The notes under the pieces: model-generated
Seen by the model: only the letters and a program-made list of their open reading frames with translations
What the model was told of the DNA's origin: nothing
Database searches by the model: none
Position numbers and translations under genes: made by a program
Shown here: positions 1 through 53,977 of the stretch, piece after piece
Layout: each line of letters begins with the position of its first letter
Position numbering within the stretch: position 1 is the first letter of the stretch
From: Candidatus Woesearchaeota archaeon
GTDB taxonomy: Archaea; Nanobdellota; Nanobdellia; SCGC-AAA011-G17; GW2011-AR17
Reading direction: 5' to 3'
Assembly: GCA_043818535.1 (NCBI GenBank)
Contig: JBDRFS010000057.1
Location: 1 to 53,977 of the forward strand
DNA: 53,977 bases

Positions 1-16
1 AGGGTCAACACCAACA

Positions 17-526
17 ATGAGAGAATCAATTCCTCAATGTTTTGATGGTGATATTTTTTTAGAAGAAAAATGCGGTAAGATTACAATGGTTGAAAACGAG
101 GAAGGATTGATAAATTATCTTATTGGAAAAGAAATTGAAAATATTGTTGATGAACTTGAAAATAAATCTGAAGAACGTACCATTGATGTTAATGGAACTG
201 ATGGGCAAACTATGATCAATGAAATGAAAGAAGAAATTGATGGAATTAAGGTAGAGATAGCAGAAAGAACTTTTGCACCCGGAACATATGAAACCGGAGA
301 GTCTGGAAAAGATATTAAGGATGTTGTTGTAGAAGAAGGGGAAGAAGGTTCTGGTGATGGCGGTTTAAAGCCAGAAATTAAAACAGATGTTGCTGGAGAT
401 GGCAGCGGAGATGGTGGTTTAAAGCCAGAAGTTAAAACTGATATTGCTGGAGGTGGTGGCGGGGGAAATAATAATGTTGTTGACAATGTAGTTGTTGAAG
501 ATGGTTCTAATAATGTGATTGATTAA
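17..526 (+). CDS. Acidic Gly/Asp-rich repeat protein, function unknown
   Basis: 169-aa ORF from an ATG. It contains a tandem ~17-aa repeat, GSGDGGLKPE(I/V)KTD(V/I)AG x2, encoded by a ~51-bp tandem DNA repeat near 349-450. No family recognised. Confidence 0.4.
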   Translation: MRESIPQCFDGDIFLEEKCGKITMVENEEGLINYLIGKEIENIVDELENKSEERTIDVNGTDGQTMINEMKEEIDGIKVEIAERTFAPGTYETGESGKDIKDVVVEEGEEGSGDGGLKPEIKTDVAGDGSGDGGLKPEVKTDIAGGGGGGNNNVVDNVVVEDGSNNVID

Positions 527-608
527 GATTAAAATAGTTTAAAATAACTTTCTTTTTTAGAATTTTGAATAAAACGAAAAGTTTATATAGTAGTTCATAC
601 ATCTATAT

Positions 609-734
609 ATGAAAAAGTGTACTAAAATGTATGAAAATAACTATAAGAATCCAATTAACACAAATATAGACGATTTATGGAACTTTGTGCAGCTTTTAGC
701 TGATTTAGAAAAACAATTACAAAAGGAAAAATGA
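609..734 (+). CDS. Small ORF (41 aa), possibly translationally coupled to the next gene
   Basis: Hand translation gives MKKCTKMYENNYKNPINTNIDDLWNFVQLLADLEKQLQKEK. Its TGA stop overlaps the ATG of the 731 ORF (ATGA). It is below the ORF-track size cutoff. Confidence 0.25.
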   Translation: MKKCTKMYENNYKNPINTNIDDLWNFVQLLADLEKQLQKEK

Positions 735-1387
735 TAAGTTCGAGATTAATGAAGGAAATAGAAAAGGAAGGTTTCAAATTAGATTTTCCTAGTTATGATT
801 CTAATGAGGATAAAATTTTGGAAATCTTAAATGAAAATAACCTTAGATTGAATTTGGCTCTACCTTTACTTTTAAGGCACAAATTTGATTATGAGAAAAT
901 AATTTTAAGATTATCTAAAGACAGACCAACACATACCAGGAGTATAATGGCTAAAAATTTCAATAAGATTATCCTAATCAGTAATAAAATATTTTTAGAG
1001 GAAAAAATAGAGAATGAGCATCTTCAAAAGATAATTGATAAACATAAGCTAAAAGAGAAGATTAGTGAAAATGAATATAGGTATTTTTATGATTCATTTA
1101 AAGAATTTACTAGAAAATCAGATGAAGATTCAGAGGAGAAACTAAGAAAGCAGCTTAAGTTAAGAGGAACACTTAATACTAATCTAGCATTATCAGCTAT
1201 TTTCTCTCCTGGAAAAATAAGAATAATGAATAAGATATTCAACCATATCTCCCTAAGTAATACAGAATTAAAATATTATTATAGATCAATACGTCCTTTA
1301 TCAAGGGCTATATTAAATGATAATCTACAAAGATACATAAGGCTTATTGAATCCAACAAAAAATATACTTTAAAGAATGATCACTAA
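731..1387 (+). CDS. Hypothetical protein
   Basis: 218-aa ORF, Lys/Glu/Asn-rich. No recognisable motif. Confidence 0.5.
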   Translation: MISSRLMKEIEKEGFKLDFPSYDSNEDKILEILNENNLRLNLALPLLLRHKFDYEKIILRLSKDRPTHTRSIMAKNFNKIILISNKIFLEEKIENEHLQKIIDKHKLKEKISENEYRYFYDSFKEFTRKSDEDSEEKLRKQLKLRGTLNTNLALSAIFSPGKIRIMNKIFNHISLSNTELKYYYRSIRPLSRAILNDNLQRYIRLIESNKKYTLKNDH

Positions 1388-1487
1388 TTTCTAAAATAAT
1401 AAAATTTTGCTTGGCAAAAGAGATATCCCTCAATTTAAATCGAAAAAAATGAAGGAATAAAATTCTTGTTTTAACTAGCTTTCCTTT

Positions 1488-2198
1488 TCAAAACACCATT
1501 AATGAAATATAATATAATCCTATAATAATAAAAATTACTGCCACTATTCTCCGCATCCACAATTCAAAAGTCTGTACTTTATTCATTATTGCCCCTAATT
1601 TTGAAACGCTTTTTACTAAGATTATTGAAAAAATTATTACAGGAAGTCCAGTAGCAAATGCAAAAACTGCTGGAATGATTAAACCATCTCCTGCTTTTAA
1701 TGCCAGGGGAATGAGCATTCCAAAAAACAATACTGCACTAAACGGGCAAAATGCCAGGGCAAATATAACACCTAGCAAAAAACTTCCTAAAAAGCCTTTA
1801 CTGGCCAGCTTTTCTTTAAGCTTATTCAATCTATCATTAGATTTAAAGAAGTGTAACTTTAATACATCTAACATTATAATTCCAACTACTAATAATAATG
1901 GACCCAGAATTTGTTCTCCGTATTTCTGTAAAAATAATGAGATAGTTTGTGTTTGCATACCAAACCAGACGACCAAAGAAGCAAGTCCAACATAAGTAAA
2001 CATCCTGCCTAATGTGTAAAGAAATCCTACAAGTAATGTGTGTTTACTATTATCTATCTTTTTGCTAGTATAAGCTATAGCAGTTATATTTGTTGCTAAT
2101 GGGCAAGGGCTTATTGCAGTCATCAAACCAATAAAGAAAGCAGCAACTATTGGAATGCTACTTGTTCCCATTGTTTCCATAAAAGCCATAAAACTCAT
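1488..2198 (-). CDS. CcdA/DsbD-family thiol:disulfide transfer membrane protein
   Basis: Polytopic membrane protein with a Cys-Pro in the first TM segment (AISPCPLATN) and a second FCPFS motif, typical of DsbD/CcdA cores. I chose the ATG at 2198 (MSFMAF), 1 nt after the upstream stop. The longest ORF starts at 2225. Confidence 0.72.
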   Translation of the reverse strand: MSFMAFMETMGTSSIPIVAAFFIGLMTAISPCPLATNITAIAYTSKKIDNSKHTLLVGFLYTLGRMFTYVGLASLVVWFGMQTQTISLFLQKYGEQILGPLLLVVGIIMLDVLKLHFFKSNDRLNKLKEKLASKGFLGSFLLGVIFALAFCPFSAVLFFGMLIPLALKAGDGLIIPAVFAFATGLPVIIFSIILVKSVSKLGAIMNKVQTFELWMRRIVAVIFIIIGLYYISLMVF

Positions 2199-2199
2199 T

Positions 2200-2664
2200 T
2201 TAATTTCCTGCCAGTTTTTGCTCAATAATTCCTTTTAGATAATTCATATAATCTTGCTTGTCTTTTATTTTATACCAGACATTCACATTTTCTTCTGCTT
2301 TGAATTCTTCTCCATTGTAAGTTCCAAGCCAAAGAGATGAACCAGTTACTCCATATTTCATTACTAAATCTTTATTTTTAGATAAGTCTCGGTTTATATG
2401 ACCAAACACTATTTTTCCAGATTTTAATTCATCAGCAAAATAAGCATTTACAGTTTCTTCTGCATAAGCACCAACTGTTTTGCATGAATAACATTGATTT
2501 GTTGCATGAAAATGATATATTTCTAACTTATCTATATTGACAATATGTTCTGTGTCGAGAACAGCATTACTATTTATAGTTGTATCAGATTTGCTTGTGC
2601 ATCCTGCTAGAATTCCAAACGCAAGAATAGCCAACAACATGATCAGTACATTTCTTTGCTTCAT
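2200..2664 (-). CDS. Lipoprotein with a CxxC motif (thioredoxin-like partner of CcdA)
   Basis: Signal peptide plus lipobox (LAGC), then HATNQCYSCKTVG (CxxC). It sits in an operon between a thioredoxin-fold gene and the CcdA-like gene. Confidence 0.55.
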   Translation of the reverse strand: MKQRNVLIMLLAILAFGILAGCTSKSDTTINSNAVLDTEHIVNIDKLEIYHFHATNQCYSCKTVGAYAEETVNAYFADELKSGKIVFGHINRDLSKNKDLVMKYGVTGSSLWLGTYNGEEFKAEENVNVWYKIKDKQDYMNYLKGIIEQKLAGN

Positions 2665-2665
2665 T

Positions 2666-2896
2666 TTATTTTAACATATCCTTAATTTCTTCAACACTTG
2701 CAACTGTTCCATAGCTTTTAACTTTGCCATCAATTACTATTGCAGGTGTAGACTTGATACCATAATCAACAATTTTATCAATTTTAGTTACTTTGATAAT
2801 TTCTGCTTTTTGTCCAGTTTCCTCTAATGCTTTTTTGGTATTTTCTTCTAGTCTCTTACAATTAGGACATCCTGAACCCAATATTTCAATTTTCAT
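2666..2896 (-). CDS. Small thioredoxin-fold redox-active disulfide protein
   Basis: 76 aa starting MKIEILGSGCPNCKRLEENTKKAL. This is the classic glutaredoxin/thioredoxin_3-type N-terminal CPxC. Confidence 0.8.
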   Translation of the reverse strand: MKIEILGSGCPNCKRLEENTKKALEETGQKAEIIKVTKIDKIVDYGIKSTPAIVIDGKVKSYGTVASVEEIKDMLK

Positions 2897-3210
2897 TTAC
2901 ATCCCTCCATACAACAACATTTTTTTAGAGTCTTTCCTTTTTTGTTGCCTAAAGATTTGAAAATATCAAATACTCGTAAATCATTAATGGAATAAAATAC
3001 TTTTTTACCTTCCCTTCTTGATTTTAATATTCTTGATTTTTCTAGCTTTCCTAGTTGAATAGATGTTGTTGATTGAGTTCTTTTAACGTGAGGGAAAATC
3101 TCACAAACACATTTTTCTCCATCCAAAAGAAATTCTACTATTTTTAATCGAGTTCCATCAGACAACGCTTTCATTATTTTTAGAGTTTCATCAACCATAC
3201 ATATTGACAA
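2893..3210 (-). CDS. ArsR/SmtB-family winged-HTH regulator
   Basis: Contains LKIMKALSDGTRLKIVEFLLDGEKCVCEI...QSTTSIQLGKLEKSRILKSRREGKKVFYSIN. It has a 4-nt overlap with the downstream thioredoxin gene. Confidence 0.8.
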   Translation of the reverse strand: MSICMVDETLKIMKALSDGTRLKIVEFLLDGEKCVCEIFPHVKRTQSTTSIQLGKLEKSRILKSRREGKKVFYSINDLRVFDIFKSLGNKKGKTLKKCCCMEGCK

Positions 3211-3242
3211 ACATCAATATGCTTATAAAGTTTTCTGAAGTA

Positions 3243-3497
3243 GCGACACCCCTAAATGTTCTTTTCAGAAAAGAACCAAAACAAGACGCCCCCTATATTT
3301 TCTTTTTTTAGAAAAAAGAAACAACAAATCTACGCCCCTCCCTCATCCTTTGGATATATACACTCGCTACGCTCGAATTGATTAGTAATCCAAAAGCTCT
3401 AAAATTTTCCTTAGGAACGTTGCACTAAATTTTAGGTCTTCCCTTTGGTCAGACGAATATAACAGCGATTAAGAGATTACGAAGTCTTGCAGACTTC
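3243..3497. other. Array of five dissimilar perfect or near-perfect hairpins in a long intergenic region
   Basis: Inverted repeats read directly from the sequence: 3258-3276 (8-bp stem), 3298-3321 (10-bp stem), 3347-3355/3388-3396, 3399-3407/3427-3435 and 3481-3497 (7-bp stem). The first three are each preceded by GAC(A/G)CCCC. Confidence 0.5.
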
Positions 3498-3801
3498 TCC
3501 ATCCAAATTCCTCACTACGTTCGGAACTTCTCTTAATCCCAATGTTAATCGAAATCGTTCCCACCCCAAAACCTAAATTCCAAACCTACCAGCCAGAATC
3601 CTCCATCCTCCACACAACCAGCCACCACCACGACTCTGCGCTCACCATCCAACCAAACTTCCCGTTCGCCCTGCGCTCCAGCAATGCCAGAAATGTTAGC
3701 AAGAGGAGGTAATGCGGCTGCTAACTCACTTTTACAAAAAATCACAAATTTAGCCCAAAAAAAGAAAAACTATTTTAAATACCAATACCTAACCAACCCC
3801 T

Positions 3802-4278
3802 ATGGGATGCCCATTTTGTGAGAGATACCAAGCAAGAAAAAGCCTGATCTATGAAAACCCTTTCTTCTACGCAATATTTGATGATTTTCCAGTCTCCCCG
3901 GGCCATGCCCTCCTTATCCCAAAAAATCACATGGATTCCCTCACCAGCCTGAATACTGACGAATGGCGATTCCTCAAGTTCTCAATCTCTGATGTAATAA
4001 GAGTAATAGAAAGAACTGATTTAGAAGAGACGTACGAGAAAATGCTAAAAAACCCCTTAAACGATAAGTCAGAAGAATTTCTAGAAGAAATCTTAAAGAA
4101 CCCTTACTTAAGCAAAAAAACAGAAGGTTACAATATTGGAATAAACGAGGGGGAAGCGGCAGGGAAGACAATAGAGCACCTGCACGCACACATAATCCCT
4201 AGATTTCTTGGAGATGTCAAAGACCCTGTAGGCGGAGTAAGGAATATTATCCCTGGCAAGGGAAACTACAAAAAATGA
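3802..4278 (+). CDS. HIT-family nucleotide hydrolase/transferase
   Basis: Histidine triad HLHAHIIPR, plus N-terminal CPFC and PVSPGHALLIPKNH. Confidence 0.8.
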   Translation: MGCPFCERYQARKSLIYENPFFYAIFDDFPVSPGHALLIPKNHMDSLTSLNTDEWRFLKFSISDVIRVIERTDLEETYEKMLKNPLNDKSEEFLEEILKNPYLSKKTEGYNIGINEGEAAGKTIEHLHAHIIPRFLGDVKDPVGGVRNIIPGKGNYKK

Positions 4279-4901
4279 GTCAATGCCCTTATTGTAAAGA
4301 ATTTAAAAAAGGCTTTTTTGAATTTCAGGACCAAACTTATAGGAGGCACATCCTGTGTGAAAAAGGAAATTTTGTAGTTTTCCCATCATTAGGCCAAATT
4401 GTTGAAGGCTATTTGCTAATCGCTTCAAAAAAACATTACAATGGGATGGGGGAAGTTCCAAAAAGCCTATACCCTGAATTAGAGTCTGTTTGCAAAAAAG
4501 TAAGGGAAGTATTATCTAATACTTATGGCTCACCATTATTTTTTGAGCACGGTTCAACCTTAGAAAAAAAAGGAGGGTGCTGTATTACTCACGCGCATAT
4601 TCATGCAGTTCCTGTCCAGATAGACATTTTAGAAGACTTAACAGAAAATTTTGATTACAGAAAAATGGATTCCTTTGAAGAATTACAGAAAGAGTTTAAA
4701 AAAGGAAATCCTTATTTGTTCTACGAATCCAATTCTAAAGAGAGGTATTTGTTTGAAGTCAATGAAACTATCCCTTCACAGTATATCAGGCAGATTATAG
4801 CCGAAAAGATCAACAAACCCGAGCGCTGGGATTGGAGAACGTACCCGGGAATTGATGAATTAGTAAAGACAATCGAAAAGCTAAAAGGAAAATTTGAATA
4901 A
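4275..4901 (+). CDS. Second HIT-like protein
   Basis: Contains THAHIHAVP (HxHxH) and an N-terminal CPYC. It has a 4-nt overlap with the upstream HIT gene. Confidence 0.62.
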   Translation: MSQCPYCKEFKKGFFEFQDQTYRRHILCEKGNFVVFPSLGQIVEGYLLIASKKHYNGMGEVPKSLYPELESVCKKVREVLSNTYGSPLFFEHGSTLEKKGGCCITHAHIHAVPVQIDILEDLTENFDYRKMDSFEELQKEFKKGNPYLFYESNSKERYLFEVNETIPSQYIRQIIAEKINKPERWDWRTYPGIDELVKTIEKLKGKFE

Positions 4902-4910
4902 GGACTTTTT

Positions 4911-5711
4911 CTAGCCCTTAAAATACTTCTCATGAGCTTCAGTGGGCGAAAGCCTGCCATGGACCACTGACTTCACAGCCTTTATCATCCCAATAGGATT
5001 CTCGGACTGGAAGATATTCCTGCCCATGTCAACCCCTATGGCCCCTTTGGAAACAGCATTATGGGCCTGCTCCAGCGCAGCCATCGGGCCATCGCCAGCC
5101 TTCCCTCCAGCCATCACAACAGGAACAAAGCAGCCTCCAGTAACCTCCTCAAAGCCATTTGTGCAGTAATAGGTCTTGACTATGTCCGCGCCATGCTCAG
5201 CAGACATCCTGCACGCCAGGCCAAGGTACTTAGGGTCATCCTTAAGCTCATCAAGCTTCCTTCCAACAGCAGTAACTGCAAGCACAGGCAGGCCATACTT
5301 CTTAGCCTCATTAACCATGGCTGAAAGGTTCCTCATAGTCTGCGTCTCATACTCTGTGCCGACAAAGACAGATATTGCAACTGCAGAAGCATTCAGCCTC
5401 AAGGCATCCTCTATTGTTATCATTATCTCATGGTCAGCCAGAGTGCTCACTCCCAGCTTGTCCCCTGCAATGCTTGGCCCGCCATCCGCCCTCAGTATTA
5501 TTGGCTTGCCTGTTTGAGGACTCAATTGAGTAAGCATGCCCCTTGTAAGCATCACTGCGTCAGAATGCGGCGTTACGCCCTTAAGCATTTTCCTGGGCTT
5601 CTCCAGCCCGGCTATAGCACCTAAAAAATAGCCGTGGTCAACAGCAAACATAAGCGCCCTGCCGTCTTTCTGTATTATCCTTGAAAGCCTGTTTTCCAGT
5701 CCCCAGTTCAT
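4911..5711 (-). CDS. Class I (DhnA/FbaB, DeoC/LacD-type) aldolase
   Basis: 266 aa with FAVDHG near the N-terminus and GADIVKTYY (Schiff-base Lys context) in a TIM-barrel-like pattern. The exact substrate cannot be assigned. Confidence 0.72.
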   Translation of the reverse strand: MNWGLENRLSRIIQKDGRALMFAVDHGYFLGAIAGLEKPRKMLKGVTPHSDAVMLTRGMLTQLSPQTGKPIILRADGGPSIAGDKLGVSTLADHEIMITIEDALRLNASAVAISVFVGTEYETQTMRNLSAMVNEAKKYGLPVLAVTAVGRKLDELKDDPKYLGLACRMSAEHGADIVKTYYCTNGFEEVTGGCFVPVVMAGGKAGDGPMAALEQAHNAVSKGAIGVDMGRNIFQSENPIGMIKAVKSVVHGRLSPTEAHEKYFKG

Positions 5712-5756
5712 TTTTATTCCTCCTAAAGTCTACCAAATCAGTAAACTTTTACTCAT

Positions 5757-6182
5757 TTAAATAGTTTTTTGCAATTTTTTTATAGAATCAACAGTTATCC
5801 ATGCCGCCATAATCCCAAACCCTTTTTTCTCAATATTAAAAGGCTTAACCACCTGAACACTGTCAATGAACACTAAGGTGCAGAACTTCTTGCCAGAAAG
5901 CTTAGAGGAGTATGATACAGGGACGCATATGCCCTTGCCGTATTCCTTTAATATCTTTCTTATCTTCTCATCATCAAGATTATTGAAAAATAAAGCTTTA
6001 GTAACATTTGCTATAACAGTAACTGGATCCCCAGACTCCTTGAAGTAGACTGTATCCCCTACAGAAATATTATTGTAAGGCGTTTTCCTAAATTTGTACC
6101 ACCTTGATTCTATTGTCTTTTCGCCAGAGATTATTTTAGATAAAAGCTTCATCTTCTTTGACAATATTGCTAAATGGTCCAT
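5757..6182 (-). CDS. ASCH domain protein
   Basis: N-terminal ...IISGEKTIESRWYKFRKTPYNNISVGDTVYFKESG matches the ASCH/PUA-like pattern. Confidence 0.6.
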   Translation of the reverse strand: MDHLAILSKKMKLLSKIISGEKTIESRWYKFRKTPYNNISVGDTVYFKESGDPVTVIANVTKALFFNNLDDEKIRKILKEYGKGICVPVSYSSKLSGKKFCTLVFIDSVQVVKPFNIEKKGFGIMAAWITVDSIKKLQKTI

Positions 6183-6183
6183 C

Positions 6184-6636
6184 CTAAAGCTCCTTGCTTA
6201 AGACAATTTCCTTCCTTTTTACTACATAAAGCTCTTCCTCGGCCTCAATAGCATAGCCTCTTCTACTCAAAAACCTAACAACATAATCAGAATGCGTATC
6301 CGCCCTAATTCTTTTAAAGCCATTAGCTTTTCCAAAAGAGCAGGCCATTTCCTCCAATGCAGATCCAGCACCCTTGCCACTATACTCTTCAGCAACCCTG
6401 AGGTTCTTTAGTTCCAAGACAGAATGTTCTTCCTTGTCTTTCTGGAAGATAAGGCTTCCAATTATATTACTTTGGTTTGTGGCGTAAACCGCCCTTTTTT
6501 CCCCAAATTCTAGCTGCCTCCTGCACTTTTCCAGCCAGATAAAATAATCAGGATAATCCACGGGATACTTCTTAACAAACTCATACAATCTTTTTACTTC
6601 GTCCGGATCAGTTAACAGCTTAATGCCCATATTCAC
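6184..6636 (-). CDS. GNAT-family N-acetyltransferase
   Basis: 150 aa. The acetyl-CoA loop-like motif is RVAEEYSGKGAGSALEEMA. It is adjacent to the ASCH gene with a 1-nt gap. Confidence 0.68.
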   Translation of the reverse strand: MNMGIKLLTDPDEVKRLYEFVKKYPVDYPDYFIWLEKCRRQLEFGEKRAVYATNQSNIIGSLIFQKDKEEHSVLELKNLRVAEEYSGKGAGSALEEMACSFGKANGFKRIRADTHSDYVVRFLSRRGYAIEAEEELYVVKRKEIVLSKEL

Positions 6637-6747
6637 CTGATAAATGCCTTATATTAAAATACTTTTCTAGAAGCCAGATTCTGTTCTCGATTTAAAGCAA
6701 GGACCGTTCAGAAAAGCTTAAAACCCTATACAGGTAAGAAGCAGTAT

Positions 6748-7188
6748 ATGAGGCTATGGACATTACACCCAAAATGCCTTGACCACAAAGGATTAGTAGC
6801 TGTATGGAGGGAGGCATTGCTGGCAAAAAAGGTATTGCAGGGAAAAACAAAAGGCTACAGGCACCACCCCCAGCTTATAAGGTTCAGGAAAACAAGGCAT
6901 CCAATACGAGCAATTAACTCTTACCTCCAAGCAATATTAAAAGAGGCAAAGGCAAGAAACTACAAGTTTGACGAGACAAAAGCAAAGAAAGTAAAAGCAC
7001 AAAAGATTACAGCCACCACAGGGCAACTATCCTACGAATTCGGGCATCTAAAAAAGAAATTAAGGAAAAGGTCAAAGATAAGGCTAAAAGCAAACAAGAT
7101 AGAGCCCCACCCCTTATTCAAAATAAAAAAAGGGAAAATAGAGAATTGGGAGAAATATGGAAGAAATACTAACGCAGGAAGAGATTGA
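6748..7188 (+). CDS. Pyrimidine-dimer DNA glycosylase family protein (DenV-like)
   Basis: N-terminus MRLWTLHPKCLDHKGLVAVWREALLAKKVLQGKTKGYRHHPQLIRF is characteristic of this family. Confidence 0.7.
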   Translation: MRLWTLHPKCLDHKGLVAVWREALLAKKVLQGKTKGYRHHPQLIRFRKTRHPIRAINSYLQAILKEAKARNYKFDETKAKKVKAQKITATTGQLSYEFGHLKKKLRKRSKIRLKANKIEPHPLFKIKKGKIENWEKYGRNTNAGRD

Positions 7189-7705
7189 AGAGCTTGAAAA
7201 AAAACTAAATGGAGAAGACAAGCCTCCAATATACAAAAGGATAATAATATTAGCAATGGGAGTTATCCTCCTCTTCCTCATCCTAAGCTATTTCCTAGCA
7301 TACGCGGCCTTTGACAACATCCCGGGACTGGTGGAAAGCAGCAAGGTAAAAGGATATGCAATAAGCCTAAAAGACGGCAGCAGCATATTCTTTGAAAAAC
7401 AGCCATATGACGAGCTAAGGCAGATCTTCAAAGCAAACGAAGGCAATGAGACAAAACTATGCCTTATTGGAGACAAGCAAGGCAATAGCATAATCATCAC
7501 AGGCATCCACCACCCATTGATAATCGAGCAGGACTTCCGCTCTGTAACAGCAAAGCCGTGCCCGGAAGGGACAATGATATCACTGCACACCCATCCCATG
7601 ATGCACTGCACCCCATCCTACCAGGACTACATGAACCTGCATCACCACAAGGATGCTGAGATGGCTGCGGTCATGTGCAAGGAAGACAGGATATATTTCT
7701 ATTGA
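7157..7705 (+). CDS. Membrane-anchored JAB/MPN (JAMM) metalloprotease-like protein
   Basis: One N-terminal TM helix. HTHPMMHCTPSYQD fits the JAMM signature HxHx7SxxD. It overlaps the upstream gene by 32 nt. Confidence 0.58.
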   Translation: MEEILTQEEIEELEKKLNGEDKPPIYKRIIILAMGVILLFLILSYFLAYAAFDNIPGLVESSKVKGYAISLKDGSSIFFEKQPYDELRQIFKANEGNETKLCLIGDKQGNSIIITGIHHPLIIEQDFRSVTAKPCPEGTMISLHTHPMMHCTPSYQDYMNLHHHKDAEMAAVMCKEDRIYFY

Positions 7706-7740
7706 GGAAATCTTATAAAGATGGCAGCCTACGCATCATC

Positions 7741-8607
7741 ATGAAAGAAAAGCCCGCAATATTTTATGCCATTATAACAATATTATTATGGAGCACGGTT
7801 GCGGCAGTAGCAAAGCTTACATTAAAGTCCATAAGCAGCACCCAGCTCATACTGTTCATAGCATTCTTCTCCACAGCAGGCCTCCTGGTAATTATTGCAG
7901 CAAAAAGAGACCTAAAGAAACTAAAGAGCTACAAGCTAAAAGAGCACAAGTACTTAATTTTTCTTGGATTCCTGAGCATGTTCCTCTATAATTACCTTTT
8001 TTTCACGGCAATAGAAAAGAGCACTGCAGTTGAAGCGAACATAATCAACTACACCTGGCCCATGTGGATAATCCTATTCTCAATATTCATCCTAAAGGAA
8101 AAGGCCTCCACTAGAACATTCCTAGGAATAGGGCTAAGCTTTATAGGGGTATTACTGGTAATCACAAAAGGCAGCTTCCATCAAATCATGCCTTCCTCGC
8201 TATACGGCGGAATTTTAGCATTGTGCGGCGGAATATCATGGGGCCTTTTCTCAGTCCTTTCAAAAAAGCAAAAGTTTGAGCCTTTCTCAAGCATGTTCTA
8301 CTACAGCCTGTACGGCTTTATATTTGCACTAATACTTGCAGCGTTCAGGGGAATGCTTATCCTGCCAGGGCCATATGAGCTTCTGGGAGCAGCTTACCTG
8401 GGGGCAATAGCCACAGGCCTGGCATTTGCTTTCTGGATCAAAGCATTGGCAAAAGGGAATACCCATTTTATAGCAAACCTCGCTTATCTCGTCCCTTTCC
8501 TTGCTTTAGTTTTTATCTATTTCCTCACAGGAGAAGGCATATTTTTCTCACAGATTATCGGATTAGCCATAATAGTCGCAGGAATCCTCATACAATCAAG
8601 AAAATGA
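7741..8607 (+). CDS. DMT-superfamily (EamA) transporter
   Basis: About 10 TM segments in two EamA-like halves. I chose the start at ATG 7741 (MKEKPAIFYA), because the longest ORF (7675) would overlap the previous gene. Confidence 0.8.
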   Translation: MKEKPAIFYAIITILLWSTVAAVAKLTLKSISSTQLILFIAFFSTAGLLVIIAAKRDLKKLKSYKLKEHKYLIFLGFLSMFLYNYLFFTAIEKSTAVEANIINYTWPMWIILFSIFILKEKASTRTFLGIGLSFIGVLLVITKGSFHQIMPSSLYGGILALCGGISWGLFSVLSKKQKFEPFSSMFYYSLYGFIFALILAAFRGMLILPGPYELLGAAYLGAIATGLAFAFWIKALAKGNTHFIANLAYLVPFLALVFIYFLTGEGIFFSQIIGLAIIVAGILIQSRK

Positions 8608-9411
8608 TCAGATAACCCCGGAATGGAAGAGCTCATACAAAAAAAGGATTATCTCAACAGCAATAAGGATTATAATAATCCACTCCAGCCTTGCCGCATG
8701 CTTGTCGCTCAGGCTCTGCATGAAAAGCCTGTAGTTGTCCTGGACAAAATGCATCTTTGACTCAAGGTTCTCAAAGCGCTCCTCAAGCTCAAACTCATCA
8801 ACAAGCCTTGAGTGCAAGGAATCAATGACAGGGCTTTCCCATGCGCTGTCCGGCTTCTCTAAAACCCCAATCCCAGAGACTATCTCTTTCATTATCCCGT
8901 TGTTCATTGCAATTGTCCGCATGATGTCCTTGCCAGACATCCTAAGCCCCCCGTATTTCTCCAAATGGGAGTTGAGCATGGAAAACCTCTCCTCAATAAT
9001 GTCGAACTCGTACTCATAGCTCTCCAGGGCAGCCGACTGCGCAAGCACCCTTGCTATTACCTTGAGCATCCCCGGCTCCAGCTTCCTCAGGACAACCATG
9101 GAACTTGTTACCACAAACTTCCTTGACTTGGAATCCTGCACTACCTCATAGTCTTCTGTTATGGCCTTTTCCTTTATGCTCAGGACAAGATTCTTTAGCC
9201 TATCAATTATTTCCCTTTCCTGCGCAGAGGATATGTCCAGAAGCACTATTGAGCCAAAGGAATAAACATAAAGAACACCTTTGCCCATGCTGTAGATGGC
9301 TGTCTCTTTTGTAAGCGATACCTCCTTGTAAGGCAACTTCCCCTTTATCTTTGAGATGGGGATGTTTTTTGCAACATACAATGCCTTAAGAGTGCACTTT
9401 TCCATAAGCAA
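8608..9411 (-). CDS. RMD1/DUF155-family protein with a C-terminal TM helix
   Basis: The YVYSFGSIVLLD segment, overall length and single C-terminal TM fit the DUF155 architecture. Confidence 0.55.
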   Translation of the reverse strand: MLMEKCTLKALYVAKNIPISKIKGKLPYKEVSLTKETAIYSMGKGVLYVYSFGSIVLLDISSAQEREIIDRLKNLVLSIKEKAITEDYEVVQDSKSRKFVVTSSMVVLRKLEPGMLKVIARVLAQSAALESYEYEFDIIEERFSMLNSHLEKYGGLRMSGKDIMRTIAMNNGIMKEIVSGIGVLEKPDSAWESPVIDSLHSRLVDEFELEERFENLESKMHFVQDNYRLFMQSLSDKHAARLEWIIIILIAVEIILFLYELFHSGVI

Positions 9412-9458
9412 GATATAGATGGGAAGTATATATAAAGCTTATTGCTTTTGTTTTATTA

Positions 9459-10349
9459 ATGCATTGCAAGGAATTTTACTCAAGCCTGAAGAAAGCTGTG
9501 GAAAAAAGGGATGACATTATTTTAGAAGCCTGCGCTGTCCTGGAATATAAGCGTGGAAAGTATGGCCTCATAAAAATAAGCTCAGAATGCATTGATGCTA
9601 ATGACAGAATACTCCTCATAAGGGCAGGCATCCACGGTGATGAGGTTTCAGGGCCATTATGCATCCTCCATAATCTTGGAGAGATTTTTGAGTATGCGCA
9701 TAAGAATAATGTAAAGCTCATAATATACCCTTTGGGCAACCCTTCGGGCTTTGACAATGGGAAAAGGTACAATGAGGACAACGAGAAAGCAAATGATGAC
9801 TTCAAGAGGTATGAACTGGAAGACGGGACAATCAGCGATGACCTGGGGAGCAGCACTTCCTACAAAAAGTGGCACTGGGCCCCTCTAGAAAAGCTGCCAA
9901 AAGAAACGCAGGCAATGCACAAAGAGCTAAAAAAACTGCCACTAAGGCAAATAAAAGGGGTGCTTGACCTGCACCAGGATTACCTCATGCCAAATGCAAG
10001 GCCGGCAGCATACCATTACTCTTTTGGCAACCTAAGCATTTACAAAGGGATAATTGGCAAGATAAGGAAAATAGTCCCAATACTTGCAGATACAGCCATA
10101 AACTCCGGCTTTGGAGTGCAGACAGATTCCTCTGGCAAGGTAATTTCTTCTGAAGGAGAGAGCATTAAAACTAATTCTAATGGCTTTATTGTAAGGTACG
10201 ACTGCACGCTGCCAGACCTTATGAGGGAGCTGGGCGCAAAGTACTGCGTTACTGCGGAGACAACAGGCCCAACTCCAATAAAAATAGCTGAACAAGTCAA
10301 CTTAATCTGGATAAGGGGGATTATAGGCCTTGTAAAGCCTAATAATTAG
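9459..10349 (+). CDS. Zn carboxypeptidase-like (M14 / succinylglutamate desuccinylase-aspartoacylase family) protein
   Basis: RAGIHGDEVSGP zinc-ligand motif (HxxE), with a later HQD. Confidence 0.6.
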   Translation: MHCKEFYSSLKKAVEKRDDIILEACAVLEYKRGKYGLIKISSECIDANDRILLIRAGIHGDEVSGPLCILHNLGEIFEYAHKNNVKLIIYPLGNPSGFDNGKRYNEDNEKANDDFKRYELEDGTISDDLGSSTSYKKWHWAPLEKLPKETQAMHKELKKLPLRQIKGVLDLHQDYLMPNARPAAYHYSFGNLSIYKGIIGKIRKIVPILADTAINSGFGVQTDSSGKVISSEGESIKTNSNGFIVRYDCTLPDLMRELGAKYCVTAETTGPTPIKIAEQVNLIWIRGIIGLVKPNN

Positions 10350-10356
10350 CGATCCG

Positions 10357-10391
10357 AAGAAACAAAAGAAAACAAAGCTGGCTGCCAAAAA
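10357..10391 (-). terminator. Recurring T-rich 3'-end element (copy A)
   Basis: On the transcript strand, directly after the hppA stop: TTTTTGGCAGCCAGCTTTGTTTTCTTTTGTTTC. It shares a GGCAGC plus T-rich pattern with five other gene ends in the window. Confidence 0.3.
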
Positions 10392-12341
10392 TTAAAGAAA
10401 AAGAGGCAAAGCAACCAATGCCACAATAGTCATCAATTTTATCAATATGTTGATAGAAGGTCCGGCGGTATCCTTGTAGGGGTCTCCCACTGTGTCCCCT
10501 ATCACAGCAGCCTTGTGCGCATCAGAGCCTTTCCCCCCATGCAATCCTGATTCAATAAGCTTCTTCGCATTGTCCCATGCACCGCCCGCATTAGCCATGT
10601 AGATAGCCAATAATACTCCTGAAACCAATGCCCCAGCAAGCAATCCCCCTAATCCCTCAACTCCAAGTATGTAGCCTGCAAACAAAGGGGCCAATAAGGC
10701 TATCAAGCCAGGAGCAATCATCTCCCTTAATGCCGCATGAGTGCTAATTTGTATGCACCTTTCATAATCTGGCTCTGCCTTCCCTTCCTTCAACCCTTTA
10801 ATCGTCCGGAACTGCCTCCTTACCTCATGGATCATCTTCAATGCTGCCTTCCCAACAGCTTCCATAGCCAATGCTGAAAAGAGATAAGGCAGCATTGCCC
10901 CTATAAAGAACCCGATAATGGTCTTTACATTGAGGATGTTAATTGAAGCCAGTGAAGCTTCCTGGGCAAAAACCGAAAACAAAGCCAACGCAGCCAGGGC
11001 AGCACTCCCAATGGCAAAGCCTTTTCCAATAGCAGCGGTTGTATTTCCAACTGCATCCAATGAATCTGTCCTCTGGCGAACCTCTTTCGGCAGCCCAGCC
11101 ATCTCTGCTATGCCTCCGGCATTATCTGCAACAGGACCGTAAGCATCTATTGCAAGGCTTATGCCTATTGTCGCAAGCATTCCTACACCTGCAACTGCTA
11201 TCCCATAAATGCCCGCATAAGTGTGTGCTATGTAAATAGCTATTGATATGACAAATATTGGCAATGCAGTGCTCTTCTTGCCTATAGCCATGCCTTGTAT
11301 GATGTTTGTTGCTGCCCCAGTAACAGAGGCATTAGCTATCTTCCTTGCAGAAGAGCCCTTCTCAGATGTGTAATATTCTGTTATAAGGCCAATGAGCACT
11401 CCTGCAGCCATGCCTGCAACTGTTGCATAGAAAACGTCCAAGGAGCCGAAAAGCATTTTTGAAAGGAAGAATGCCAATACAGCCAATACAATATTTGATA
11501 TGAACAATCCCCTTCTCAAGGCAGCTTGTGGATTCCTGGATTTTACGAAAAACATTCCAAATATGGAAGCTGCAGTGCCCAGTGCTACAATCAATAATGG
11601 GTACATAAGCCCGTTGCTGCCGAAAGCCACTATGCCAATTGCCATTGCAGCTATTATTGCTCCTGCATAGCTTTCAAAAAGGTCAGCGCCCATGCCAGCA
11701 ATGTCACCAACATTATCCCCTACATTGTCAGCTATCACAGCAGGATTCCTTGGGTCATCTTCTGGGATTCCAGCCTCAACTTTTCCAACCAAGTCAGCGC
11801 CAACATCTGCCGCCTTTGTGAATATTCCGCCCCCAACCCTCGCAAACAAGGCTATTGAAGAGGCTCCAAGGCTAAACCCTAAGATATAAGTAGTGCTATT
11901 GAAGATAAGGTAAAGCACGGAAATCCCAAGCATGCCCAATGCAGCCACAGTAAGCCCTGTAACAGCGCCTGAGCTAAATGCTATGGCCCACGCGCCTTTA
12001 ATGTCTTTCCTTGCTGCATGGGCAGTCCTTACATTGGCTTTTGTTGCTATGTTCATGCCTAAGAAGCCAGCTGTTGCAGAACATAAGGCTCCTGCTATCA
12101 GGCAAATGGATGTCCTCCAATCTATGAAAATAGCAGTAAGTATTGCCACAACAACAAGGAATATAAACACAATGCTAAACTCTGCCCTGAGAAATGTCAT
12201 AGCTCCCTTTCTTATTGCGAGGGATATCTCTTTCATCTTTGGCGTCCCAGCATCCTTGCTTACTATGGAGCGGAACAGGTATGCGACGTAAGCCAGGGCA
12301 ATAAATGCCATTATTATTGTGTAGATAAAGTAGTTAGCCAT
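10392..12341 (-). CDS. hppA: Membrane-bound proton/sodium-translocating pyrophosphatase
   Basis: 649-aa polytopic protein with GGAWDNAKK and [22 protein letters not shown] signatures. Confidence 0.95.
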
Positions 12342-12397
12342 TTTGAAAAAAATAAAGACTGGGAAGGTTTATATACTTTTCTTCCTCCCTCAATCTT

Positions 12398-13405
12398 ATG
12401 CGGCTTGCTATAGACATATGTGGCGGGGCTGTGAGGGGTGCTGCTTTCTCCATTGGAGCATATCAGGCATTAAATGAGCTGCTCCATTCCAGGCTGGACT
12501 CAGCTGAATGCTACATGGGAAGAAGCTCTGGTTCTGTGCTAGCTTCATTTCTTGCAAATAATATAAGGGCCAACAGGATAATCAGTGGGCTTAGGAAGAA
12601 GTCTGTAAACAAAAAAGATAATTTTTCATGGGAAGTGCTTTTTGGCAAAGGGGCTAAAGCCAAATTAAGGCATTTGCTGGGAAACCCGCTTAAGGGCTAT
12701 TTCTCGCTCAAGGGATTGGAAGAGTATGTCAGGAAGGAGCTGTCAACATATGCCTCTAATAGCTTCCAAGAGCTTGAAAAGGAGCTCATAATAAGCGCTG
12801 TAGAACTGCAGACAGGAAAGCGGAAGCTGTTTGATAACAGCACAATTGAAACCCCCATTTCAGAGGCAGTTATTGCCTCTTGCGGCTTCCCAGTGCTTTT
12901 CAGGCTGCCAGAGATTGATGGCAAGACTTATGCTGACGGGGCAATATCCTCCACTACTACTGCTGATGCAGCGCTGGAAAGAGGCTATGACATGGCAATC
13001 GTGATAAACCCGGCAAGGAACATGAATTCCAATCTCAGGAAGATCAGCAGCTTCTGGGACATTGGGGAGCAGGTTGTGAGGACAATCCTGCATGAAAGCG
13101 CGTTAAGAGAGCTAAGGCTTACAGCTAAGGCTTACCCTGGGAAGGCAATTTTCCTTATAGAGCCTGATGAGGCTGATGATTTTGTGAGCAAGGGCTCATT
13201 TTCCTTCTGGGGAATAGATAAGGCAATAGACCATGGCAGGGAAAGGGTGTTTAGGATATTTGAAGACCATTGGGATGTTCTTTATGAGTACTTCGGGGAT
13301 AGAGGCATTAAGATGTATAATCGTTCCCTTTCCACGCTATTCATGGACAGGGGCAAGAACTATAGGCATACGCCAACAAGACTAGATGACATAGTAATAG
13401 CTTAA
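12398..13405 (+). CDS. Patatin-like phospholipase
   Basis: Oxyanion motif GGAVRG, nucleophile elbow GRSSG (GxSxG) and catalytic DGA (ADGAIS). Confidence 0.75.
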   Translation: MRLAIDICGGAVRGAAFSIGAYQALNELLHSRLDSAECYMGRSSGSVLASFLANNIRANRIISGLRKKSVNKKDNFSWEVLFGKGAKAKLRHLLGNPLKGYFSLKGLEEYVRKELSTYASNSFQELEKELIISAVELQTGKRKLFDNSTIETPISEAVIASCGFPVLFRLPEIDGKTYADGAISSTTTADAALERGYDMAIVINPARNMNSNLRKISSFWDIGEQVVRTILHESALRELRLTAKAYPGKAIFLIEPDEADDFVSKGSFSFWGIDKAIDHGRERVFRIFEDHWDVLYEYFGDRGIKMYNRSLSTLFMDRGKNYRHTPTRLDDIVIA

Positions 13406-13620
13406 TTTTAGGATTTTTAAGGGCAAATGAGTATAAAATAACTTTTAGTTTTTGATTAAAACCTTTAGTATTGGTTATTCTATATATTTGATAAGCTATA
13501 TATAGGTAATAAGATATATTGGCTTTAAAATAGATTGGATAACAGATATATTTCTAATACAATATATAGGTTATACTATATAAATATTTAAATAGTATTT
13601 CCCCTCTAAGATTATTGCAG

Positions 13621-13974
13621 ATGGAGCTTCCAAACCACCTCTCGGTAAAAGGGTTCTTAATGCTCCAAATACTGCATAAGTTAAACAAACAGAGGCTTTG
13701 CGGGGACGAGCTTGCAGCAATTATTGGGGGTAAACGAGGCTCTAAACTCACTCCCGGCACTATCTATCCCGCCTTAAAATTTCTGAGGAAAAAGAAATTA
13801 ATCCGCCAGAAAAGAGCCGGAAGGAAAAAGCTGTACGAACTTACTCCTGAAGGAAAGGAGGAATATGCTTTATTTCGCAGGCTATTCCTCAAGATGTTCG
13901 GTGACATTTTGAGGAGTCCTCGCAAGCCCACCAAAAAGAAGAAAGTATCCAAAATCAAAGATTCCAAGAAATGA
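13621..13974 (+). CDS. PadR-like winged-HTH regulator with a basic tail
   Basis: Contains LCGDELAAIIGG...LTPGTIYPALKFLRKKKLIRQKR...YELTPEGKEE. I chose ATG 13621, because the track start at 13615 is TTG. Confidence 0.62.
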   Translation: MELPNHLSVKGFLMLQILHKLNKQRLCGDELAAIIGGKRGSKLTPGTIYPALKFLRKKKLIRQKRAGRKKLYELTPEGKEEYALFRRLFLKMFGDILRSPRKPTKKKKVSKIKDSKK

Positions 13975-14033
13975 TTAAAAGTTTTAGCAAGACTAAATGA
14001 GGGAAAGAGGGATTTTTTCTTTTTTTTCTTCCC

Positions 14034-14852
14034 TTACAAGGCATCCAGAGGCGACTTGACCTTCTTTAATTGCTCAGTAGAAACTTTTGTATAGCGTTCC
14101 GTAGTAGCGAGATTAGCATGCCCCAGAAGTTCCTGTATTATCCTTATATCTGTCCCAGCCTCCAAAAGATGAGTCGCAAAGCTTGATCTCAAAGCATGGC
14201 AAAACACCCTTTTCTTTATTCCTGCCCTCAAAGCAGCCTTTTTAACAACATTCTGGGCCTGCCTGGCAGTAATATGCCCTCCAAGGCCAGGAAACAAGTA
14301 AGGATTGCTCTCAGAAAGCCCAGAAACATACCCTTTCAAATGCCCAATAAGCCTAACAGACAGAATCATATTCCTATCTTTCTTGCCCTTACCCCCAACA
14401 ACCCGGGCCATACGCTCATCAAGGTCAAAATCATCCTTCTTCATAGCAACACACTCAGAGACCCTCAATCCAGAAGAGTACATCAGCTCTATCAATAGCA
14501 AATGCTTAGGATTAATAACTGCTTCCAAAAGGACCTTAACTTCAGCCCTAGTAAGCACAGTAGGCAGTTTCTTCTCCGTCTTGGCAGTTTTTATGCCTGC
14601 AAACAGCTCACGCCTATTCAGTACTTCCTCATAAAAGAACCTAAGAGCTGACTGCGCCAGATTAACAGAAGCAGGACTATAGCTTTTGTCAGAGAGAAGG
14701 TGTGCAAGGAAAGACTTGACATCCTGTTGCTTAATATTTTTAGGTTCTTTGTTAACATAAGTCAAAAACATCTTATTAAGCCAAAGATAAGAAGCAATTG
14801 TCCTAGGACTAAAAGCCCTTAATTTCAACTCCGTTTCAAGCATTTCTAGCAT
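14034..14852 (-). CDS. Tyrosine recombinase (XerA/XerC/D-like integrase)
   Basis: N-terminal SAM-like core-binding domain. The catalytic region contains HALRSSFATHLLEAGTDIRIIQELLGHANLATTERYTKV (R..HxxR..H..Y). Confidence 0.85.
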   Translation of the reverse strand: MLEMLETELKLRAFSPRTIASYLWLNKMFLTYVNKEPKNIKQQDVKSFLAHLLSDKSYSPASVNLAQSALRFFYEEVLNRRELFAGIKTAKTEKKLPTVLTRAEVKVLLEAVINPKHLLLIELMYSSGLRVSECVAMKKDDFDLDERMARVVGGKGKKDRNMILSVRLIGHLKGYVSGLSESNPYLFPGLGGHITARQAQNVVKKAALRAGIKKRVFCHALRSSFATHLLEAGTDIRIIQELLGHANLATTERYTKVSTEQLKKVKSPLDAL

Positions 14853-15381
14853 TTTCTTCCGCTATTTTCTTTCTTTCCGATAAAAAGGTTGATGGCTTGC
14901 ATTTTGAGACACCATATCCCTTTTTCTTCAAAATATTTATTATTTCATCGAAGAATGCATAAGAATGAATCATTTTGTGGCAATTAGGGCATAAACCCAC
15001 AAGATTGCCCCGATAATTATTTTTCCTATTTCCGTCTAAATGATGAAGTTCAACTATTTTTGAAAAACCACAGACTATACATTTCTTAGTAAACCTCCTC
15101 AGTTTTTCCAAACTAATACCATAATATTTTTTAGCATTATATGCTTTTATATAATCATAATGATGCAACCGATTATAGCAAGTAACACAAAGCCCAAAAG
15201 CCTGGTGAGGGCGATCCCTTTCACAATTTTTACAAGTTTGACTCTTTGGCTTCCAATAGATATTTTTATAGCATTTTTTACAATAACCTTTAGCACCATT
15301 TTCTAATCGCTTACCACAGCCCTTACAATCAATTAATGGCCTCCCATTAGGGTTGGGGTTAGGATATTTATTGTACATCAA
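14836..15381 (-). CDS. HNH endonuclease with an N-terminal Cys-rich zinc-ribbon repeat region
   Basis: Contains ELHHLDGNRKNNYRGNLVGLCPNCHKMIH and several CxxC pairs in the N-terminal half. It overlaps the integrase start by 17 nt. Confidence 0.75.
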   Translation of the reverse strand: MMYNKYPNPNPNGRPLIDCKGCGKRLENGAKGYCKKCYKNIYWKPKSQTCKNCERDRPHQAFGLCVTCYNRLHHYDYIKAYNAKKYYGISLEKLRRFTKKCIVCGFSKIVELHHLDGNRKNNYRGNLVGLCPNCHKMIHSYAFFDEIINILKKKGYGVSKCKPSTFLSERKKIAEENARNA

Positions 15382-15610
15382 TTGTTAGAGGGATAATAAG
15401 TATAAAAAGGTTCGCATAAGTAATTTATCGAACAGCGTCCAATGACTATAAGACGAACTTTTAGTTAAAAACCCCATAAAACAGCCTAATTCATAGGTTT
15501 TCAGCGCCAAAAACCCCACACAATCGCTTTTTTCAGCAGAAGTAAAAGAACTTTCCACAGTTACAGCAGGAAAAGTGCAGGCTGCCAACCCATTAGAGAA
15601 AAACATACCC

Positions 15611-16552
15611 TCAAGAAGATCCCAAAGACTGCCCCAAAACCAAGGAGAACTCATTCTCAAACTCATCAGCAATATCCCTATCATGGATCACAAGCACATT
15701 CTCATCATTATACTTATTGCCGTTTTGAGTAGGATTATATGAGCCCGTCACCACAAGATCATCTATTATGAAGACCTTATGGTGCATGTTTGCCTTATTA
15801 GCATCAAGATTAACATCAATATTGTTGGACTTAAGATGAGAGTATTGGCTGAACTTAGAGTTTTGAGAAGATTCCATAACCCCTTTAACCTCAACAGCGT
15901 TAGCAGCAGAGATCAAGGCATCTGCCACTTTTCTTGAGGTAAATGAGAATACCATGAAGTGGATAGAGGAATTAGCACTATTTATTGCCTTTATCAGGCG
16001 CTCTTCGCAGCCGTCTTCTGGGCAGAAATAGGCTTCGTACAGGCTCCCGTCAAGAATTACCTCATTCTGCCTTGCTTTTTTGCCCCCACCAAAATACCCG
16101 CCCCAGAGCTCGTCAAATTCATCTTCATAGGGCTTTTTTAGCAGGTTGGAGTGTATTACCACAAGATTATTGTTGTTCATTGTGTTGCCCCGAGCAGTAG
16201 GGTTAAATGAGCCTGTGAGGAGACCATTGTCCAAGATGCAGAACTTGTTGTGCATCAATGCTTGCCCATTGTCTGACCTTGCACCCTTTATCTTGTTCTT
16301 GTCATCCATCACAAGCTTTTTGCCATCTAAAGCTGCCTTTATCTCGTCTAGGTTAATGTCGTAGAAGGCGCATTTGGGTTCTTGTGAAGCTTCTAAGGCC
16401 GCGTAGAGATGATGTGAACAGTTGTCTCTAGGACAGAAGTAGACATCAACAGAAGTGTTTGATTCTTCTGGAATCTTTGAAGGGAAGGCCAGGACAAAAG
16501 TTATTGCTGCAATTATGAGTATTGAGGCTATTGTTAGAAGAGTTTTTTTCAT
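15611..16552 (-). CDS. Membrane-anchored phospholipase D/nuclease-family protein (two HKD motifs)
   Basis: Contains HNKFCILD and HHKVFIIDD, each followed by GS.N. I chose ATG 16552 (MKKTLLTIASILIIAAI, a signal anchor). The longest ORF extends to 16666. Confidence 0.8.
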   Translation of the reverse strand: MKKTLLTIASILIIAAITFVLAFPSKIPEESNTSVDVYFCPRDNCSHHLYAALEASQEPKCAFYDINLDEIKAALDGKKLVMDDKNKIKGARSDNGQALMHNKFCILDNGLLTGSFNPTARGNTMNNNNLVVIHSNLLKKPYEDEFDELWGGYFGGGKKARQNEVILDGSLYEAYFCPEDGCEERLIKAINSANSSIHFMVFSFTSRKVADALISAANAVEVKGVMESSQNSKFSQYSHLKSNNIDVNLDANKANMHHKVFIIDDLVVTGSYNPTQNGNKYNDENVLVIHDRDIADEFENEFSLVLGQSLGSS

Positions 16553-16716
16553 AAGAAAAGAAGCCAAAATTAGCTTAATAAGGTTTTTTGAAAAAAAGAA
16601 GGGGTTTTTCCGGATAAGAAAAGAAGGCAGTCTGGATTCCTTGTTTTTTCTAAGAGAGAAGACCAAGGAATAAGGTTTGAATTTCCGGCCAGGTTAGCCT
16701 ATTCTTTCAGACTAGC

Positions 16717-16932
16717 CTTGAAGAAGATTTAAAGGGTATCAAAGAGGCTGTAGCATGTGGCATTTTGACCAACCTTTGCGCTAGAAGCCTTATTCAAGAT
16801 ACTTATGATCGAGATTTTGGCACTATATTCATTAAAGACTGGTGTGTGGCTTTTGACAAAGAGACTCAAGATTTCGCTTTTAAGGATTTTAAGGAGACTA
16901 AGGAGGAGGCTGAATTATTAAATCTAGATTAG
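16717..16932 (+). pseudogene. 3' fragment of an isochorismatase/cysteine-hydrolase-like gene (no start codon)
   Basis: Hand translation gives LEEDLKGIKEAVACGILTNLCARSLIQDTYDRDFGTIFIKDWCVAFDKE...*. It resembles the C-terminal G..TN.C.... catalytic-Cys region of isochorismatase-fold enzymes. The frame is open only from about 16679 and has no ATG. Confidence 0.38.
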
Positions 16933-17200
16933 TTCATAAAGTAATAGACACTCCAGATTACTTCTGGAAAGAGCTTGCTTCGCCAATCCTTTGAGAGTCT
17001 GACCCAAAATCATTCAGCCACACAACGAAGAGAATCCCTTAAGCCTAAAATATCTAATCAAAAACCAGACCTTTTGTGCCCAATGAACTGATAAAAAAAA
17101 GAAACCAGGAAGGTTTCCCGTTCCTGGTTCTTAACAGGGCCTTTTTTTACCCCCAAAAAGGCTCACTTTTCCTCTTTTTCCCTGTAATAGGAAGTATAAT

Positions 17201-17815
17201 CTATTTGGATTTCACTTTCACCTTTGCAATCAAAGGTTTTTTCTTAGCTTTGTAGTAAGGATTATTTTTAGTGGAATAGACATATGCCTGCTTCCCCCTC
17301 CTTTTTCTTTTCACATAGCCCAATTCTTCAAGTTGTGACACGAATTGTGATAATGCCGAACGCACTTTTGTGTAATCCTTATCAGGATAAATCTCTTGGG
17401 CAAGATACTTAAGGCTCACCCACTGGTCAGGGTTCTCTTTTTGTATTGAAGCAAGTTTCCAACAGATATTCTTTTGCGTGTCTGTTAAGAGTTCCCAATT
17501 TGAATCTTCTTTTGGTTCCTCGCCATGCAACTCTTCAACCTCGGCGGAGTTCTCTTCTTCTAAAGAAGTTTCATCTCCGGCATCAATTTCTGAGATTTCT
17601 ATTAGCCTTTCTTCTATACAATCTAGCCTAGCCAAGATGGCATCAAAGTTTTTGTCGTGCTGCTGATGCTTTTCCTTGAAGTGGACTAACCATTTACTAA
17701 CATTATGTATATCCTTTCTTACAGCACCAAGAGAGTTTTTAACATCTCTCTCAACTTTTTCAACTCGCTTATTTGAAGAATCAGACCTACCAAATAACCA
17801 GGATATAAGGCTCAT
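17201..17815 (-). CDS. Coiled-coil protein with a C-terminal winged-HTH-like domain
   Basis: 204 aa with an acidic linker and a C-terminal SLKYLAQEIY...VRSALSQFVSQLEELGYVKRKRRGKQAYVY. The domain layout resembles the 18422 ORF. Confidence 0.5.
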   Translation of the reverse strand: MSLISWLFGRSDSSNKRVEKVERDVKNSLGAVRKDIHNVSKWLVHFKEKHQQHDKNFDAILARLDCIEERLIEISEIDAGDETSLEEENSAEVEELHGEEPKEDSNWELLTDTQKNICWKLASIQKENPDQWVSLKYLAQEIYPDKDYTKVRSALSQFVSQLEELGYVKRKRRGKQAYVYSTKNNPYYKAKKKPLIAKVKVKSK

Positions 17816-17825
17816 GGTTTAAGGT

Positions 17826-17956
17826 AATACTAACGCATTATTAAACTTTACGGTAAGTTTACCGACACGTTACCATCACGTTACCGACGTGTTACTAACG
17901 CGTTACTAACGTTAGCTAACACGTTACCGACAGTTTACTAACGCATTACTAACGCT
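17826..17956. repeat. Phased 11-bp tandem repeat array (iteron-like), consensus about CGTTAC(C/T)(G/A)AC
   Basis: About 9 consecutive 11-bp units from 17857 to 17955. TTACTAACG is exact at 17892, 17903, 17935 and 17946. TTACCGAC occurs at 17859, 17881 and 17924. An outlying copy sits at 17827. The array lies 40-140 bp upstream of the ATG at 17815. Confidence 0.75.
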
Positions 17957-18204
17957 TCAGAGTTAAGATTTAAGCAATTCTTGCTAAGAACATAACATCC
18001 AAAATTGATTTAAGGCCAGAATAATGCCAAAAAATAAAAGATGAGGCTTAAAAGTAAGTGAGAATATTTGTTTTTGTGTGGCTGCCCAGTGTTTTAGATT
18101 GCAAGAAAAAGCATTAGAAAACTTAAGAGACCTAAGATAAATAATTGAAGAAAAAAAGCTAAAAAAGCAAGAAAGGGTAGTTTAAGTAGAAGTAAAAAGT
18201 CACT

Positions 18205-18430
18205 AAAAAGAGAGTTCAAAACATTAAATAAGCTATTTTGACGATACTATACCTCAGCTAGCCGAAAATGAGGCTAAAAAGGAGTAAAAATAGCTCAAAA
18301 ATGAGAGTTCAGAGGGGTCAAAAAGCAACAAAAAATCACTATGAAAACCAACCCATATAAAGTGCCGCCTAAAGAGTAAAGAGAGGGGTTAAATAGGGCA
18401 AAAAAACTCAAAAATGAGAGTTCAAAACAT
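18205..18430. repeat. Three dispersed copies of AAAA(A/T)GAGAGTTCA(A/G)A with flanking GTAAAAA similarity
   Basis: GAGAGTTCA occurs at about 18210, 18303 and 18416. The last copy overlaps the stop codon of the 18422 ORF. On the minus strand the copies read GAACTCTC(A)TTTTT, which is T-tract terminator-like. Confidence 0.5.
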
Positions 18431-19330
18431 ATCTAGCTTAACACCAGAATGTGAGTTTTCATATATCTGCATAAGCTCCTTTTTCAACCCAAGATCCCTA
18501 AATTCAGGCGATACAAATAGAAGAATAAGCTTGTTATTAACCCTTTTCTTGACGACGGGAATACCCTTCTTTATGAGACTACTAACATAAGTCCTTATAC
18601 ACCCTTCCGTTAGCTTAAGTTTCTTAGCAATTGAAGCATATGTGACTTTCCCGTCATCCTCCTCAAGCTGGTATACAGCAAGGAATGTCATGAGCTCTTG
18701 CCTTGAAAGTAAGCCAAACCTCATAGCAATCTCCCTTTTCCCCTCAGAAAGGGCCCTTATAGGGCTTCTCAAACGCCCCTCAACGTCAGGAATTGAGTCT
18801 TCAAGAGTGACAAGGGAAACATTAGATTTAGACTCTGCAGGCCAATTAACAGGAGCTTCCGACATCGGAAGAACCCCCATTTCTCCCTCTAAAGGCGATG
18901 CCAATTCCTTATCCTCCACAGCTTCAACCACAGGCTGCTTTTCTGAAGCCAGAGGTTCTTTCTCAGCCAAATTATCATTAATAGCAGTCTCAGGCACTAT
19001 GGTAACCGTTTTAGGTTCAAAATGGTCCTTTTTGGCTGTTTTAGGATGTGAATGAATGCCTAGTGAATGCCTAGTGAATGAATGAATATCTGAATAGACC
19101 CCTTCATTTCCTGTGGAACTCCTTTCAAGCGCCCTAACTCTTAGTCGTAAAGCCTTATTATCTTTAAGAATCACACCCATTTTGTCTAAAAGAGCCAAAA
19201 TCTGGGAGTTTTGCTTAATTATGTACCCCCTATTAGCTCTAGTCTCTGATTCAAGCATTTTAAAGTGCTCTTTTACCCTTTTGAAGGATTTTTCTACATT
19301 ATCCATAAAAGAATCATCTAATTTAGCCAT
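18422..19330 (-). CDS. Coiled-coil / HTH-domain protein
   Basis: 302 aa with an N-terminal coiled coil and a C-terminal LTEGCIRTYVSSLIKKGIPVVKKRV (HTH-like). It carries a short internal tandem duplication at about 19050-19085. Confidence 0.5.
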   Translation of the reverse strand: MAKLDDSFMDNVEKSFKRVKEHFKMLESETRANRGYIIKQNSQILALLDKMGVILKDNKALRLRVRALERSSTGNEGVYSDIHSFTRHSLGIHSHPKTAKKDHFEPKTVTIVPETAINDNLAEKEPLASEKQPVVEAVEDKELASPLEGEMGVLPMSEAPVNWPAESKSNVSLVTLEDSIPDVEGRLRSPIRALSEGKREIAMRFGLLSRQELMTFLAVYQLEEDDGKVTYASIAKKLKLTEGCIRTYVSSLIKKGIPVVKKRVNNKLILLFVSPEFRDLGLKKELMQIYENSHSGVKLDMF

Positions 19331-19408
19331 TTTCTTGTCCCGTAACTAGAGGGAACAAATTAGTATTTAAATATTTTTGCAGGATAAATGAATAAAAAAT
19401 GAATAAAG

Positions 19409-19825
19409 CTACTTCTTTGAAGCTTCCTGAAGTACAGGCAGCCTTATGTGGGGTGGAAGATTAACCTCCTGAGAAAGAAGCAAGGCTTTGATATTAGACT
19501 TAATAAGGACTGAATTAAGTATCTCCCTAGCAAACTCCTTCTTAAGCTTCTTTTCTTTCTTCCATTCCTTAAGCATAGAGTCTATATCTTTATTGTTCTC
19601 AAGAAAATGTATGTGACCGCCTATACTCATTGCAGCGACGTCGGGCTTATACTCCAGCTTAAACTCAAAATCAAGCCTAAGAACCTGACTATCTTTAGAG
19701 CTAAAGGAAAGATCTTCCTTTTTCATTTCAGTCACATTAACATTAGTGTTTATGCTTAAAGGTGGCTTGATTTCACCTTTCTTCTCGACATACAATTTAT
19801 CAAAGTTTATTCCTATTATTGGCAT
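19409..19825 (-). CDS. Hypothetical protein
   Basis: 138-aa ORF. No family recognised. Confidence 0.5.
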   Translation of the reverse strand: MPIIGINFDKLYVEKKGEIKPPLSINTNVNVTEMKKEDLSFSSKDSQVLRLDFEFKLEYKPDVAAMSIGGHIHFLENNKDIDSMLKEWKKEKKLKKEFAREILNSVLIKSNIKALLLSQEVNLPPHIRLPVLQEASKK

Positions 19826-19875
19826 TTTTAATCACCAGAAATTAAGTATCTCAAGGCATTATTTAAACTTTGTGG

Positions 19876-21564
19876 TTACATCCTTGAAGGAGCCACTATG
19901 CCTAAAATCCCAAGCCCATTGCACAATACCTGCTTTACACCCAGCACAAGAAGCACTCTTGCTTTCATAAGCTCTTCATCCTCGCTAATACAAGGGCAAG
20001 TATGATAAAACTCACTGAACTTCTGGGAAACATCTATAAGATACCTGCAAACAAGAGAAGGCTTATTATGCGATGCAGCATCCTTAATTACCGAAGGAAA
20101 CCTATCAAGAAGCACTACTAATTCCTGCTCAACACCATCTGAAAGCCTAGAAAAATCAGCCTTTGTTTCCACTTCCAGATTAGCTTTTCGGAGTATAGAA
20201 CACACCCTAGCATGAGCATACTGCACGTATGGTCCTGTCTCCCCTTCAAAAGCTATAGACTCTTTGGGATTGAACACAAAATCCATATTGGGATCATACT
20301 TCAGGAAGAAGAATTTTATCGCACCCAAAGCTATTTCTGAAGCCCTCTTCTCAACTTCCTCATCAGGGATATCATGCCTCTTCTTTATTTCCTCACGAGC
20401 AAGCTTCTTCATATCAGAGATAACATCATCAGCATCAACAACAGTCCCTTCCCTTGATTTCATCCTCCCTGACTGTAATGAAACATAACCATAGCTCAGA
20501 TGAAAGCACTTCTTTGCCCAAGCAAAGCCAAGAACCTGCAAAACAGCAAAAAGCTGCTTAAAATAAAGGCTCTGCTCTGAACCGACTACATAGTAAGATG
20601 CATCTATCTTATAATCCTCAAACTTCTTATTAGCCAAGTAAATATCCTGTGTGATATAAAGGGAAGTGCCATCAGACTTCAGAAGCACCTTATCCGGAAG
20701 ATTAAACTTTGAAAGGTCTGCCACAACAGCCCCTTCTTTTTTTACAAACTTCCCGTCGTCAAGACCCCTTTTTATTATCTCCCTTCCCAAGGTGTAAATC
20801 TCACTTTCATAATAAGTTACATCAAATTCACAGCCTAAAGATTTGTAAGTCTCATCATAGCCTTCATAAACCCATCCTGACATCTTCTTCCATACCTTAA
20901 TAACTTCCTCGTCGCCAAGCTCCCATCTAGAAAGCAGCTCTTTCGCCTCCTCCTCTAATTTAGGGTCCCCCTTGGCTTTCTGGTGAAACATGACATAATA
21001 ATCTGCCACAAAGTGATCCGGCTTAATATCAGGCTCCTTGCCATTTCCCCATTTCATATATGCAAGCAATGCCTGGGTTACTCCCAAGCCCCTGTCATTC
21101 ATAAGGCAGCACCTTATTACCTTTGCACCGACGGCAGAAAGCACATTGCTCAAGGCCATCCCTAAAAGGTTATTCCTCACGTGACCCAGATGCTGAGCCT
21201 TATTGGTGTTTGGGGAGGAATACTCTATCATAAGGCTGTTTTCGGCCATATCTGTCGAGTGCCCATAATTATCAGCATCACTTACTATCTTAGGCAGTAT
21301 TTCGGCAGCAAGCTTGGCCTTGTCCACATAAAAATTAACATACGGACCTAAAGCCTTTATCTCAGCAATAATTCCCTCGGGCTTGAGCTTGGAGGCAAGT
21401 TCAGAAGCTATTGCCGGAGGCGCCTTTTTCATTACCTTAGACAAAGCAAAGCATGGAAAAGCCAAGTCCCCCATTTCAGGAGATGGCGGGATCTCAAGAA
21501 GGCTATCAACATCTACATCAAAGTCCTTCTTCAACAATCTTATAACATCATTCCTGAATGCCAT
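19876..21564 (-). CDS. argS: Arginyl-tRNA synthetase
   Basis: Contains SSPNTNKAQHLGHVRN (HIGH-type motif), a later MKSREG, and an anticodon-binding C-terminus ending in M. I chose ATG 21564 (MAFRND), because the track start at 21627 is TTG. Confidence 0.93.
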   Translation of the reverse strand: MAFRNDVIRLLKKDFDVDVDSLLEIPPSPEMGDLAFPCFALSKVMKKAPPAIASELASKLKPEGIIAEIKALGPYVNFYVDKAKLAAEILPKIVSDADNYGHSTDMAENSLMIEYSSPNTNKAQHLGHVRNNLLGMALSNVLSAVGAKVIRCCLMNDRGLGVTQALLAYMKWGNGKEPDIKPDHFVADYYVMFHQKAKGDPKLEEEAKELLSRWELGDEEVIKVWKKMSGWVYEGYDETYKSLGCEFDVTYYESEIYTLGREIIKRGLDDGKFVKKEGAVVADLSKFNLPDKVLLKSDGTSLYITQDIYLANKKFEDYKIDASYYVVGSEQSLYFKQLFAVLQVLGFAWAKKCFHLSYGYVSLQSGRMKSREGTVVDADDVISDMKKLAREEIKKRHDIPDEEVEKRASEIALGAIKFFFLKYDPNMDFVFNPKESIAFEGETGPYVQYAHARVCSILRKANLEVETKADFSRLSDGVEQELVVLLDRFPSVIKDAASHNKPSLVCRYLIDVSQKFSEFYHTCPCISEDEELMKARVLLVLGVKQVLCNGLGILGIVAPSRM

Positions 21565-21589
21565 GCTGTTTCCTATTGCAACTCTTTTT

Positions 21590-22090
21590 TTAAGCCTTTC
21601 TATAGAACCTGTTAAAAATATCAACAAAAAGCTCTTGCTCCACCTTAAGCCCGGAAGCTATAAGCCTCTGTGCAAACCCCTTGCCCACCGCCATAGCATC
21701 TTTTCCCTTGAGCCTGTAATTGAAGAGCCTCCTAAATGTGTAGTCGCACATAAAGCCCTCATTTATCTCTATGACAGCAGGGAACTTGCCCTTTCTTACT
21801 GTGAGCAAAGAGATATCCACCTCAACATTATCCTTTTGGAATAGATTATTTGAACGCTCAAACCCTCTCTTTTTTAGCTCATTGGCTATGAGGCTTGAGA
21901 GCATTCCCTTAAGGGCCTTTGCTTCTTTTATTTCCTCAACAGTATTCTCCCCAGGGAACTTAAGGGCCCTTCCAAGATACTTCCTCACAGACTGCTTGCT
22001 TGTTATGCCTTTCCATTTGTTTCTTACAAGATAAGCATAGGAATACTGCTTTCCAGAAGAGTTGGTTCTCGTTTTTATCCTAATAAACAT
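21590..22090 (-). CDS. Hypothetical protein
   Basis: 166-aa basic ORF (MFIRIKTRTNSSGKQYSYAYLV...). No family assigned with confidence. Confidence 0.45.
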   Translation of the reverse strand: MFIRIKTRTNSSGKQYSYAYLVRNKWKGITSKQSVRKYLGRALKFPGENTVEEIKEAKALKGMLSSLIANELKKRGFERSNNLFQKDNVEVDISLLTVRKGKFPAVIEINEGFMCDYTFRRLFNYRLKGKDAMAVGKGFAQRLIASGLKVEQELFVDIFNRFYRKA

Positions 22091-22164
22091 GAGTTATTAT
22101 GGGCACTTGCGGTTTATATAATTTTTTAGCAGCCTGGAATGTCTTGTGCTCAATCAGATGGTCG

Positions 22165-22374
22165 CTAGATTATCTTCTTGCCCAGTTCAGTTATGTGGAT
22201 TACATTCACTGGGCAGGCTTCTGCTGCTTCCTTGTTGCATCCCAGATCATCGACTTCTCCATTCTTAAGCTGGGCCTTGCCATCACTCCCCTCTTCCCAT
22301 GAATCAGGGCAGATTGTCCAGCATGAGCCGCATGATATGCAGTTTTCCCTGTCATGCTCTATCTTGTATTTCAT
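22165..22374 (-). CDS. Small 4Fe-4S ferredoxin
   Basis: 69 aa with CISCGSCWTICP plus a distal CPVNVI. Confidence 0.75.
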   Translation of the reverse strand: MKYKIEHDRENCISCGSCWTICPDSWEEGSDGKAQLKNGEVDDLGCNKEAAEACPVNVIHITELGKKII

Positions 22375-22904
22375 GAAATCACCTTCATCAAATTGTTGAT
22401 CTTATAGTAAAAATTTTCCAAAGTATCATTGTTAATAAGGACATGCTGCGCCATCTCTATTGCTTTTTCCAAGCCCTTGTTTTTTATGTCCCTTTCATCC
22501 CTCGCAAAAAAACCCTCTTTGTCTTGTGGATCATCTGGGCTTCTCCTGTTATACCGGGTATCCTTATCCGCCGTTATTCCCACAAGGACAAACTCTTTCT
22601 CCCCATATATGCTTCGGGCCAAGTCAACCTCTTCCGGGCTCCTGAAGCCCAGTAAGACAATATCCTGCTTATAATCCCTTAAACCCTCCAAGGACCTCCT
22701 TGTAACTATGTCCATGCCAAATTGCTTTCTCCACTCATCTGCAAGCCTTGACATTCCGTCTTTTGTGGGCGTTTGGCCTGATTTCATTAATGAATCCCTT
22801 AGCACATCGCTTGTGTTTACTTTTTTATAGCCATAGTTCTTTACCAGGTAATCTGAAAAAACATCCTTGCCTGCCCTTGCCAAGGCCACTACTCCGACAA
22901 TCAT
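22371..22904 (-). CDS. P-loop nucleotide kinase (dNMP-kinase-like)
   Basis: The N-terminal VALARAGKD P-loop variant resembles phage-type deoxynucleotide monophosphate kinases. It has 4-nt overlaps with both neighbours (dCMP deaminase upstream, ferredoxin downstream). Confidence 0.5.
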   Translation of the reverse strand: MIVGVVALARAGKDVFSDYLVKNYGYKKVNTSDVLRDSLMKSGQTPTKDGMSRLADEWRKQFGMDIVTRRSLEGLRDYKQDIVLLGFRSPEEVDLARSIYGEKEFVLVGITADKDTRYNRRSPDDPQDKEGFFARDERDIKNKGLEKAIEMAQHVLINNDTLENFYYKINNLMKVIS

Positions 22905-23455
22905 TTCTTATCGCCCTTAATATTGGTTAGGAGTTCTGCCTTAAAGCTTTCATCAAACGTCTTGCCCACCCCTAAAAGTATGCCGTCAACCAGCACTTCC
23001 TCCACAGGCCTTCCAGAGTACTTTGCCATCTCTATTGAAGAATGCTTTAGGATTGAGTCGACCAGCTCTGAAGGGTAATCCCTGTAGAAGACTATTTTCT
23101 TAACGCCTGCATTAATTAATGAAGTCAGGCACCATTTGCAGGGTGTAATAACGACATAGATCGTTGAGCCTGTTGCTGATCCCCCGCCCATATAAGCCAA
23201 CTGGTTTATGCAGTTCTGTTCTGCATGGACATTGGGGCACATTTCTGACATGCCCTTTCCGATCTCTATGCCTTTTTCTCTTCTTACGCAGGATTCACAG
23301 TGGGGGTGGCCGGATGGGGGCCCATTATAGCCGGCAGCAATCACTCTCTTGTCCTTGACTAGGACTGCCCCTACTTTTCTGCTCTTACAAGGGCTTCTCT
23401 GGGCCACTAGGAAGGCCTGGGCCATGAAATACTCTTCCCATGTTGGTCTTGCCAT
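22901..23455 (-). CDS. dCMP (deoxycytidylate) deaminase
   Basis: Zinc motifs HAEQNCI and PCKWC at CDA-fold spacing. Confidence 0.85.
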   Translation of the reverse strand: MARPTWEEYFMAQAFLVAQRSPCKSRKVGAVLVKDKRVIAAGYNGPPSGHPHCESCVRREKGIEIGKGMSEMCPNVHAEQNCINQLAYMGGGSATGSTIYVVITPCKWCLTSLINAGVKKIVFYRDYPSELVDSILKHSSIEMAKYSGRPVEEVLVDGILLGVGKTFDESFKAELLTNIKGDKK

Positions 23456-23728
23456 GTTTTAGAGATTAAAGCTGGGAGTTTATTAAGATTTGTATAATGC
23501 ATGTTATATGTTGGCTTGGAGGGGCTGTCGCCTAGATGGGAAGTGCCATATTTGTCCCCAAAAGCTTAATTAACATCTTCTATGTATGTCATAATTGTCC
23601 TGGTAAGAGCCGGGGCCACATGCCAACCCATTATGGCCGCAGCAAGCGGTTATAAAATACAGCCGCAACACTTGGTAGCCTAGGCGAAGAGCTGAAGCGG
23701 CAGTGCTTACAAGAATGGGCTGGCTACT

Positions 23729-23816
23729 GAGGGCGGCTTCGCTCAACTACAATAATGGGCAATTCCATATTAATTGCAACAACAACATGAACAATAATGG
23801 CCGTTCCCGCGCAATG
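23729..23816 (+). repeat. DGR template repeat (TR), 88 nt
   Basis: GAGGGCGGCTTCGCTCAACTACAATAATGGGCAATTCCATATTAATTGCAACAACAACATGAACAATAATGGCCGTTCCCGCGCAATG. It is AAC/AAT-rich, with about 29 A by my count. It aligns without gaps to both VRs, and every mismatch falls on a TR adenine. Confidence 0.92.
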
Positions 23817-23844
23817 ACCCTGGCTCAGCCATGACTCATTCGCG

Positions 23845-25428
23845 ATGATGAGACACTCTTCCCTATGGAAAGGACTTTGCTCATACGAGAATTTGGAAGT
23901 GGCTTTCAACAATGCAAGGAAGCACAAGACACTTAAGCCCTATATTATTAATTTTGAAAAGAACCTGAAAGAGAACCTTCTTAAGCTGCAATTAGGGCTG
24001 TTGTTCCATATATATGGGCCTCAGCCATTAACCACATTTGTAATTCAAGACCCTAAGACTAGAAAGATAAGCAGGTCAGACTTCAGGGACAGGATAGTGC
24101 ATCATGCCTTGTGCAATGTAATTGAGCCCATATTCAATAAGAGTTTTATTTTTGATTCCTATGCAAACAGGATAGGAAAAGGTTGCCTTAAGGCAATAAA
24201 GAGATTTGGCAGTTTCAAGCGCAAAGTCTCAAGGAATAAAAACAGGAAATGTTTTGTGCTTAAGGCAGACATAAGGCATTATTTTGAAACAGTCAACCAT
24301 AATATCCTGCTCTATCTCATAAAAAAGAAGATTAAAGACAAGAATGTTCTGTGGCTGATCAAGATAATTCTCTCTAATTATAATTCCAAAAAAGAAGGCG
24401 TGGGAATGCCTCTTGGTAACCTTACCTCACAATTCTTTGCTAACCTTTACCTCAATGAACTAGACCAGTATGTTAAACATAAGCTCAAGATAAAATATTA
24501 CATAAGATATGTAGATGACTTTGTCATACTTCATACTTCTAAGGATGTTCTTGAAGAATATAAAAGAGAGATTAACAATTTCCTTAAAAGAAATCTTGAG
24601 TTGGAATTGCATCCAGACAAATCAAAAGTTCTTCCTTTAGAAGCAGGAATCTCATTCTTAGGCTTCAGGATATTTTACTACCACCTGCTTGTCAAGAAAA
24701 AGAATGTTGACAAATTTGAAAGGAAATTTCAGGACTTCAAGAAAAGATTTGCCAAAGAAGATATTGGGCGCGATGAAATAATTGACAGCTTTCAGGGCTG
24801 GATGGCATATATTATGCATGGCAATACTTACAAGTACAGAAGGCATCTCACAAAGCTATTGAATCATACTTTTCCAGCAGAAGTTCCACCCCAAAATAAA
24901 AAGCAGGAGAATCTTGAAAAAGCTGTAGCGGTTAGTGAGATGGAATTTTCGACCCAGAAAACCTTGAAGTTATTCAAAGAGGGTATGGGAATTTCACAAA
25001 TAGGAGAAAAAAGAGGGATTAAAGAAGCAACAGCATGGAAACATCTTGCAAAGCTTATAGAGCAAGGGCTGCTGAGTGTTTATGATGTTCTTCCCCAAAA
25101 GAAAATAAGGAAAATCCAGTTTAAGATTAAGAAAGAGGCCGAAAGTTTAGAAGTCATAAAAGCAAGGCTTGGCAACTCATTCTCTTATGCTGAAATCCGG
25201 TGTGTTATTGCATCTGTTAAACATAGAAACAGGAAGAGAAGCATAAGCAGTCTTGTGAAGTGGTACAGGAAGGCATATTGCTTAAGAAAATGTAGCGAGG
25301 ATGCTTCAACAAAAAGGGCTTGCTGGGCAAAGCTTAAGGAGTTTTCAGAAATTAATACATTTCTACAACTTCCAAGCCGGAAGTTCTTAAAATTGATTAG
25401 AAAAGATATGGATATTTGTTGCCTTTAG
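23845..25428 (+). CDS. DGR reverse transcriptase with a C-terminal HTH-type extension
   Basis: RT motifs are LGNLTSQ (the DGR-type I/LGxxxSQ), RYVDDFVIL (YxDD) and a thumb-like FQGWMAYIMHGNTY. About 170 extra C-terminal residues contain GISQIGEKRGIKEATAWKHLAKLIEQGLL, which resembles helicase-associated HTH (HTH_40-like) domains. Confidence 0.93.
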   Translation: MMRHSSLWKGLCSYENLEVAFNNARKHKTLKPYIINFEKNLKENLLKLQLGLLFHIYGPQPLTTFVIQDPKTRKISRSDFRDRIVHHALCNVIEPIFNKSFIFDSYANRIGKGCLKAIKRFGSFKRKVSRNKNRKCFVLKADIRHYFETVNHNILLYLIKKKIKDKNVLWLIKIILSNYNSKKEGVGMPLGNLTSQFFANLYLNELDQYVKHKLKIKYYIRYVDDFVILHTSKDVLEEYKREINNFLKRNLELELHPDKSKVLPLEAGISFLGFRIFYYHLLVKKKNVDKFERKFQDFKKRFAKEDIGRDEIIDSFQGWMAYIMHGNTYKYRRHLTKLLNHTFPAEVPPQNKKQENLEKAVAVSEMEFSTQKTLKLFKEGMGISQIGEKRGIKEATAWKHLAKLIEQGLLSVYDVLPQKKIRKIQFKIKKEAESLEVIKARLGNSFSYAEIRCVIASVKHRNRKRSISSLVKWYRKAYCLRKCSEDASTKRACWAKLKEFSEINTFLQLPSRKFLKLIRKDMDICCL

Positions 25429-25620
25429 AATTGGAAAATGAATTAATTTTGGCAGCCGCAATATAGGTGGATAGCTTTAGCTTAGAAGATTTGCTTAGGG
25501 TGGAGCGAATGGGGCGCTGCGTGCTAAGCCCTGCTGGAGCTTAATAGTTTTCCGGGCATTTCTGCGTAGCCATTCAAGAAAAAATTTGCGACAGCCAAGC
25601 CCCCCTCACACATCCCACCC

Positions 25621-27210
25621 TTAGGCGGCTTCGCCGCTGGCGGTCGCTTCGCTCCCTAGCACTGCGCGGGAACGGCCATCATTGCCCAAGTTGAGGTTGC
25701 AACTAATACGGAATAGCCCACTATCGTAGTAGAGCGAAGCCGCCCTCTCACGCATTTCACCCCTACTAGTATAAGTATCATCTGAAAAAGGTGGAGTCCA
25801 AACCTTAATGTCTTTTTTAGGCTTGTCACTAATTACTTCAAAAACATCAGTTATTTCTTCTTTAGTATCTTCAGTGCCTAACAAAGCATGGAAAAAATAC
25901 AAGCCCTTGTCCTGGATTAAAACAGTTTTCAAAGGAATATCCAAATATTCAGGTATATCCAAGTCAAGAGGCTGCTGCTCCCTGTCAGACCTATAGTTGT
26001 GGATTATCCTTGAGTTTTCATTATCAGAATTATACTGCAATCTAGTACTGCTCAGCAGCAACCTAGCCTTAAAATCCTTTCTCACAGAATCCAATAAGGT
26101 CCGATTAGCATCCTTATCAGCAGCTATCTGCTTAAACACTTGGTAAAGCTCTGCCATTGAAGGGAACCGCCTTCCATCCTTGACATCGTTCCAGTATTCT
26201 ATCCATTGGTTTTGGGTTTTATATTTTCCATTTTCAGCAGCAACATCATCAAGTGTCAAGATAACAGATGGACTCTTAACGGGTTTTGCAGGCTTATCAT
26301 CTATTACATCTATGCCTAACTTCTCTTTCATCTCTTCAACAAATTTCTTGCCAAAATTGTAATGAGACTTTATGAAACCAGGCTTGATATTCTTCTCTAT
26401 CTTTTCATTAAGCTTCTCAACAGCATGATTAGCAAAAAAGTCAAATATATTCACATCAATTATGGCATCGCCTGTTTCCCTTAAAAGAACTCTTGTTTTC
26501 TTTTCACCTTTTTCTTCAACTACAGTAACATAAGGAAATTTGCCTTTAATTTTAGAATAAACATTCTGCGGGAGGTCAACATAAAGTGCGCCAAGCTCCT
26601 TAAGCCTCTCAATAAATTCAGGGCTTCCAAGATTATTGCCGCTTAATGCTATCCCCAAACCATTGCCAAGCTGGTCCATATAGCCGTTAAACAAATAGTT
26701 CATTACAAAATCTGTCACAATAGGGTCATCCAAGCCAGATTCTGATAAAAGGCTGTTGAAAGGAAGGATTGTATCATAAACTTCCTCCTTGTCATCTCCT
26801 GCATAAAGATATTTTAATCCCTGGAATATGTGATAAGACTGGCTTGTTGAAGTAAAGTTATCCTTTAATAAAAGAATAGTTGCCCTATCAAGAGAGTTTT
26901 TAAAATTAGGCTGCCTTTTCTCCCAAAAGCTGTCCTGAATATCATCATATCTTAAAAGCAAAGGGTCACGGCCAACATACTGCATAGATTTTGAAGCGTG
27001 CTGATTGGCATTAAACTGCTTCAACTGAGGCTCAAGGCATGAAGCCAACTCTGAACTAAAGAGCAAATAATCTAACTTAATACCATCATCCTGCTCCATA
27101 TTACTTAGACATTCTCTCCTTAAAGCTTCCATAGTTTTAACTATCTTAACTAGATTCTTCTTAACATCAGTATCCTTAACCTCTACTGTAAGTTTGTTGG
27201 GAGCCTTCAT
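25621..27210 (-). CDS. DGR variable protein 1 (C-terminal VR, putative C-type-lectin-fold ligand-binding domain)
   Basis: 529 aa. The C-terminus ...RAASLYYDSGLFRISCNLNLGNDGRSRAVLGSEATASGEAA* contains VR1. The last ~190 aa are homologous to the N-terminal ~190 aa of variable protein 2. There is no signal peptide or TM segment. Confidence 0.9.
   Translation of the reverse strand: MKAPNKLTVEVKDTDVKKNLVKIVKTMEALRRECLSNMEQDDGIKLDYLLFSSELASCLEPQLKQFNANQHASKSMQYVGRDPLLLRYDDIQDSFWEKRQPNFKNSLDRATILLLKDNFTSTSQSYHIFQGLKYLYAGDDKEEVYDTILPFNSLLSESGLDDPIVTDFVMNYLFNGYMDQLGNGLGIALSGNNLGSPEFIERLKELGALYVDLPQNVYSKIKGKFPYVTVVEEKGEKKTRVLLRETGDAIIDVNIFDFFANHAVEKLNEKIEKNIKPGFIKSHYNFGKKFVEEMKEKLGIDVIDDKPAKPVKSPSVILTLDDVAAENGKYKTQNQWIEYWNDVKDGRRFPSMAELYQVFKQIAADKDANRTLLDSVRKDFKARLLLSSTRLQYNSDNENSRIIHNYRSDREQQPLDLDIPEYLDIPLKTVLIQDKGLYFFHALLGTEDTKEEITDVFEVISDKPKKDIKVWTPPFSDDTYTSRGEMRERAASLYYDSGLFRISCNLNLGNDGRSRAVLGSEATASGEAA
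25660..25747 (-). repeat. DGR variable repeat 1 (VR1)
   Basis: The reverse complement aligns to the TR over 88 nt with 13 mismatches, all at TR adenines (hand alignment). Confidence 0.92.
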
Positions 27211-28187
27211 TTTTCATCACCAGCTTTAATATCTTCAAATGCTTCAACATCGTCAAGTGCTTCACCTTTTGAGTAAAGACTAAGATGAGCATAAACAGGG
27301 TGAAGGAACTTTTCAACAGCTTCAAGCTTCTCTGCTGTGCTTCTGTCCTTGCATAATATCTTGGCAACTCTGGAATCAAGGTTTGGAACTTCTCCGCTGT
27401 CAAAAACTGCTGACAGCACATACCTCTTGCCATAAAAGCAAAATATGGCTGTATACTTATTGAAGTTTCCTATTTCCTGAAGATTGCTGAAGCACACAGA
27501 CTTGGAAGTCTTGTCTATTTGTGATTCAAGATTAAAAGGCAAGCCTGAATTTTTTTTGCGTCCACCAACCCGCCCTTTGGCGGCTTCGCCGCTGGCGGTC
27601 GCTTCGCTCCCTTGCACCGCGCGGGAACGGCCATAATTGTTCATGATGTTGTAGCAATAAATATGGAATAGCCCATTATTGCAGTCGAGCGAAGCCGCCC
27701 TCACAGGATTGCTATTTCTACTGCCTTGAGAAGGTGTCCAAATCCTAAGGTTATCCTTATTCTTGTTTCCAAGCTTTTCAAGAGCATCCATAATAGCCTC
27801 GCCCTCATCCTTAGTAAGGAAAAGCCCCTGAAAGAATCTCAAGCCTTCATCAGTATTAATAACATCCTTAATAAAGTTACCAGAACTATAGTCCGGAACC
27901 AAAATATTTCTCTTCACAGGCTCAATAACAGTACTACCATAATAATCAATAATTTCAGCATTAAGGCTTGTTGGGCTATAAATTATTCTAGTGCTTGTCA
28001 TTACCCAGTTCTCAAAATCTTCCTGAACGCTTCTCAATAATGCTTCATCACCAGACTTCCCAAGAATATAATAATCCGCAACAGAAGCCATTACTTTTCC
28101 TGCTTCATTATGCTTAGGAATCCAATTGTTCTGAGTAAGATATAAAATTTTGCTTTCTTCCATCCAAGGCAGACTATCCAAAGTCAT
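27207..28187 (-). CDS. DGR variable protein 2 (VR followed by a 123-aa C-terminal extension)
   Basis: 326 aa containing ...RAASLDCNNGLFHIYCYNIMNNYGRSRAVQGSEATASGEAA-KGRVGG... The codon equivalent to the VP1 stop (TAA) is AAA here. There are 4-nt overlaps with both neighbours and no signal peptide. Confidence 0.85.
   Translation of the reverse strand: MTLDSLPWMEESKILYLTQNNWIPKHNEAGKVMASVADYYILGKSGDEALLRSVQEDFENWVMTSTRIIYSPTSLNAEIIDYYGSTVIEPVKRNILVPDYSSGNFIKDVINTDEGLRFFQGLFLTKDEGEAIMDALEKLGNKNKDNLRIWTPSQGSRNSNPVRAASLDCNNGLFHIYCYNIMNNYGRSRAVQGSEATASGEAAKGRVGGRKKNSGLPFNLESQIDKTSKSVCFSNLQEIGNFNKYTAIFCFYGKRYVLSAVFDSGEVPNLDSRVAKILCKDRSTAEKLEAVEKFLHPVYAHLSLYSKGEALDDVEAFEDIKAGDEK
27615..27702 (-). 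repeat. DGR variable repeat 2 (VR2)
   Basis: The reverse complement aligns to the TR over 88 nt with 9 mismatches, all at TR adenines (hand alignment). Confidence 0.92.
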
Positions 28188-29113
28188 TTGTCCACCTCCA
28201 AAGGCTGAATTAAAAGCTGCGCCTCCGGCTTCTCTTTAGCAATATGTGCAAGATTAACATACATCCTAGTTAAGTTAGAATCATGCCTTCCAACTTTATC
28301 ATTCTTCTCCACCCTATAATCCTCAATCTCCTTTTCCAGCTTCTTAACATCAGTATCCAAAAACTTCTCCGTCTTTTGATGGGTAACCTTCTTCCCAACC
28401 TTATAATCCCTGTCATGCCTGTACTCAATATTATAATCAACATTGCTTTCATGCCTATACTCTTCTTTAATCTCATAATGGCTTCCAGCCCAGCATGTAA
28501 TCTGGTTAAATTCCTGAGCAGTAAGCTGTTCCTCTGTCCTCTCCTTTACAGTAACATGCTTCAAAACAGAATCGACACCATACTTCCTCACTTCATCAGG
28601 ATTCTTGTCCAATGCAATAGCAGCAATAGCCTTTGCCCTATCAGAAACAAACTTGTCATCAAGATCCAGTTCCTTTAAAGCATCCCCCTTAAATTCAGCC
28701 CTGCCAGGATCATCTTCATCCCCTTTAGTGAGCTTATTGATAAGATAAGTTTCATAAGTGTTTCTTGCAAGCACCGCCCAGTTAACGCCCTGAACACTTG
28801 TCCCATTATCCTCAACCATGCCATGCTCAAACTCTTTGACTTCATCGTAAAAATCAGCAATCTCATCCAGGGCATCATCAACATCACCCTCACCGGGATT
28901 AGCCAGATAGAACAATAAATTCTGTGGAACTAAAGTCCTGAAAGCCTTGCCCTTGTAAGGCATGTTTATCAAAGCATAGCCAAAAGGGACAGCATCAAAA
29001 TCATTTTCAACAATAATAAACTTTTTGCCCTGCCTTACAGCTTCAGCTACGTCACTGCTAGGTGTTCTCCTTAAAATAACCGCCTTCTGCCTTAACTTCT
29101 GCTCCAGGCTCAT
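28184..29113 (-). CDS. Hypothetical protein of the DGR-target operon
   Basis: 309-aa acidic ORF with 4-nt overlaps on both sides. No family recognised. Confidence 0.6.
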   Translation of the reverse strand: MSLEQKLRQKAVILRRTPSSDVAEAVRQGKKFIIVENDFDAVPFGYALINMPYKGKAFRTLVPQNLLFYLANPGEGDVDDALDEIADFYDEVKEFEHGMVEDNGTSVQGVNWAVLARNTYETYLINKLTKGDEDDPGRAEFKGDALKELDLDDKFVSDRAKAIAAIALDKNPDEVRKYGVDSVLKHVTVKERTEEQLTAQEFNQITCWAGSHYEIKEEYRHESNVDYNIEYRHDRDYKVGKKVTHQKTEKFLDTDVKKLEKEIEDYRVEKNDKVGRHDSNLTRMYVNLAHIAKEKPEAQLLIQPLEVDK

Positions 29114-30666
29114 TTTTCACCATCCGCCATAGATGTTATTGCCTTATATCCCATAACGCTGTCTCCTATATCCTTAATAACACCCCCATATTTAGCCTCA
29201 TCATTGTTGATTATGCCCTTAACTAAAGTCTTCAAAACCCTAACATTCAATTCCTGCCCATAATCTTTAGCTTGCTTGCACGCATAAAATATGTCCCTGC
29301 AAGACAAATGATCGTTGCATTTGACAAGCTCCCTAGCATCAACTTCAGGAGCATAAAGCTTCCAGATTGCTTCCTGCTCTTCTGCTGAAGGCATGCCAAA
29401 ATACAGCTTATGGATAAACCTGTCAATAAAGGGGGCCCTAAGGAAATCAGGATTATTGTCAGTGCCAATAATGTAAACTCCTTCTGGCGGCCTGCTCAAA
29501 ACAGACTGCATATAGCCGGTCTGGCTGTCTTTGTGGCTTAGGACTCCTTTTCTTTCAACAAAAGAGCTTATCTCATCAAAGCACAGCACGCAAGGGGAGA
29601 GCTGCTTGGCCCTCTTAATGACTTTTTCAGTCCTGTCCTTGCTCTCGCCAACCCATTTGCTTTCAAGTTCAGAGCCTTTAAGCAGGATAAAATTATAGCC
29701 ATATTGGCCGGCCAAAGCTTCTGCTGTAACAGTCTTGCCAGTGCCTTTGGGGCCGTAAAAAAGCATTACAGAGCCATTGCTTCTCTCAACAATGGATTCA
29801 AGCAAGGCCTTATGATAGTCATATCCTGCTAAATCACTAAAAGTTACCGCAGGCTCGATAAAAGGCATGTCCCTTATGGCAGAAGGCTTGGTTTTCTTCA
29901 GGCCATATTCCAAGTCCATATACTCAAGCTCATTCCTTTTCTCCCTTTTGGCCTTAGTGAAAGCCCTGTTAAGGACCTGCTTCAAGTCCCTGCCAACATA
30001 CCCATAGCTTACATCAGCAAGCCTCTTCAAATCTCCAACCCTAACCTTAAACTGGTGGTTGCCTTTCCTGTCAGCATGAATGCCAAGTATCTTGTATCTG
30101 CCTTCCCTGTCAGGAGGCATGAATTCTATATCCTCAGCAAACCTTGCCCTTAAAGCCTCATCCATGCTTTCAGGCCTGTTGGAAGTGGCAAGGACAAATA
30201 TCCCGCTATTGTCCTCAACACCGTCAAGCTGTGAAAGAAACAGGGTAAATGCCTGATACTGTGCTGGATCAACTATCTGCCCTCTTGAAGACATGCCGTC
30301 AATTTCGTCAATAAAGGCTATAAGCTTCTTGTCCTTCTGCAAAGCTACTCTCAATTCATTAAAAACCTGCTCTGCCATGCCACTTTTCACTAAAGCTGTT
30401 ACATCATAAAAAGGGATATTAAGCTCAGAAGCAAGAACCATGGCGCCCAAAGTCTTGCCAGTTCCAGGAGGGCCAGAAAGCAAATAATTCCTTGCACCCA
30501 TTTCAGTGCCAAAATCCTCAATATTTGTTATAACAGTTTTCAGGTCTTCAAAATCCTCTTTTAATTTGGGGTGAACATAATAATCTTCACTTTTAACCCT
30601 TAATTCAAGTGGCTTAAGCTGGCTTTTGCCTAAGTCAAGCCCTTTCTCTTTATTGACAGTTATCAT
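29110..30666 (-). CDS. Tandem (two-domain) classic-clade AAA+ ATPase, Cdc48/FtsH-like without an N-domain
   Basis: D1 has Walker A GPPGTGKT and Walker B IAFIDEIDG. D2 has Walker A GPKGTGKT and Walker B VLCFDEISS. Confidence 0.9.
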   Translation of the reverse strand: MITVNKEKGLDLGKSQLKPLELRVKSEDYYVHPKLKEDFEDLKTVITNIEDFGTEMGARNYLLSGPPGTGKTLGAMVLASELNIPFYDVTALVKSGMAEQVFNELRVALQKDKKLIAFIDEIDGMSSRGQIVDPAQYQAFTLFLSQLDGVEDNSGIFVLATSNRPESMDEALRARFAEDIEFMPPDREGRYKILGIHADRKGNHQFKVRVGDLKRLADVSYGYVGRDLKQVLNRAFTKAKREKRNELEYMDLEYGLKKTKPSAIRDMPFIEPAVTFSDLAGYDYHKALLESIVERSNGSVMLFYGPKGTGKTVTAEALAGQYGYNFILLKGSELESKWVGESKDRTEKVIKRAKQLSPCVLCFDEISSFVERKGVLSHKDSQTGYMQSVLSRPPEGVYIIGTDNNPDFLRAPFIDRFIHKLYFGMPSAEEQEAIWKLYAPEVDARELVKCNDHLSCRDIFYACKQAKDYGQELNVRVLKTLVKGIINNDEAKYGGVIKDIGDSVMGYKAITSMADGEK

Positions 30667-31426
30667 TTTCTCCTCCTAAAAATTCGCATTTGCTTGCTTC
30701 ACCCTTAGGGTTTATATACTTTTTCAGTCCAAAATCAGCAAGGCACTTTTTGGCCTTCCTAATGCCATAAGCCTGCTCCAAGGCATAACAGTTATTTGGG
30801 CGTATCAAAGGTGACTGTATCATTCCCTTGTGCTGCAGGCTTTCAGCCAATAGCAGGCCCCTTAAATTATCAACCTTCCCTTCACTTAAAAGCTCCACAT
30901 CTTTGCCGCAGCCCACTGGAAAAACAAGATTGACACGGACAGGCAGGCTTAAGCTGTAAGACAAGCCAAGGATTTCCGGAACATTGTCAAAATTATCCCC
31001 ATATATTGAAGATGTTAGAATCACATTATATTCTTTTTTCATTCTCTCTATATTCTTAACCACTTTAGTAAAAAAAGGCCTTTTGGTAATATGTTCATAA
31101 AGTTCAGAGCTGGCTGCCGGAAGTGAAACCTGCAAGGTTATTTTATCTTTTACTCTTGATTCCAAGCCAAGCAAGCCTTCAGGAATAAACACCGCATTTG
31201 TGGAAACATTAACATCCCTGCCATTACCTGCTATTTGCAACAAAACATCCAGAATCTGCCTGTGCATGAAAGGCTCCCCGCCGCCAATCTCAACAGTATC
31301 AAAATTAGGATTAGACTTGACAATATCCATAATCTTTTCTGCTGAAAGCTCTGCATCATTCTGCTGATAGCAAAATGCGCATTCAAGATTGCATGTGCTG
31401 TTTATGTCTATTGTCAGGATCTTCAT
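30650..31426 (-). CDS. Radical SAM enzyme (small, no recognisable SPASM/accessory domain)
   Basis: Contains CNLECAFCY (CxxxCxxC) at residues about 12-19 and a GGGEP SAM-binding motif. It is the first cistron of the operon and overlaps the AAA+ gene by 17 nt. Confidence 0.85.
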   Translation of the reverse strand: MKILTIDINSTCNLECAFCYQQNDAELSAEKIMDIVKSNPNFDTVEIGGGEPFMHRQILDVLLQIAGNGRDVNVSTNAVFIPEGLLGLESRVKDKITLQVSLPAASSELYEHITKRPFFTKVVKNIERMKKEYNVILTSSIYGDNFDNVPEILGLSYSLSLPVRVNLVFPVGCGKDVELLSEGKVDNLRGLLLAESLQHKGMIQSPLIRPNNCYALEQAYGIRKAKKCLADFGLKKYINPKGEASKCEFLGGENDNCQ

Positions 31427-31466
31427 TTTATCACCATAAAACTTACAAACATGAAGCCCTGAAACC

Positions 31467-31474
31467 TATATAAA
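31467..31474 (-). promoter_or_regulatory. Candidate TATA box for the radical SAM/AAA+/VP operon
   Basis: The minus strand reads AAAGCTTTATATAGG about 41 nt upstream of the ATG at 31426. Confidence 0.3.
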
Positions 31475-31533
31475 GCTTTTGGTGGCGTTGCTACCAGTGA
31501 GTAGCACATAAGGTGGTTTTATTGGGCATAACT

Positions 31534-31579
31534 CAAAAAATACAAAACAAAAGAAACAGCCCGGCTGCCAAAAAAAAGC
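31534..31579 (-). terminator. Recurring T-rich 3'-end element (copy B)
   Basis: The transcript strand after the lon stop reads GCTTTTTTTTGGCAGCCGGGCTGTTTCTTTTGTTTTGTATTTTTTG. Confidence 0.3.
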
Positions 31580-33442
31580 TTACTTGATCTTCCTCAGAAT
31601 ATGCATCTTGCCTTTCCACACAAGAGCCTGCCCAAGAACTTCCTTTATTGTGGATACAGGTATTATCTTAATGCCTTTCAGCTTCTCCTTGCTTATGACC
31701 AAGTCACCCTCGTTTGCCCGGGGGATTATTACTCTTTTTATGCCAGCATCTATTGCTGCCTCAACCTTTGCAGTAACTCCTCCAACAGCAAGAACCCCCC
31801 CCCTGACGGACAATGACCCAGTCATTGCAGTATCCTGCCTGACAGGGATGTTCTTCAATGCCGAGATGATTGATGTTGCAACAGCTATTGAAGCTGAGTC
31901 CCCCTCCACGCCCTCATAGGTCTGTATGAATTGGGTGAATATGTCATACTTCTCTCTCAAATCTTCTCCAAAGTATTTGAGGATAATTGCAGAAACGTTC
32001 TTTATGGCCTCTTTTGCTATTTGTCCCAGCTTTCCAGTGGCTATGAACTCAGTCTTCTTGCCTCCAGGCGTAACCTCAGACTCTATTGGAAGGACTATGC
32101 CTGAATATGCTGAGCCGCCCCCTATAACTGCCAGCCCATTAACCCTGCCCACCATGTTGCCGGTCGTCACTATTACCTCATATTTCTTCTTGTTTTCTAT
32201 GTAGCGGTCAGCCAGCTGCTGTTCTAATGGCCTAGCCAGCTTCTTTGCCTTAAACACGTGTTCCTTAGTGACAATCTTCTTGCCATCTTCTAATGCTAAG
32301 TCACCGGCCGCCCTCACCAATCCCCCTAGCTCCCTCAGCCTGACAGTAAGCTTGCCCTTTGTTGAAGCCATTTTTCTTGCATACTCTATTATTGCATCTA
32401 CAGCATCCCGGTCAAAATGGGGGATCTTTCCGTCCTTAGTTACTTCCTGAGCAACGAATATGGCTAGCTTATCCCTGTTCTCAAGAGTGTTGTCCATAAG
32501 GGTGTTCATGTATATCTCATAACCATAGCCCCTTATCCTTGAACGTAATGCAGGGTGCATTTTCTGTATTGTTTCCAAGTTACCTGCCGCTACCATGATA
32601 AAGGCTGCAGGAACAGGCTCAGACCTTGTCATGGCTCCGGAAGAGCGCTCAGACTGCCCTGTAATAGGATACTTCTTCTCTTGCATTACAGACAACAGCT
32701 CTTGCTGGGAATGCGGGTTTAATGTTGCCACCTCATCTATGAAAAGTACGCCACCATTTGCCCTGTGAATCATGCCAGGGATAAGGCGCAGGTAAGCCGG
32801 AGTTCCTAGACCGCCAGACTGCAGTGGATCATGAAGTACATCCCCTAGAAGGCTCCCAGCATGCGCCCCGGTAGCATCTATAAAAGGGGCTTTCTTCACC
32901 TTTGAATTATCTATCAAAAGTTTTGGCACTTTAGCATTTGAAGATTGGTTAGTCCTCCTGTTGATGTTTATGAATAGCATAAAGCCAAGAACAAATACCA
33001 CGCTTGTAATCATGGAGGCAGCATACACAATTGGGCTGTCAAAAGGGAATATCTTTCTGGAATAGAAATAATAAGGGAGCAAAGTGGCTATGACCACGAG
33101 TATGAGCATAAGGATGTTGATGTTCCTTAAAGAGCCAACAGCCTGCAGCTTGGCCCTTGTGACAATTTCCAAGCCTTGTCCACGGGGCATTGTCCTTACA
33201 AGCGGAATATTGTCGTCCGCAAGGTTAGGAAAAGCCAGAACATCTAGGAGCCTCTCATTTGGCAATAATTCAGCCAATCCCAGCCCAAGCATGCTCTTGC
33301 CAGTTCCAGGGTCTCCTATGAGGAGGACGTTTCTTCTCTGCCTGGCGGCCTTCTTGATTATGTTGACAGCTTCCTCCTGGCCAATTACCTGGTCAACAAC
33401 CCTTTTTGATACCTTTATGTCTTTAGTTGTAGTAAATTTCAT
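31580..33442 (-). CDS. lon: Archaeal membrane-bound Lon protease (LonB)
   Basis: Contains GDPGTGKS (Walker A), two TM helices inserted in the ATPase domain and the proteolytic site [11 protein letters not shown]. Confidence 0.93.
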
Positions 33443-34094
33443 TGCAGATAGTTTATGTTATAAGGCATCAGATATTAAAAGCTTACTGTTGTAAGTTCCT
33501 TCTGGTTAGCAGCTGGTTTGTATTGCGAAAACTCTATTTCTGGCTCTTTTAAAATTATAAGTTCAGGCCGAAGAGACCGCTGCTTCAGCTCGGCGATGAA
33601 AGGCCTCTGCCGCAAAGCGGCACAATGTTGCCTGTTTTTCTTACCTCTTTAGAGTGAGGCTCAGCCAGAAACCCGAACTGTTTCTTCTTGGAAGAATGGC
33701 TCAATACTCCGAAAATTAGCTACTTGACACCACTTGACATGTGTGCGCGCAGCACTTATAAAGTCTTTTTCTTTTTAATCAAGAGTAGTGAGATATTGTA
33801 ACTCAAAAGCGTGGGTAGTGCTTACAATATTGATGCAGGCAGGATAGCAATCATGGTCCAAAGCTAAGGCTTTTGCTCCTTGTGGAACCGTGTTCCTTTT
33901 TTGGGGCAGGAGGCTATGGAAAGATGCTCATTGCACCGCAATGCTTTGTGATGGGTGGGTGCGACCTGAATCAACAGGTCATTAGGATGACCGCGCCTTA
34001 GATGCGGATGATCTCACTTAAAAGTGGGGGAGCGCATAACTCAACGGCTATACTGAGGCACCGTGCCTTTAGGCCGTGAGAGGTCACTTTGTTC

Positions 34095-34365
34095 CAACCA
34101 ACCCTTGAGCGGCTCCGCCGCTGGCGGTCGCTACGCCCCCTTCACTGCGTGGGAAAGGCCATTACTGTTCATGCTAAAGTATGCAATAAATATGGAATTG
34201 CTCACCATTGTAGTTGAGCGAGGCCGCCCTCTCAGACCTTTCAGCCTGCGCCATATAGATATCATTTGAAAAATGTGGTGTCCAAAGCTTAATGTCCTTT
34301 TTTAGCTTGCCACCAATTACCTCAAAAAATTTAATAATCCCATAAACAGAAAACAAAAGAAGCAA
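34095..34365 (-). pseudogene. Decayed 3' fragment of a DGR target gene (VR3 remnant at 34133-34221)
   Basis: It encodes ...KKDIKLWTPHFSNDIYMAQAERSERAASLNYNGEQFHIYCIL*, homologous to the VP1 tail. Relative to the TR, the VR has a 1-nt insertion, an in-frame stop and several non-adenine substitutions. Confidence 0.75.
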
Positions 34366-34387
34366 AACGTGCTGCTAATAAAAAAAA
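34339..34387 (-). terminator. Recurring T-rich 3'-end element (copy C)
   Basis: The plus strand reads CCCATAAACAGAAAACAAAAGAAGCAAAACGTGCTGCTAATAAAAAAAA and abuts the stop at 34388. It is about 85-90 percent identical to copy D at 46083-46133. Confidence 0.3.
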
Positions 34388-34651
34388 TCAAACAATGTCT
34401 TCTTCAGCCACTACTACAAAGTCCCCAACAGCAATCACAGCGCTATAGGGCACCAAAAGCTGGCCGGTCTTGTCCTTCTCAAGGTCAAGGTTATCAACAT
34501 AAGAAGTCATTCCCTTAAGCACGACATTTATCAGCTCACCAGTTCTTACTTCAAAAGCGAGATTTCCTACCTCGCCTAGCTTCTTTCCTGACTTTGTGAC
34601 AACTACCTTACCTATAAGCTGCCTTGAATATTTCTTCTCTTCTTCTGGCAT
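34388..34651 (-). CDS. PRC-barrel domain protein
   Basis: 87 aa containing GKVVVTKSGKKLGEVGNLAFEVRTGELINVVL...LLVPYSAVIAVGDFVVV. Confidence 0.62.
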   Translation of the reverse strand: MPEEEKKYSRQLIGKVVVTKSGKKLGEVGNLAFEVRTGELINVVLKGMTSYVDNLDLEKDKTGQLLVPYSAVIAVGDFVVVAEEDIV

Positions 34652-34717
34652 ATAAGTTCCCCCCTTTAATGAGTTATACTATAAATCTATAATCCCCTCA
34701 TTTATAAAGTTTTCTGG

Positions 34718-35011
34718 TTAACTCCCAGCAAGATCTTCTACCTTCTCGGCCACATCACCTATAGCATTTGTACTGAAGCTTTCCTCAAAAGCATCCTTCA
34801 CAGCTGCTCCGGTCATATCTGTAAGGCCCTTGCCCGTGTCAAGAAGGTCGCCCACATCAACATAAAGATTGAGGGCAAAGAGCCCAACTATAAACAATAC
34901 AATAACTAGAACATACTTGAATCCCTTCCTTACCATGTGGTGCTTGAAGTTCTTGACCGCCATTACCAGCAGTATTACTCCAAGACCCAAGGCAATTAAA
35001 GCCATAAGCAT
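34718..35011 (-). CDS. Small two-TM membrane protein
   Basis: 97 aa with two hydrophobic helices followed by an acidic tail. Confidence 0.45.
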   Translation of the reverse strand: MLMALIALGLGVILLVMAVKNFKHHMVRKGFKYVLVIVLFIVGLFALNLYVDVGDLLDTGKGLTDMTGAAVKDAFEESFSTNAIGDVAEKVEDLAGS

Positions 35012-35045
35012 AAGAAATAATAAGGGCTTGCTGTTTAAATATTTT

Positions 35046-36137
35046 TCACTTCTTTATGTGGACTGTATGCGTTGGGAAAGGTATCCCTATCTTAGCCTTG
35101 TTTAATGCCTTGTATATCTTGTCAGTTGCTTCAAGCTGCACCTGGTAGCCATCCCTGTAGTCATCCACCCAAAGCTTGCAGACGAACTTTAATGAAGAAT
35201 CTCCCATTTCCAGGAATTCCACTAAGGGCTCCGGGGACTTCATTACTTTCTTTATTCCACTGGCTGCCTTAAGCACAACCTTCTTTACCCTGTCCGGATT
35301 AGAGCCATATTCCACGCCAAAGTTGACTTTTATCCTAACCTTCGGATCAGGCAAGACAAAATTCTGTATCTTAGAGTTCGCCAACTGCCCGTTTGGAATA
35401 AGTATGATTTCGTTGTCGTATGTCTTTAGCCTGGTGCTTCTAAGGCCGACATCCTCTACTACTCCAGTTTCCCCGGATTCCACTTTTATCTTGTCCCCAA
35501 CTTTGAAAGCCTTGTCAAGGATTAAGGAAATGCCCCCAAATATGTTTGCCAGGCTGTCCTTCACTGCAAATCCTATGGCAATTCCTGCTATGCCTACGCC
35601 TGCCAAAAGGCCGGTAATGTTAATCCCCCAGGCACTGAAGATGGCTAGCACTCCAAAGATTGAAAAGACTATCTTTGAGAACTTGTGGAAGATTGGCAAA
35701 AGCTCGTCATCTAATGTTGATTCTGTCTTGCTTGCCCATACGCTCCCCCAGGAGTTTATAAGGATGTCCGCAACTCTTATGACTATCAGCGTTATGAGGA
35801 TTATTGCTATGCTCCCGGCAATCTTTTGCAAGTAGCCCATGACCGCCTCTGGGAATCCCAATGGGATGAATGCTATGTAAAATCCTATTGTTAGGAAGAG
35901 ATAATAAACAGGACCTTTTGTCTTTGCTATTATCCTGTCATCAATGTCTGTCTTGGTCTTTCCAGCTAGTTTTTGCACTATTTTTTCTATTATCAATTCA
36001 AGGACTTTTGAGAATATGAGAGTAACGATTATTATTGCGAAGAAAGAGAAAAGCTTGTGCTCAAATATGAAGCCGTAATCTCCTGCCATTCCTGCAAGCT
36101 TATCCGTAAGTATGTTGAAACCTTGTATTGCATCCAT
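35046..36137 (-). CDS. Small-conductance mechanosensitive channel (MscS family)
   Basis: TM region followed by IFGGISLILDKAFKVGDKIKV...GVVEDVGLRSTRLKTYDNEIILIPNG. Confidence 0.85.
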   Translation of the reverse strand: MDAIQGFNILTDKLAGMAGDYGFIFEHKLFSFFAIIIVTLIFSKVLELIIEKIVQKLAGKTKTDIDDRIIAKTKGPVYYLFLTIGFYIAFIPLGFPEAVMGYLQKIAGSIAIILITLIVIRVADILINSWGSVWASKTESTLDDELLPIFHKFSKIVFSIFGVLAIFSAWGINITGLLAGVGIAGIAIGFAVKDSLANIFGGISLILDKAFKVGDKIKVESGETGVVEDVGLRSTRLKTYDNEIILIPNGQLANSKIQNFVLPDPKVRIKVNFGVEYGSNPDRVKKVVLKAASGIKKVMKSPEPLVEFLEMGDSSLKFVCKLWVDDYRDGYQVQLEATDKIYKALNKAKIGIPFPTHTVHIKK

Positions 36138-36185
36138 AGGATAAAGAGGATTTTATGTTTCTTATAAACTTTACGGATTCTTTTA

Positions 36186-36262
36186 GGAAGCCTGCAACGC
36201 CCCTCTTGCTGCAGAAGAAAGCATTGCGATCTACTGGCACATAAGATGCAATGCTGGCTTCC
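36186..36262. ncRNA. Candidate 77-nt Y-shaped structured element (strand undetermined)
   Basis: An outer 7-bp stem GGAAGCC/GGCTTCC encloses two hairpins. One is CTGCA(A/G)C...G(T)TGCAG, 5-7 bp depending on strand because of a G-U pair. The other is AGCATTGC...GCAATGCT, 8 bp. It forms a GC-rich island in an AT-rich spacer. Confidence 0.25.
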
Positions 36263-36387
36263 AAAGAAAATCATGGAATAAACGGCGGAAAAAATATCTG
36301 GACTATAGACCGCAAAATCCAAAAAAAACAAAAGAGTTTACAAATTACGCTTGTTACAAAAAAATAGGATGTGTTATATCTAACATA

Positions 36388-37026
36388 TCAACATCTTAAC
36401 CATATTTCCCTTATTTCTGCTTTAATTTTATATTTGTTCAATAATTTTCTCAAATCCTGAAGCTCTTCATTTTTAACAAGTACTGCATTAGGAGCAAGTT
36501 TTATTCCTTGGATTTTCTCCAACATCCCGCCATAGGCATAATCCTTTTTCTGGCGTCTAATTCTGTAGCCAAATAATCTCCTTAAAAAGTCCATTTTGGC
36601 CCTGTTGGTTTTTCCAGCAAGACTATAAGTTACTAAGGAATAATGGCCTATACTTGCCGGATACTCCCTAAATCTGTCAAAAAGAACTAGACCATGACTT
36701 ATAATTTCTTCTCTTAATTCCTTCCAAGTGTCACTTTTAAGATCACCAACAAAAAATCTAATTGGCAAAGGTTTAAATTTCAATGCCCAGTCGTGTTCAG
36801 CCTTAATTTCGAATCTTGCCAACGTTTTCCTTATTTGAGATTCAAGGACTTTTGATTCAGAGGGGTTTTTTGGCTCAATAAACAAGTCTATATCACTTTT
36901 TCCGTCAGAATCTCCTCTGACCACAGAGCCAAAAAGAAGCACTTTACTTATTTTAAGTTCCAGGGTTTCAAATAAGAATGATAAAAAGTCATAAGTGTAG
37001 GCAATTATTTCATTCTTATTTATCAT
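36388..37026 (-). CDS. Nucleotidyltransferase-domain (MNT/Pol-beta-fold) protein
   Basis: Contains LLFGSVVRGDSDGKSDIDLFI (GS...DxD). I chose ATG 37026 (MINKNE), which overlaps the upstream ORF stop in ATGATAAATAA. Confidence 0.72.
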   Translation of the reverse strand: MINKNEIIAYTYDFLSFLFETLELKISKVLLFGSVVRGDSDGKSDIDLFIEPKNPSESKVLESQIRKTLARFEIKAEHDWALKFKPLPIRFFVGDLKSDTWKELREEIISHGLVLFDRFREYPASIGHYSLVTYSLAGKTNRAKMDFLRRLFGYRIRRQKKDYAYGGMLEKIQGIKLAPNAVLVKNEELQDLRKLLNKYKIKAEIREIWLRC

Positions 37027-37498
37027 ATTTTTCCCCCAATTCATCCAAGATACATTTTTTAAGTTTGTAAAAATTGGCAACTGCATCTTCTGATATCTTT
37101 GCTTCTTTGTCTTTACCATAGCAAAGTTTTTCCCTTAATTCTTCCTGCTTAGTAAGGAGATTTAATATCTTTTTCTTTTTAGGGAAATCAAAAGCATATT
37201 GTTTTAGGGCTATTTGAATAGAGGCAAAATGCCTATGGTTAATATGCGCTCCTGGAGAAATTAAATTTATCTTGTGGAGAAAAAAAGCAAACATGTTTGC
37301 TGCTGCTTCTGATGTTGCAAAGCCTATAATTTTCTGTCTAGAGCAAAGCAGGCCAGCCCTTATTTTTTCATTTATGTCTTCTTCTAATTCTTTGACTATT
37401 TTCCTGTGTTCTTCCAGTGTAGTCATATAAATTTGGAAGGTAGCCGGCTTTTTATACTTTTCTGTTACCCATAACATATTATTTGTTATTTGCAACAT
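37016..37498 (-). CDS. Helical protein, putative partner of the nucleotidyltransferase (HEPN-like, not verified)
   Basis: 160-aa predicted helical ORF overlapping the NTase gene start by 11 nt. I could not find a clear Rx4-6H motif. Confidence 0.4.
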   Translation of the reverse strand: MLQITNNMLWVTEKYKKPATFQIYMTTLEEHRKIVKELEEDINEKIRAGLLCSRQKIIGFATSEAAANMFAFFLHKINLISPGAHINHRHFASIQIALKQYAFDFPKKKKILNLLTKQEELREKLCYGKDKEAKISEDAVANFYKLKKCILDELGEKYDK

Positions 37499-37600
37499 AA
37501 TTTGTAAGCAAGAGATGATTTTCCGTTAGAAGGCTTAGCTGCAAGGTTTAGGCGCTTAGTCCAGAATAATTGGAGGCATTCTGCAAAAAAAATCAAAAAT

Positions 37601-37638
37601 CCATAAACAGCAGCAAAAGAAAACAATCCAGCTTCTAA
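37601..37638 (-). terminator. Recurring T-rich 3'-end element (copy E, more divergent)
   Basis: The plus strand reads CCATAAACAGCAGCAAAAGAAAACAATCCAGCTTCTAA and abuts the serS stop at 37639. Confidence 0.25.
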
Positions 37639-38904
37639 CTACTTAAGAACCTCAACACTATTCATGTAAGGGATCAGCACTTTGGGAACATTAACACTGC
37701 CATCCTTCTGCTGAAAGTTTTCAAGAATTGCAACTATAGCCCTGCCAACAGCAAGCGCAGTTGCATTCAAGGTGTGCAGAACCTCCTTTTCTCCGCCTTC
37801 CTTGCCTGCCTTTATGTTAAGCCTCCTTGCCTGATAGTCTGTACAATTACTGCAGCTACCCATCTCTCCATACTTCTTCTGCCTTGGAAGCCATGCTTCG
37901 ATATCATACTTTTTTGCAGCCACTATCCCAATATCCCCTGTACAGATGTTGACAACCCTGTAAGGTATTTCAAGCATCTGGAAAAGCTCTTCTGCATTTT
38001 TGATCAATTCCTCATGAAATCTCCAGGAATCTTCTGGCTTGCAAAAAATGAACTGCTCAATTTTGTAGAACTGGTGCCTCCTAAACAATCCTTTAGTGTC
38101 AATGCCCCTGCTGCCTATTTCCTTCCTGAAGCACGGGCTGAATCCGGCCAGCTTAACAGGGAGTCTTTCCATGGTTTCATTCATATACATTGCAGCCATA
38201 GGGTGCTCTGAGGTTGCTATCAAATATTCATCATCATTCTCAATCTTGTACATAACATCCTCAAAGTCTGCTAAATCTGTGACGCCCTCATAGGGCTTTT
38301 TCCTGATCATTAGGGGAACTTCCACCAAGTCGTACCCCCTCTTTGTCAGGAAGTCAATCGCAAACCTCATCAATGCCTGGGATAATAATGCTAACTGACC
38401 CTTTAGGATATAAAATCCTGCTCCGGAAATCTTAACACTCCTCTCAAAGTCTGAGCCTAAGGCTTCTACGATTTCCACGTGGCTCTTTAGTTCGAAGTCA
38501 AAATCCCTTATCTTCCCCCAGTTCCTTATTTCAACATTTTCTTCATCACTTTCACCATAGGGGACTGATTCGTGGAGCATGTTTGGAAGCCGCATTAGGT
38601 TGTTATCAAGCTTTTCTTTAAGCTCTGTTTCCTGATCTTCTGCTTCTTTTAGCTTTATTGGGAGTTGCTTGGCTTTTTTAATGAATACTTCTGCCTTTTT
38701 CCCTTCTTTTTTTGCTTTGTTAATTTCTAAATTTGCCTTGTTCCTTTCTGAGCGAAGGTTGTCTGCTTCTAGCTTGAGCTTTTTCCATTTCTCGTCAAGC
38801 TTTATTGTTTCATCTAGAAGTGCAATTATTTCAGCATCCTTCCTTCTTTCAAGGTTTTTCCTCACTTCTTCTGGCTTTTCCCGGATTAGGTTTATGTCTA
38901 GCAT
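37639..38904 (-). CDS. serS: Seryl-tRNA synthetase
   Basis: Starts MLDINLIREKPEEVRKNLERR, with an N-terminal coiled-coil arm and a class II core (FRKEIGS..., GEMGSCSNCTDYQARR). Confidence 0.95.
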   Translation of the reverse strand: MLDINLIREKPEEVRKNLERRKDAEIIALLDETIKLDEKWKKLKLEADNLRSERNKANLEINKAKKEGKKAEVFIKKAKQLPIKLKEAEDQETELKEKLDNNLMRLPNMLHESVPYGESDEENVEIRNWGKIRDFDFELKSHVEIVEALGSDFERSVKISGAGFYILKGQLALLSQALMRFAIDFLTKRGYDLVEVPLMIRKKPYEGVTDLADFEDVMYKIENDDEYLIATSEHPMAAMYMNETMERLPVKLAGFSPCFRKEIGSRGIDTKGLFRRHQFYKIEQFIFCKPEDSWRFHEELIKNAEELFQMLEIPYRVVNICTGDIGIVAAKKYDIEAWLPRQKKYGEMGSCSNCTDYQARRLNIKAGKEGGEKEVLHTLNATALAVGRAIVAILENFQQKDGSVNVPKVLIPYMNSVEVLK

Positions 38905-38953
38905 TTTTCCTCTTTAGTTATAGTATGTGCTATATTTAAATGCTTTTTCCTCC

Positions 38954-39697
38954 TTAAGTTTGTTTTAATTCCTTTTTAGGAACGTTAAGTCCAATGAAAC
39001 AGCCACCATAATTAAGAGGATAATGGCCAAGAAGATTGGCGTAGTTGTAGCAGCCAATATTTGAGTAATTATAGTAAAGATGGGTGTGGTTGTAGTAGTA
39101 AAAGTAGTCTAGGAACGCAAGACGCCCTATAGGCTCATCCCTAAAATCACCAGTATGCCTAACACCAATCTTTTTACCACAGACTTCCTCATGCTTCTCA
39201 AGATATTGCCTTGCCCTTTCTTCCCCGCCAATGAAAGGAATAACCATAGGATGCCGCAAAGCATCCCTAACATATATCTCACCATTATCAAATTTTCTTA
39301 GTTTATCATAATCAACAACAAAAACACTCTTGTTATCTTCCATTCTAACAAGCCTGTAAAATTCCTCTTTAGGAAAAACTGCACCACGATTATTCTTTCT
39401 AAAGTCAGGATGGTTAATAGCTTCTCTTATATTCTCAGGATTACAAAGAAAATTATCACAATGAGCATAAACAACTTTCTTTTTTCCATCCTTACCAAAG
39501 CCAGTAACTATAGCAGAAACTGTAGTATATCTATTCCGCCAGACTTCATGACTTTTATCCTTATCTATTCTTACATCAATAAGTTCAGGCATAAACATAG
39601 ATCTATAACCTTTGCTCAAGCAAACCTCAAGAGCAACAGGAATATCCTTACCATAAAAAGATTTTGTGTCTTGTTCAATAACTTTTTGAATTTCCAT
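38954..39697 (-). CDS. Hypothetical protein with a Tyr/Asn/His-rich C-terminal tail
   Basis: 247 aa. The tail reads FLDYFYYYNHTHLYYNYSNIGCYNYANLLGHYPLNYGGCFIGLNV. Confidence 0.5.
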   Translation of the reverse strand: MEIQKVIEQDTKSFYGKDIPVALEVCLSKGYRSMFMPELIDVRIDKDKSHEVWRNRYTTVSAIVTGFGKDGKKKVVYAHCDNFLCNPENIREAINHPDFRKNNRGAVFPKEEFYRLVRMEDNKSVFVVDYDKLRKFDNGEIYVRDALRHPMVIPFIGGEERARQYLEKHEEVCGKKIGVRHTGDFRDEPIGRLAFLDYFYYYNHTHLYYNYSNIGCYNYANLLGHYPLNYGGCFIGLNVPKKELKQT

Positions 39698-39721
39698 TTT
39701 CTTCCCCCTTATTTGTTTTAT

Positions 39722-40327
39722 TCATTTAATCTTACAATTTAGCCAATCTCTCATAGGAATACCGTTTATTTGTTTCTGTATTCCTGCCCCTAAAGAATAA
39801 TAAAACATTTTCTTGTACTTAGCATTATCTGGTTCTATGTTAAGAGTACGCTTCAAACAAAAAATCTTTGTATCAATATTTTCTGTAGGAATAAAAAATT
39901 CCTCAAATGTTATAAACTTAAAAAATCCTCTACTTATAATTGCAGTAGCAAAATCATATAAAGCTTGAGGGTCATTCAGATTAACTTTGTATACTTTTGT
40001 TAATTCTTCTTCATAATCGTCTGGGGTTGTGTTAGGCCACTCATATGGTTCATATATTTCTTCATATATTTCTATAGATTTATCTAAGTCTCCATTGTGA
40101 GCATATGCTCTCCCGAGGCTAAAAAACAAGTCCTGTTTCAGCTTGTAACACTTCCCAAACATAGTCTGCCCCCTTCCCGCTCTAAAAACACTTGTTCCAT
40201 TATATTTCTTAATCATTTTTTCAATCTGATCTATAAGTAATGGATTCCCTGGCCCATCGAGAAGTTTTTTTTGAATAATATCATCTAGTCTCTTGCAAAT
40301 TGTTTTTATTCTTTTATCACATATCAT
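39722..40327 (-). CDS. Hypothetical protein (possible TPR-like helical repeats)
   Basis: I chose ATG 40327 (MICDKR) because a GGAGG lies 5-6 nt upstream. The longest ORF (40426) would leave only 11 nt to the divergent gene. Confidence 0.5.
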   Translation of the reverse strand: MICDKRIKTICKRLDDIIQKKLLDGPGNPLLIDQIEKMIKKYNGTSVFRAGRGQTMFGKCYKLKQDLFFSLGRAYAHNGDLDKSIEIYEEIYEPYEWPNTTPDDYEEELTKVYKVNLNDPQALYDFATAIISRGFFKFITFEEFFIPTENIDTKIFCLKRTLNIEPDNAKYKKMFYYSLGAGIQKQINGIPMRDWLNCKIK

Positions 40328-40437
40328 TTTCTTCCTCCTGCGCCTAAAGACGCTGAAAAAAGGATACAACAACATCTTAATATAGGATATGACAAAAAAT
40401 AGTAAATTATATAAAGTTTGAAACATTTAAGGAATAT

Positions 40438-41082
40438 ATGAAAAATATAAACAAAGAAACATGGCGCTACATAGACAACAACATAGCAGTAAAAAAGAAC
40501 CTGCTAGACGGAATAGTAAACAGCAGGGCGCTTGCAAAGAAAATCATAAAAGAACTTAAGATAAACGGCTCATTAAACGCAGTAGTAAGCGCAATCAGGA
40601 GATATGAAGGAAAAGCTGAAGAAAAGGAGAACCTTGCGAAGAAATACAGCCTCCTAAAAAAGTCAAGGCTTTCAACAAAAACAAAACTCGCTTCTATCCT
40701 GCTAACCAAAACAGCAAACACAAGAAAGAAACTCGCTGAACTTTACACCAAGATAGATCCCCAATCCGGAGAGACACTAAGAGTATTTGAAGTCGCAGCT
40801 AACATCAAGATAATTATAGATGAAAAAAACTTAAAGCCTGTAGAAAGTATTTTTACAACACAGGAAATCGTAGGAAAAGAAAAGAACATCGGCGAGCTAA
40901 ATATTACCTACAGTTCTGACATAACCACGGTTCCAGGAGTCTTTGCCCTTCTCTCTAATGAGCTTGCCGCCAATGACATAAGCATAATAGACTCCATGAT
41001 TTGCCACCAAGAACACATAATCATAGTCAGCGAAAAGGATATTAAGAGAGCCTTTGATGTAATTTTCACTCTTCTTCACTAA
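40438..41082 (+). CDS. ACT-domain-containing protein
   Basis: The C-terminal VPGVFALLSNELAANDISIIDSMICHQEHIIIVSEKDIKRAFDVI resembles an ACT fold. Confidence 0.55.
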   Translation: MKNINKETWRYIDNNIAVKKNLLDGIVNSRALAKKIIKELKINGSLNAVVSAIRRYEGKAEEKENLAKKYSLLKKSRLSTKTKLASILLTKTANTRKKLAELYTKIDPQSGETLRVFEVAANIKIIIDEKNLKPVESIFTTQEIVGKEKNIGELNITYSSDITTVPGVFALLSNELAANDISIIDSMICHQEHIIIVSEKDIKRAFDVIFTLLH

Positions 41083-41217
41083 ACCAGAATTAAGAAAGCT
41101 TTAAAAACCGATTGATATTTCCAGTTTAATGTAGGGGTTTCAAAGCGTCTCAATGAGAAAAGTTTATATATAAGAAGTAAAATATATATCATAACATAAC
41201 AATTGGGGGATATACAA

Positions 41218-41493
41218 ATGCAAAAAAAAACCAAAGACATCTTCGAGGTTTTTTTTAGGAAAAAACCCGCACTAATTCTCATCTCGCTAAGAAAGCACCA
41301 AAAGCACAAGTATGGCAGCGTTCTTGCAAAAGAAGCAGACTGCACCTATTCGCATGCCGTCAAGATCCTTCAAGACATGGAAAAGTCAAAGCTTATAACA
41401 TTCGAGAAGCAAGGAAGGATAAAGACCATAGTCTTAACAGAAAAAGGGGAGAAAGTTGCGGAATACATAGAGAAGATAAGATCTATTCTTTGA
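41218..41493 (+). CDS. Small winged-HTH regulator
   Basis: Contains ...KYGSVLAKEADCTYSHAVKILQDMEKSKLITFEKQGRIKTIVLTEKGEKVAEYI. I chose ATG 41218, because the track start at 41203 is TTG. Confidence 0.55.
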   Translation: MQKKTKDIFEVFFRKKPALILISLRKHQKHKYGSVLAKEADCTYSHAVKILQDMEKSKLITFEKQGRIKTIVLTEKGEKVAEYIEKIRSIL

Positions 41494-42408
41494 TTATTCC
41501 CTAAATTCTACAGAATCCATTATCCCATCAGAATCGGCGTCGTATCCTTCAACAACCCTTGCTATCTTTCCCGACCGGGAAGCAGAAACTTCTTCCGTAT
41601 ATTTTATAAGTGCTATCACAGCAGCCTTTGTCCCCTTAAACCTCTTGCCGCCTATAACCAGAATAGAAGCGTTTTTGTTAAGAGGGTTTCTTATCTTTGC
41701 AATCATCCCGCACTCATCCGCATGATAAGTCTTCTTAGATTTTTTTGATCTGAGTGCCCAGTTCTTCTCCTCATCAAAATATATCGGAAGGCTATCATTC
41801 AACTGGTTTGTTATCCTATTAACTCTAGGACCCCCAACAATAATCAGGTTCTTTGTTAAGTCCTCTGATCTCATGTCAACATCCATCTTTACTGTTATCT
41901 TTGGTGTTTCGTTAAGGAACATGCCAAGGAAAAGAGCAAGGTCAATTGCCAAATAACCATCCCTCCCCCTAACTTTTTTGGGGCCATGAGGTTCAGGGCT
42001 GCTAACAACAATAAGCGCATTAAACTTCCCATTCTCTATGAATGGCTCAAGCAGTGCCGCATAGCTTTCTTTCATATCTGGAAGCCTGAAAGATTCCCTG
42101 AAGTCCTTGAATCTCACAAAGAAAGAAGGCTTTGAAAGCGCATATATGTTGATCACAATGCCATTCCTGGTTTCCTCCCTCACTTTCTTGATTATTGAGG
42201 CCTGTTCAAGCTTCCTTATGTGGTAGTAGACTTTCTGCTCGTTAACCTTAAGCTTCTTGGCAATTGCAAGAGGATAATTCTCACCAGAAGAGAGTGTCCT
42301 GATTATTCTCATTGCCAGGGCTGAACCAAGGGACTTAAGCTGGGATGCTGAAGCCTCACTTGTGGCTATATGTTCAAGCTTCCCATTCAAATTTCTTACG
42401 ACATCCAT
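41494..42408 (-). CDS. ArsR-like HTH protein with a large uncharacterised C-terminal domain
   Basis: The N-terminus reads MRIIRTLSSGENYPLAIAKKLKVNEQKVYYHIRKLEQASIIKKVRE. Confidence 0.55.
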   Translation of the reverse strand: MDVVRNLNGKLEHIATSEASASQLKSLGSALAMRIIRTLSSGENYPLAIAKKLKVNEQKVYYHIRKLEQASIIKKVREETRNGIVINIYALSKPSFFVRFKDFRESFRLPDMKESYAALLEPFIENGKFNALIVVSSPEPHGPKKVRGRDGYLAIDLALFLGMFLNETPKITVKMDVDMRSEDLTKNLIIVGGPRVNRITNQLNDSLPIYFDEEKNWALRSKKSKKTYHADECGMIAKIRNPLNKNASILVIGGKRFKGTKAAVIALIKYTEEVSASRSGKIARVVEGYDADSDGIMDSVEFRE

Positions 42409-42482
42409 ATTAAAAAAAATATTTTAATATTCCTAAAATTATTTTAGTAAAGGTTATATATAAGCTTTGTGTAAAAACAGTT

Positions 42483-43130
42483 ATGTTAAAGGCAGTGATA
42501 CTCGACATGGATGGGGTAATAGTCGATAGTGAGCCGATTAGGGAGGAAGTACACAGGCTTCTCGGAAAAGAGTTTGGTTATAGGCTGAAGAAAGAAGATT
42601 GGGATACCATCAGGGGCAAGACCGCAGAAGCAAACATAAAGTACCTTATAAGGAAATATGCGCCCAATGTATCTTACGAATACTTTACAAAGAGGAAAGA
42701 TGAGATTTTTGACTCCATGCTGCACAAGATAAAGGCCTTTTCAGGGTTTGAAAGGTTTATGAATAGAATCAAGGGCCACAAAGTAACTGTAGCTACTTCC
42801 AGCACAAGGAAGAATGCCGAGGCAGTACTTAAGTTATGTAAGATAAGGCACCATTTTGAGATTATAGTCACCGGCTGCGATGTAAGAAACAGCAAGCCGC
42901 ATCCTGAGGCATTTTTGAAGGCTGCAAAAAAGCTCAAAGTGGATCCTAAAGAGTGCGTGGTAGTTGAAGACAGCATAAATGGGGTAAAGGCCGCAAAGGC
43001 AGCGGGCATGAAAGTTATTGCAGTAACCACTTCCCACAAGAAAAAAGAGCTTATGGAAGCAGATCTAATAACAAGAGATATAGGTTCAATAACAAAATCA
43101 ATGTTGGGATCTTTAGGAGGGGAGGCATAA
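42483..43130 (+). CDS. HAD-superfamily hydrolase (beta-phosphoglucomutase-like subfamily IA)
   Basis: Contains DMDGVIVDSEP (DxDG), TSS and VVVEDSINGVKAAKAAGM. Confidence 0.85.
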   Translation: MLKAVILDMDGVIVDSEPIREEVHRLLGKEFGYRLKKEDWDTIRGKTAEANIKYLIRKYAPNVSYEYFTKRKDEIFDSMLHKIKAFSGFERFMNRIKGHKVTVATSSTRKNAEAVLKLCKIRHHFEIIVTGCDVRNSKPHPEAFLKAAKKLKVDPKECVVVEDSINGVKAAKAAGMKVIAVTTSHKKKELMEADLITRDIGSITKSMLGSLGGEA

Positions 43131-44881
43131 TGTGTGGTATAATTGGGTATAAGGGAAGTGAAAATGCTAGCCCAATAATCATCAATGGCCTTAAGAGGCT
43201 TGAGTACAGAGGGTATGATTCATGGGGAGTTGCGATAAAGAATGACAAAATTGAGGTTTTAAAAAAAGTAGGCAAAATAAGCAAATTTTCAGAAAAAATT
43301 CCAGAATCAAAAATTGCAGTTGCACATACTCGCTGGGGAACCCATGGCAAAGTGACAGAAGCCAATTCCCATCCCCATACAGGCTGCAAGGGAAAAATAG
43401 CAGTTGTGCACAATGGAATAATAGAGAATTATCAGGAATTGAAGAAAGAGTTAGAAAAAAAAGGCCACATTTTTAAATCTGAAACAGATTCTGAGGTTAT
43501 TCCTCACCTTATTGAGGAGTATAGAGGACCCAATAATTTTTTAGAAGCAGCAATGCTTGCATTAAGGCAGCTAGAAGGGAATTATGCTGTTGTAATTATC
43601 GAAGAAGGCTCTGATACAATGATTGGTGCAAGAAACGGAAGCCCGTTGGTTGTTGGGATTAAAGGCAAGTCTTGGTTTATGGCATCGGATGTCCCCGCAT
43701 TCCTTGAACATACAAACCAGGTTGTATTTTTAGATGATGGGGAGATGGCTGTTGCTGGGAAAGAATTGAATTTTTTTGAGATAAAATCTGGTGAACAACT
43801 AAAAAAGGAAAGCAGCAAGGTCAATCTGGATATAACGCAAGCAGAGAAAGGCAAATATCCTTATTTTTTTATTAAAGAGATTATGGAGCAAGGGGAAAGC
43901 TTAAGAAGAACTCTTAATCAAGATAGAAAGCTACTGCTAAAGGCAGCAGAGGCAATAAACAAAAGCAAGAGCATAACCGTTGTTGCCTGCGGCACGGCAT
44001 ACAATGCTTCATTGATTGGATCATACTTTCTTAGAGAAATTGCTGATAAAAAAGCAGATGTTATCCTTGGTTCTGAATTTGATTCTATGCTTAAGTTCAT
44101 AGATAAAGAGAGTTTAGTAATTGCAGTTTCCCAAAGCGGAGAAACAGCTGATGTCTTAGGACCGATTAAGCTGGCAAAAAATAAAGGAGCAACAATTATT
44201 TCATTAGTAAATGTCCAGGGCTCAAGCCTTTACAGGATTTCTGATATTGCTTTGCCCTTATATGCTGGTCCAGAAATAGCTGTTGCATCAACAAAAGCAT
44301 TTACAAGCCAAGGAATATTAATGGCACTTATTGCTTTTGCCTGCAAGGGAAAATTTGAAGAAGGGAAAAAACTGCTTGAGGATACTGCAAGAAAAATAAA
44401 AGCCATGCTGGGCAAAAGAACAGATCAAGAAACCAGGGAACTTGCTGAAATCATCTGCAAAAAAGACATATTTTGTATTGGGAGAGGGTCTAATTTTCCA
44501 GTTGCATTAGAAGCAGCATTAAAGATAAAAGAAGTCACCTGCCTCCATGCTGAAGGGCTTGCTGGAGGAGAGCTAAAGCATCATACCCTCGCGCTTATAG
44601 AAGAAGGCACCCCTTGCATAGTCTTTTTCTCAAATGACAAGCAAAAAAAAGATATGCTAAGCAATGCTGCTGAAGTCAAAGCAAGAGGCGGATTTATGGT
44701 AGGCATAGGTCCAGAAAGGCATGAAATATTTGATTATTTTATAACAGTCCCAGAAGCAGGCATCATTTCCCCATTGATTAACATGATTCCAGCACAGCTG
44801 CTGACTTATCATTTAGGGATAAAACTAGGATGTGAGATTGATTACTGCAAGGGACTTGCAAAGAGCGTGACAGTAAAGTAA
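43130..44881 (+). CDS. glmS: Glutamine--fructose-6-phosphate aminotransferase
   Basis: MCGIIGY N-terminal nucleophile, two SIS domains and a C-terminal ...LAKSVTVK. Confidence 0.95.
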   Translation: MCGIIGYKGSENASPIIINGLKRLEYRGYDSWGVAIKNDKIEVLKKVGKISKFSEKIPESKIAVAHTRWGTHGKVTEANSHPHTGCKGKIAVVHNGIIENYQELKKELEKKGHIFKSETDSEVIPHLIEEYRGPNNFLEAAMLALRQLEGNYAVVIIEEGSDTMIGARNGSPLVVGIKGKSWFMASDVPAFLEHTNQVVFLDDGEMAVAGKELNFFEIKSGEQLKKESSKVNLDITQAEKGKYPYFFIKEIMEQGESLRRTLNQDRKLLLKAAEAINKSKSITVVACGTAYNASLIGSYFLREIADKKADVILGSEFDSMLKFIDKESLVIAVSQSGETADVLGPIKLAKNKGATIISLVNVQGSSLYRISDIALPLYAGPEIAVASTKAFTSQGILMALIAFACKGKFEEGKKLLEDTARKIKAMLGKRTDQETRELAEIICKKDIFCIGRGSNFPVALEAALKIKEVTCLHAEGLAGGELKHHTLALIEEGTPCIVFFSNDKQKKDMLSNAAEVKARGGFMVGIGPERHEIFDYFITVPEAGIISPLINMIPAQLLTYHLGIKLGCEIDYCKGLAKSVTVK

Positions 44882-44944
44882 ACTTCAATATTAGTAAAAG
44901 GGAATAACCGCAGCAAGCTGCGGGGTATCAACCCAAATAAAAAA

Positions 44945-45886
44945 ATGAAAAAAATAGTCGTAATCGGGGGAGGCACTGGGACTTACACAGTGCTCAAGGG
45001 CCTAAAAAAATATGATGTTGAGCTAAGTGCGGTAGTTAGCATGACTGATGATGGGGGAAGTACCGGAAGACTGAGGGATGAGCACGGTGTCCTACCTCCC
45101 GGAGACATAAGGAGGTGCATTGTTGCGCTTTCAGAATCAACAGAACTTATGAAAGAATTATTCCAGCATAGGTTTTCTAATGGGGGCTTAAAGGGCCACA
45201 GTTTTGGGAATTTACTAATTACAGCACTGACGGATATAACTGGAAGCGATGACAAAGCCATAAAGGAAGCGTGCAGGCTTCTCTCAATAAGGGGAAAGGT
45301 AATACCTGTTACTCTTAATGACCGGAGGCTCTGTGCAGAGCTTGAAGATGGGCAGATTGTCTTTGGGGAGACAAATATTGATATCCCAAAGCATGATGGG
45401 AACTTAAGCATAAAGAGGCTGTTCCTCAACAAGAAAGCAGAAGCAAACAATGATGCATTAGAGGCCATAAAGTCTGCTGACCTCATTGTAATAGGACCGG
45501 GAGACCTTTACAGCAGCGTAGTATGCAACTTTCTCGTGGATGGGATGAAAGAAGCTGTTATGAAAAGCAAAGCAAAGAAAGTTTACGTATGCAACCTCAT
45601 GACAAAGCATGGGGAGACGAATGGATTCACGGTTTCAGATTTCCTGAGGGAGGCTGAAAAATACATAGGTAATGATTCTATTGATTACGTACTGGTGAAT
45701 AATGCAGAGCTTGATCTGGCTATCCTGAAAGAATACGAGAAGGAGAAAGATTTCCCTGTAAAGATTGACTATGAAACTCTCAAATATTGGAATAAAACAT
45801 TTGTATTTGAGAATTTAGTAGCAGGGCCCAGGTTAATAAGGCATGACCCAGATAGGCTTGCTATGCAGCTTATGAAGCTTCTTTAG
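44945..45886 (+). CDS. YvcK/CofD-family (UPF0052) protein
   Basis: Contains VVIGGGTGTYTVLKGLK, TDDGGSTGRLR and GPGDLYSSV. Confidence 0.8.
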   Translation: MKKIVVIGGGTGTYTVLKGLKKYDVELSAVVSMTDDGGSTGRLRDEHGVLPPGDIRRCIVALSESTELMKELFQHRFSNGGLKGHSFGNLLITALTDITGSDDKAIKEACRLLSIRGKVIPVTLNDRRLCAELEDGQIVFGETNIDIPKHDGNLSIKRLFLNKKAEANNDALEAIKSADLIVIGPGDLYSSVVCNFLVDGMKEAVMKSKAKKVYVCNLMTKHGETNGFTVSDFLREAEKYIGNDSIDYVLVNNAELDLAILKEYEKEKDFPVKIDYETLKYWNKTFVFENLVAGPRLIRHDPDRLAMQLMKLL

Positions 45887-45890
45887 AACC

Positions 45891-45938
45891 ACTTTTTTAA
45901 TTTTTAGCAGCTGCGATTCTTGATTTGGGAATTTTGTT
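45891..45938 (+). terminator. Recurring T-rich 3'-end element (plus-strand copy F)
   Basis: ACTTTTTTAATTTTTAGCAGCTGCGATTCTTGATTTGGGAATTTTGTT follows the stop at 45884-45886. It has the same TTTTT-(G/A)GCAGC-T-rich layout as the minus-strand copies. Confidence 0.3.
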
Positions 45939-45986
45939 AAGGTAAGGCAGTTTGTGACAGCCAACCCACCCGCATACCACCTGCCC

Positions 45987-46064
45987 TAAAGGCGCCTTCG
46001 GAGCCAGCGGTTGCTACACTCCCTTCACTGCACGAGAAGGGCCATAATTTTACATAAGGTTGAG
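45987..46064 (-). pseudogene. Strongly decayed DGR VR cassette remnant (VR4)
   Basis: The reverse complement reads ...CTCAACCTTATGTAAAATTATGGCCCTTCTCGTGCAGTGAAGGGAGTGTAGCAACCGCTGGCTCCGAAGGCGCC. It aligns to the last ~40 nt of the VRs plus the GC-rich post-VR element and contains stops. Confidence 0.55.
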
Positions 46065-46082
46065 ACAACAAAACTCAACAAC

Positions 46083-46133
46083 CCCATAAACAACAACAAA
46101 AGAAGCAAAACGTGCTGCCAACAAAAAATTATA
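46083..46133 (-). terminator. Recurring T-rich 3'-end element (copy D)
   Basis: The plus strand reads CCCATAAACAACAACAAAAGAAGCAAAACGTGCTGCCAACAAAAAATTATA and abuts the PolD large-subunit stop at 46134. Confidence 0.3.
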
Positions 46134-49100
46134 TCAAAACCACTTATTCAAGCCTTCCTGCCTTTCCTCATCCACACCAAATACAGAATCAATCCTACTT
46201 TTTGTAAGTTCCAAACTCTGCTGCAAGTAAGCAGGGAGATTGTATTTCTTTGCTAGGTCAATTGCCGGGACCAGATACTTCTTGATAGATCCCTCAGCTA
46301 TTGTGAATATTAATTTTCCTCCGCATTTAGTGCACTTGCCTGACAATGGAGGCCTCCTGTATATCTCGTTGCAGCCAACACAGCGGAATGACTGCATTGA
46401 GAACTTCCTTAAATTGCCTTTTATGTCCCTCATGAAGTGCCTTTCTATGACTAGCCTTGCAACATCATCCACATCAACAGCCCTTATCTTCTCCCCTATC
46501 CTCATCTGCCCCAGTACCTTCTCCTGCATTGACGGGACAATCTTGTATGAACTGCACCTAACCCCCCCATTTATATCTGAAGTGTTGTGGGTAAACCCCA
46601 TGCCCTCGTACTGTTTCTCTGTGCCAAGGTAATTTCCAAGCTGGCTTATCTTTATATCCCACGGCTGCTTGTATTGTTCTGCAGCCTCATAGAACTCCAA
46701 GGGATACTGCCATGCAACATCCATGTTGAACACCATGTCGTCAACTTCTGAGGGAATCAGCTTTGATGTTAACACCAGCGGGGCATCCTGGGTGGCTCCC
46801 CTTGTGTTTGGAAGGAACTTCTTTGAAAAATTTAACAAATGGTCCATTAAGAGCATTACAGCCGCCTCATCGCCGTCGCACTGAAAAGTAAGCATATTAT
46901 TTGGGAAGATTATATGGCCTTCAACGTTAAGGCAATATGTTTCGTCTTCTCCATCTGGAGTAATTGCAATAACCTCCGGGAATGCAAACTTCTTATCATG
47001 CCTGATCCTCATTCCATTTGGGCGTGTATTTTCTACGAGATGCTTCAAAATGTTTTGTTTCCTTTTTAATCCAAAACCTACTTCTTTGAAAAATTTACTA
47101 ACATATGTGCTGGGGACAATGAGTTTTGTTATTTCAAATTCAGGAATGGGCATTTTTTTCCTAACATAAAATTCACGCACTTTTGGTCCTGGCTTTTTCT
47201 TATAAGTATACTTTTTAGTGTAAATCCCATACCTCCCCAAGCAAACCTCCAACCCAGATAGAAGCTCATCACTAACTGAATCACAAGCAACCCTCATGTC
47301 GCTGCTGCTCACCGAGCCATCACCATCATAATAACCCCTAAGGAAGTGTTTTACTTTTCCAATCGGGAGGGAAAACATTATAGGGGGCAATCTCTTTTCA
47401 TGGGCATTTCTTCCACAACCTAGGATGTCAACAAATAATTCATACAGTATCCTGCTTGAAAAGACAATATGCTCCTTACTAATCCAGCTTGGGTTCAAAC
47501 CAAAGTTTTTGTAGAATATATCAATCACTTTTTTCCTCAGAACGTCCTCTGTTGCTGCAAAATCTACCTGGTAAAGGCCATTCTTGCTTGTATTCTTCCT
47601 TGCGTAACCTTCAGCAACATAAAAACCCAATGCCCAAAGGACATCTTTATTTAGTTTTATTACTGGCTTAAGGTTAACATTATCTCTTTTTGCTGCGATT
47701 TTTGCCTTGCCCAAAGAAATCTTCTGTCCAGCTATAAAGGAAAGGCCATATAGAAAATCAATCGGGAAGCTATCTCTCAAGATAAAATTATCCAGATCAC
47801 ACTTAGAAATTTTAATTCTTCTCCTTGTCTCAGTCCTTCCCCCTAAACTATCCACTACTTTAGCTACTTGTTTAGAAACTCCCCTAACCATAATGTCTTT
47901 TCTTCCTTTAAAAATTTTAAAAAGATTTAATTCCTTAATATCCCTCTCCTTAACTTTAATAGTAGTAGGAGTTATAAGCTTATCCTTAACTTTGAGTTGG
48001 GAGGCTTTTTTCTCTACAAATTCTTCGCCTTTTCCAACAACACAAAACTTATGGTCCTCTGTAACACGTATTTTTCTCCCGCCTTCAAGTGCTAATTTAA
48101 GAATTTTGCGACTCTTGTGTTTTGTAAAATCAACTATGCCAACCTCTTCAAGCTGTTTTGTTTTTTTATTAAGCCCGAGTGTTTTGAAGCCTTTTACTTT
48201 TATGGCCTTGGTTCCATAAGAATCTACCATTTTTTTAGGATTAAGTTGTTCAACAAGCTCCCCAATCTTGAACATTTTCCAATTTGTTCCATCAAAAATT
48301 GGAAGCCTGGTTTCATAAGTTAAACAATCCCTACGCATAATCGAATGCAAAAGCGGATGCGCCAGGAAGCCCTGCGTCTTGGAGAAGCCTATGATCCTGC
48401 AAACTATCCCTGCTGATGTATGCGGGGACATAGCCACACAAAGATGGCCCACAAGGCCTTTTGAGCTTTCAAGCTTGTAATAGGGATTAAGCCCATATAG
48501 CCTTTCAAGCAAATCGTCAATAAACTTAGAAACCTTAAATAATGCCTTGTCCGCACCCTCTTCCAATGCTTCTGGGCATGCCGGCAATATTATGTCCTGT
48601 GCCCTGATCTCTACTATCTGCCCTGCGCTAGCAAGCGGCTTGCCGTAACAGTCCTTTGTGTAACCCATCTTATTTAATTCCTTCACGGGTGTCCCAATCT
48701 CTGAAGGCTTGAAGTGGGTGCAAGCCATTTCAGTCATGTCATACCTGGTTGTGCCGTCCTTGTTAACATAAACATCGTGCCTTGCCCTCAAGATGCCTTT
48801 GAGGAGATGTTCCGGGACATGCTCCTCATTTGATGTCCCCCTTATTCCCTTTATGAGCTTAGGATAGCTTGAGCTTCCCAGCTTCTTAAGGGCATCGTCA
48901 AAGTAATCCCTTATGTTTATCTCCCCCATCCTGTAAGGGAGGCATTTGCCATGGGGCTTGTCTTCCCTCCCTATCCTCTTACATTCTTTTAAGGCCGTAA
49001 CCAGCTTGCACTGCCTGCAATAATACCTCCCCCTTGCCCTTTCCCCGCATTTAATGCATACCTTGTATATGCTTTCCTGATCACAGTCTTCACAGAAGTA

Positions 49101-51101
49101 AAGCGGGAACTGCGAGGTGATTACGCGCTTGTTGCTTTCCAACGCACATTGGAAGCTTCTCAGCCTCCCACCCTCCTTCCCTACAGGGAACAGCACCTGG
49201 GGGCTTCCGGTCATTTTCCTCATCTTAGCCTTTTCAGGCCTTCCCATCCTGCCACCTATGAAAGTGCCCAGCTTATCCTTTATCTCAATCCCAGAAAGCT
49301 TGTTTACTGCTTCTAGGGGGCTACTGAATTTAGGCAGCTCCTTCTTGCCATTTGCAAGGGAGAACGCAAAGGCATCCGCATCATCATTTTCAATTATTAT
49401 GAACTCATTTGAGGCTACAGAGTGCTCTATCCCAATAAGCTCAAGCGCCCTCTTCACCTTAGGGTCAACACCGGGAATAACCACTTTGCCTTCACTTATC
49501 ACAGAATTAGCTATCGTCTTGTAAAGGTTTTCAAACTGCTCTGTTCCTATCGAGTTCCAGTAATAGATATACCTCGGGTGGAGAGGCGTGGAAGTGGCCT
49601 TTGCCAAGGATAATGCCTCATTGAACTTAAGAGAAGTCTTGAAAGGCTCTGAAAGCAGCTGCTTAATCTTCTTTTCACTTATTCCGGTCTTTTTCGCAAG
49701 GGATTTTTCATTTTCCATATGTTTCTTAAGGCAGAGCACCCACCACTCCTCTACAAAACCTGCAGGAACTAGCTTATGGGCCCGGTCAAAAAAGTCTCCG
49801 TAGTTTATCAGGAGGTCTCCAAGGTAAAGTATTTCCTCAACATCTTTGTTTATTTCCCTTGCCTGCTCCAAAGTCTCAACTCTTCTCACATTCCCGTTCT
49901 TGAGCCTTACAATAGGCCCATCCATTTCATCACATATAGTAAGCGTGGTGGCCTTTCCTGGCCTCTCTGTCTTCATCTGCGTGCCAATAGCCATATAGCC
50001 ATCCATTATGACCATGGATGTAGGGTGTATTGCATCAGAAGAGAATCCTGAAGTCCTAGTCCTCCCATACCTCAGCCTGAAGCCACCGTTCCTCATAGGG
50101 TAAGTGAGCACAGGCCTGCCGCCAATAATGTCCTTGATATAAGTGAAATCCGGAGTAAGCTTTTCAGCTGTGCCTTTTTTCTCCGCCCCCTTGCCTTTTG
50201 CCTTGATTTTCTTCTGCAAGTCAACGAAATCCTTAAGGAAATCCCACTGCCCTAGACCAAAGTCCTTGCCCCACTTTGAAAGCTGCTTCCAGAGCTTAGG
50301 CGCCTTCAAGCAGAGGCATTCTGCTGTCATCAGGCAGAAGCCGCTCCGTATCCTGTTAGTCTCAATCCTGTCCAAGTCCTTGTAGTTGCTCACGTCAAAC
50401 TTCTCGGAGGGGTCACCATTGATTTGCACAGGCAAATGCTTGACAAGGAACTCCACCTCTTCCTTTGAAGGGTAATACTGCAGGTTGGTTACCCTTTCAT
50501 GATAATCCGCAAGCTCAGTAACTGCCCTCTTTATCTCCTTTTCAGTTGCGTCATACTCTGCATAACCCATCTTCTTTCTCACGTAATCAGCAATCAGCGC
50601 AGAAACGCTTGCGCCTGTTCCTCCGGCACTCCTTATCGGGCCCGAGTACATCAGGCAGAAGTATTCCTTGCCATTATCCTTCCTCTTGTTAAGCCTCAAT
50701 TCCACCAAGCCTTCTATAGGAGAAGCTACCACGCCTACAGTCACGTAAGCAAACCCAACCCTTATCCCCACTTCTATTGCTTTCTTCTTATCCTCAAACT
50801 TGCACAGCTTTTCCTCGGCAACCTCTTCTGCTATCTTCAATGCAACTCTCCAATCTTGGGAGCCATACTGTTTCTCAAGCTCAGCTATCCTCTCAGGAAT
50901 ACCTTTGCCTATTATTTCAGGAGCAACAGTTGAGATAAGGCCCTCTACACGTTCTGCCATATTCTTGGCCAATGGTACTTGGACCTCGTCATCAGCATCA
51001 TAGCCTTTTGACTTTGCCTTGTTGGCTATCTCATAGGCTTCTTCCACCTCTGCATTGATCTTTGAGAAGTACTTTTCCATTTCTTCGCTGTGTTCAGCCA
51101 T
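46134..51101 (-). CDS. DNA polymerase II (PolD) large subunit DP2, intein-containing precursor
   Basis: 1655 aa. It contains the Cys clusters of DP2 and the catalytic-region motif HSIMRRD|...|CDGDEAAVMLLMD, which is split by an intein. The exteins total 1173 aa. Confidence 0.95.
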   Translation of the reverse strand: MAEHSEEMEKYFSKINAEVEEAYEIANKAKSKGYDADDEVQVPLAKNMAERVEGLISTVAPEIIGKGIPERIAELEKQYGSQDWRVALKIAEEVAEEKLCKFEDKKKAIEVGIRVGFAYVTVGVVASPIEGLVELRLNKRKDNGKEYFCLMYSGPIRSAGGTGASVSALIADYVRKKMGYAEYDATEKEIKRAVTELADYHERVTNLQYYPSKEEVEFLVKHLPVQINGDPSEKFDVSNYKDLDRIETNRIRSGFCLMTAECLCLKAPKLWKQLSKWGKDFGLGQWDFLKDFVDLQKKIKAKGKGAEKKGTAEKLTPDFTYIKDIIGGRPVLTYPMRNGGFRLRYGRTRTSGFSSDAIHPTSMVIMDGYMAIGTQMKTERPGKATTLTICDEMDGPIVRLKNGNVRRVETLEQAREINKDVEEILYLGDLLINYGDFFDRAHKLVPAGFVEEWWVLCLKKHMENEKSLAKKTGISEKKIKQLLSEPFKTSLKFNEALSLAKATSTPLHPRYIYYWNSIGTEQFENLYKTIANSVISEGKVVIPGVDPKVKRALELIGIEHSVASNEFIIIENDDADAFAFSLANGKKELPKFSSPLEAVNKLSGIEIKDKLGTFIGGRMGRPEKAKMRKMTGSPQVLFPVGKEGGRLRSFQCALESNKRVITSQFPLYFCEDCDQESIYKVCIKCGERARGRYYCRQCKLVTALKECKRIGREDKPHGKCLPYRMGEINIRDYFDDALKKLGSSSYPKLIKGIRGTSNEEHVPEHLLKGILRARHDVYVNKDGTTRYDMTEMACTHFKPSEIGTPVKELNKMGYTKDCYGKPLASAGQIVEIRAQDIILPACPEALEEGADKALFKVSKFIDDLLERLYGLNPYYKLESSKGLVGHLCVAMSPHTSAGIVCRIIGFSKTQGFLAHPLLHSIMRRDCLTYETRLPIFDGTNWKMFKIGELVEQLNPKKMVDSYGTKAIKVKGFKTLGLNKKTKQLEEVGIVDFTKHKSRKILKLALEGGRKIRVTEDHKFCVVGKGEEFVEKKASQLKVKDKLITPTTIKVKERDIKELNLFKIFKGRKDIMVRGVSKQVAKVVDSLGGRTETRRRIKISKCDLDNFILRDSFPIDFLYGLSFIAGQKISLGKAKIAAKRDNVNLKPVIKLNKDVLWALGFYVAEGYARKNTSKNGLYQVDFAATEDVLRKKVIDIFYKNFGLNPSWISKEHIVFSSRILYELFVDILGCGRNAHEKRLPPIMFSLPIGKVKHFLRGYYDGDGSVSSSDMRVACDSVSDELLSGLEVCLGRYGIYTKKYTYKKKPGPKVREFYVRKKMPIPEFEITKLIVPSTYVSKFFKEVGFGLKRKQNILKHLVENTRPNGMRIRHDKKFAFPEVIAITPDGEDETYCLNVEGHIIFPNNMLTFQCDGDEAAVMLLMDHLLNFSKKFLPNTRGATQDAPLVLTSKLIPSEVDDMVFNMDVAWQYPLEFYEAAEQYKQPWDIKISQLGNYLGTEKQYEGMGFTHNTSDINGGVRCSSYKIVPSMQEKVLGQMRIGEKIRAVDVDDVARLVIERHFMRDIKGNLRKFSMQSFRCVGCNEIYRRPPLSGKCTKCGGKLIFTIAEGSIKKYLVPAIDLAKKYNLPAYLQQSLELTKSRIDSVFGVDEERQEGLNKWF
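46881..48326 (-). mobile_element. Intein (482 aa) with a LAGLIDADG homing endonuclease, inserted in the RRxCDGDE motif of DP2
   Basis: The N-terminal junction is MRRD|CLTYETRL (Cys1 codon 48324-48326). Block B is VTEDHKF. The LAGLIDADG motifs are LWALGFYVAEGYA and FLRGYYDGDGSV. The C-terminal junction is NNMLTFQ|CDGDE (Gln codon 46881-48883 region; Gln codon at 46881-46883, +1 Cys). Confidence 0.85.
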
Positions 51102-51103
51102 CT

Positions 51104-52579
51104 TTAATCTCCAAACTTGAATATCTTAACCATCCTAGTCTGCAGGTTGACTATTGGGACCCTTGCAGGCTCTGGATTGTGCCCTGTCTTTTCCTGGAAT
51201 GCTGTCTTTGCCTGCCAGCAGGAGCAGCATACTGTTGTTACATTCTTGTAACTGCTTACCTTTGACCTGTGGATGTGTCCTGTGACAAAAAAATCAGGAA
51301 TCTTTTCTATTATCAAGGGATCTCGGTCTTGGTCAGGAATGTAAAGCGTGGAACTGTGCGTGGGGCAGAGGTGCCTTTTCCTCAGCAGGAGCTCCATTAT
51401 GAGGTCTACCCTGTCATAGCCTCCAGCTGTCCTTATGGAATCCACATTTGAAGCGTAATAGTCAAAGCTGTAGCCATGGTACATAAGCACGTCAAACCCT
51501 GGAAAGCCATCTGAAGCATGTATGTTGACGTAAGAAGGGTTTGATACAACAGTGACATTAGGCAGTTCAGATATTGCTGCTGCAAACCTGATGTCAAGTA
51601 CGGGCTGCGGCTCAGCCAGCCTCAATGCATCGTGATTGCCTCCACACACTATTATCTTCACGTCTTTTCTTATCATTGAAAGGTATCTTGCACACTCCTT
51701 GTACTGTTCTTTTATTTCCTTTATCACCAGCTCATTATCCTGTTCCGGGTATATTCCTACACCGTCTACTAGATCTCCTGCAACAAAAATGTACTTGACC
51801 TTAAGGGCTGTCTTTTTCTGCTCATCAGTACCAACATTCCCATTAATCCAGGATATGAACCTCTCAAGCTGGGAAGGAAGGAACATGTTAGAACCTACAT
51901 GGAAATCAGAAATAAACGCGGCATGCACCTCATCAGGGGATTTTTTAAGCTCCTTGCTGTAAGGTATGTCAGGGAAATATATTTCTCTTGCAAATACTAT
52001 CCCATTATCAGCAACACCGGTTATTCCCACCACCTCATCCAGGACAAGTTCATTTATGGCCTTCCCCATTTCCTTGTTGTCCTTTCTTAAGACAACCTTT
52101 ATTGAACCTGTCATGTCCTCCATTGTGACTAATGTGTTGCCTTTCTTTGTGATGTTTTTCTCTGAGATGAGCCCTATTAATGCTACATTATCCCTTGCTG
52201 TCTTGCTGGAAAGCCTTGCTATTGATACTGCACCTTGCAATTCTAACCTTGTCTCAAGAATTTTCCTCATTGTTTCATAACGTTTCCTAAAGTACATAAC
52301 AAAATGCTTTATCTCACGTTTAATTGAGTTCTCATTGTAGCTTTCAATAATATTTACAGTACAGTTATCTGGCAGGCTATCTTTTTTTTTAAGAAGTTCG
52401 AGAAAATATGCCTCTGGGATAGACTTGGCTGTTTCTGCCAGCTCTATTGTCGGAGCAATTGCATCAAAGAAATAGCCATAATCAAAATCATGAGGGATTT
52501 GGCTAAGCAATCCTGGCGTAATAAGATAATTCTTTTCCATTAGAGAGCTAACAAGCTCCTTCTTTTGCTCCTCACTCAT
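51104..52579 (-). CDS. DNA polymerase II (PolD) small subunit DP1 (3'-5' exonuclease)
   Basis: Calcineurin-like phosphoesterase motifs: ISDFHVGS, VAGDLVDG, GGNHDA and GHIHR. It has an OB-fold middle region and a 4-nt overlap with cdc6. Confidence 0.93.
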   Translation of the reverse strand: MSEEQKKELVSSLMEKNYLITPGLLSQIPHDFDYGYFFDAIAPTIELAETAKSIPEAYFLELLKKKDSLPDNCTVNIIESYNENSIKREIKHFVMYFRKRYETMRKILETRLELQGAVSIARLSSKTARDNVALIGLISEKNITKKGNTLVTMEDMTGSIKVVLRKDNKEMGKAINELVLDEVVGITGVADNGIVFAREIYFPDIPYSKELKKSPDEVHAAFISDFHVGSNMFLPSQLERFISWINGNVGTDEQKKTALKVKYIFVAGDLVDGVGIYPEQDNELVIKEIKEQYKECARYLSMIRKDVKIIVCGGNHDALRLAEPQPVLDIRFAAAISELPNVTVVSNPSYVNIHASDGFPGFDVLMYHGYSFDYYASNVDSIRTAGGYDRVDLIMELLLRKRHLCPTHSSTLYIPDQDRDPLIIEKIPDFFVTGHIHRSKVSSYKNVTTVCCSCWQAKTAFQEKTGHNPEPARVPIVNLQTRMVKIFKFGD

Positions 52580-53793
52580 ATGCCTAGGGCCTCACCAAGT
52601 ATTTTCTTTACATTAGGGGTATTTGACGATGGAATATTTATACAAATCTGTCTTGTTCTTCCATATCTTCCATGGCTTATTACCTTAGCATTGATTAGGC
52701 CTTGCATGTCCAACTCTGCTATTATGTCTGATATTCTTCTTTGTGTCAAAGGCCTCACTTTCGACTTGTTGCAATATTCCTTATAAATATCATAAACATC
52801 TCCTGTAAAGACAGAGGACTCCTTGCCTCTTTTATCTTTCAGGCTGAATATGGAATAAAGAGTAAGTTGTGACTGCTTAGGGAGTTTTATCACAAGATCA
52901 TCCATCCTGTCCCTTTCTATTTTTTCCTCTGCCTGGTCTAGATTTGCTATAGATACTTTAGATTCATTCCTTCTCTCTGTAATCTCCCCTGCTACTCTCA
53001 AAAGTTCCAAAGCCCTTCTTGCATCCCCGTGTTCCCTTGCTGCATAAGCAGCGCATTTTGCCAGGACTCCAGATTCCAAAGCATCCTCTCTAAAAGATTT
53101 TGAAGCTCTTTCTTCAAGTATACTTTGTAATTGTAAAGCATTGTAAGGTGGAAACAATATTTCCTCTTCTGATAATGAGCTTCTGACTCTCGGATCAAGG
53201 TTATCAGTAAATGTTATGTTATTGGATATTCCCAAAATTGAGATTTCGCTGTTTTCCAGCTCAGCGTTGAGCCTTGTAAGATTATAGAGGATTTCATTGC
53301 CTGACTTCTGCACAAGCTGGTCTATCTCATCAAGTATTATTATAAGAAGTATTTTTTTTCTGTTTAACGCATTAAGAAAAAGCTTGTAAACCTCATCCGT
53401 AGGAAGTCCAGTTGCAGGAACTTCTTCACCAAAACAACTTCTTGTAAGCTCTGCAACCATCCTATATTCAGTATCTGACACCCTCTTAAGTTTGCAGTTG
53501 AGATAGAAAACTTTTATTGCTAGCTTGTTCTTTTCAGCTATCTTCATCAGGTTTTCTGTCACATATTTTGCAACAAGTGTCTTGCCTGTGCCTGTTTTAC
53601 CATATATGAAAATGTTCGACGGCTTATCCAACCTCAAGGTAGGAGCAAGTATACCTGCTAGCTTATTGATTTCACCTTCCCTGTGCGGAATGTTTTCAGG
53701 GATATGCTGGTTCTGCAAAATTTTCTTGTCTCTAAACAAAGGTTCCTTACTAAGATAATTTTCAAAGAAAGATTCCAACCTCTTTTCAGACAT
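52576..53793 (-). CDS. cdc6: Orc1/Cdc6 replication initiator
   Basis: AAA+ domain with GKTGTGKT and Walker B LIIILDEID, plus a C-terminal winged helix (...RISDIIAELDMQGLINAKV). Confidence 0.95.
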   Translation of the reverse strand: MSEKRLESFFENYLSKEPLFRDKKILQNQHIPENIPHREGEINKLAGILAPTLRLDKPSNIFIYGKTGTGKTLVAKYVTENLMKIAEKNKLAIKVFYLNCKLKRVSDTEYRMVAELTRSCFGEEVPATGLPTDEVYKLFLNALNRKKILLIIILDEIDQLVQKSGNEILYNLTRLNAELENSEISILGISNNITFTDNLDPRVRSSLSEEEILFPPYNALQLQSILEERASKSFREDALESGVLAKCAAYAAREHGDARRALELLRVAGEITERRNESKVSIANLDQAEEKIERDRMDDLVIKLPKQSQLTLYSIFSLKDKRGKESSVFTGDVYDIYKEYCNKSKVRPLTQRRISDIIAELDMQGLINAKVISHGRYGRTRQICINIPSSNTPNVKKILGEALGI

Positions 53794-53860
53794 ATTAGGA
53801 TTTATTAAATTTTATAGCTTATTTAAAGATTACTATACTACAAAATAGAGACTGAGACCT

Positions 53861-53949
53861 CTATTTCCTGTGGAACTAAATTAAAAGGTTATGATAAGCC
53901 TTAAAAAAGTGTTGTCACTTTAAGTAGTACTGCTATTTCTTGTGCAACT
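53861..53949. promoter_or_regulatory. Two direct ORB-like repeats upstream of orc1/cdc6 (candidate oriC edge)
   Basis: CTATTTCCTGTGGAACT (53861-53877) and CTATTTCTTGTGCAACT (53933-53949) match at 15 of 17 positions. The first contains the dyad TTCC-ACA-GGAA (reverse complement), resembling the TTCCAGTGGAA core of archaeal origin recognition boxes. The context is AT-rich. Confidence 0.35.
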
Positions 53950-53977
53950 TCTAAATAGTAAACGAATTCTTATATAT

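What the first reader, a model, noticed from the sequence alone, without database searches (positions are those of the whole stretch)
23729..27702. Apparently active diversity-generating retroelement: one TR, one RT, two intact VRs with adenine-only mismatches
- An 88-nt segment (23729-23816, plus strand, 28 nt upstream of the RT ATG) aligns without gaps to the reverse complements of 25660-25747 and 27615-27702.
- By hand alignment VR1 differs at 13 positions and VR2 at 9. Every difference is at an adenine of the 23729 copy, and I found no mismatch at a C, G or T.
- Example codons: TR AAC TAC AAT AAT GGG CAA; VR1 TAC TAC GAT AGT GGG CTA; VR2 GAC TGC AAT AAT GGG CTA.
- The donor copy is built of AAC/AAT codons and is not inside a long ORF. 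The recipient copies form the 3' parts of real genes.
- The adjacent ORF carries the DGR-type RT motif LGNLTSQ plus YVDD.
- Adenine-specific TR-to-VR mutagenic retrohoming is the defining signature of DGRs. DGRs are known in small-genome archaea, so the class is not new, but this is a clean instance with two targets.
Basis: partly seen in the sequence, partly recalled or inferred. Interest (0 to 1): 0.9.

Follow-up and report, generated by a model that had tools for sequence, protein, structure and literature searches.

The report
Intact archaeal diversity-generating retroelement, two targets
This is a real, intact diversity-generating retroelement in the chromosome of a tiny Woesearchaeota archaeon; it rewrites the tips of two paralogous proteins at adenine-coded positions and belongs to an already described archaeal lineage of such elements.

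Summary
TR 23729-23816(+) aligns without gaps to VR1 25660-25747(-) and VR2 27615-27702(-). They differ at 13 and 9 positions, and all 22 are TR adenines (chance about 1e-12).

The RT (23845-25428) is closest to the Bordetella phage DGR RT among solved structures. 57 of its 80 genomic relatives carry adenine-biased TR/VR pairs. Both VRs are followed by a conserved IMH and a GC hairpin with a GAA triloop; the TR is not.

The window is a chromosomal contig of a Candidatus Woesearchaeota MAG. The targets are 41% identical to a target protein of the nanoarchaeal DGRs described by Paul et al. 2015, so this is a new member of a known kind.

- A third, decayed VR remnant lies at 34143-34231(-).
- VR2 is internal to its gene, and the C-terminal extension after it is conserved.
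- The Rfam motif RT-16 (23598-23732) abuts the TR 5' end here and in 12 of 12 relatives with a called TR.
- No Avd gene was found in the 54 kb.
- The RT carries a basic C-terminal HTH_40 domain, common in this lineage.
- The targets sit in an operon (radical SAM, tandem AAA+, orphan p309, T2, T1) that recurs with DGRs in at least four other DPANN genomes.

Current activity was not shown, because no reads were available.

The parts
23560..23574 (+). Candidate archaeal BRE/TATA promoter (AAAAGCTTAATTAAC), centred about 28 nt upstream of the RT-16 5' end. Inferred only.
   Evidence: Read from the sequence. TATA-like boxes of the ACTTTTTAAA type lie 25-32 nt upstream of the RT-16 start in most of 15 loci by eye (about 13).
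23598..23732 (+). RT-16 RNA motif (Rfam RF03019): a structured RNA directly 5' of the TR, overlapping it by 4 nt.
   Evidence: 84.1 bits against a gathering score of 50, E 9e-12, full-length match. The same motif ends within 4 nt of the TR start in 11 of 12 related TR units with a called TR, and 21 nt away in the twelfth.
23729..23816 (+). Template repeat (TR), 88 nt with 29 adenines. In the target frame it reads RAASLNYNNGQFHINCNNNMNNNGRSRAM. The invariant GC-rich stretch GGCCGTTCCCGCGC (23799-23812) plus AATG forms IMH*.
   Evidence: 27 of the 29 A are at codon positions 1 or 2. No codon can mutate to a stop. Up to about 5e15 peptide variants are possible.
23817..23844 (+). 28-nt TR-RT spacer. 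A motif of the form GAAUAG(C)C, small hairpin, (G/A)GAC(A) recurs 3' of the TR in 13 loci; here the GAGACA falls on RT codons 3-4. It is a candidate analogue of the BPP-1 spacer (speculative).
   Evidence: RNAalifold found no consensus pairs, so only sequence conservation is shown.
23845..25428 (+). Reverse transcriptase, 527 aa. The RVT_1 domain covers aa 71-276 and includes LGNLTSQ and YVDD. A basic C-terminal extension (pI 9.9) holds an HTH_40 domain at aa 369-455.
   Evidence: The best solved relative is 8ub7_A (E 3.9e-42). All 120 listed homologue clusters carry PF00078 plus PF14493.
25621..27210 (-). Target gene T1 (529 aa; NCBI ABIB71_04830). It has an N-terminal domain of about 315 aa and a C-terminal variable domain of about 200 aa.
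   Evidence: It is 41% identical to the DUSEL4 nanoarchaeal target P0003.
25660..25747 (-). VR1: 13 differences from the TR, all at TR adenines. Its IMH is GGCCGTTCCCGCGCAGTG (25677-25660).
25625..25637 (-). Hairpin after VR1, GCGGC-GAA-GCCGC, inside the coding sequence and 23 nt past the VR end. It is part of a 47-nt block that is 46/47 identical to the block after VR2.
   Evidence: Paul et al. 2015 describe GRA-triloop hairpins of this kind in nanoarchaeal DGRs.
27207..28187 (-). Target gene T2 (326 aa). The variable domain spans aa about 16-203 and is 39% identical to that of T1. A conserved C-terminal extension of about 120 aa follows.
27615..27702 (-). VR2: 9 differences from the TR, all at TR adenines. 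Its IMH is GGCCGTTCCCGCGCGGTG.
27580..27592 (-). Hairpin after VR2, GCGGC-GAA-GCCGC.
28184..29113 (-). p309, an orphan protein (NCBI ABIB71_04840) whose reading frame overlaps those of T2 and the AAA+ gene. It is a conserved partner of the targets.
   Evidence: 81 homologue clusters; every one that carries a source name is Woesearchaeota, Nanoarchaeota/Nanoarchaeia or 'archaeon', and none has a Pfam domain. It is syntenic in L083, L087, L088 and L089. The AF2 model (pLDDT 81) has no PDB fold match.
29110..30666 (-). Tandem AAA+ ATPase (CDC48-like, two AAA domains), 518 aa.
   Evidence: It is 57-75% identical to the syntenic genes in L083, L087, L088 and L089.
30650..31426 (-). Small radical SAM enzyme, 258 aa, first gene of the operon.
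   Evidence: It is syntenic in L083, L087, L088 and L089.
34093..34341 (-). Pseudogene fragment of a T1-like target (last 77 or so codons, two in-frame stops). It holds a decayed VR3 at 34143-34231 with 13 mismatches to the TR (8 at A, 5 at non-A) and a 1-nt insertion. A GCGGC-GGA-GCCGC hairpin lies at 34109-34121.

Best explanation
This is a complete chromosomal diversity-generating retroelement (DGR) of the DPANN archaeal lineage. It has recently rewritten two paralogous target genes.

Proposed mechanism, step by step:
1. Inferred: an RNA is transcribed from a TATA-like promoter near 23565. It starts with the structured RT-16 domain (23598-23732), continues through the 88-nt TR, and probably runs on into the RT mRNA.
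2. Inferred by homology to the BPP-1 system: the RT copies the TR into cDNA and inserts random nucleotides opposite template adenines.
3. Anatomy shown, process inferred: the cDNA replaces the homologous VR in T1 and T2. It is directed by the GC-rich IMH at the VR 3' end and by the GAA-triloop GC hairpin 23 nt downstream. Both are present after each VR and absent after the TR.
4. Shown: the outcome is adenine-only TR/VR differences at 18 of the 29 TR adenines. These recode up to about 17 residues on the last beta-strands of a roughly 200-aa variable domain, and no stop codon can be created.
5. Inferred: no Avd gene is present in the window, so the RT-16 RNA, possibly together with the basic HTH_40 tail of the RT, may provide the scaffold that Avd provides in BPP-1.
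6. Shown as synteny only: T1 and T2 are soluble proteins with no predicted membrane segment, encoded in a conserved operon with p309, a tandem AAA+ ATPase and a radical SAM enzyme. The function of that system is unknown.
For: - 22 of 22 mismatches fall on TR adenines, p about 1e-12. There are only three clean copies in the window and none in shuffles.
- The RT's best solved relative is 8ub7_A (E 3.9e-42), against 5e-25 or weaker for group II and retron RTs. The motifs LGNLTSQ and YVDD are present.
- 57 of 80 RT relatives have adenine-biased TR/VR pairs.
- The TR codons are AAY-rich, A sits at codon positions 1 or 2 in 27 of 29 cases, and no codon can become a stop.
- A 47-nt block after the VR is 46/47 identical between paralogues that are only 39% identical as proteins and 30-60% identical as DNA elsewhere.
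- GC hairpins with GAA, GGA or AAA triloops follow the VRs of most relatives, as Paul et al. 2015 described.
- Internal control: the decayed VR3 has 5 non-adenine mismatches and an indel, while the two intact VRs have none.
- Sister lineage: L001 and L002 share an identical RT and TR. In the 8 kb from the RT onwards, 36 of 39 differences lie in the three VRs.
- RT-16 abuts the TR in 12 of 12 relatives with a called TR.
- Three searches found no Avd in the window.
- The operon is syntenic, and its T1/T2-like genes are DGR targets, in L083/L084, L087 and L088. L089 shares the operon but is cut off.
Against: - There is no read-level or population data for this element. An A-to-N pattern scan of JGI metagenomes found nothing, and exact-protein look-ups did not find the contig. 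Current activity is therefore not shown.
- Only 54 kb of the genome is visible, so an Avd gene elsewhere cannot be excluded. The related SAG contig L081 has a PF05635 protein 2 kb from its RT.
- HTH_40 is absent from several related RTs that still have RT-16 or clean VRs (L081, L083, L087, L088). It is therefore not required for this type of DGR.
- The C-type-lectin fold of the variable domain has only weak support.
- I built no formal RT phylogeny.
Confidence: 0.88

Rival explanations
1. Fossil DGR. The element was active in the past and produced the adenine-only pattern, but it no longer retrohomes. The VRs are now ordinary sequence under selection.
For: No population data for this element. 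One target copy (VR3) has already decayed to a pseudogene, so targets in this genome can be abandoned.
Against: The RT ORF is full length and aligns end to end with more than 100 homologue clusters. RT-16, TR, IMH and hairpins are all intact. There are no non-adenine mismatches in 176 aligned positions across the two VRs, whereas the abandoned copy has 5 plus an indel.
Confidence: 0.1
2. A canonical Avd-dependent DGR whose avd gene lies outside the 54-kb window. On this reading RT-16 and HTH_40 play no Avd-like role.
For: Only part of the genome is visible. L081 has a PF05635 (Avd-family) protein 2 kb downstream of its RT. L024, an archaeal relative, has a recognisable Avd.
Against: Neither a profile of 22 CPR Avd proteins, nor the L081 PF05635 protein, nor Pfam on the small ORFs found an Avd in the window or within 10 kb of the RT in L001-L010. 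Wu et al. 2018 report that 26% of DGRs lack avd and that profile searches did not find it elsewhere in those genomes. In the CPR relatives the avd gene sits between TR and RT, where this element has only 28 nt.
Confidence: 0.25
3. Not a DGR. The three repeats are copies of a paralogous gene segment homogenised by gene conversion, and the RT is an unrelated group II intron or retron-type enzyme.
For: NCBIfam's best RT match is the group II intron maturase model, at 161 bits and below its cut-off of 300. JGI annotates homologues as 'retron-type reverse transcriptase'.
Against: An adenine-only mismatch pattern has a chance of about 1e-12. A>T and A>C changes exclude deamination. The donor copy is non-coding and lies next to the RT. 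No group II intron RNA was found by Rfam. The RT is much closer to the DGR RT than to group II or retron RTs, and its relatives carry TR/VR pairs.
Confidence: 0.01

Closest known systems
DUSEL4 Nanoarchaeota DGRs (Paul et al. 2015, Nat Commun 6:6585, PMC4372165); here loci L081 and L082 from SAG assemblies GCA_000402515.1 and GCA_000380905.1
   Same: - RT core 60% identical.
- Target T1 41% identical to the 515-aa target, and T2 37% identical to the 326-aa gene immediately upstream, so the T2-T1 gene pair is conserved.
- RT-16 lies directly 5' of the TR.
- The IMH carries G where IMH* has AA (GG in VR2, AG in VR1).
- A GRA-triloop hairpin lies inside the target coding sequence.
- The targets are orphan proteins without Pfam domains.
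   Different: - Here the TR-RT unit is convergent with the targets and downstream of them, instead of target, then TR, then RT on one strand.
- The RT carries a 180-aa HTH_40 extension.
- Both VRs are clean, whereas the L081 T2-like VR has 3 non-A mismatches.
- The targets are embedded in the radical SAM, AAA+, p309 operon, which is absent from the L081 neighbourhood.
Bordetella phage BPP-1 DGR (mtd-avd-TR-brt), the prototype
   Same: - Adenine-specific TR-to-VR information flow.
- RT family (E 3.9e-42 to 8ub7_A).
- GC-rich IMH and a downstream hairpin.
- AAY-rich TR that cannot create stop codons.
   Different: - No avd gene.
- The structured RNA (RT-16) is 5' of the TR. In BPP-1 the RT-10 or spacer structure lies between TR and brt (Weinberg et al. 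2017).
- The TR-RT spacer is only 28 nt.
- The hairpin has a triloop, not a GRNA tetraloop.
- The element is chromosomal, with two cellular targets that lack predicted membrane segments, not a phage tail fibre.
- The variable domain resembles C-type lectins only weakly.
CPR/Patescibacteria DGRs, architecture B3 of Wu et al. 2018 (TR-(avd)-RT)
   Same: The RT is about 37-45% identical. Targets are short orphan proteins in genome-reduced organisms.
   Different: CPR relatives carry a 110-140-aa avd gene on the reverse strand in the roughly 430 nt between TR and RT. This element has neither that space nor the gene.
Architecture A (TR-RT, no accessory gene) and architecture C (HRDC accessory) DGRs of Wu et al. 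2018
   Same: Like architecture A1, the core is TR-RT with no accessory ORF. Like architecture C, a nucleic-acid-binding helical domain other than Avd is associated with the RT.
   Different: Here the extra domain is HTH_40 (PF14493), fused to the RT and basic (pI 9.9). HRDC proteins are separate genes with a near-neutral pI. I did not test for homology between HTH_40 and HRDC.

Membership tests
Diversity-generating retroelement (DGR) | TR/VR repeat pair whose differences fall almost only on TR adenines | tested here: met
   13/13 and 9/9 mismatches are at A, with no gaps. p is about 1e-12.
Diversity-generating retroelement (DGR) | Adjacent RT of the DGR clade with the [LIV]GxxxSQ motif and YxDD | tested here: met
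   LGNLTSQ and YVDD are present. The best PDB relative is the DGR RT 8ub7_A at E 3.9e-42, against 5e-25 for group II RTs. 57 of 80 relatives have adenine-biased TR/VR pairs. I built no formal tree.
Diversity-generating retroelement (DGR) | IMH at the VR 3' end differing from IMH* at the TR 3' end, which sets the direction of transfer | tested here: met
   After the shared GGCCGTTCCCGCGC, VR1 continues AGTGCTAGGG, VR2 continues GGTGCAAGGG and the TR continues AATGACCCTG. Homology ends there.
Diversity-generating retroelement (DGR) | GC-rich hairpin or cruciform shortly downstream of the VR | tested here: met
   GCGGC-GAA-GCCGC lies at 25625-25637 and 27580-27592 and is absent after the TR. ViennaRNA with DNA parameters does not pick it as the minimum-energy fold of the 91-nt flank, so the hairpin rests on sequence and conservation across relatives.
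Diversity-generating retroelement (DGR) | TR codon design that avoids nonsense codons (AAY codons) | tested here: met
   None of the 29 codons can become a stop. There are 11 AAY codons.
Diversity-generating retroelement (DGR) | Accessory variability determinant (Avd); present in about 74% of DGRs, so not universal | tested here: not met
   No hit in the window with a profile of 22 CPR Avd proteins, with the L081 PF05635 protein, or with Pfam on the small ORFs. The rest of the genome was not available.
Diversity-generating retroelement (DGR) | Variable residues displayed on a C-type lectin (or Ig-like) fold | tested here: inconclusive
   The AF2 model of T1 residues 315-529 has pLDDT 96.4. Foldseek gives no hit at E<=1e-3. 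The only recurring fold among weak hits is C-type lectin or DUF1566: Mincle and MCL at probability 0.5-0.66 and TM 0.42-0.49; a viral C-type lectin at probability 0.84.
Diversity-generating retroelement (DGR) | Ongoing VR diversification in the population | not testable with these tools
   No reads were available. The pattern scan of metagenome contigs found nothing. In the sister lineage, 36 of 39 differences between L001 and L002 fall in VRs.
Rfam RF03019 (RT-16 RNA) | Covariance-model score at or above the curated gathering score of 50 bits | tested here: met
   84.1 bits, covering model positions 1-158 of 158.
DPANN archaeal DGR lineage (Paul et al. 2015, 2017) | Host is a DPANN archaeon; RT and targets are homologous to described nanoarchaeal DGR components; hairpins have GRA triloops | tested here: met
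   NCBI names the source Candidatus Woesearchaeota archaeon. The window has an archaeal gene set: Orc1/Cdc6, PolD, LonB. Homology to L081 is shown, and the cis features match those.

The most novel reading that the evidence does not exclude
In this Woesearchaeota/Nanoarchaeota lineage the DGR may work without Avd. On this reading the template RNA carries its own structured 5' domain, the so far function-less Rfam motif RT-16. That domain is transcribed from a dedicated TATA promoter and is fused directly to the TR. In a large subfamily the RT has also acquired a basic HTH_40 tail.

The retroelement would then not be a free-standing diversifier of arbitrary genes. It would be a fixed component of a conserved system of soluble proteins: a radical SAM enzyme, a tandem AAA+ ATPase, orphan p309, and one to three T1/T2 paralogues. 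Only the binding-domain tips of the paralogues are hypermutated. In two genomes the system sits next to type-IV-secretion-like genes, which hints at a host-interaction or conflict role.
Probability: 0.35. Interest if true: 0.65.

Novelty: new member of a known kind. Interest (0 to 1): 0.42.

Why it matters
As a DGR it is a clean textbook case in a DPANN archaeon, which adds to a lineage described in 2015 and 2017 but does not change the picture.

What could matter is the anatomy around it.

- It gives a precise genomic role to an orphan Rfam motif. RT-16 appears to be the 5' domain of the DGR template RNA.
- It offers a compact, accessory-gene-free cassette (RT-16, TR, RT, about 1.9 kb) for testing how Avd-independent mutagenic retrohoming works. 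Wu et al. 2018 raised that question explicitly.
- It shows that the hypervariable proteins belong to a conserved operon with a CDC48-like AAA+ ATPase, a radical SAM enzyme and an orphan protein. That makes the biology of DGR targets in host-dependent archaea experimentally approachable.

Tried and rejected
- **Exact-protein look-ups.** Look-ups of the RT (two start codons) and of the AAA+ protein found no contig, so no second copy of this population could be compared.
- **Metagenome scan.** A scan of JGI metagenome contigs with the TR pattern (A set to N) gave 0 hits.
- **Avd search.** I first looked on the wrong strand in CPR loci and found only spurious ORFs. I then built a profile from 22 reverse-strand CPR Avds. 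It found an Avd only in L024 and nothing in the window. Pfam on the small ORFs also found none.
- **Sequence searches with the targets and p309.** PDB searches gave nothing. Pfam on 100 members of the target family gave no family.
- **Foldseek.** The variable domain gave no significant match in PDB or BFVD, only weak lectin-like hits. p309 gave nothing.
- **PADLOC.** Only generic radical SAM (pVip, N-terminal part) and AAA (IetA) similarity appeared. I do not take this as evidence for a defence system.
- **Inverted repeat around the VRs.** The 11-nt perfect inverted repeat bracketing each intact VR looked like a possible cis element, but it is not conserved in any relative. I report it as unexplained and do not count it as part of the mechanism.
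- **TR-RT spacer.** RNAalifold found no consensus structure.
- **Region 33400-34420.** No Rfam hit at E<=1. Fold z-scores are not significant. There is no homology to the T2 extension.
- **Literature.** Paul et al. 2017 (Nat Microbiol) could not be read. Whether it already reports the operon or the RT-16 link is unknown to me.


Full report
**1.

- A computed alignment shows that 23729-23816(+) matches the reverse complements of 25660-25747 and 27615-27702 without gaps.
- There are 13 and 9 differences. All 22 fall on adenines of the 23729 copy (A>G 12, A>T 9, A>C 1).
- With 29 A in 88 nt, the hypergeometric chance of this is 5.7e-8 and 1.8e-5, about 1e-12 jointly.
- The presence of A>T and A>C changes rules out a deamination-type process.
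- A pattern of the TR with every A replaced by N finds only these three copies in the window and none in 100 shuffles.

**2.

- VR2 is not at the 3' end of its gene.
  - T1 (25621-27210, 529 aa) stops at TAA, 37 nt after VR1. T2 (27207-28187, 326 aa) has AAA at the same place and continues for 123 codons.
  - The extension is real. It is conserved at 34-42% identity in the T2-like genes of L081, L083, L087 and L088, and at the C-terminus of P0006.
- There is a third VR-like copy at 34143-34231(-).
  - It lies inside a 77-codon pseudogene fragment of a T1-like gene (34093-34341, two in-frame stops).
  - It has 13 mismatches to the TR, 5 of them at non-adenines, plus a 1-nt insertion.
  - It serves as an internal control. 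An abandoned copy drifts at all bases, whereas the two intact VRs show no non-adenine difference in 176 aligned positions.

**3. The source organism**

- T1, p309 and the RT are exact matches to NCBI proteins of a Candidatus Woesearchaeota archaeon MAG, on a contig of 53,977 bp.
- The surrounding genes are chromosomal archaeal housekeeping genes: Orc1/Cdc6, PolD DP1 and DP2 (with an intein), SerRS, ArgRS, LonB, GlmS, CofD and H+-PPase.
- No viral or plasmid signature was seen.

**4. The RT**

- The 527-aa ORF has an RVT_1 domain (aa 71-276) and a C-terminal HTH_40 domain (aa 369-455).
- Its best solved relative is the 328-aa chain 8ub7_A (E 3.9e-42, 148 bits). I recognise the aligned sequence as Bordetella phage bRT; that identification is from my own knowledge.
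- Group II intron and retron RTs score 5e-25 or weaker. NCBIfam has no DGR model, and the group II model scores below its cut-off.
- Among 80 relatives in GTDB species genomes, the closest are Woesearchaeota and Nanoarchaeota (48-65% identity), followed by CPR bacteria (about 40%). My adenine-bias caller finds TR/VR pairs in 57 of these 80 loci.
- The HTH_40 fusion is not peculiar to this contig. All 120 listed homologue clusters (50-60% identity, 86-100% coverage, about 99% for most) carry PF00078 plus PF14493, and all named ones are DPANN archaea.
- The extension is basic, with pI 9.9.

**5. Cis elements**

- The TR and VRs share GGCCGTTCCCGCGC. After it VR1 reads AGTG, VR2 reads GGTG and the TR reads AATG, and homology ends there.
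- Both VRs continue with a 47-nt block that is 46/47 identical between T1 and T2. The two genes are otherwise 30-60% identical at the DNA level.
- The block contains GCGGC-GAA-GCCGC (25625-25637 and 27580-27592).
- Relatives have GC stems of 5-7 bp with GAA, GGA or AAA triloops 10-30 nt after their VRs.
- Paul et al. 2015 described exactly these features for nanoarchaeal DGRs: IMH TGGGGT against IMH* TGGAAT, and GRA triloop hairpins inside the target genes.

**6. The template RNA**

- Rfam finds RT-16 (RF03019) at 23598-23732 with 84 bits against a gathering score of 50.
- In the relatives with a called TR (L004, L005, L006, L008, L052, L061, L070, L081, L085 twice, L086), the RT-16 match ends within 4 nt of the TR start. 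The one exception is 21 nt away.
- L085 has two RT-16+TR units for a single RT.
- A TATA-like box lies 25-32 nt upstream of the RT-16 5' end in most of 15 loci by eye (about 13), including 23560-23574 here.
- Weinberg et al. 2017 defined RT-1 to RT-19 as motifs near RT genes. They linked only RT-10 to a DGR and speculated about the others.
- I found no paper in the searchable library that links RT-16 to DGRs.
- 3' of the TR, a motif of the form GAAUAG(C)C, small hairpin, (G/A)GAC(A) recurs, but RNAalifold finds no consensus structure.

**7. Accessory protein**

- CPR relatives carry avd on the reverse strand between TR and RT (architecture B3 of Wu et al. 2018). Here that gap is only 28 nt.
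- A profile of 22 such Avds, the PF05635 protein of L081, and Pfam on the small ORFs all find nothing in the window or near the RT in L001-L010.
- The cassette is therefore of the TR-RT type (architecture A).
- An avd gene elsewhere in the genome cannot be excluded.
- HTH_40 cannot be a general Avd substitute, because L081, L083, L087 and L088 have short RTs without it.

**8. The targets**

- T1 and T2 share a C-terminal domain of about 200 aa at 39% identity.
- A profile of this domain finds 719 cluster representatives at E<=1e-3, mostly proteins of 200-300 aa. None has a Pfam family.
- The AF2 model of T1 residues 315-529 is confident (pLDDT 96.4). The VR-encoded residues lie on the last four beta-strands.
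- Foldseek gives no significant match. The only recurring fold among weak hits is C-type lectin or DUF1566, so the lectin-fold criterion is inconclusive.
- The TR in frame reads RAASLNYNNGQFHINCNNNMNNNGRSRAM. 27 of its 29 A are at codon positions 1 or 2. No stop codon can arise, and up to about 5e15 peptides are possible.
- T1, T2, p309, the AAA+ protein and the radical SAM protein have no hydrophobic segment.

**9. The operon**

- The order on the minus strand is radical SAM (30650-31426), tandem AAA+ (29110-30666), p309 (28184-29113), T2, T1. Adjacent reading frames overlap by 4-17 nt.
- The same module, with DGR-targeted T1/T2 paralogues and a DGR RT, occurs in three other places:
  - L083/L084, with three clean VRs, one of them upstream of the radical SAM gene;
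  - L087;
  - L088, with three VRs.
- L089 shares the radical SAM, AAA+, p309 and T2 genes but is cut off before any RT.
- Identities to the window across these loci are AAA+ 57-75%, p309 52-66% and radical SAM 39-65%.
- p309 has 81 homologue clusters; those with a source name are DPANN archaea or simply 'archaeon'. Its model has no fold match in the PDB.
- In L087 and L088 the module lies next to TrbC/T4SS-pilin, TrbL and VirB4/TraC-like genes. The window has none of these.
- PADLOC hits are generic.

**10. Activity**

- Direct evidence is lacking.
- The indirect evidence has three parts:
  - All parts of the element are intact.
  - The two clean VRs contrast with the decayed VR3.
  - L001 and L002 are two MAGs with an RT-HTH_40 element that share 8.9 kb at 99% identity. 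From the RT onwards, 36 of 39 differences fall within the three VRs, while the RT and TR are identical.

**11. Verdict**

- This is a genuine, intact DGR that was very probably active recently.
- Its RT, targets and cis elements place it in the DPANN lineage already described, so it is a new member of a known kind.
- Four aspects were new to me and not found in the literature I could read: the tight RT-16/TR unit with its own promoter, the absence of Avd, the widespread RT-HTH_40 fusion, and the conserved radical SAM, AAA+, p309, T2/T1 system.
- These make it a good entry point for studying Avd-independent retrohoming and the function of DGR targets in host-dependent archaea. They remain inferences from synteny and motif positions.

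Noticed in passing
window 34093-34341 (-), VR-like part 34143-34231: Third, decayed target fragment with a VR-like copy. It has 13 mismatches to the TR (5 at non-adenines), a 1-nt insertion and two in-frame stops. The GCGGC-GGA-GCCGC hairpin is still present at 34109-34121.
   Followed up: yes
window 25624-25634 / 25734-25744 and 27579-27589 / 27689-27699: An 11-nt perfect inverted repeat (GGCGGCTTCGC / GCGAAGCCGCC) brackets each intact VR, pairing the VR 5' end with the hairpin region after the VR. It is lost in the decayed VR3 and is not conserved in any relative, so its meaning is unclear.
   Followed up: yes
window 34326-34385 and 46070-46128: A near-identical element of about 55 nt lies immediately 3' of two unrelated minus-strand genes (PRC-barrel protein and PolD DP2). 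It may be a shared terminator or 3'-UTR element.
   Followed up: partly
window 33475-34090: About 600 nt with no ORF and a GC content of 0.45-0.53, against 0.40 for the window. It lies between the LonB start and the target pseudogene. There is no Rfam hit, no significant folding z-score and no homology to the T2 extension.
   Followed up: partly
window 46134-51101 (-): The DNA polymerase D large subunit (DP2) gene is interrupted by an intein with a LAGLIDADG domain. Orc1/Cdc6 and DP1 lie next to it, so the window may be near a replication origin.
   Followed up: no
L085 7561-7809 and 8918-9161: Two separate RT-16+TR units, each with its own VR (6769-6853 and 8651-8723), serve a single RT-HTH_40 gene. 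This supports RT-16+TR as a modular template unit.
   Followed up: partly
L087 11935-17533; L088 1-5089: In two DPANN genomes the radical SAM, AAA+, p309, target and DGR module lies directly next to TrbC/T4SS-pilin, TrbL and VirB4/TraC-like genes.
   Followed up: no
L001 9104-17086 vs L002: Two MAGs from different studies share an identical RT-HTH_40 and TR. Over 8 kb they differ almost only in their three VRs (36 of 39 differences). In these loci the TR is downstream of the RT and on the opposite strand.
   Followed up: yes
window 22901-23455 (-) and 22371-22904 (-): A dCMP/cytidine deaminase gene and a small P-loop kinase-like gene lie immediately upstream of the RT-16/TR promoter region on the opposite strand. 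I found no evidence linking them to the DGR.
   Followed up: no

What the first reader, a model, noticed from the sequence alone, without database searches (positions are those of the whole stretch)
25621..31474. DGR targets are the distal cistrons of a coupled radical SAM - tandem AAA+ - unknown - VP2 - VP1 operon next to LonB; the variable proteins appear cytoplasmic
- Five minus-strand genes overlap each other by 17, 4, 4 and 4 nt: 30650-31426, 29110-30666, 28184-29113, 27207-28187 and 25621-27210. They share one candidate TATA box at about 31467, so they are almost certainly co-transcribed and translationally coupled.
- The first gene is a radical SAM enzyme (CNLECAFCY).
- The second is a two-domain classic AAA+ ATPase (GPPGTGKT/FIDEID and GPKGTGKT/CFDEIS), the architecture of Cdc48-type unfoldases.
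- The third has no recognisable family.
- The last two are paralogous DGR-diversified proteins. Neither has a signal peptide, lipobox or TM helix.
- LonB is the next gene upstream (31580-33442).
- Most textbook DGR targets are surface or tail-fibre receptors. Here hypervariable binding modules are wired to an intracellular unfoldase and a radical SAM enzyme.
- My inference is a programmable intracellular recognition system, for example diversified adaptors or sensors that hand bound (viral or host-derived?) proteins to the AAA+ machine and Lon, or that gate a radical SAM effector. I cannot tell from the sequence whether this operon architecture has been described before.
Basis: partly seen in the sequence, partly recalled or inferred. 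Interest (0 to 1): 0.88.

Follow-up and report, generated by a model that had tools for sequence, protein, structure and literature searches.

The report
DGR-diversified subunits of a DPANN AAA+/radical-SAM cassette
In a tiny symbiotic archaeon, a mutagenic retroelement rewrites the tips of two proteins that belong to a previously undescribed, conserved four-part gene cassette (radical SAM enzyme, double AAA+ ATPase, an orphan-fold protein and modular partner proteins); the neighbouring Lon protease is not part of it.

Summary
Five overlapping minus-strand genes (30650-31426, 29110-30666, 28184-29113, 27207-28187, 25621-27210) share one TATA box, and each has its own Shine-Dalgarno-like site. 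The last two genes are real DGR targets: 13/13 and 9/9 TR-VR mismatches fall on template adenines.

New here:
- The radical SAM / tandem AAA+ / 309-aa trio, plus at least one protein with VP1's N-terminal domain, recurs in all 35 non-redundant loci recovered. All are DPANN archaea; none came from viral contigs.
- Only 6 of the 35 carry a DGR reverse transcriptase. The others diversify the same component as tandem paralogues, up to six, often with membrane-like segments.
- VP1 and VP2 are modular: N-domain + variable domain, and variable domain + conserved C-terminal extension.
- A second lineage (L021) interleaves a different DGR target family in the same cassette.
- Sister loci show VR-restricted variation between samples.
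- LonB is adjacent only in this window and has its own terminator.
- The 309-aa protein (pLDDT 80.6) and the variable domain match no known fold or family.

Best reading, as inference: the VPs are exchangeable recognition subunits of an unfoldase-centred machine. A rival reading is that they are clients matured or exported by it. I rate this a new variant of NTPase-linked DGR systems.

The parts
31467..31474 (-). Archaeal TATA box (TTTATATA), with a BRE-like CAAAAG just upstream. Single candidate promoter of the operon.
   Evidence: the only TATA-consensus match on the minus strand of 25400-31600. It lies 41-48 nt upstream of the rSAM ATG at 31426.
30650..31426 (-). Radical SAM enzyme, 258 aa. 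It has CX3CX2C (C12, C16, C19), GGGEP, and three family-conserved C-terminal Cys (C213, C228, C247), which are candidate ligands of an auxiliary, twitch-like Fe-S cluster.
   Evidence: It sits below the cut-offs for MoaA, viperin, SPASM maturases and every other equivalog model.
29110..30666 (-). Tandem classic AAA+ ATPase, 518 aa, with D1-D2 like Cdc48/VAT. It has no N-domain and no HbYX tail. The D1 pore loop is degenerate (KSGMAEQ) and the D2 pore loop is canonical (KWVGES).
   Evidence: TIGR01243 168.9 bits against a cut-off of 802.65; the match covers model positions 213-667; best PDB hit is VAT 5vc7, E 1.6e-58.
28184..29113 (-). Orphan-fold 309-aa protein ('unk309'), the signature gene of the cassette. 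Invariant residues include H186, C207, S211, H212, H277 and D278.
   Evidence: 81 homologues; every one that carries a source name is called Woesearchaeota, Nanoarchaeota/Nanoarchaeia or unclassified 'archaeon'; conservation. AF2 pLDDT 80.6, pTM 0.69; no Foldseek match in PDB or BFVD; no family.
27207..28187 (-). VP2, 326 aa: variable domain (aa about 18-203) plus a conserved C-terminal extension (aa about 206-326). The VR is internal to the ORF.
   Evidence: The full-length architecture is conserved in L001 7383-8360, L002 6576-7574, L027 4273-5250, L031 and L041. The extension is homologous to the C-termini of DGR-less N-dom proteins.
27615..27703 (-). VR2 (variable repeat in VP2).
   Evidence: 9/9 mismatches at TR adenines.
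27579..27614 (-). GC-rich element 3' of VR2 (IMH-like plus a short hairpin). It is conserved with the VR1 flank and absent from the TR.
25621..27210 (-). VP1, 529 aa: conserved helical N-domain (aa about 1-230), a poorly predicted linker, and a variable domain (aa about 330-529) ending in the VR.
   Evidence: The N-domain is shared with the DGR-less cassette proteins.
25660..25747 (-). VR1 (variable repeat in VP1).
   Evidence: 13/13 mismatches at TR adenines.
25624..25659 (-). GC-rich element 3' of VR1 (IMH-like plus hairpin). It overlaps the last codons and the stop of VP1.
23598..23732 (+). RT-16 RNA motif (Rfam RF03019). It abuts the 5' end of the TR.
   Evidence: 84.1 bits against a gathering score of 50. 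It holds the same position in L001, L002 and L021.
23729..23816 (+). Template repeat (TR), 88 nt, 29 adenines.
23845..25428 (+). DGR reverse transcriptase, 527 aa (LGNLTSQ and YVDD motifs), with a C-terminal HTH_40 domain. It is convergent with the operon.
34108..34338 (-). Decayed 3' remnant of a third VP1-like target: the last 77 aa, a VR-like segment and an IMH-like element. It carries a frameshift and non-adenine mismatches. It lies on the far side of LonB.

Best explanation
SHOWN.
- The five genes form one translationally coupled operon.
- The operon encodes a module specific to DPANN archaea (Woese-, Pace- and Nanoarchaeota). Its parts are a radical SAM enzyme with a probable auxiliary cluster, a Cdc48/VAT-like double AAA+ ATPase without an N-domain, an orphan-fold 309-aa protein, and modular proteins built as conserved N-domain, variable middle, conserved C-terminal extension.
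- The modular proteins are the fast-evolving, exchangeable part. Most lineages carry one to six tandem paralogues, often with a membrane-like middle segment.
- In the window's clade the middle is a soluble variable domain of about 190 aa. Its last 29 or so codons are rewritten by the adjacent DGR (RT-16 RNA, TR, RT).
- In the window this architecture is split. VP1 is N-domain + variable domain. VP2 is variable domain + C-extension.
- LonB is a bystander.

INFERRED.
- VP1 (through its N-domain) and VP2 (through its C-extension) dock on the AAA+/309-aa core.
- Their hypervariable faces bind a changing macromolecular ligand, virus- or host-derived.
- The D2 ring, which has an intact KWVG pore loop, then remodels or unfolds the bound partner.
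- The radical SAM enzyme acts as the chemical effector or as a maturase.
- In short, this would be a diversifiable recognition front-end on an ATP-driven conflict or host-interaction machine.
For: Operon: overlaps, an SD before each ATG, a single TATA, and an oligo-T run after VP1.

DGR authenticity.

DGR activity in sister loci of the same architecture:
- L027 and L029 differ at 26 positions in 5.6 kb, and 18 of them lie inside the VP2-like VR.
- The L027 VRs have 12/12 and 11/11 mismatches at TR adenines.
- Five 499-aa variants of a VP1 homologue differ at 12-14 positions each; 8-11 of these (10 in three of the four comparisons) lie in the VR, aa 460-487.

Cassette conservation: 35 non-redundant loci, AAA2 31, rSAM 26, N-dom 28, absences only at contig ends.

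Shared modules:
- The N-dom of VP1 matches DGR-less proteins at E 1e-24 to 1e-56.
- The C-ext of VP2 matches their C-termini.
- Full N-dom + VD + C-ext proteins exist: L002 685 aa, P0087 663 aa, L009.

Other support:
- A different VP family is interleaved among the same cassette genes in L021, where 14-15 of 16 mismatches fall at adenines.
- Paralogue arrays occur in L022 (six), L009 (four) and L005 (three).
- D2 has the KWVGES pore loop and both Walker B motifs are DE.
- Distribution is patchy. Some loci neighbour defence or mobile genes: ABC-3C MC6/MC7 and a methyltransferase in L001, a PIN/UPF0175 pair in L006, a Cas4/Dna2-like nuclease in L005.
Against: - There is no direct evidence for any protein-protein contact or for the nature of the ligand.
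- N-dom, C-ext, the variable domain and the 309-aa protein have no recognisable homologues or folds, so their roles are assigned from conservation pattern alone.
- Membrane-like segments in DGR-less N-dom proteins, and membrane-anchored accessory proteins, fit a client/export reading at least as well.
- The rSAM could act on the VPs themselves, because its three conserved C-terminal Cys resemble peptide-modifying twitch/SPASM enzymes.
- The defence-island context is weak and inconsistent. The window and L004 are flanked by housekeeping genes.
Confidence: 0.42

Rival explanations
1. Client/maturation-export model. The N-dom proteins, including VP1 and VP2, are the cargo and not the adaptors.
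- The conserved N-domain acts like a leader or recognition handle.
- The radical SAM enzyme modifies the proteins.
- The AAA+ ATPase, together with the 309-aa protein, unfolds, inserts or extracts them at the membrane.
- They end up in the envelope or outside the cell as hypervariable ligand binders for host or partner attachment, which is the classical view of DPANN DGR targets.
For: - TM-like segments at about aa 285-370 occur in at least 10 DGR-less N-dom proteins.
- The accessory proteins L004_360, L004_420, L006_366 and L006_293 have N-terminal hydrophobic anchors.
- TrbC-pilin, TrbL and VirB4-like genes lie directly beside the cassette in L001 and L002.
- The logic resembles a RiPP cassette: conserved N-terminal part, variable C-terminal part, tandem 'precursors', and an rSAM with three conserved auxiliary Cys.
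- The literature expects DPANN DGR targets to mediate host interaction (PMC5006420, PMC8632793).
Against: - VP1, VP2 and every other protein of the window operon lack a signal peptide or TM segment.
- The window contains no membrane component of the cassette and no T4SS homologue.
- T4SS genes neighbour only 2 of 35 loci.
- No peptidase or transporter typical of RiPP export is present.
Confidence: 0.3
2. Lon-coupled degradation model. The VPs deliver bound proteins to the AAA+ ATPase and then to LonB for proteolysis.
For: LonB is the adjacent upstream gene on the same strand. A decayed VP remnant lies on the other side of LonB.
Against: - LonB is adjacent in 1 of 35 non-redundant cassette loci.
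- A T8 run follows its stop codon.
- The operon has its own BRE/TATA.
- LonB lacks the SD shared by the five operon genes.
- LonB is a universal archaeal housekeeping protease (established knowledge).
Confidence: 0.04
3. Fortuitous adjacency. The DGR and its targets merely inserted next to an unrelated rSAM/AAA+ operon.
For: DGRs are mobile and are often found near transposons in DPANN and CPR genomes (PMC10907252). In L001 and L002 the region looks like an integrated element, with an integrase in L002 and TFIIB in both.
Against: - VP1 and VP2 share domains with cassette proteins of DGR-less loci.
- VP genes sit inside the cassette in five different gene orders: window, L001, L002/L031/L041, L027, L021.
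- 4-nt overlaps join the VP genes to cassette genes.
- Two unrelated VP families are each embedded in the cassette.

Confidence: 0.03

Closest known systems
DGR-diversified NTPase conflict systems of multicellular bacteria: MoxR-vWA 'VMAP ternary' and STAND NTPase systems (Kaur et al. 2020, PMC7159879; Dore et al. 2024, PMC10907252)
   Same: A DGR diversifies a ligand-binding domain of a mostly cytoplasmic protein. That protein is genetically wired to a P-loop/AAA+ NTPase and to putative effectors. A radical SAM enzyme is even an effector in some FtsH ternary systems.
   Different: - The ATPase here is a classic-clade tandem Cdc48/VAT-like AAA+, not MoxR or STAND.
- There is no vWA, VMAP or recognisable effector domain.
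- The variable domain is not recognisably FGE/CLec.
- The host is a DPANN archaeon, not a multicellular bacterium.
- The cassette exists mostly without a DGR.
CPR-bacterial DGR targets in which a C-type-lectin variable domain is fused to an AAA ATPase (Paul et al. 2017 Nat Microbiol, as summarised in PMC10907252 and PMC5758913)
   Same: An ultra-small symbiont lineage, a DGR target and an AAA-type ATPase are linked. No export signal is evident.
   Different: - Here the ATPase is a separate, double-ring protein in an operon, not a fusion.
- A radical SAM enzyme and an orphan 309-aa protein are obligatory partners.
Archaeal Cdc48/VAT unfoldases with adaptor proteins
   Same: The D1-D2 classic AAA+ architecture is shared. 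The best PDB matches are VAT and p97. The aromatic pore loop is in D2.
   Different: - There is no N-domain, which is the adaptor-binding module.
- There is no HbYX proteasome-docking tail.
- The D1 pore loop is degenerate.
- It scores far below the CDC48 family cut-off (168.9 against 802.65 bits).
Nanoarchaeal AvpA and other CLec-fold DGR variable proteins (Paul 2015; Handa 2016, PMC5006420)
   Same: These are DPANN DGR targets with a C-terminal VR. They have no signal peptide and no known function.
   Different: There is no detectable sequence or Foldseek similarity to AvpA, TvpA or Mtd. The VPs here carry cassette-specific docking modules.
Radical SAM/SPASM-twitch RiPP maturase cassettes with tandem precursor genes
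   Same: An rSAM with extra conserved Cys sits next to tandem genes that have a conserved N-terminal part and a variable C-terminal part.
   Different: - The 'precursors' are proteins of 330-690 aa.
- There is no leader peptidase or transporter.
- An unfoldase and an orphan protein are core components.

Membership tests
Diversity-generating retroelement (DGR) | TR/VR pair whose differences fall on template adenines | tested here: met
   13/13 (VR1) and 9/9 (VR2) mismatches at TR adenines.
Diversity-generating retroelement (DGR) | DGR-type reverse transcriptase next to the TR ([ILV]GxxxSQ and YxDD motifs) | tested here: met
   RVT_1 at E 1.7e-23. LGNLTSQ and YVDD are visible in the translation. 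The RT starts 28 nt after the TR.
Diversity-generating retroelement (DGR) | VR at the 3' end of the target ORF, followed by a GC-rich IMH/hairpin that is absent from the TR | tested here: met
   A conserved GC-rich element follows VR1, VR2 and the remnant but not the TR. VP1 ends there. VP2 continues for a further 120 or so codons, which is atypical.
Diversity-generating retroelement (DGR) | Accessory protein (Avd or HRDC type) | tested here: not met
   No separate accessory ORF is evident in the ORF lists of the DGR region; small ORFs were not individually searched. The RT carries a C-terminal HTH_40 domain instead. An RT-16 RNA precedes the TR.
Diversity-generating retroelement (DGR) | Ongoing diversification in populations | tested here: met
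   Not testable for the window itself, which is a single sequence. It is shown for sister loci L027/L029 and for the P0086 cluster.
C-type-lectin/FGE-fold DGR variable proteins | CLec/FGE-sulfatase fold of the VR-bearing domain | tested here: inconclusive
   - No Pfam FGE-sulfatase hit in 61 family members.
- No PDB hit from a profile search.
- No Foldseek hit for the AF2 model, although aa 330-520 have pLDDT 70-94.
- The model was built from only 7 sequences.
CDC48/VAT family AAA ATPase | Two classic AAA domains in tandem | tested here: met
   Two PF00004 stretches. Walker A and B motifs are present in both.
CDC48/VAT family AAA ATPase | N-terminal double-psi-barrel N-domain; full-length family score | tested here: not met
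   Only about 55 aa precede the D1 Walker A. TIGR01243 scores 168.9 bits against a cut-off of 802.65, and the match starts at model position 213.
CDC48/VAT family AAA ATPase | C-terminal HbYX proteasome-docking motif | tested here: not met
   The C-terminus is ...SMADGEK.
Radical SAM superfamily | CX3CX2C cluster motif, GGE SAM-binding motif, and a Pfam score above cut-off | tested here: met
   C12, C16, C19 and GGGEP are conserved in 17 homologues. PF04055 scores 49.2 against 29.5 bits.
MoaA / viperin / SPASM maturase equivalogs | Score above the curated equivalog cut-off | tested here: not met
   Best hit is moaA_archaeal at 62.1 against 325 bits. Viperin scores 32.8 against 180. All SPASM models are far below cut-off, and matches cover only the N-terminal core.
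Twitch/auxiliary-cluster radical SAM enzymes | Additional conserved Cys ligands C-terminal to the core | tested here: inconclusive
   C213, C228 and C247 are at least 94% conserved. Cluster binding cannot be tested in silico here.
MoxR-vWA / STAND DGR-associated conflict systems | MoxR or STAND NTPase with vWA/VMAP partners and recognisable effector domains | tested here: not met
   No vWA, VMAP, effector-domain or significant STAND match in any operon protein. AAA2's secondary hits to nSTAND3, nSTAND_NTPase5, NPHP3_N and AAA_5 cover only the generic P-loop stretch, and LonB (not an operon protein) gave a weak bpMoxR hit. PADLOC hits are generic AAA (IetA) and generic rSAM (pVip).
LonB as part of the system | Conserved co-location or co-transcription with the cassette | tested here: not met
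   Adjacent in 1 of 35 loci. It has its own T8 terminator, and the operon has a separate promoter.

The most novel reading that the evidence does not exclude
DPANN archaea possess a previously unrecognised class of programmable recognition machine. Its core is a dedicated Cdc48-like unfoldase, a radical SAM enzyme and an orphan-fold protein. Its specificity subunits are diversified by gene arrays or, in some clades, by DGR hypermutation. That would make it an immune-like or host-targeting system acting inside the cell, in which hypervariable adaptors select proteins for ATP-driven unfolding and radical chemistry.
Probability: 0.25. Interest if true: 0.85.

Novelty: new variant of a known kind. 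Interest (0 to 1): 0.68.

Why it matters
[quoted passage not shown] They are usually assumed to be surface-attachment proteins.
- This locus places two targets inside a conserved, mostly DGR-less machine with defined partners: an unfoldase, a radical SAM enzyme and an orphan protein. That yields testable hypotheses about who binds whom and what is modified or unfolded.
- It offers a natural comparison between two ways of diversifying the same component, paralogue arrays and retroelement hypermutation.
- It defines four uncharacterised protein families: the 309-aa protein, the N-domain, the C-extension and the variable domain. Two were modelled here (the 309-aa protein and VP1, which covers the N-domain and the variable domain) and neither model matched a known fold; the C-extension was not modelled.
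- It extends the idea of NTPase-coupled, DGR-diversified sensors from multicellular bacteria to minimal symbiotic archaea.

Tried and rejected
The exhaustive representative search was needed to see the family.
- Foldseek of the 309-aa model against PDB and BFVD, and of the VP1 model against PDB, gave nothing below E 0.09.
- Profile searches of the variable-domain and N-domain families against PDB sequences and Pfam gave only chance-level hits.
- Relaxed Pfam scans of 50 members of the 309-aa family gave no recurrent hit. A sub-threshold 'fvmX5 FtsH ternary system' hit (E 0.085, 2 members) is not evidence.
- The CWAGSHY motif of the 309-aa protein recalls the papain CWAFS motif. The model shows no papain-like fold and Foldseek found none, so I rejected it.
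- I first suspected that VP2's C-terminal extension was a stop-codon read-through (TAA in VP1, AAA in VP2). I rejected this because the full architecture is conserved in at least five other loci.
- Viral origin: no relative of the 309-aa protein in IMG/VR. PHROG hits are only generic AAA and rSAM.
- T4SS linkage: seen in L001 and L002 only, with no homologues in the window.
- Paul et al. 2017 could not be read.

Full report
**1.

The window is a contig of a Candidatus Woesearchaeota MAG. The 309-aa protein is listed in NCBI as ABIB71_04840.

- radical SAM, 30650-31426
- tandem AAA+, 29110-30666
- unknown 309-aa protein, 28184-29113
- VP2, 27207-28187
- VP1, 25621-27210

The junctions overlap by 17, 4, 4 and 4 nt, and the three 4-nt overlaps read ATGA. 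Every one of the five start codons has a GGTGA/GGAGG-type motif 5-8 nt upstream; LonB has none.

TTTATATA at 31474-31467, with a purine-rich BRE-like CAAAAG in front, is the only TATA-consensus match on the minus strand between 25400 and 31600. A T8 run directly follows the LonB stop codon, and a T6 run follows the VP1 stop. I therefore read this as one operon with its own promoter, transcribed separately from LonB.

**2. The DGR is genuine**

- An 88-nt template repeat (23729-23816, +) lies 28 nt upstream of a reverse transcriptase (23845-25428, +). The RT has the DGR-type LGNLTSQ and YVDD motifs.
- The TR matches VR1 (25660-25747) and VR2 (about 27615-27703). All 13 and all 9 mismatches fall on template adenines.
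- Both VRs are followed by the same GC-rich element, which the TR lacks.
- Rfam places an RT-16 RNA (RF03019, 84 bits) at 23598-23732, abutting the TR. The same motif occupies the same position in three other DGR-bearing loci.
- No separate Avd-like accessory ORF was evident in the ORF lists of the DGR region. The RT instead carries a C-terminal HTH_40 domain.

**3. The proteins**

*Radical SAM enzyme.* It has CX3CX2C near its N-terminus and GGGEP. Across 17 homologues it also has three conserved C-terminal cysteines (C213, C228, C247), which suggest an auxiliary cluster. It is far below every curated equivalog cut-off, including MoaA, viperin and the SPASM maturases.

*AAA+ ATPase.* It is a D1-D2 classic-clade protein closest to VAT and p97. 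It differs from them in several ways:
- It lacks the N-domain and the HbYX tail.
- Its D1 pore loop is degenerate (KSGMAEQ), while its D2 pore loop is canonical (KWVGES).
- It scores 169 bits against the 803-bit CDC48 cut-off.

It probably works as a type II unfoldase, but it is not a Cdc48 family member.

*The 309-aa protein.*
- It has 81 homologues, and those that carry a source name are Woesearchaeota, Nanoarchaeota/Nanoarchaeia or unclassified archaea.
- A 50-sequence alignment gave an AF2 model with pLDDT 80.6 and pTM 0.69.
- Foldseek found nothing in PDB or BFVD, and no profile library recognises it.

*VP1 and VP2.*
- Both lack hits in Pfam, NCBIfam, PADLOC and PHROGs; VP1 also has no PDB sequence match (VP2 was not searched against PDB).
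- The VP1 model comes from a 7-sequence MSA and has mean pLDDT 63. It is confident only for a helical N-domain (aa about 12-140) and for the C-terminal variable domain (aa 330-520, pLDDT 70-94).
- Foldseek found no C-type-lectin or any other match.
- A 61-member profile of the variable domain hits nothing in PDB or Pfam.

The usual 'CLec fold' label is therefore unproven for this target family.

**4. Comparative genomics changes the picture**

I used the 309-aa protein as a handle to collect 49 loci, which collapse to 35 groups at 95% identity. They came from exact-protein look-ups, GTDB representative genomes and JGI metagenomes.

Cassette conservation:
- The tandem AAA+ is present in 31 groups, the radical SAM enzyme in 26, and a protein with VP1's N-domain in 28.
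- Every absence coincides with a contig end.
- Identities to the window proteins are 44-72% for AAA+, 39-70% for the 309-aa protein, 39-51% for rSAM, and only 25-41% for the N-domain. The N-dom proteins are the fastest-evolving component.
- The titled records that look reliable name Woese-, Pace- or Nanoarchaeota; four GTDB records are titled 'uncultured Methanosarcinales' and one 'Candidatus Doudnabacteria', which I treat as probable mislabels or binning errors.
- IMG/VR holds no relative.

What is and is not linked:
- LonB is adjacent only in the window.
- VirB4, TrbL and TrbC-like genes are adjacent in two groups (L001, L002).
- A DGR RT is present in six groups: window, L001, L002, L021, L027 and L031.

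**5. VP1 and VP2 are modular members of the cassette's variable component**

- VP1's N-domain (invariant R31, Y48, D89, W96, P150 and others) is shared by all N-dom proteins.
- VP2's C-terminal extension of about 120 aa beyond the VR is not a read-through artefact. The whole VP2 architecture recurs in L001, L002, L027, L031 and L041. The extension is also homologous to the C-termini of the DGR-less N-dom proteins.
- Proteins with all three modules exist: L002 685 aa, P0087 663 aa, and the L009 paralogues.
- The window thus carries a split version: N-dom + variable domain (VP1) and variable domain + C-ext (VP2).

In DGR-less cassettes the middle region is different:
- It often contains a TM-like hydrophobic segment at about aa 285-370.
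- The gene is frequently multiplied: six copies in L022, four in L009, three in L005.
- Extra accessory proteins with N-terminal hydrophobic anchors are present.

The cassette therefore predates the DGR association. The DGR was recruited to the one component that evolves by diversification anyway.

**6. Independent support for a functional link**

*A second VP family in the same cassette.* In L021 three VPs of about 270 aa, from a family unrelated to the window's variable domain, are interleaved in this order: AAA+, 309-aa, VPa, N-dom, VPb, rSAM, VPc, RT-16, TR, RT. In them 14-15 of 16 mismatches fall on adenines. L020 has four paralogues of the same family.

*Variation between samples in near-identical loci.* L027 and L029 differ at 26 positions over 5.6 kb, and 18 of these lie in the VP2-like VR. 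The L027 VRs show 12/12 and 11/11 adenine-specific mismatches.

*Variation within a homologue cluster.* Five full-length variants of a VP1 homologue (the P0086 cluster) differ at 12-14 positions each. Of these, 8-11 (10 in three of the four comparisons) lie in aa 460-487, the VR. The DGR is thus active on both target types in this kind of locus.

*Family size.* The exhaustive representative search found 719 50%-identity clusters related to VP1, 503 of them at E of 1e-10 or better. Most are stand-alone variable-domain proteins of 200-300 aa, and roughly 40 of the top 150 carry the N-domain.

**7. Interpretation**

Shown:
- A single operon.
- An authentic and, in relatives, active DGR.
- A conserved, DPANN-specific four-part cassette.
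- VP1 and VP2 as modular members of its variable component.
- LonB as a bystander.

Inferred, with confidence about 0.4:
- The VPs are recognition or adaptor subunits.
- They dock through N-dom and C-ext on the AAA+/309-aa core and present a hypervariable binding face.
- The D2 ring and the rSAM act on what is bound.

The main rival, at about 0.3, is that the N-dom proteins are clients. In that reading the rSAM modifies them and the AAA+ handles them at the membrane, so they end up in the envelope. Three things favour this rival:
- the TM-like segments of DGR-less relatives;
- the membrane-anchored accessory proteins;
- the T4SS-like neighbours in two loci.

Against it, the window operon has no hydrophobic segment at all.

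Whether the system serves antiviral defence or host interaction cannot be decided. The patchy distribution, and occasional neighbours such as ABC-3C components, a methyltransferase, a PIN toxin-antitoxin pair and a Cas4/Dna2-like nuclease, hint at a conflict role. The window and L004, however, sit among housekeeping genes.

**8. Relation to what is known**

- Cytoplasmic, NTPase-coupled DGR targets have been proposed for multicellular bacteria, as MoxR-vWA and STAND systems (PMC7159879, PMC10907252).
- AAA-fused CLec targets are reported as the commonest CPR architecture (Paul 2017, cited in PMC10907252).
- Wu et al. list several unclassified VR types in CPR/DPANN targets (PMC5758913).
- The present cassette shares the logic but none of the defining components. 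It has no MoxR, STAND or vWA, no recognisable effector, and no demonstrable CLec.
- Full-text searches for DGR together with radical SAM, AAA, DPANN, Woesearchaeota or Nanoarchaeota found no description of it.
- Paul 2017 could not be read here, so prior mention in its supplement cannot be excluded.

I classify the finding as a new variant of a known kind and score its interest at 0.68.

Noticed in passing
window 23598-23732 (+); L002 14743-14904; L001 6963-7177 (-); L021 7877-8048: The Rfam RT-16 RNA motif sits directly 5' of the template repeat in all four DGR-bearing loci examined. The motif was published only as 'associated with RT genes'. Here it looks like the 5' structured part of the DGR RNA of this DPANN lineage.
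   Followed up: partly
window 34108-34338 (-): A decayed 3' fragment of a third VP1-like gene: the last 77 aa at 49% identity, with a VR-like segment and the GC-rich 3' element. It has a 1-nt insertion and non-adenine mismatches to the TR. It lies on the far side of LonB, so LonB is bracketed by DGR-target sequences.
   Followed up: partly
window 33443-34107: About 650 nt without any ORF longer than 46 aa and without an Rfam hit, lying between LonB and the VP remnant. No similarity to cassette proteins by tblastn.
   Followed up: partly
window 23845-25428 (+), aa 369-455 of the RT: The DGR RT carries a C-terminal HTH_40 domain (E 2e-20) and is 527 aa long. The orthologous RTs in L001, L002 and L031 are about 375 aa. 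No separate Avd-like accessory gene was evident.
   Followed up: no
L021 3191-8693; L020 9090-14092: A different family of DGR targets, about 270 aa each (three in L021, four paralogues in L020), is interleaved between the AAA+, 309-aa, N-dom and rSAM genes. In L020 no RT or TR was found within 19 kb.
   Followed up: partly
L001 12926-18533 and 19171-20052; L002 686-6089 and 16760-19902: In two genomes the DGR-bearing cassette is flanked by TrbC-pilin, TrbL-like and VirB4/TraC-like genes and by TFIIB; L002 also has a tyrosine-integrase-like gene. This suggests carriage on an integrated conjugative-type element. L001 also has ABC-3C (DUF2326, MC6/MC7) genes and a DNA methyltransferase next door.
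   Followed up: partly
L022 11008-20307; L009 2434-9181; L005 11779-17479: Tandem arrays of six, four and three N-dom paralogues in DGR-less cassettes. Many have a TM-like hydrophobic segment at about aa 285-370. Further accessory proteins (the L004_360, L004_420, L006_366 and L006_293 families) have N-terminal hydrophobic anchors.
   Followed up: partly
window 28184-29113 (-), aa 205-213: The near-invariant CWAGSHY motif of the 309-aa protein resembles the papain-type CWAFS active-site motif. H186, H212, H277 and D278 are also invariant. The AF2 model and Foldseek give no papain-like or other known fold, so this is only a lead for a catalytic or metal site.
   Followed up: partly
window 46134-51101 (-) and 51104-53793 (-): A 1655-aa ORF lies directly downstream of a PolD small-subunit-like gene (DNA_pol_E_B/Metallophos/OB) and a Cdc6/Orc1 gene. 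It is possibly the PolD large subunit, long enough to contain an intein, and the region may be near a replication origin. I did not examine it.
   Followed up: no
protein cluster of P0086: The 90%-identity cluster of a VP1 homologue also contains 355-365-aa RT sequences. This is apparently because one 857-aa ORF call (P0244) fuses RT and VP. It is a clustering artefact to keep in mind when counting 'members'.
   Followed up: partly
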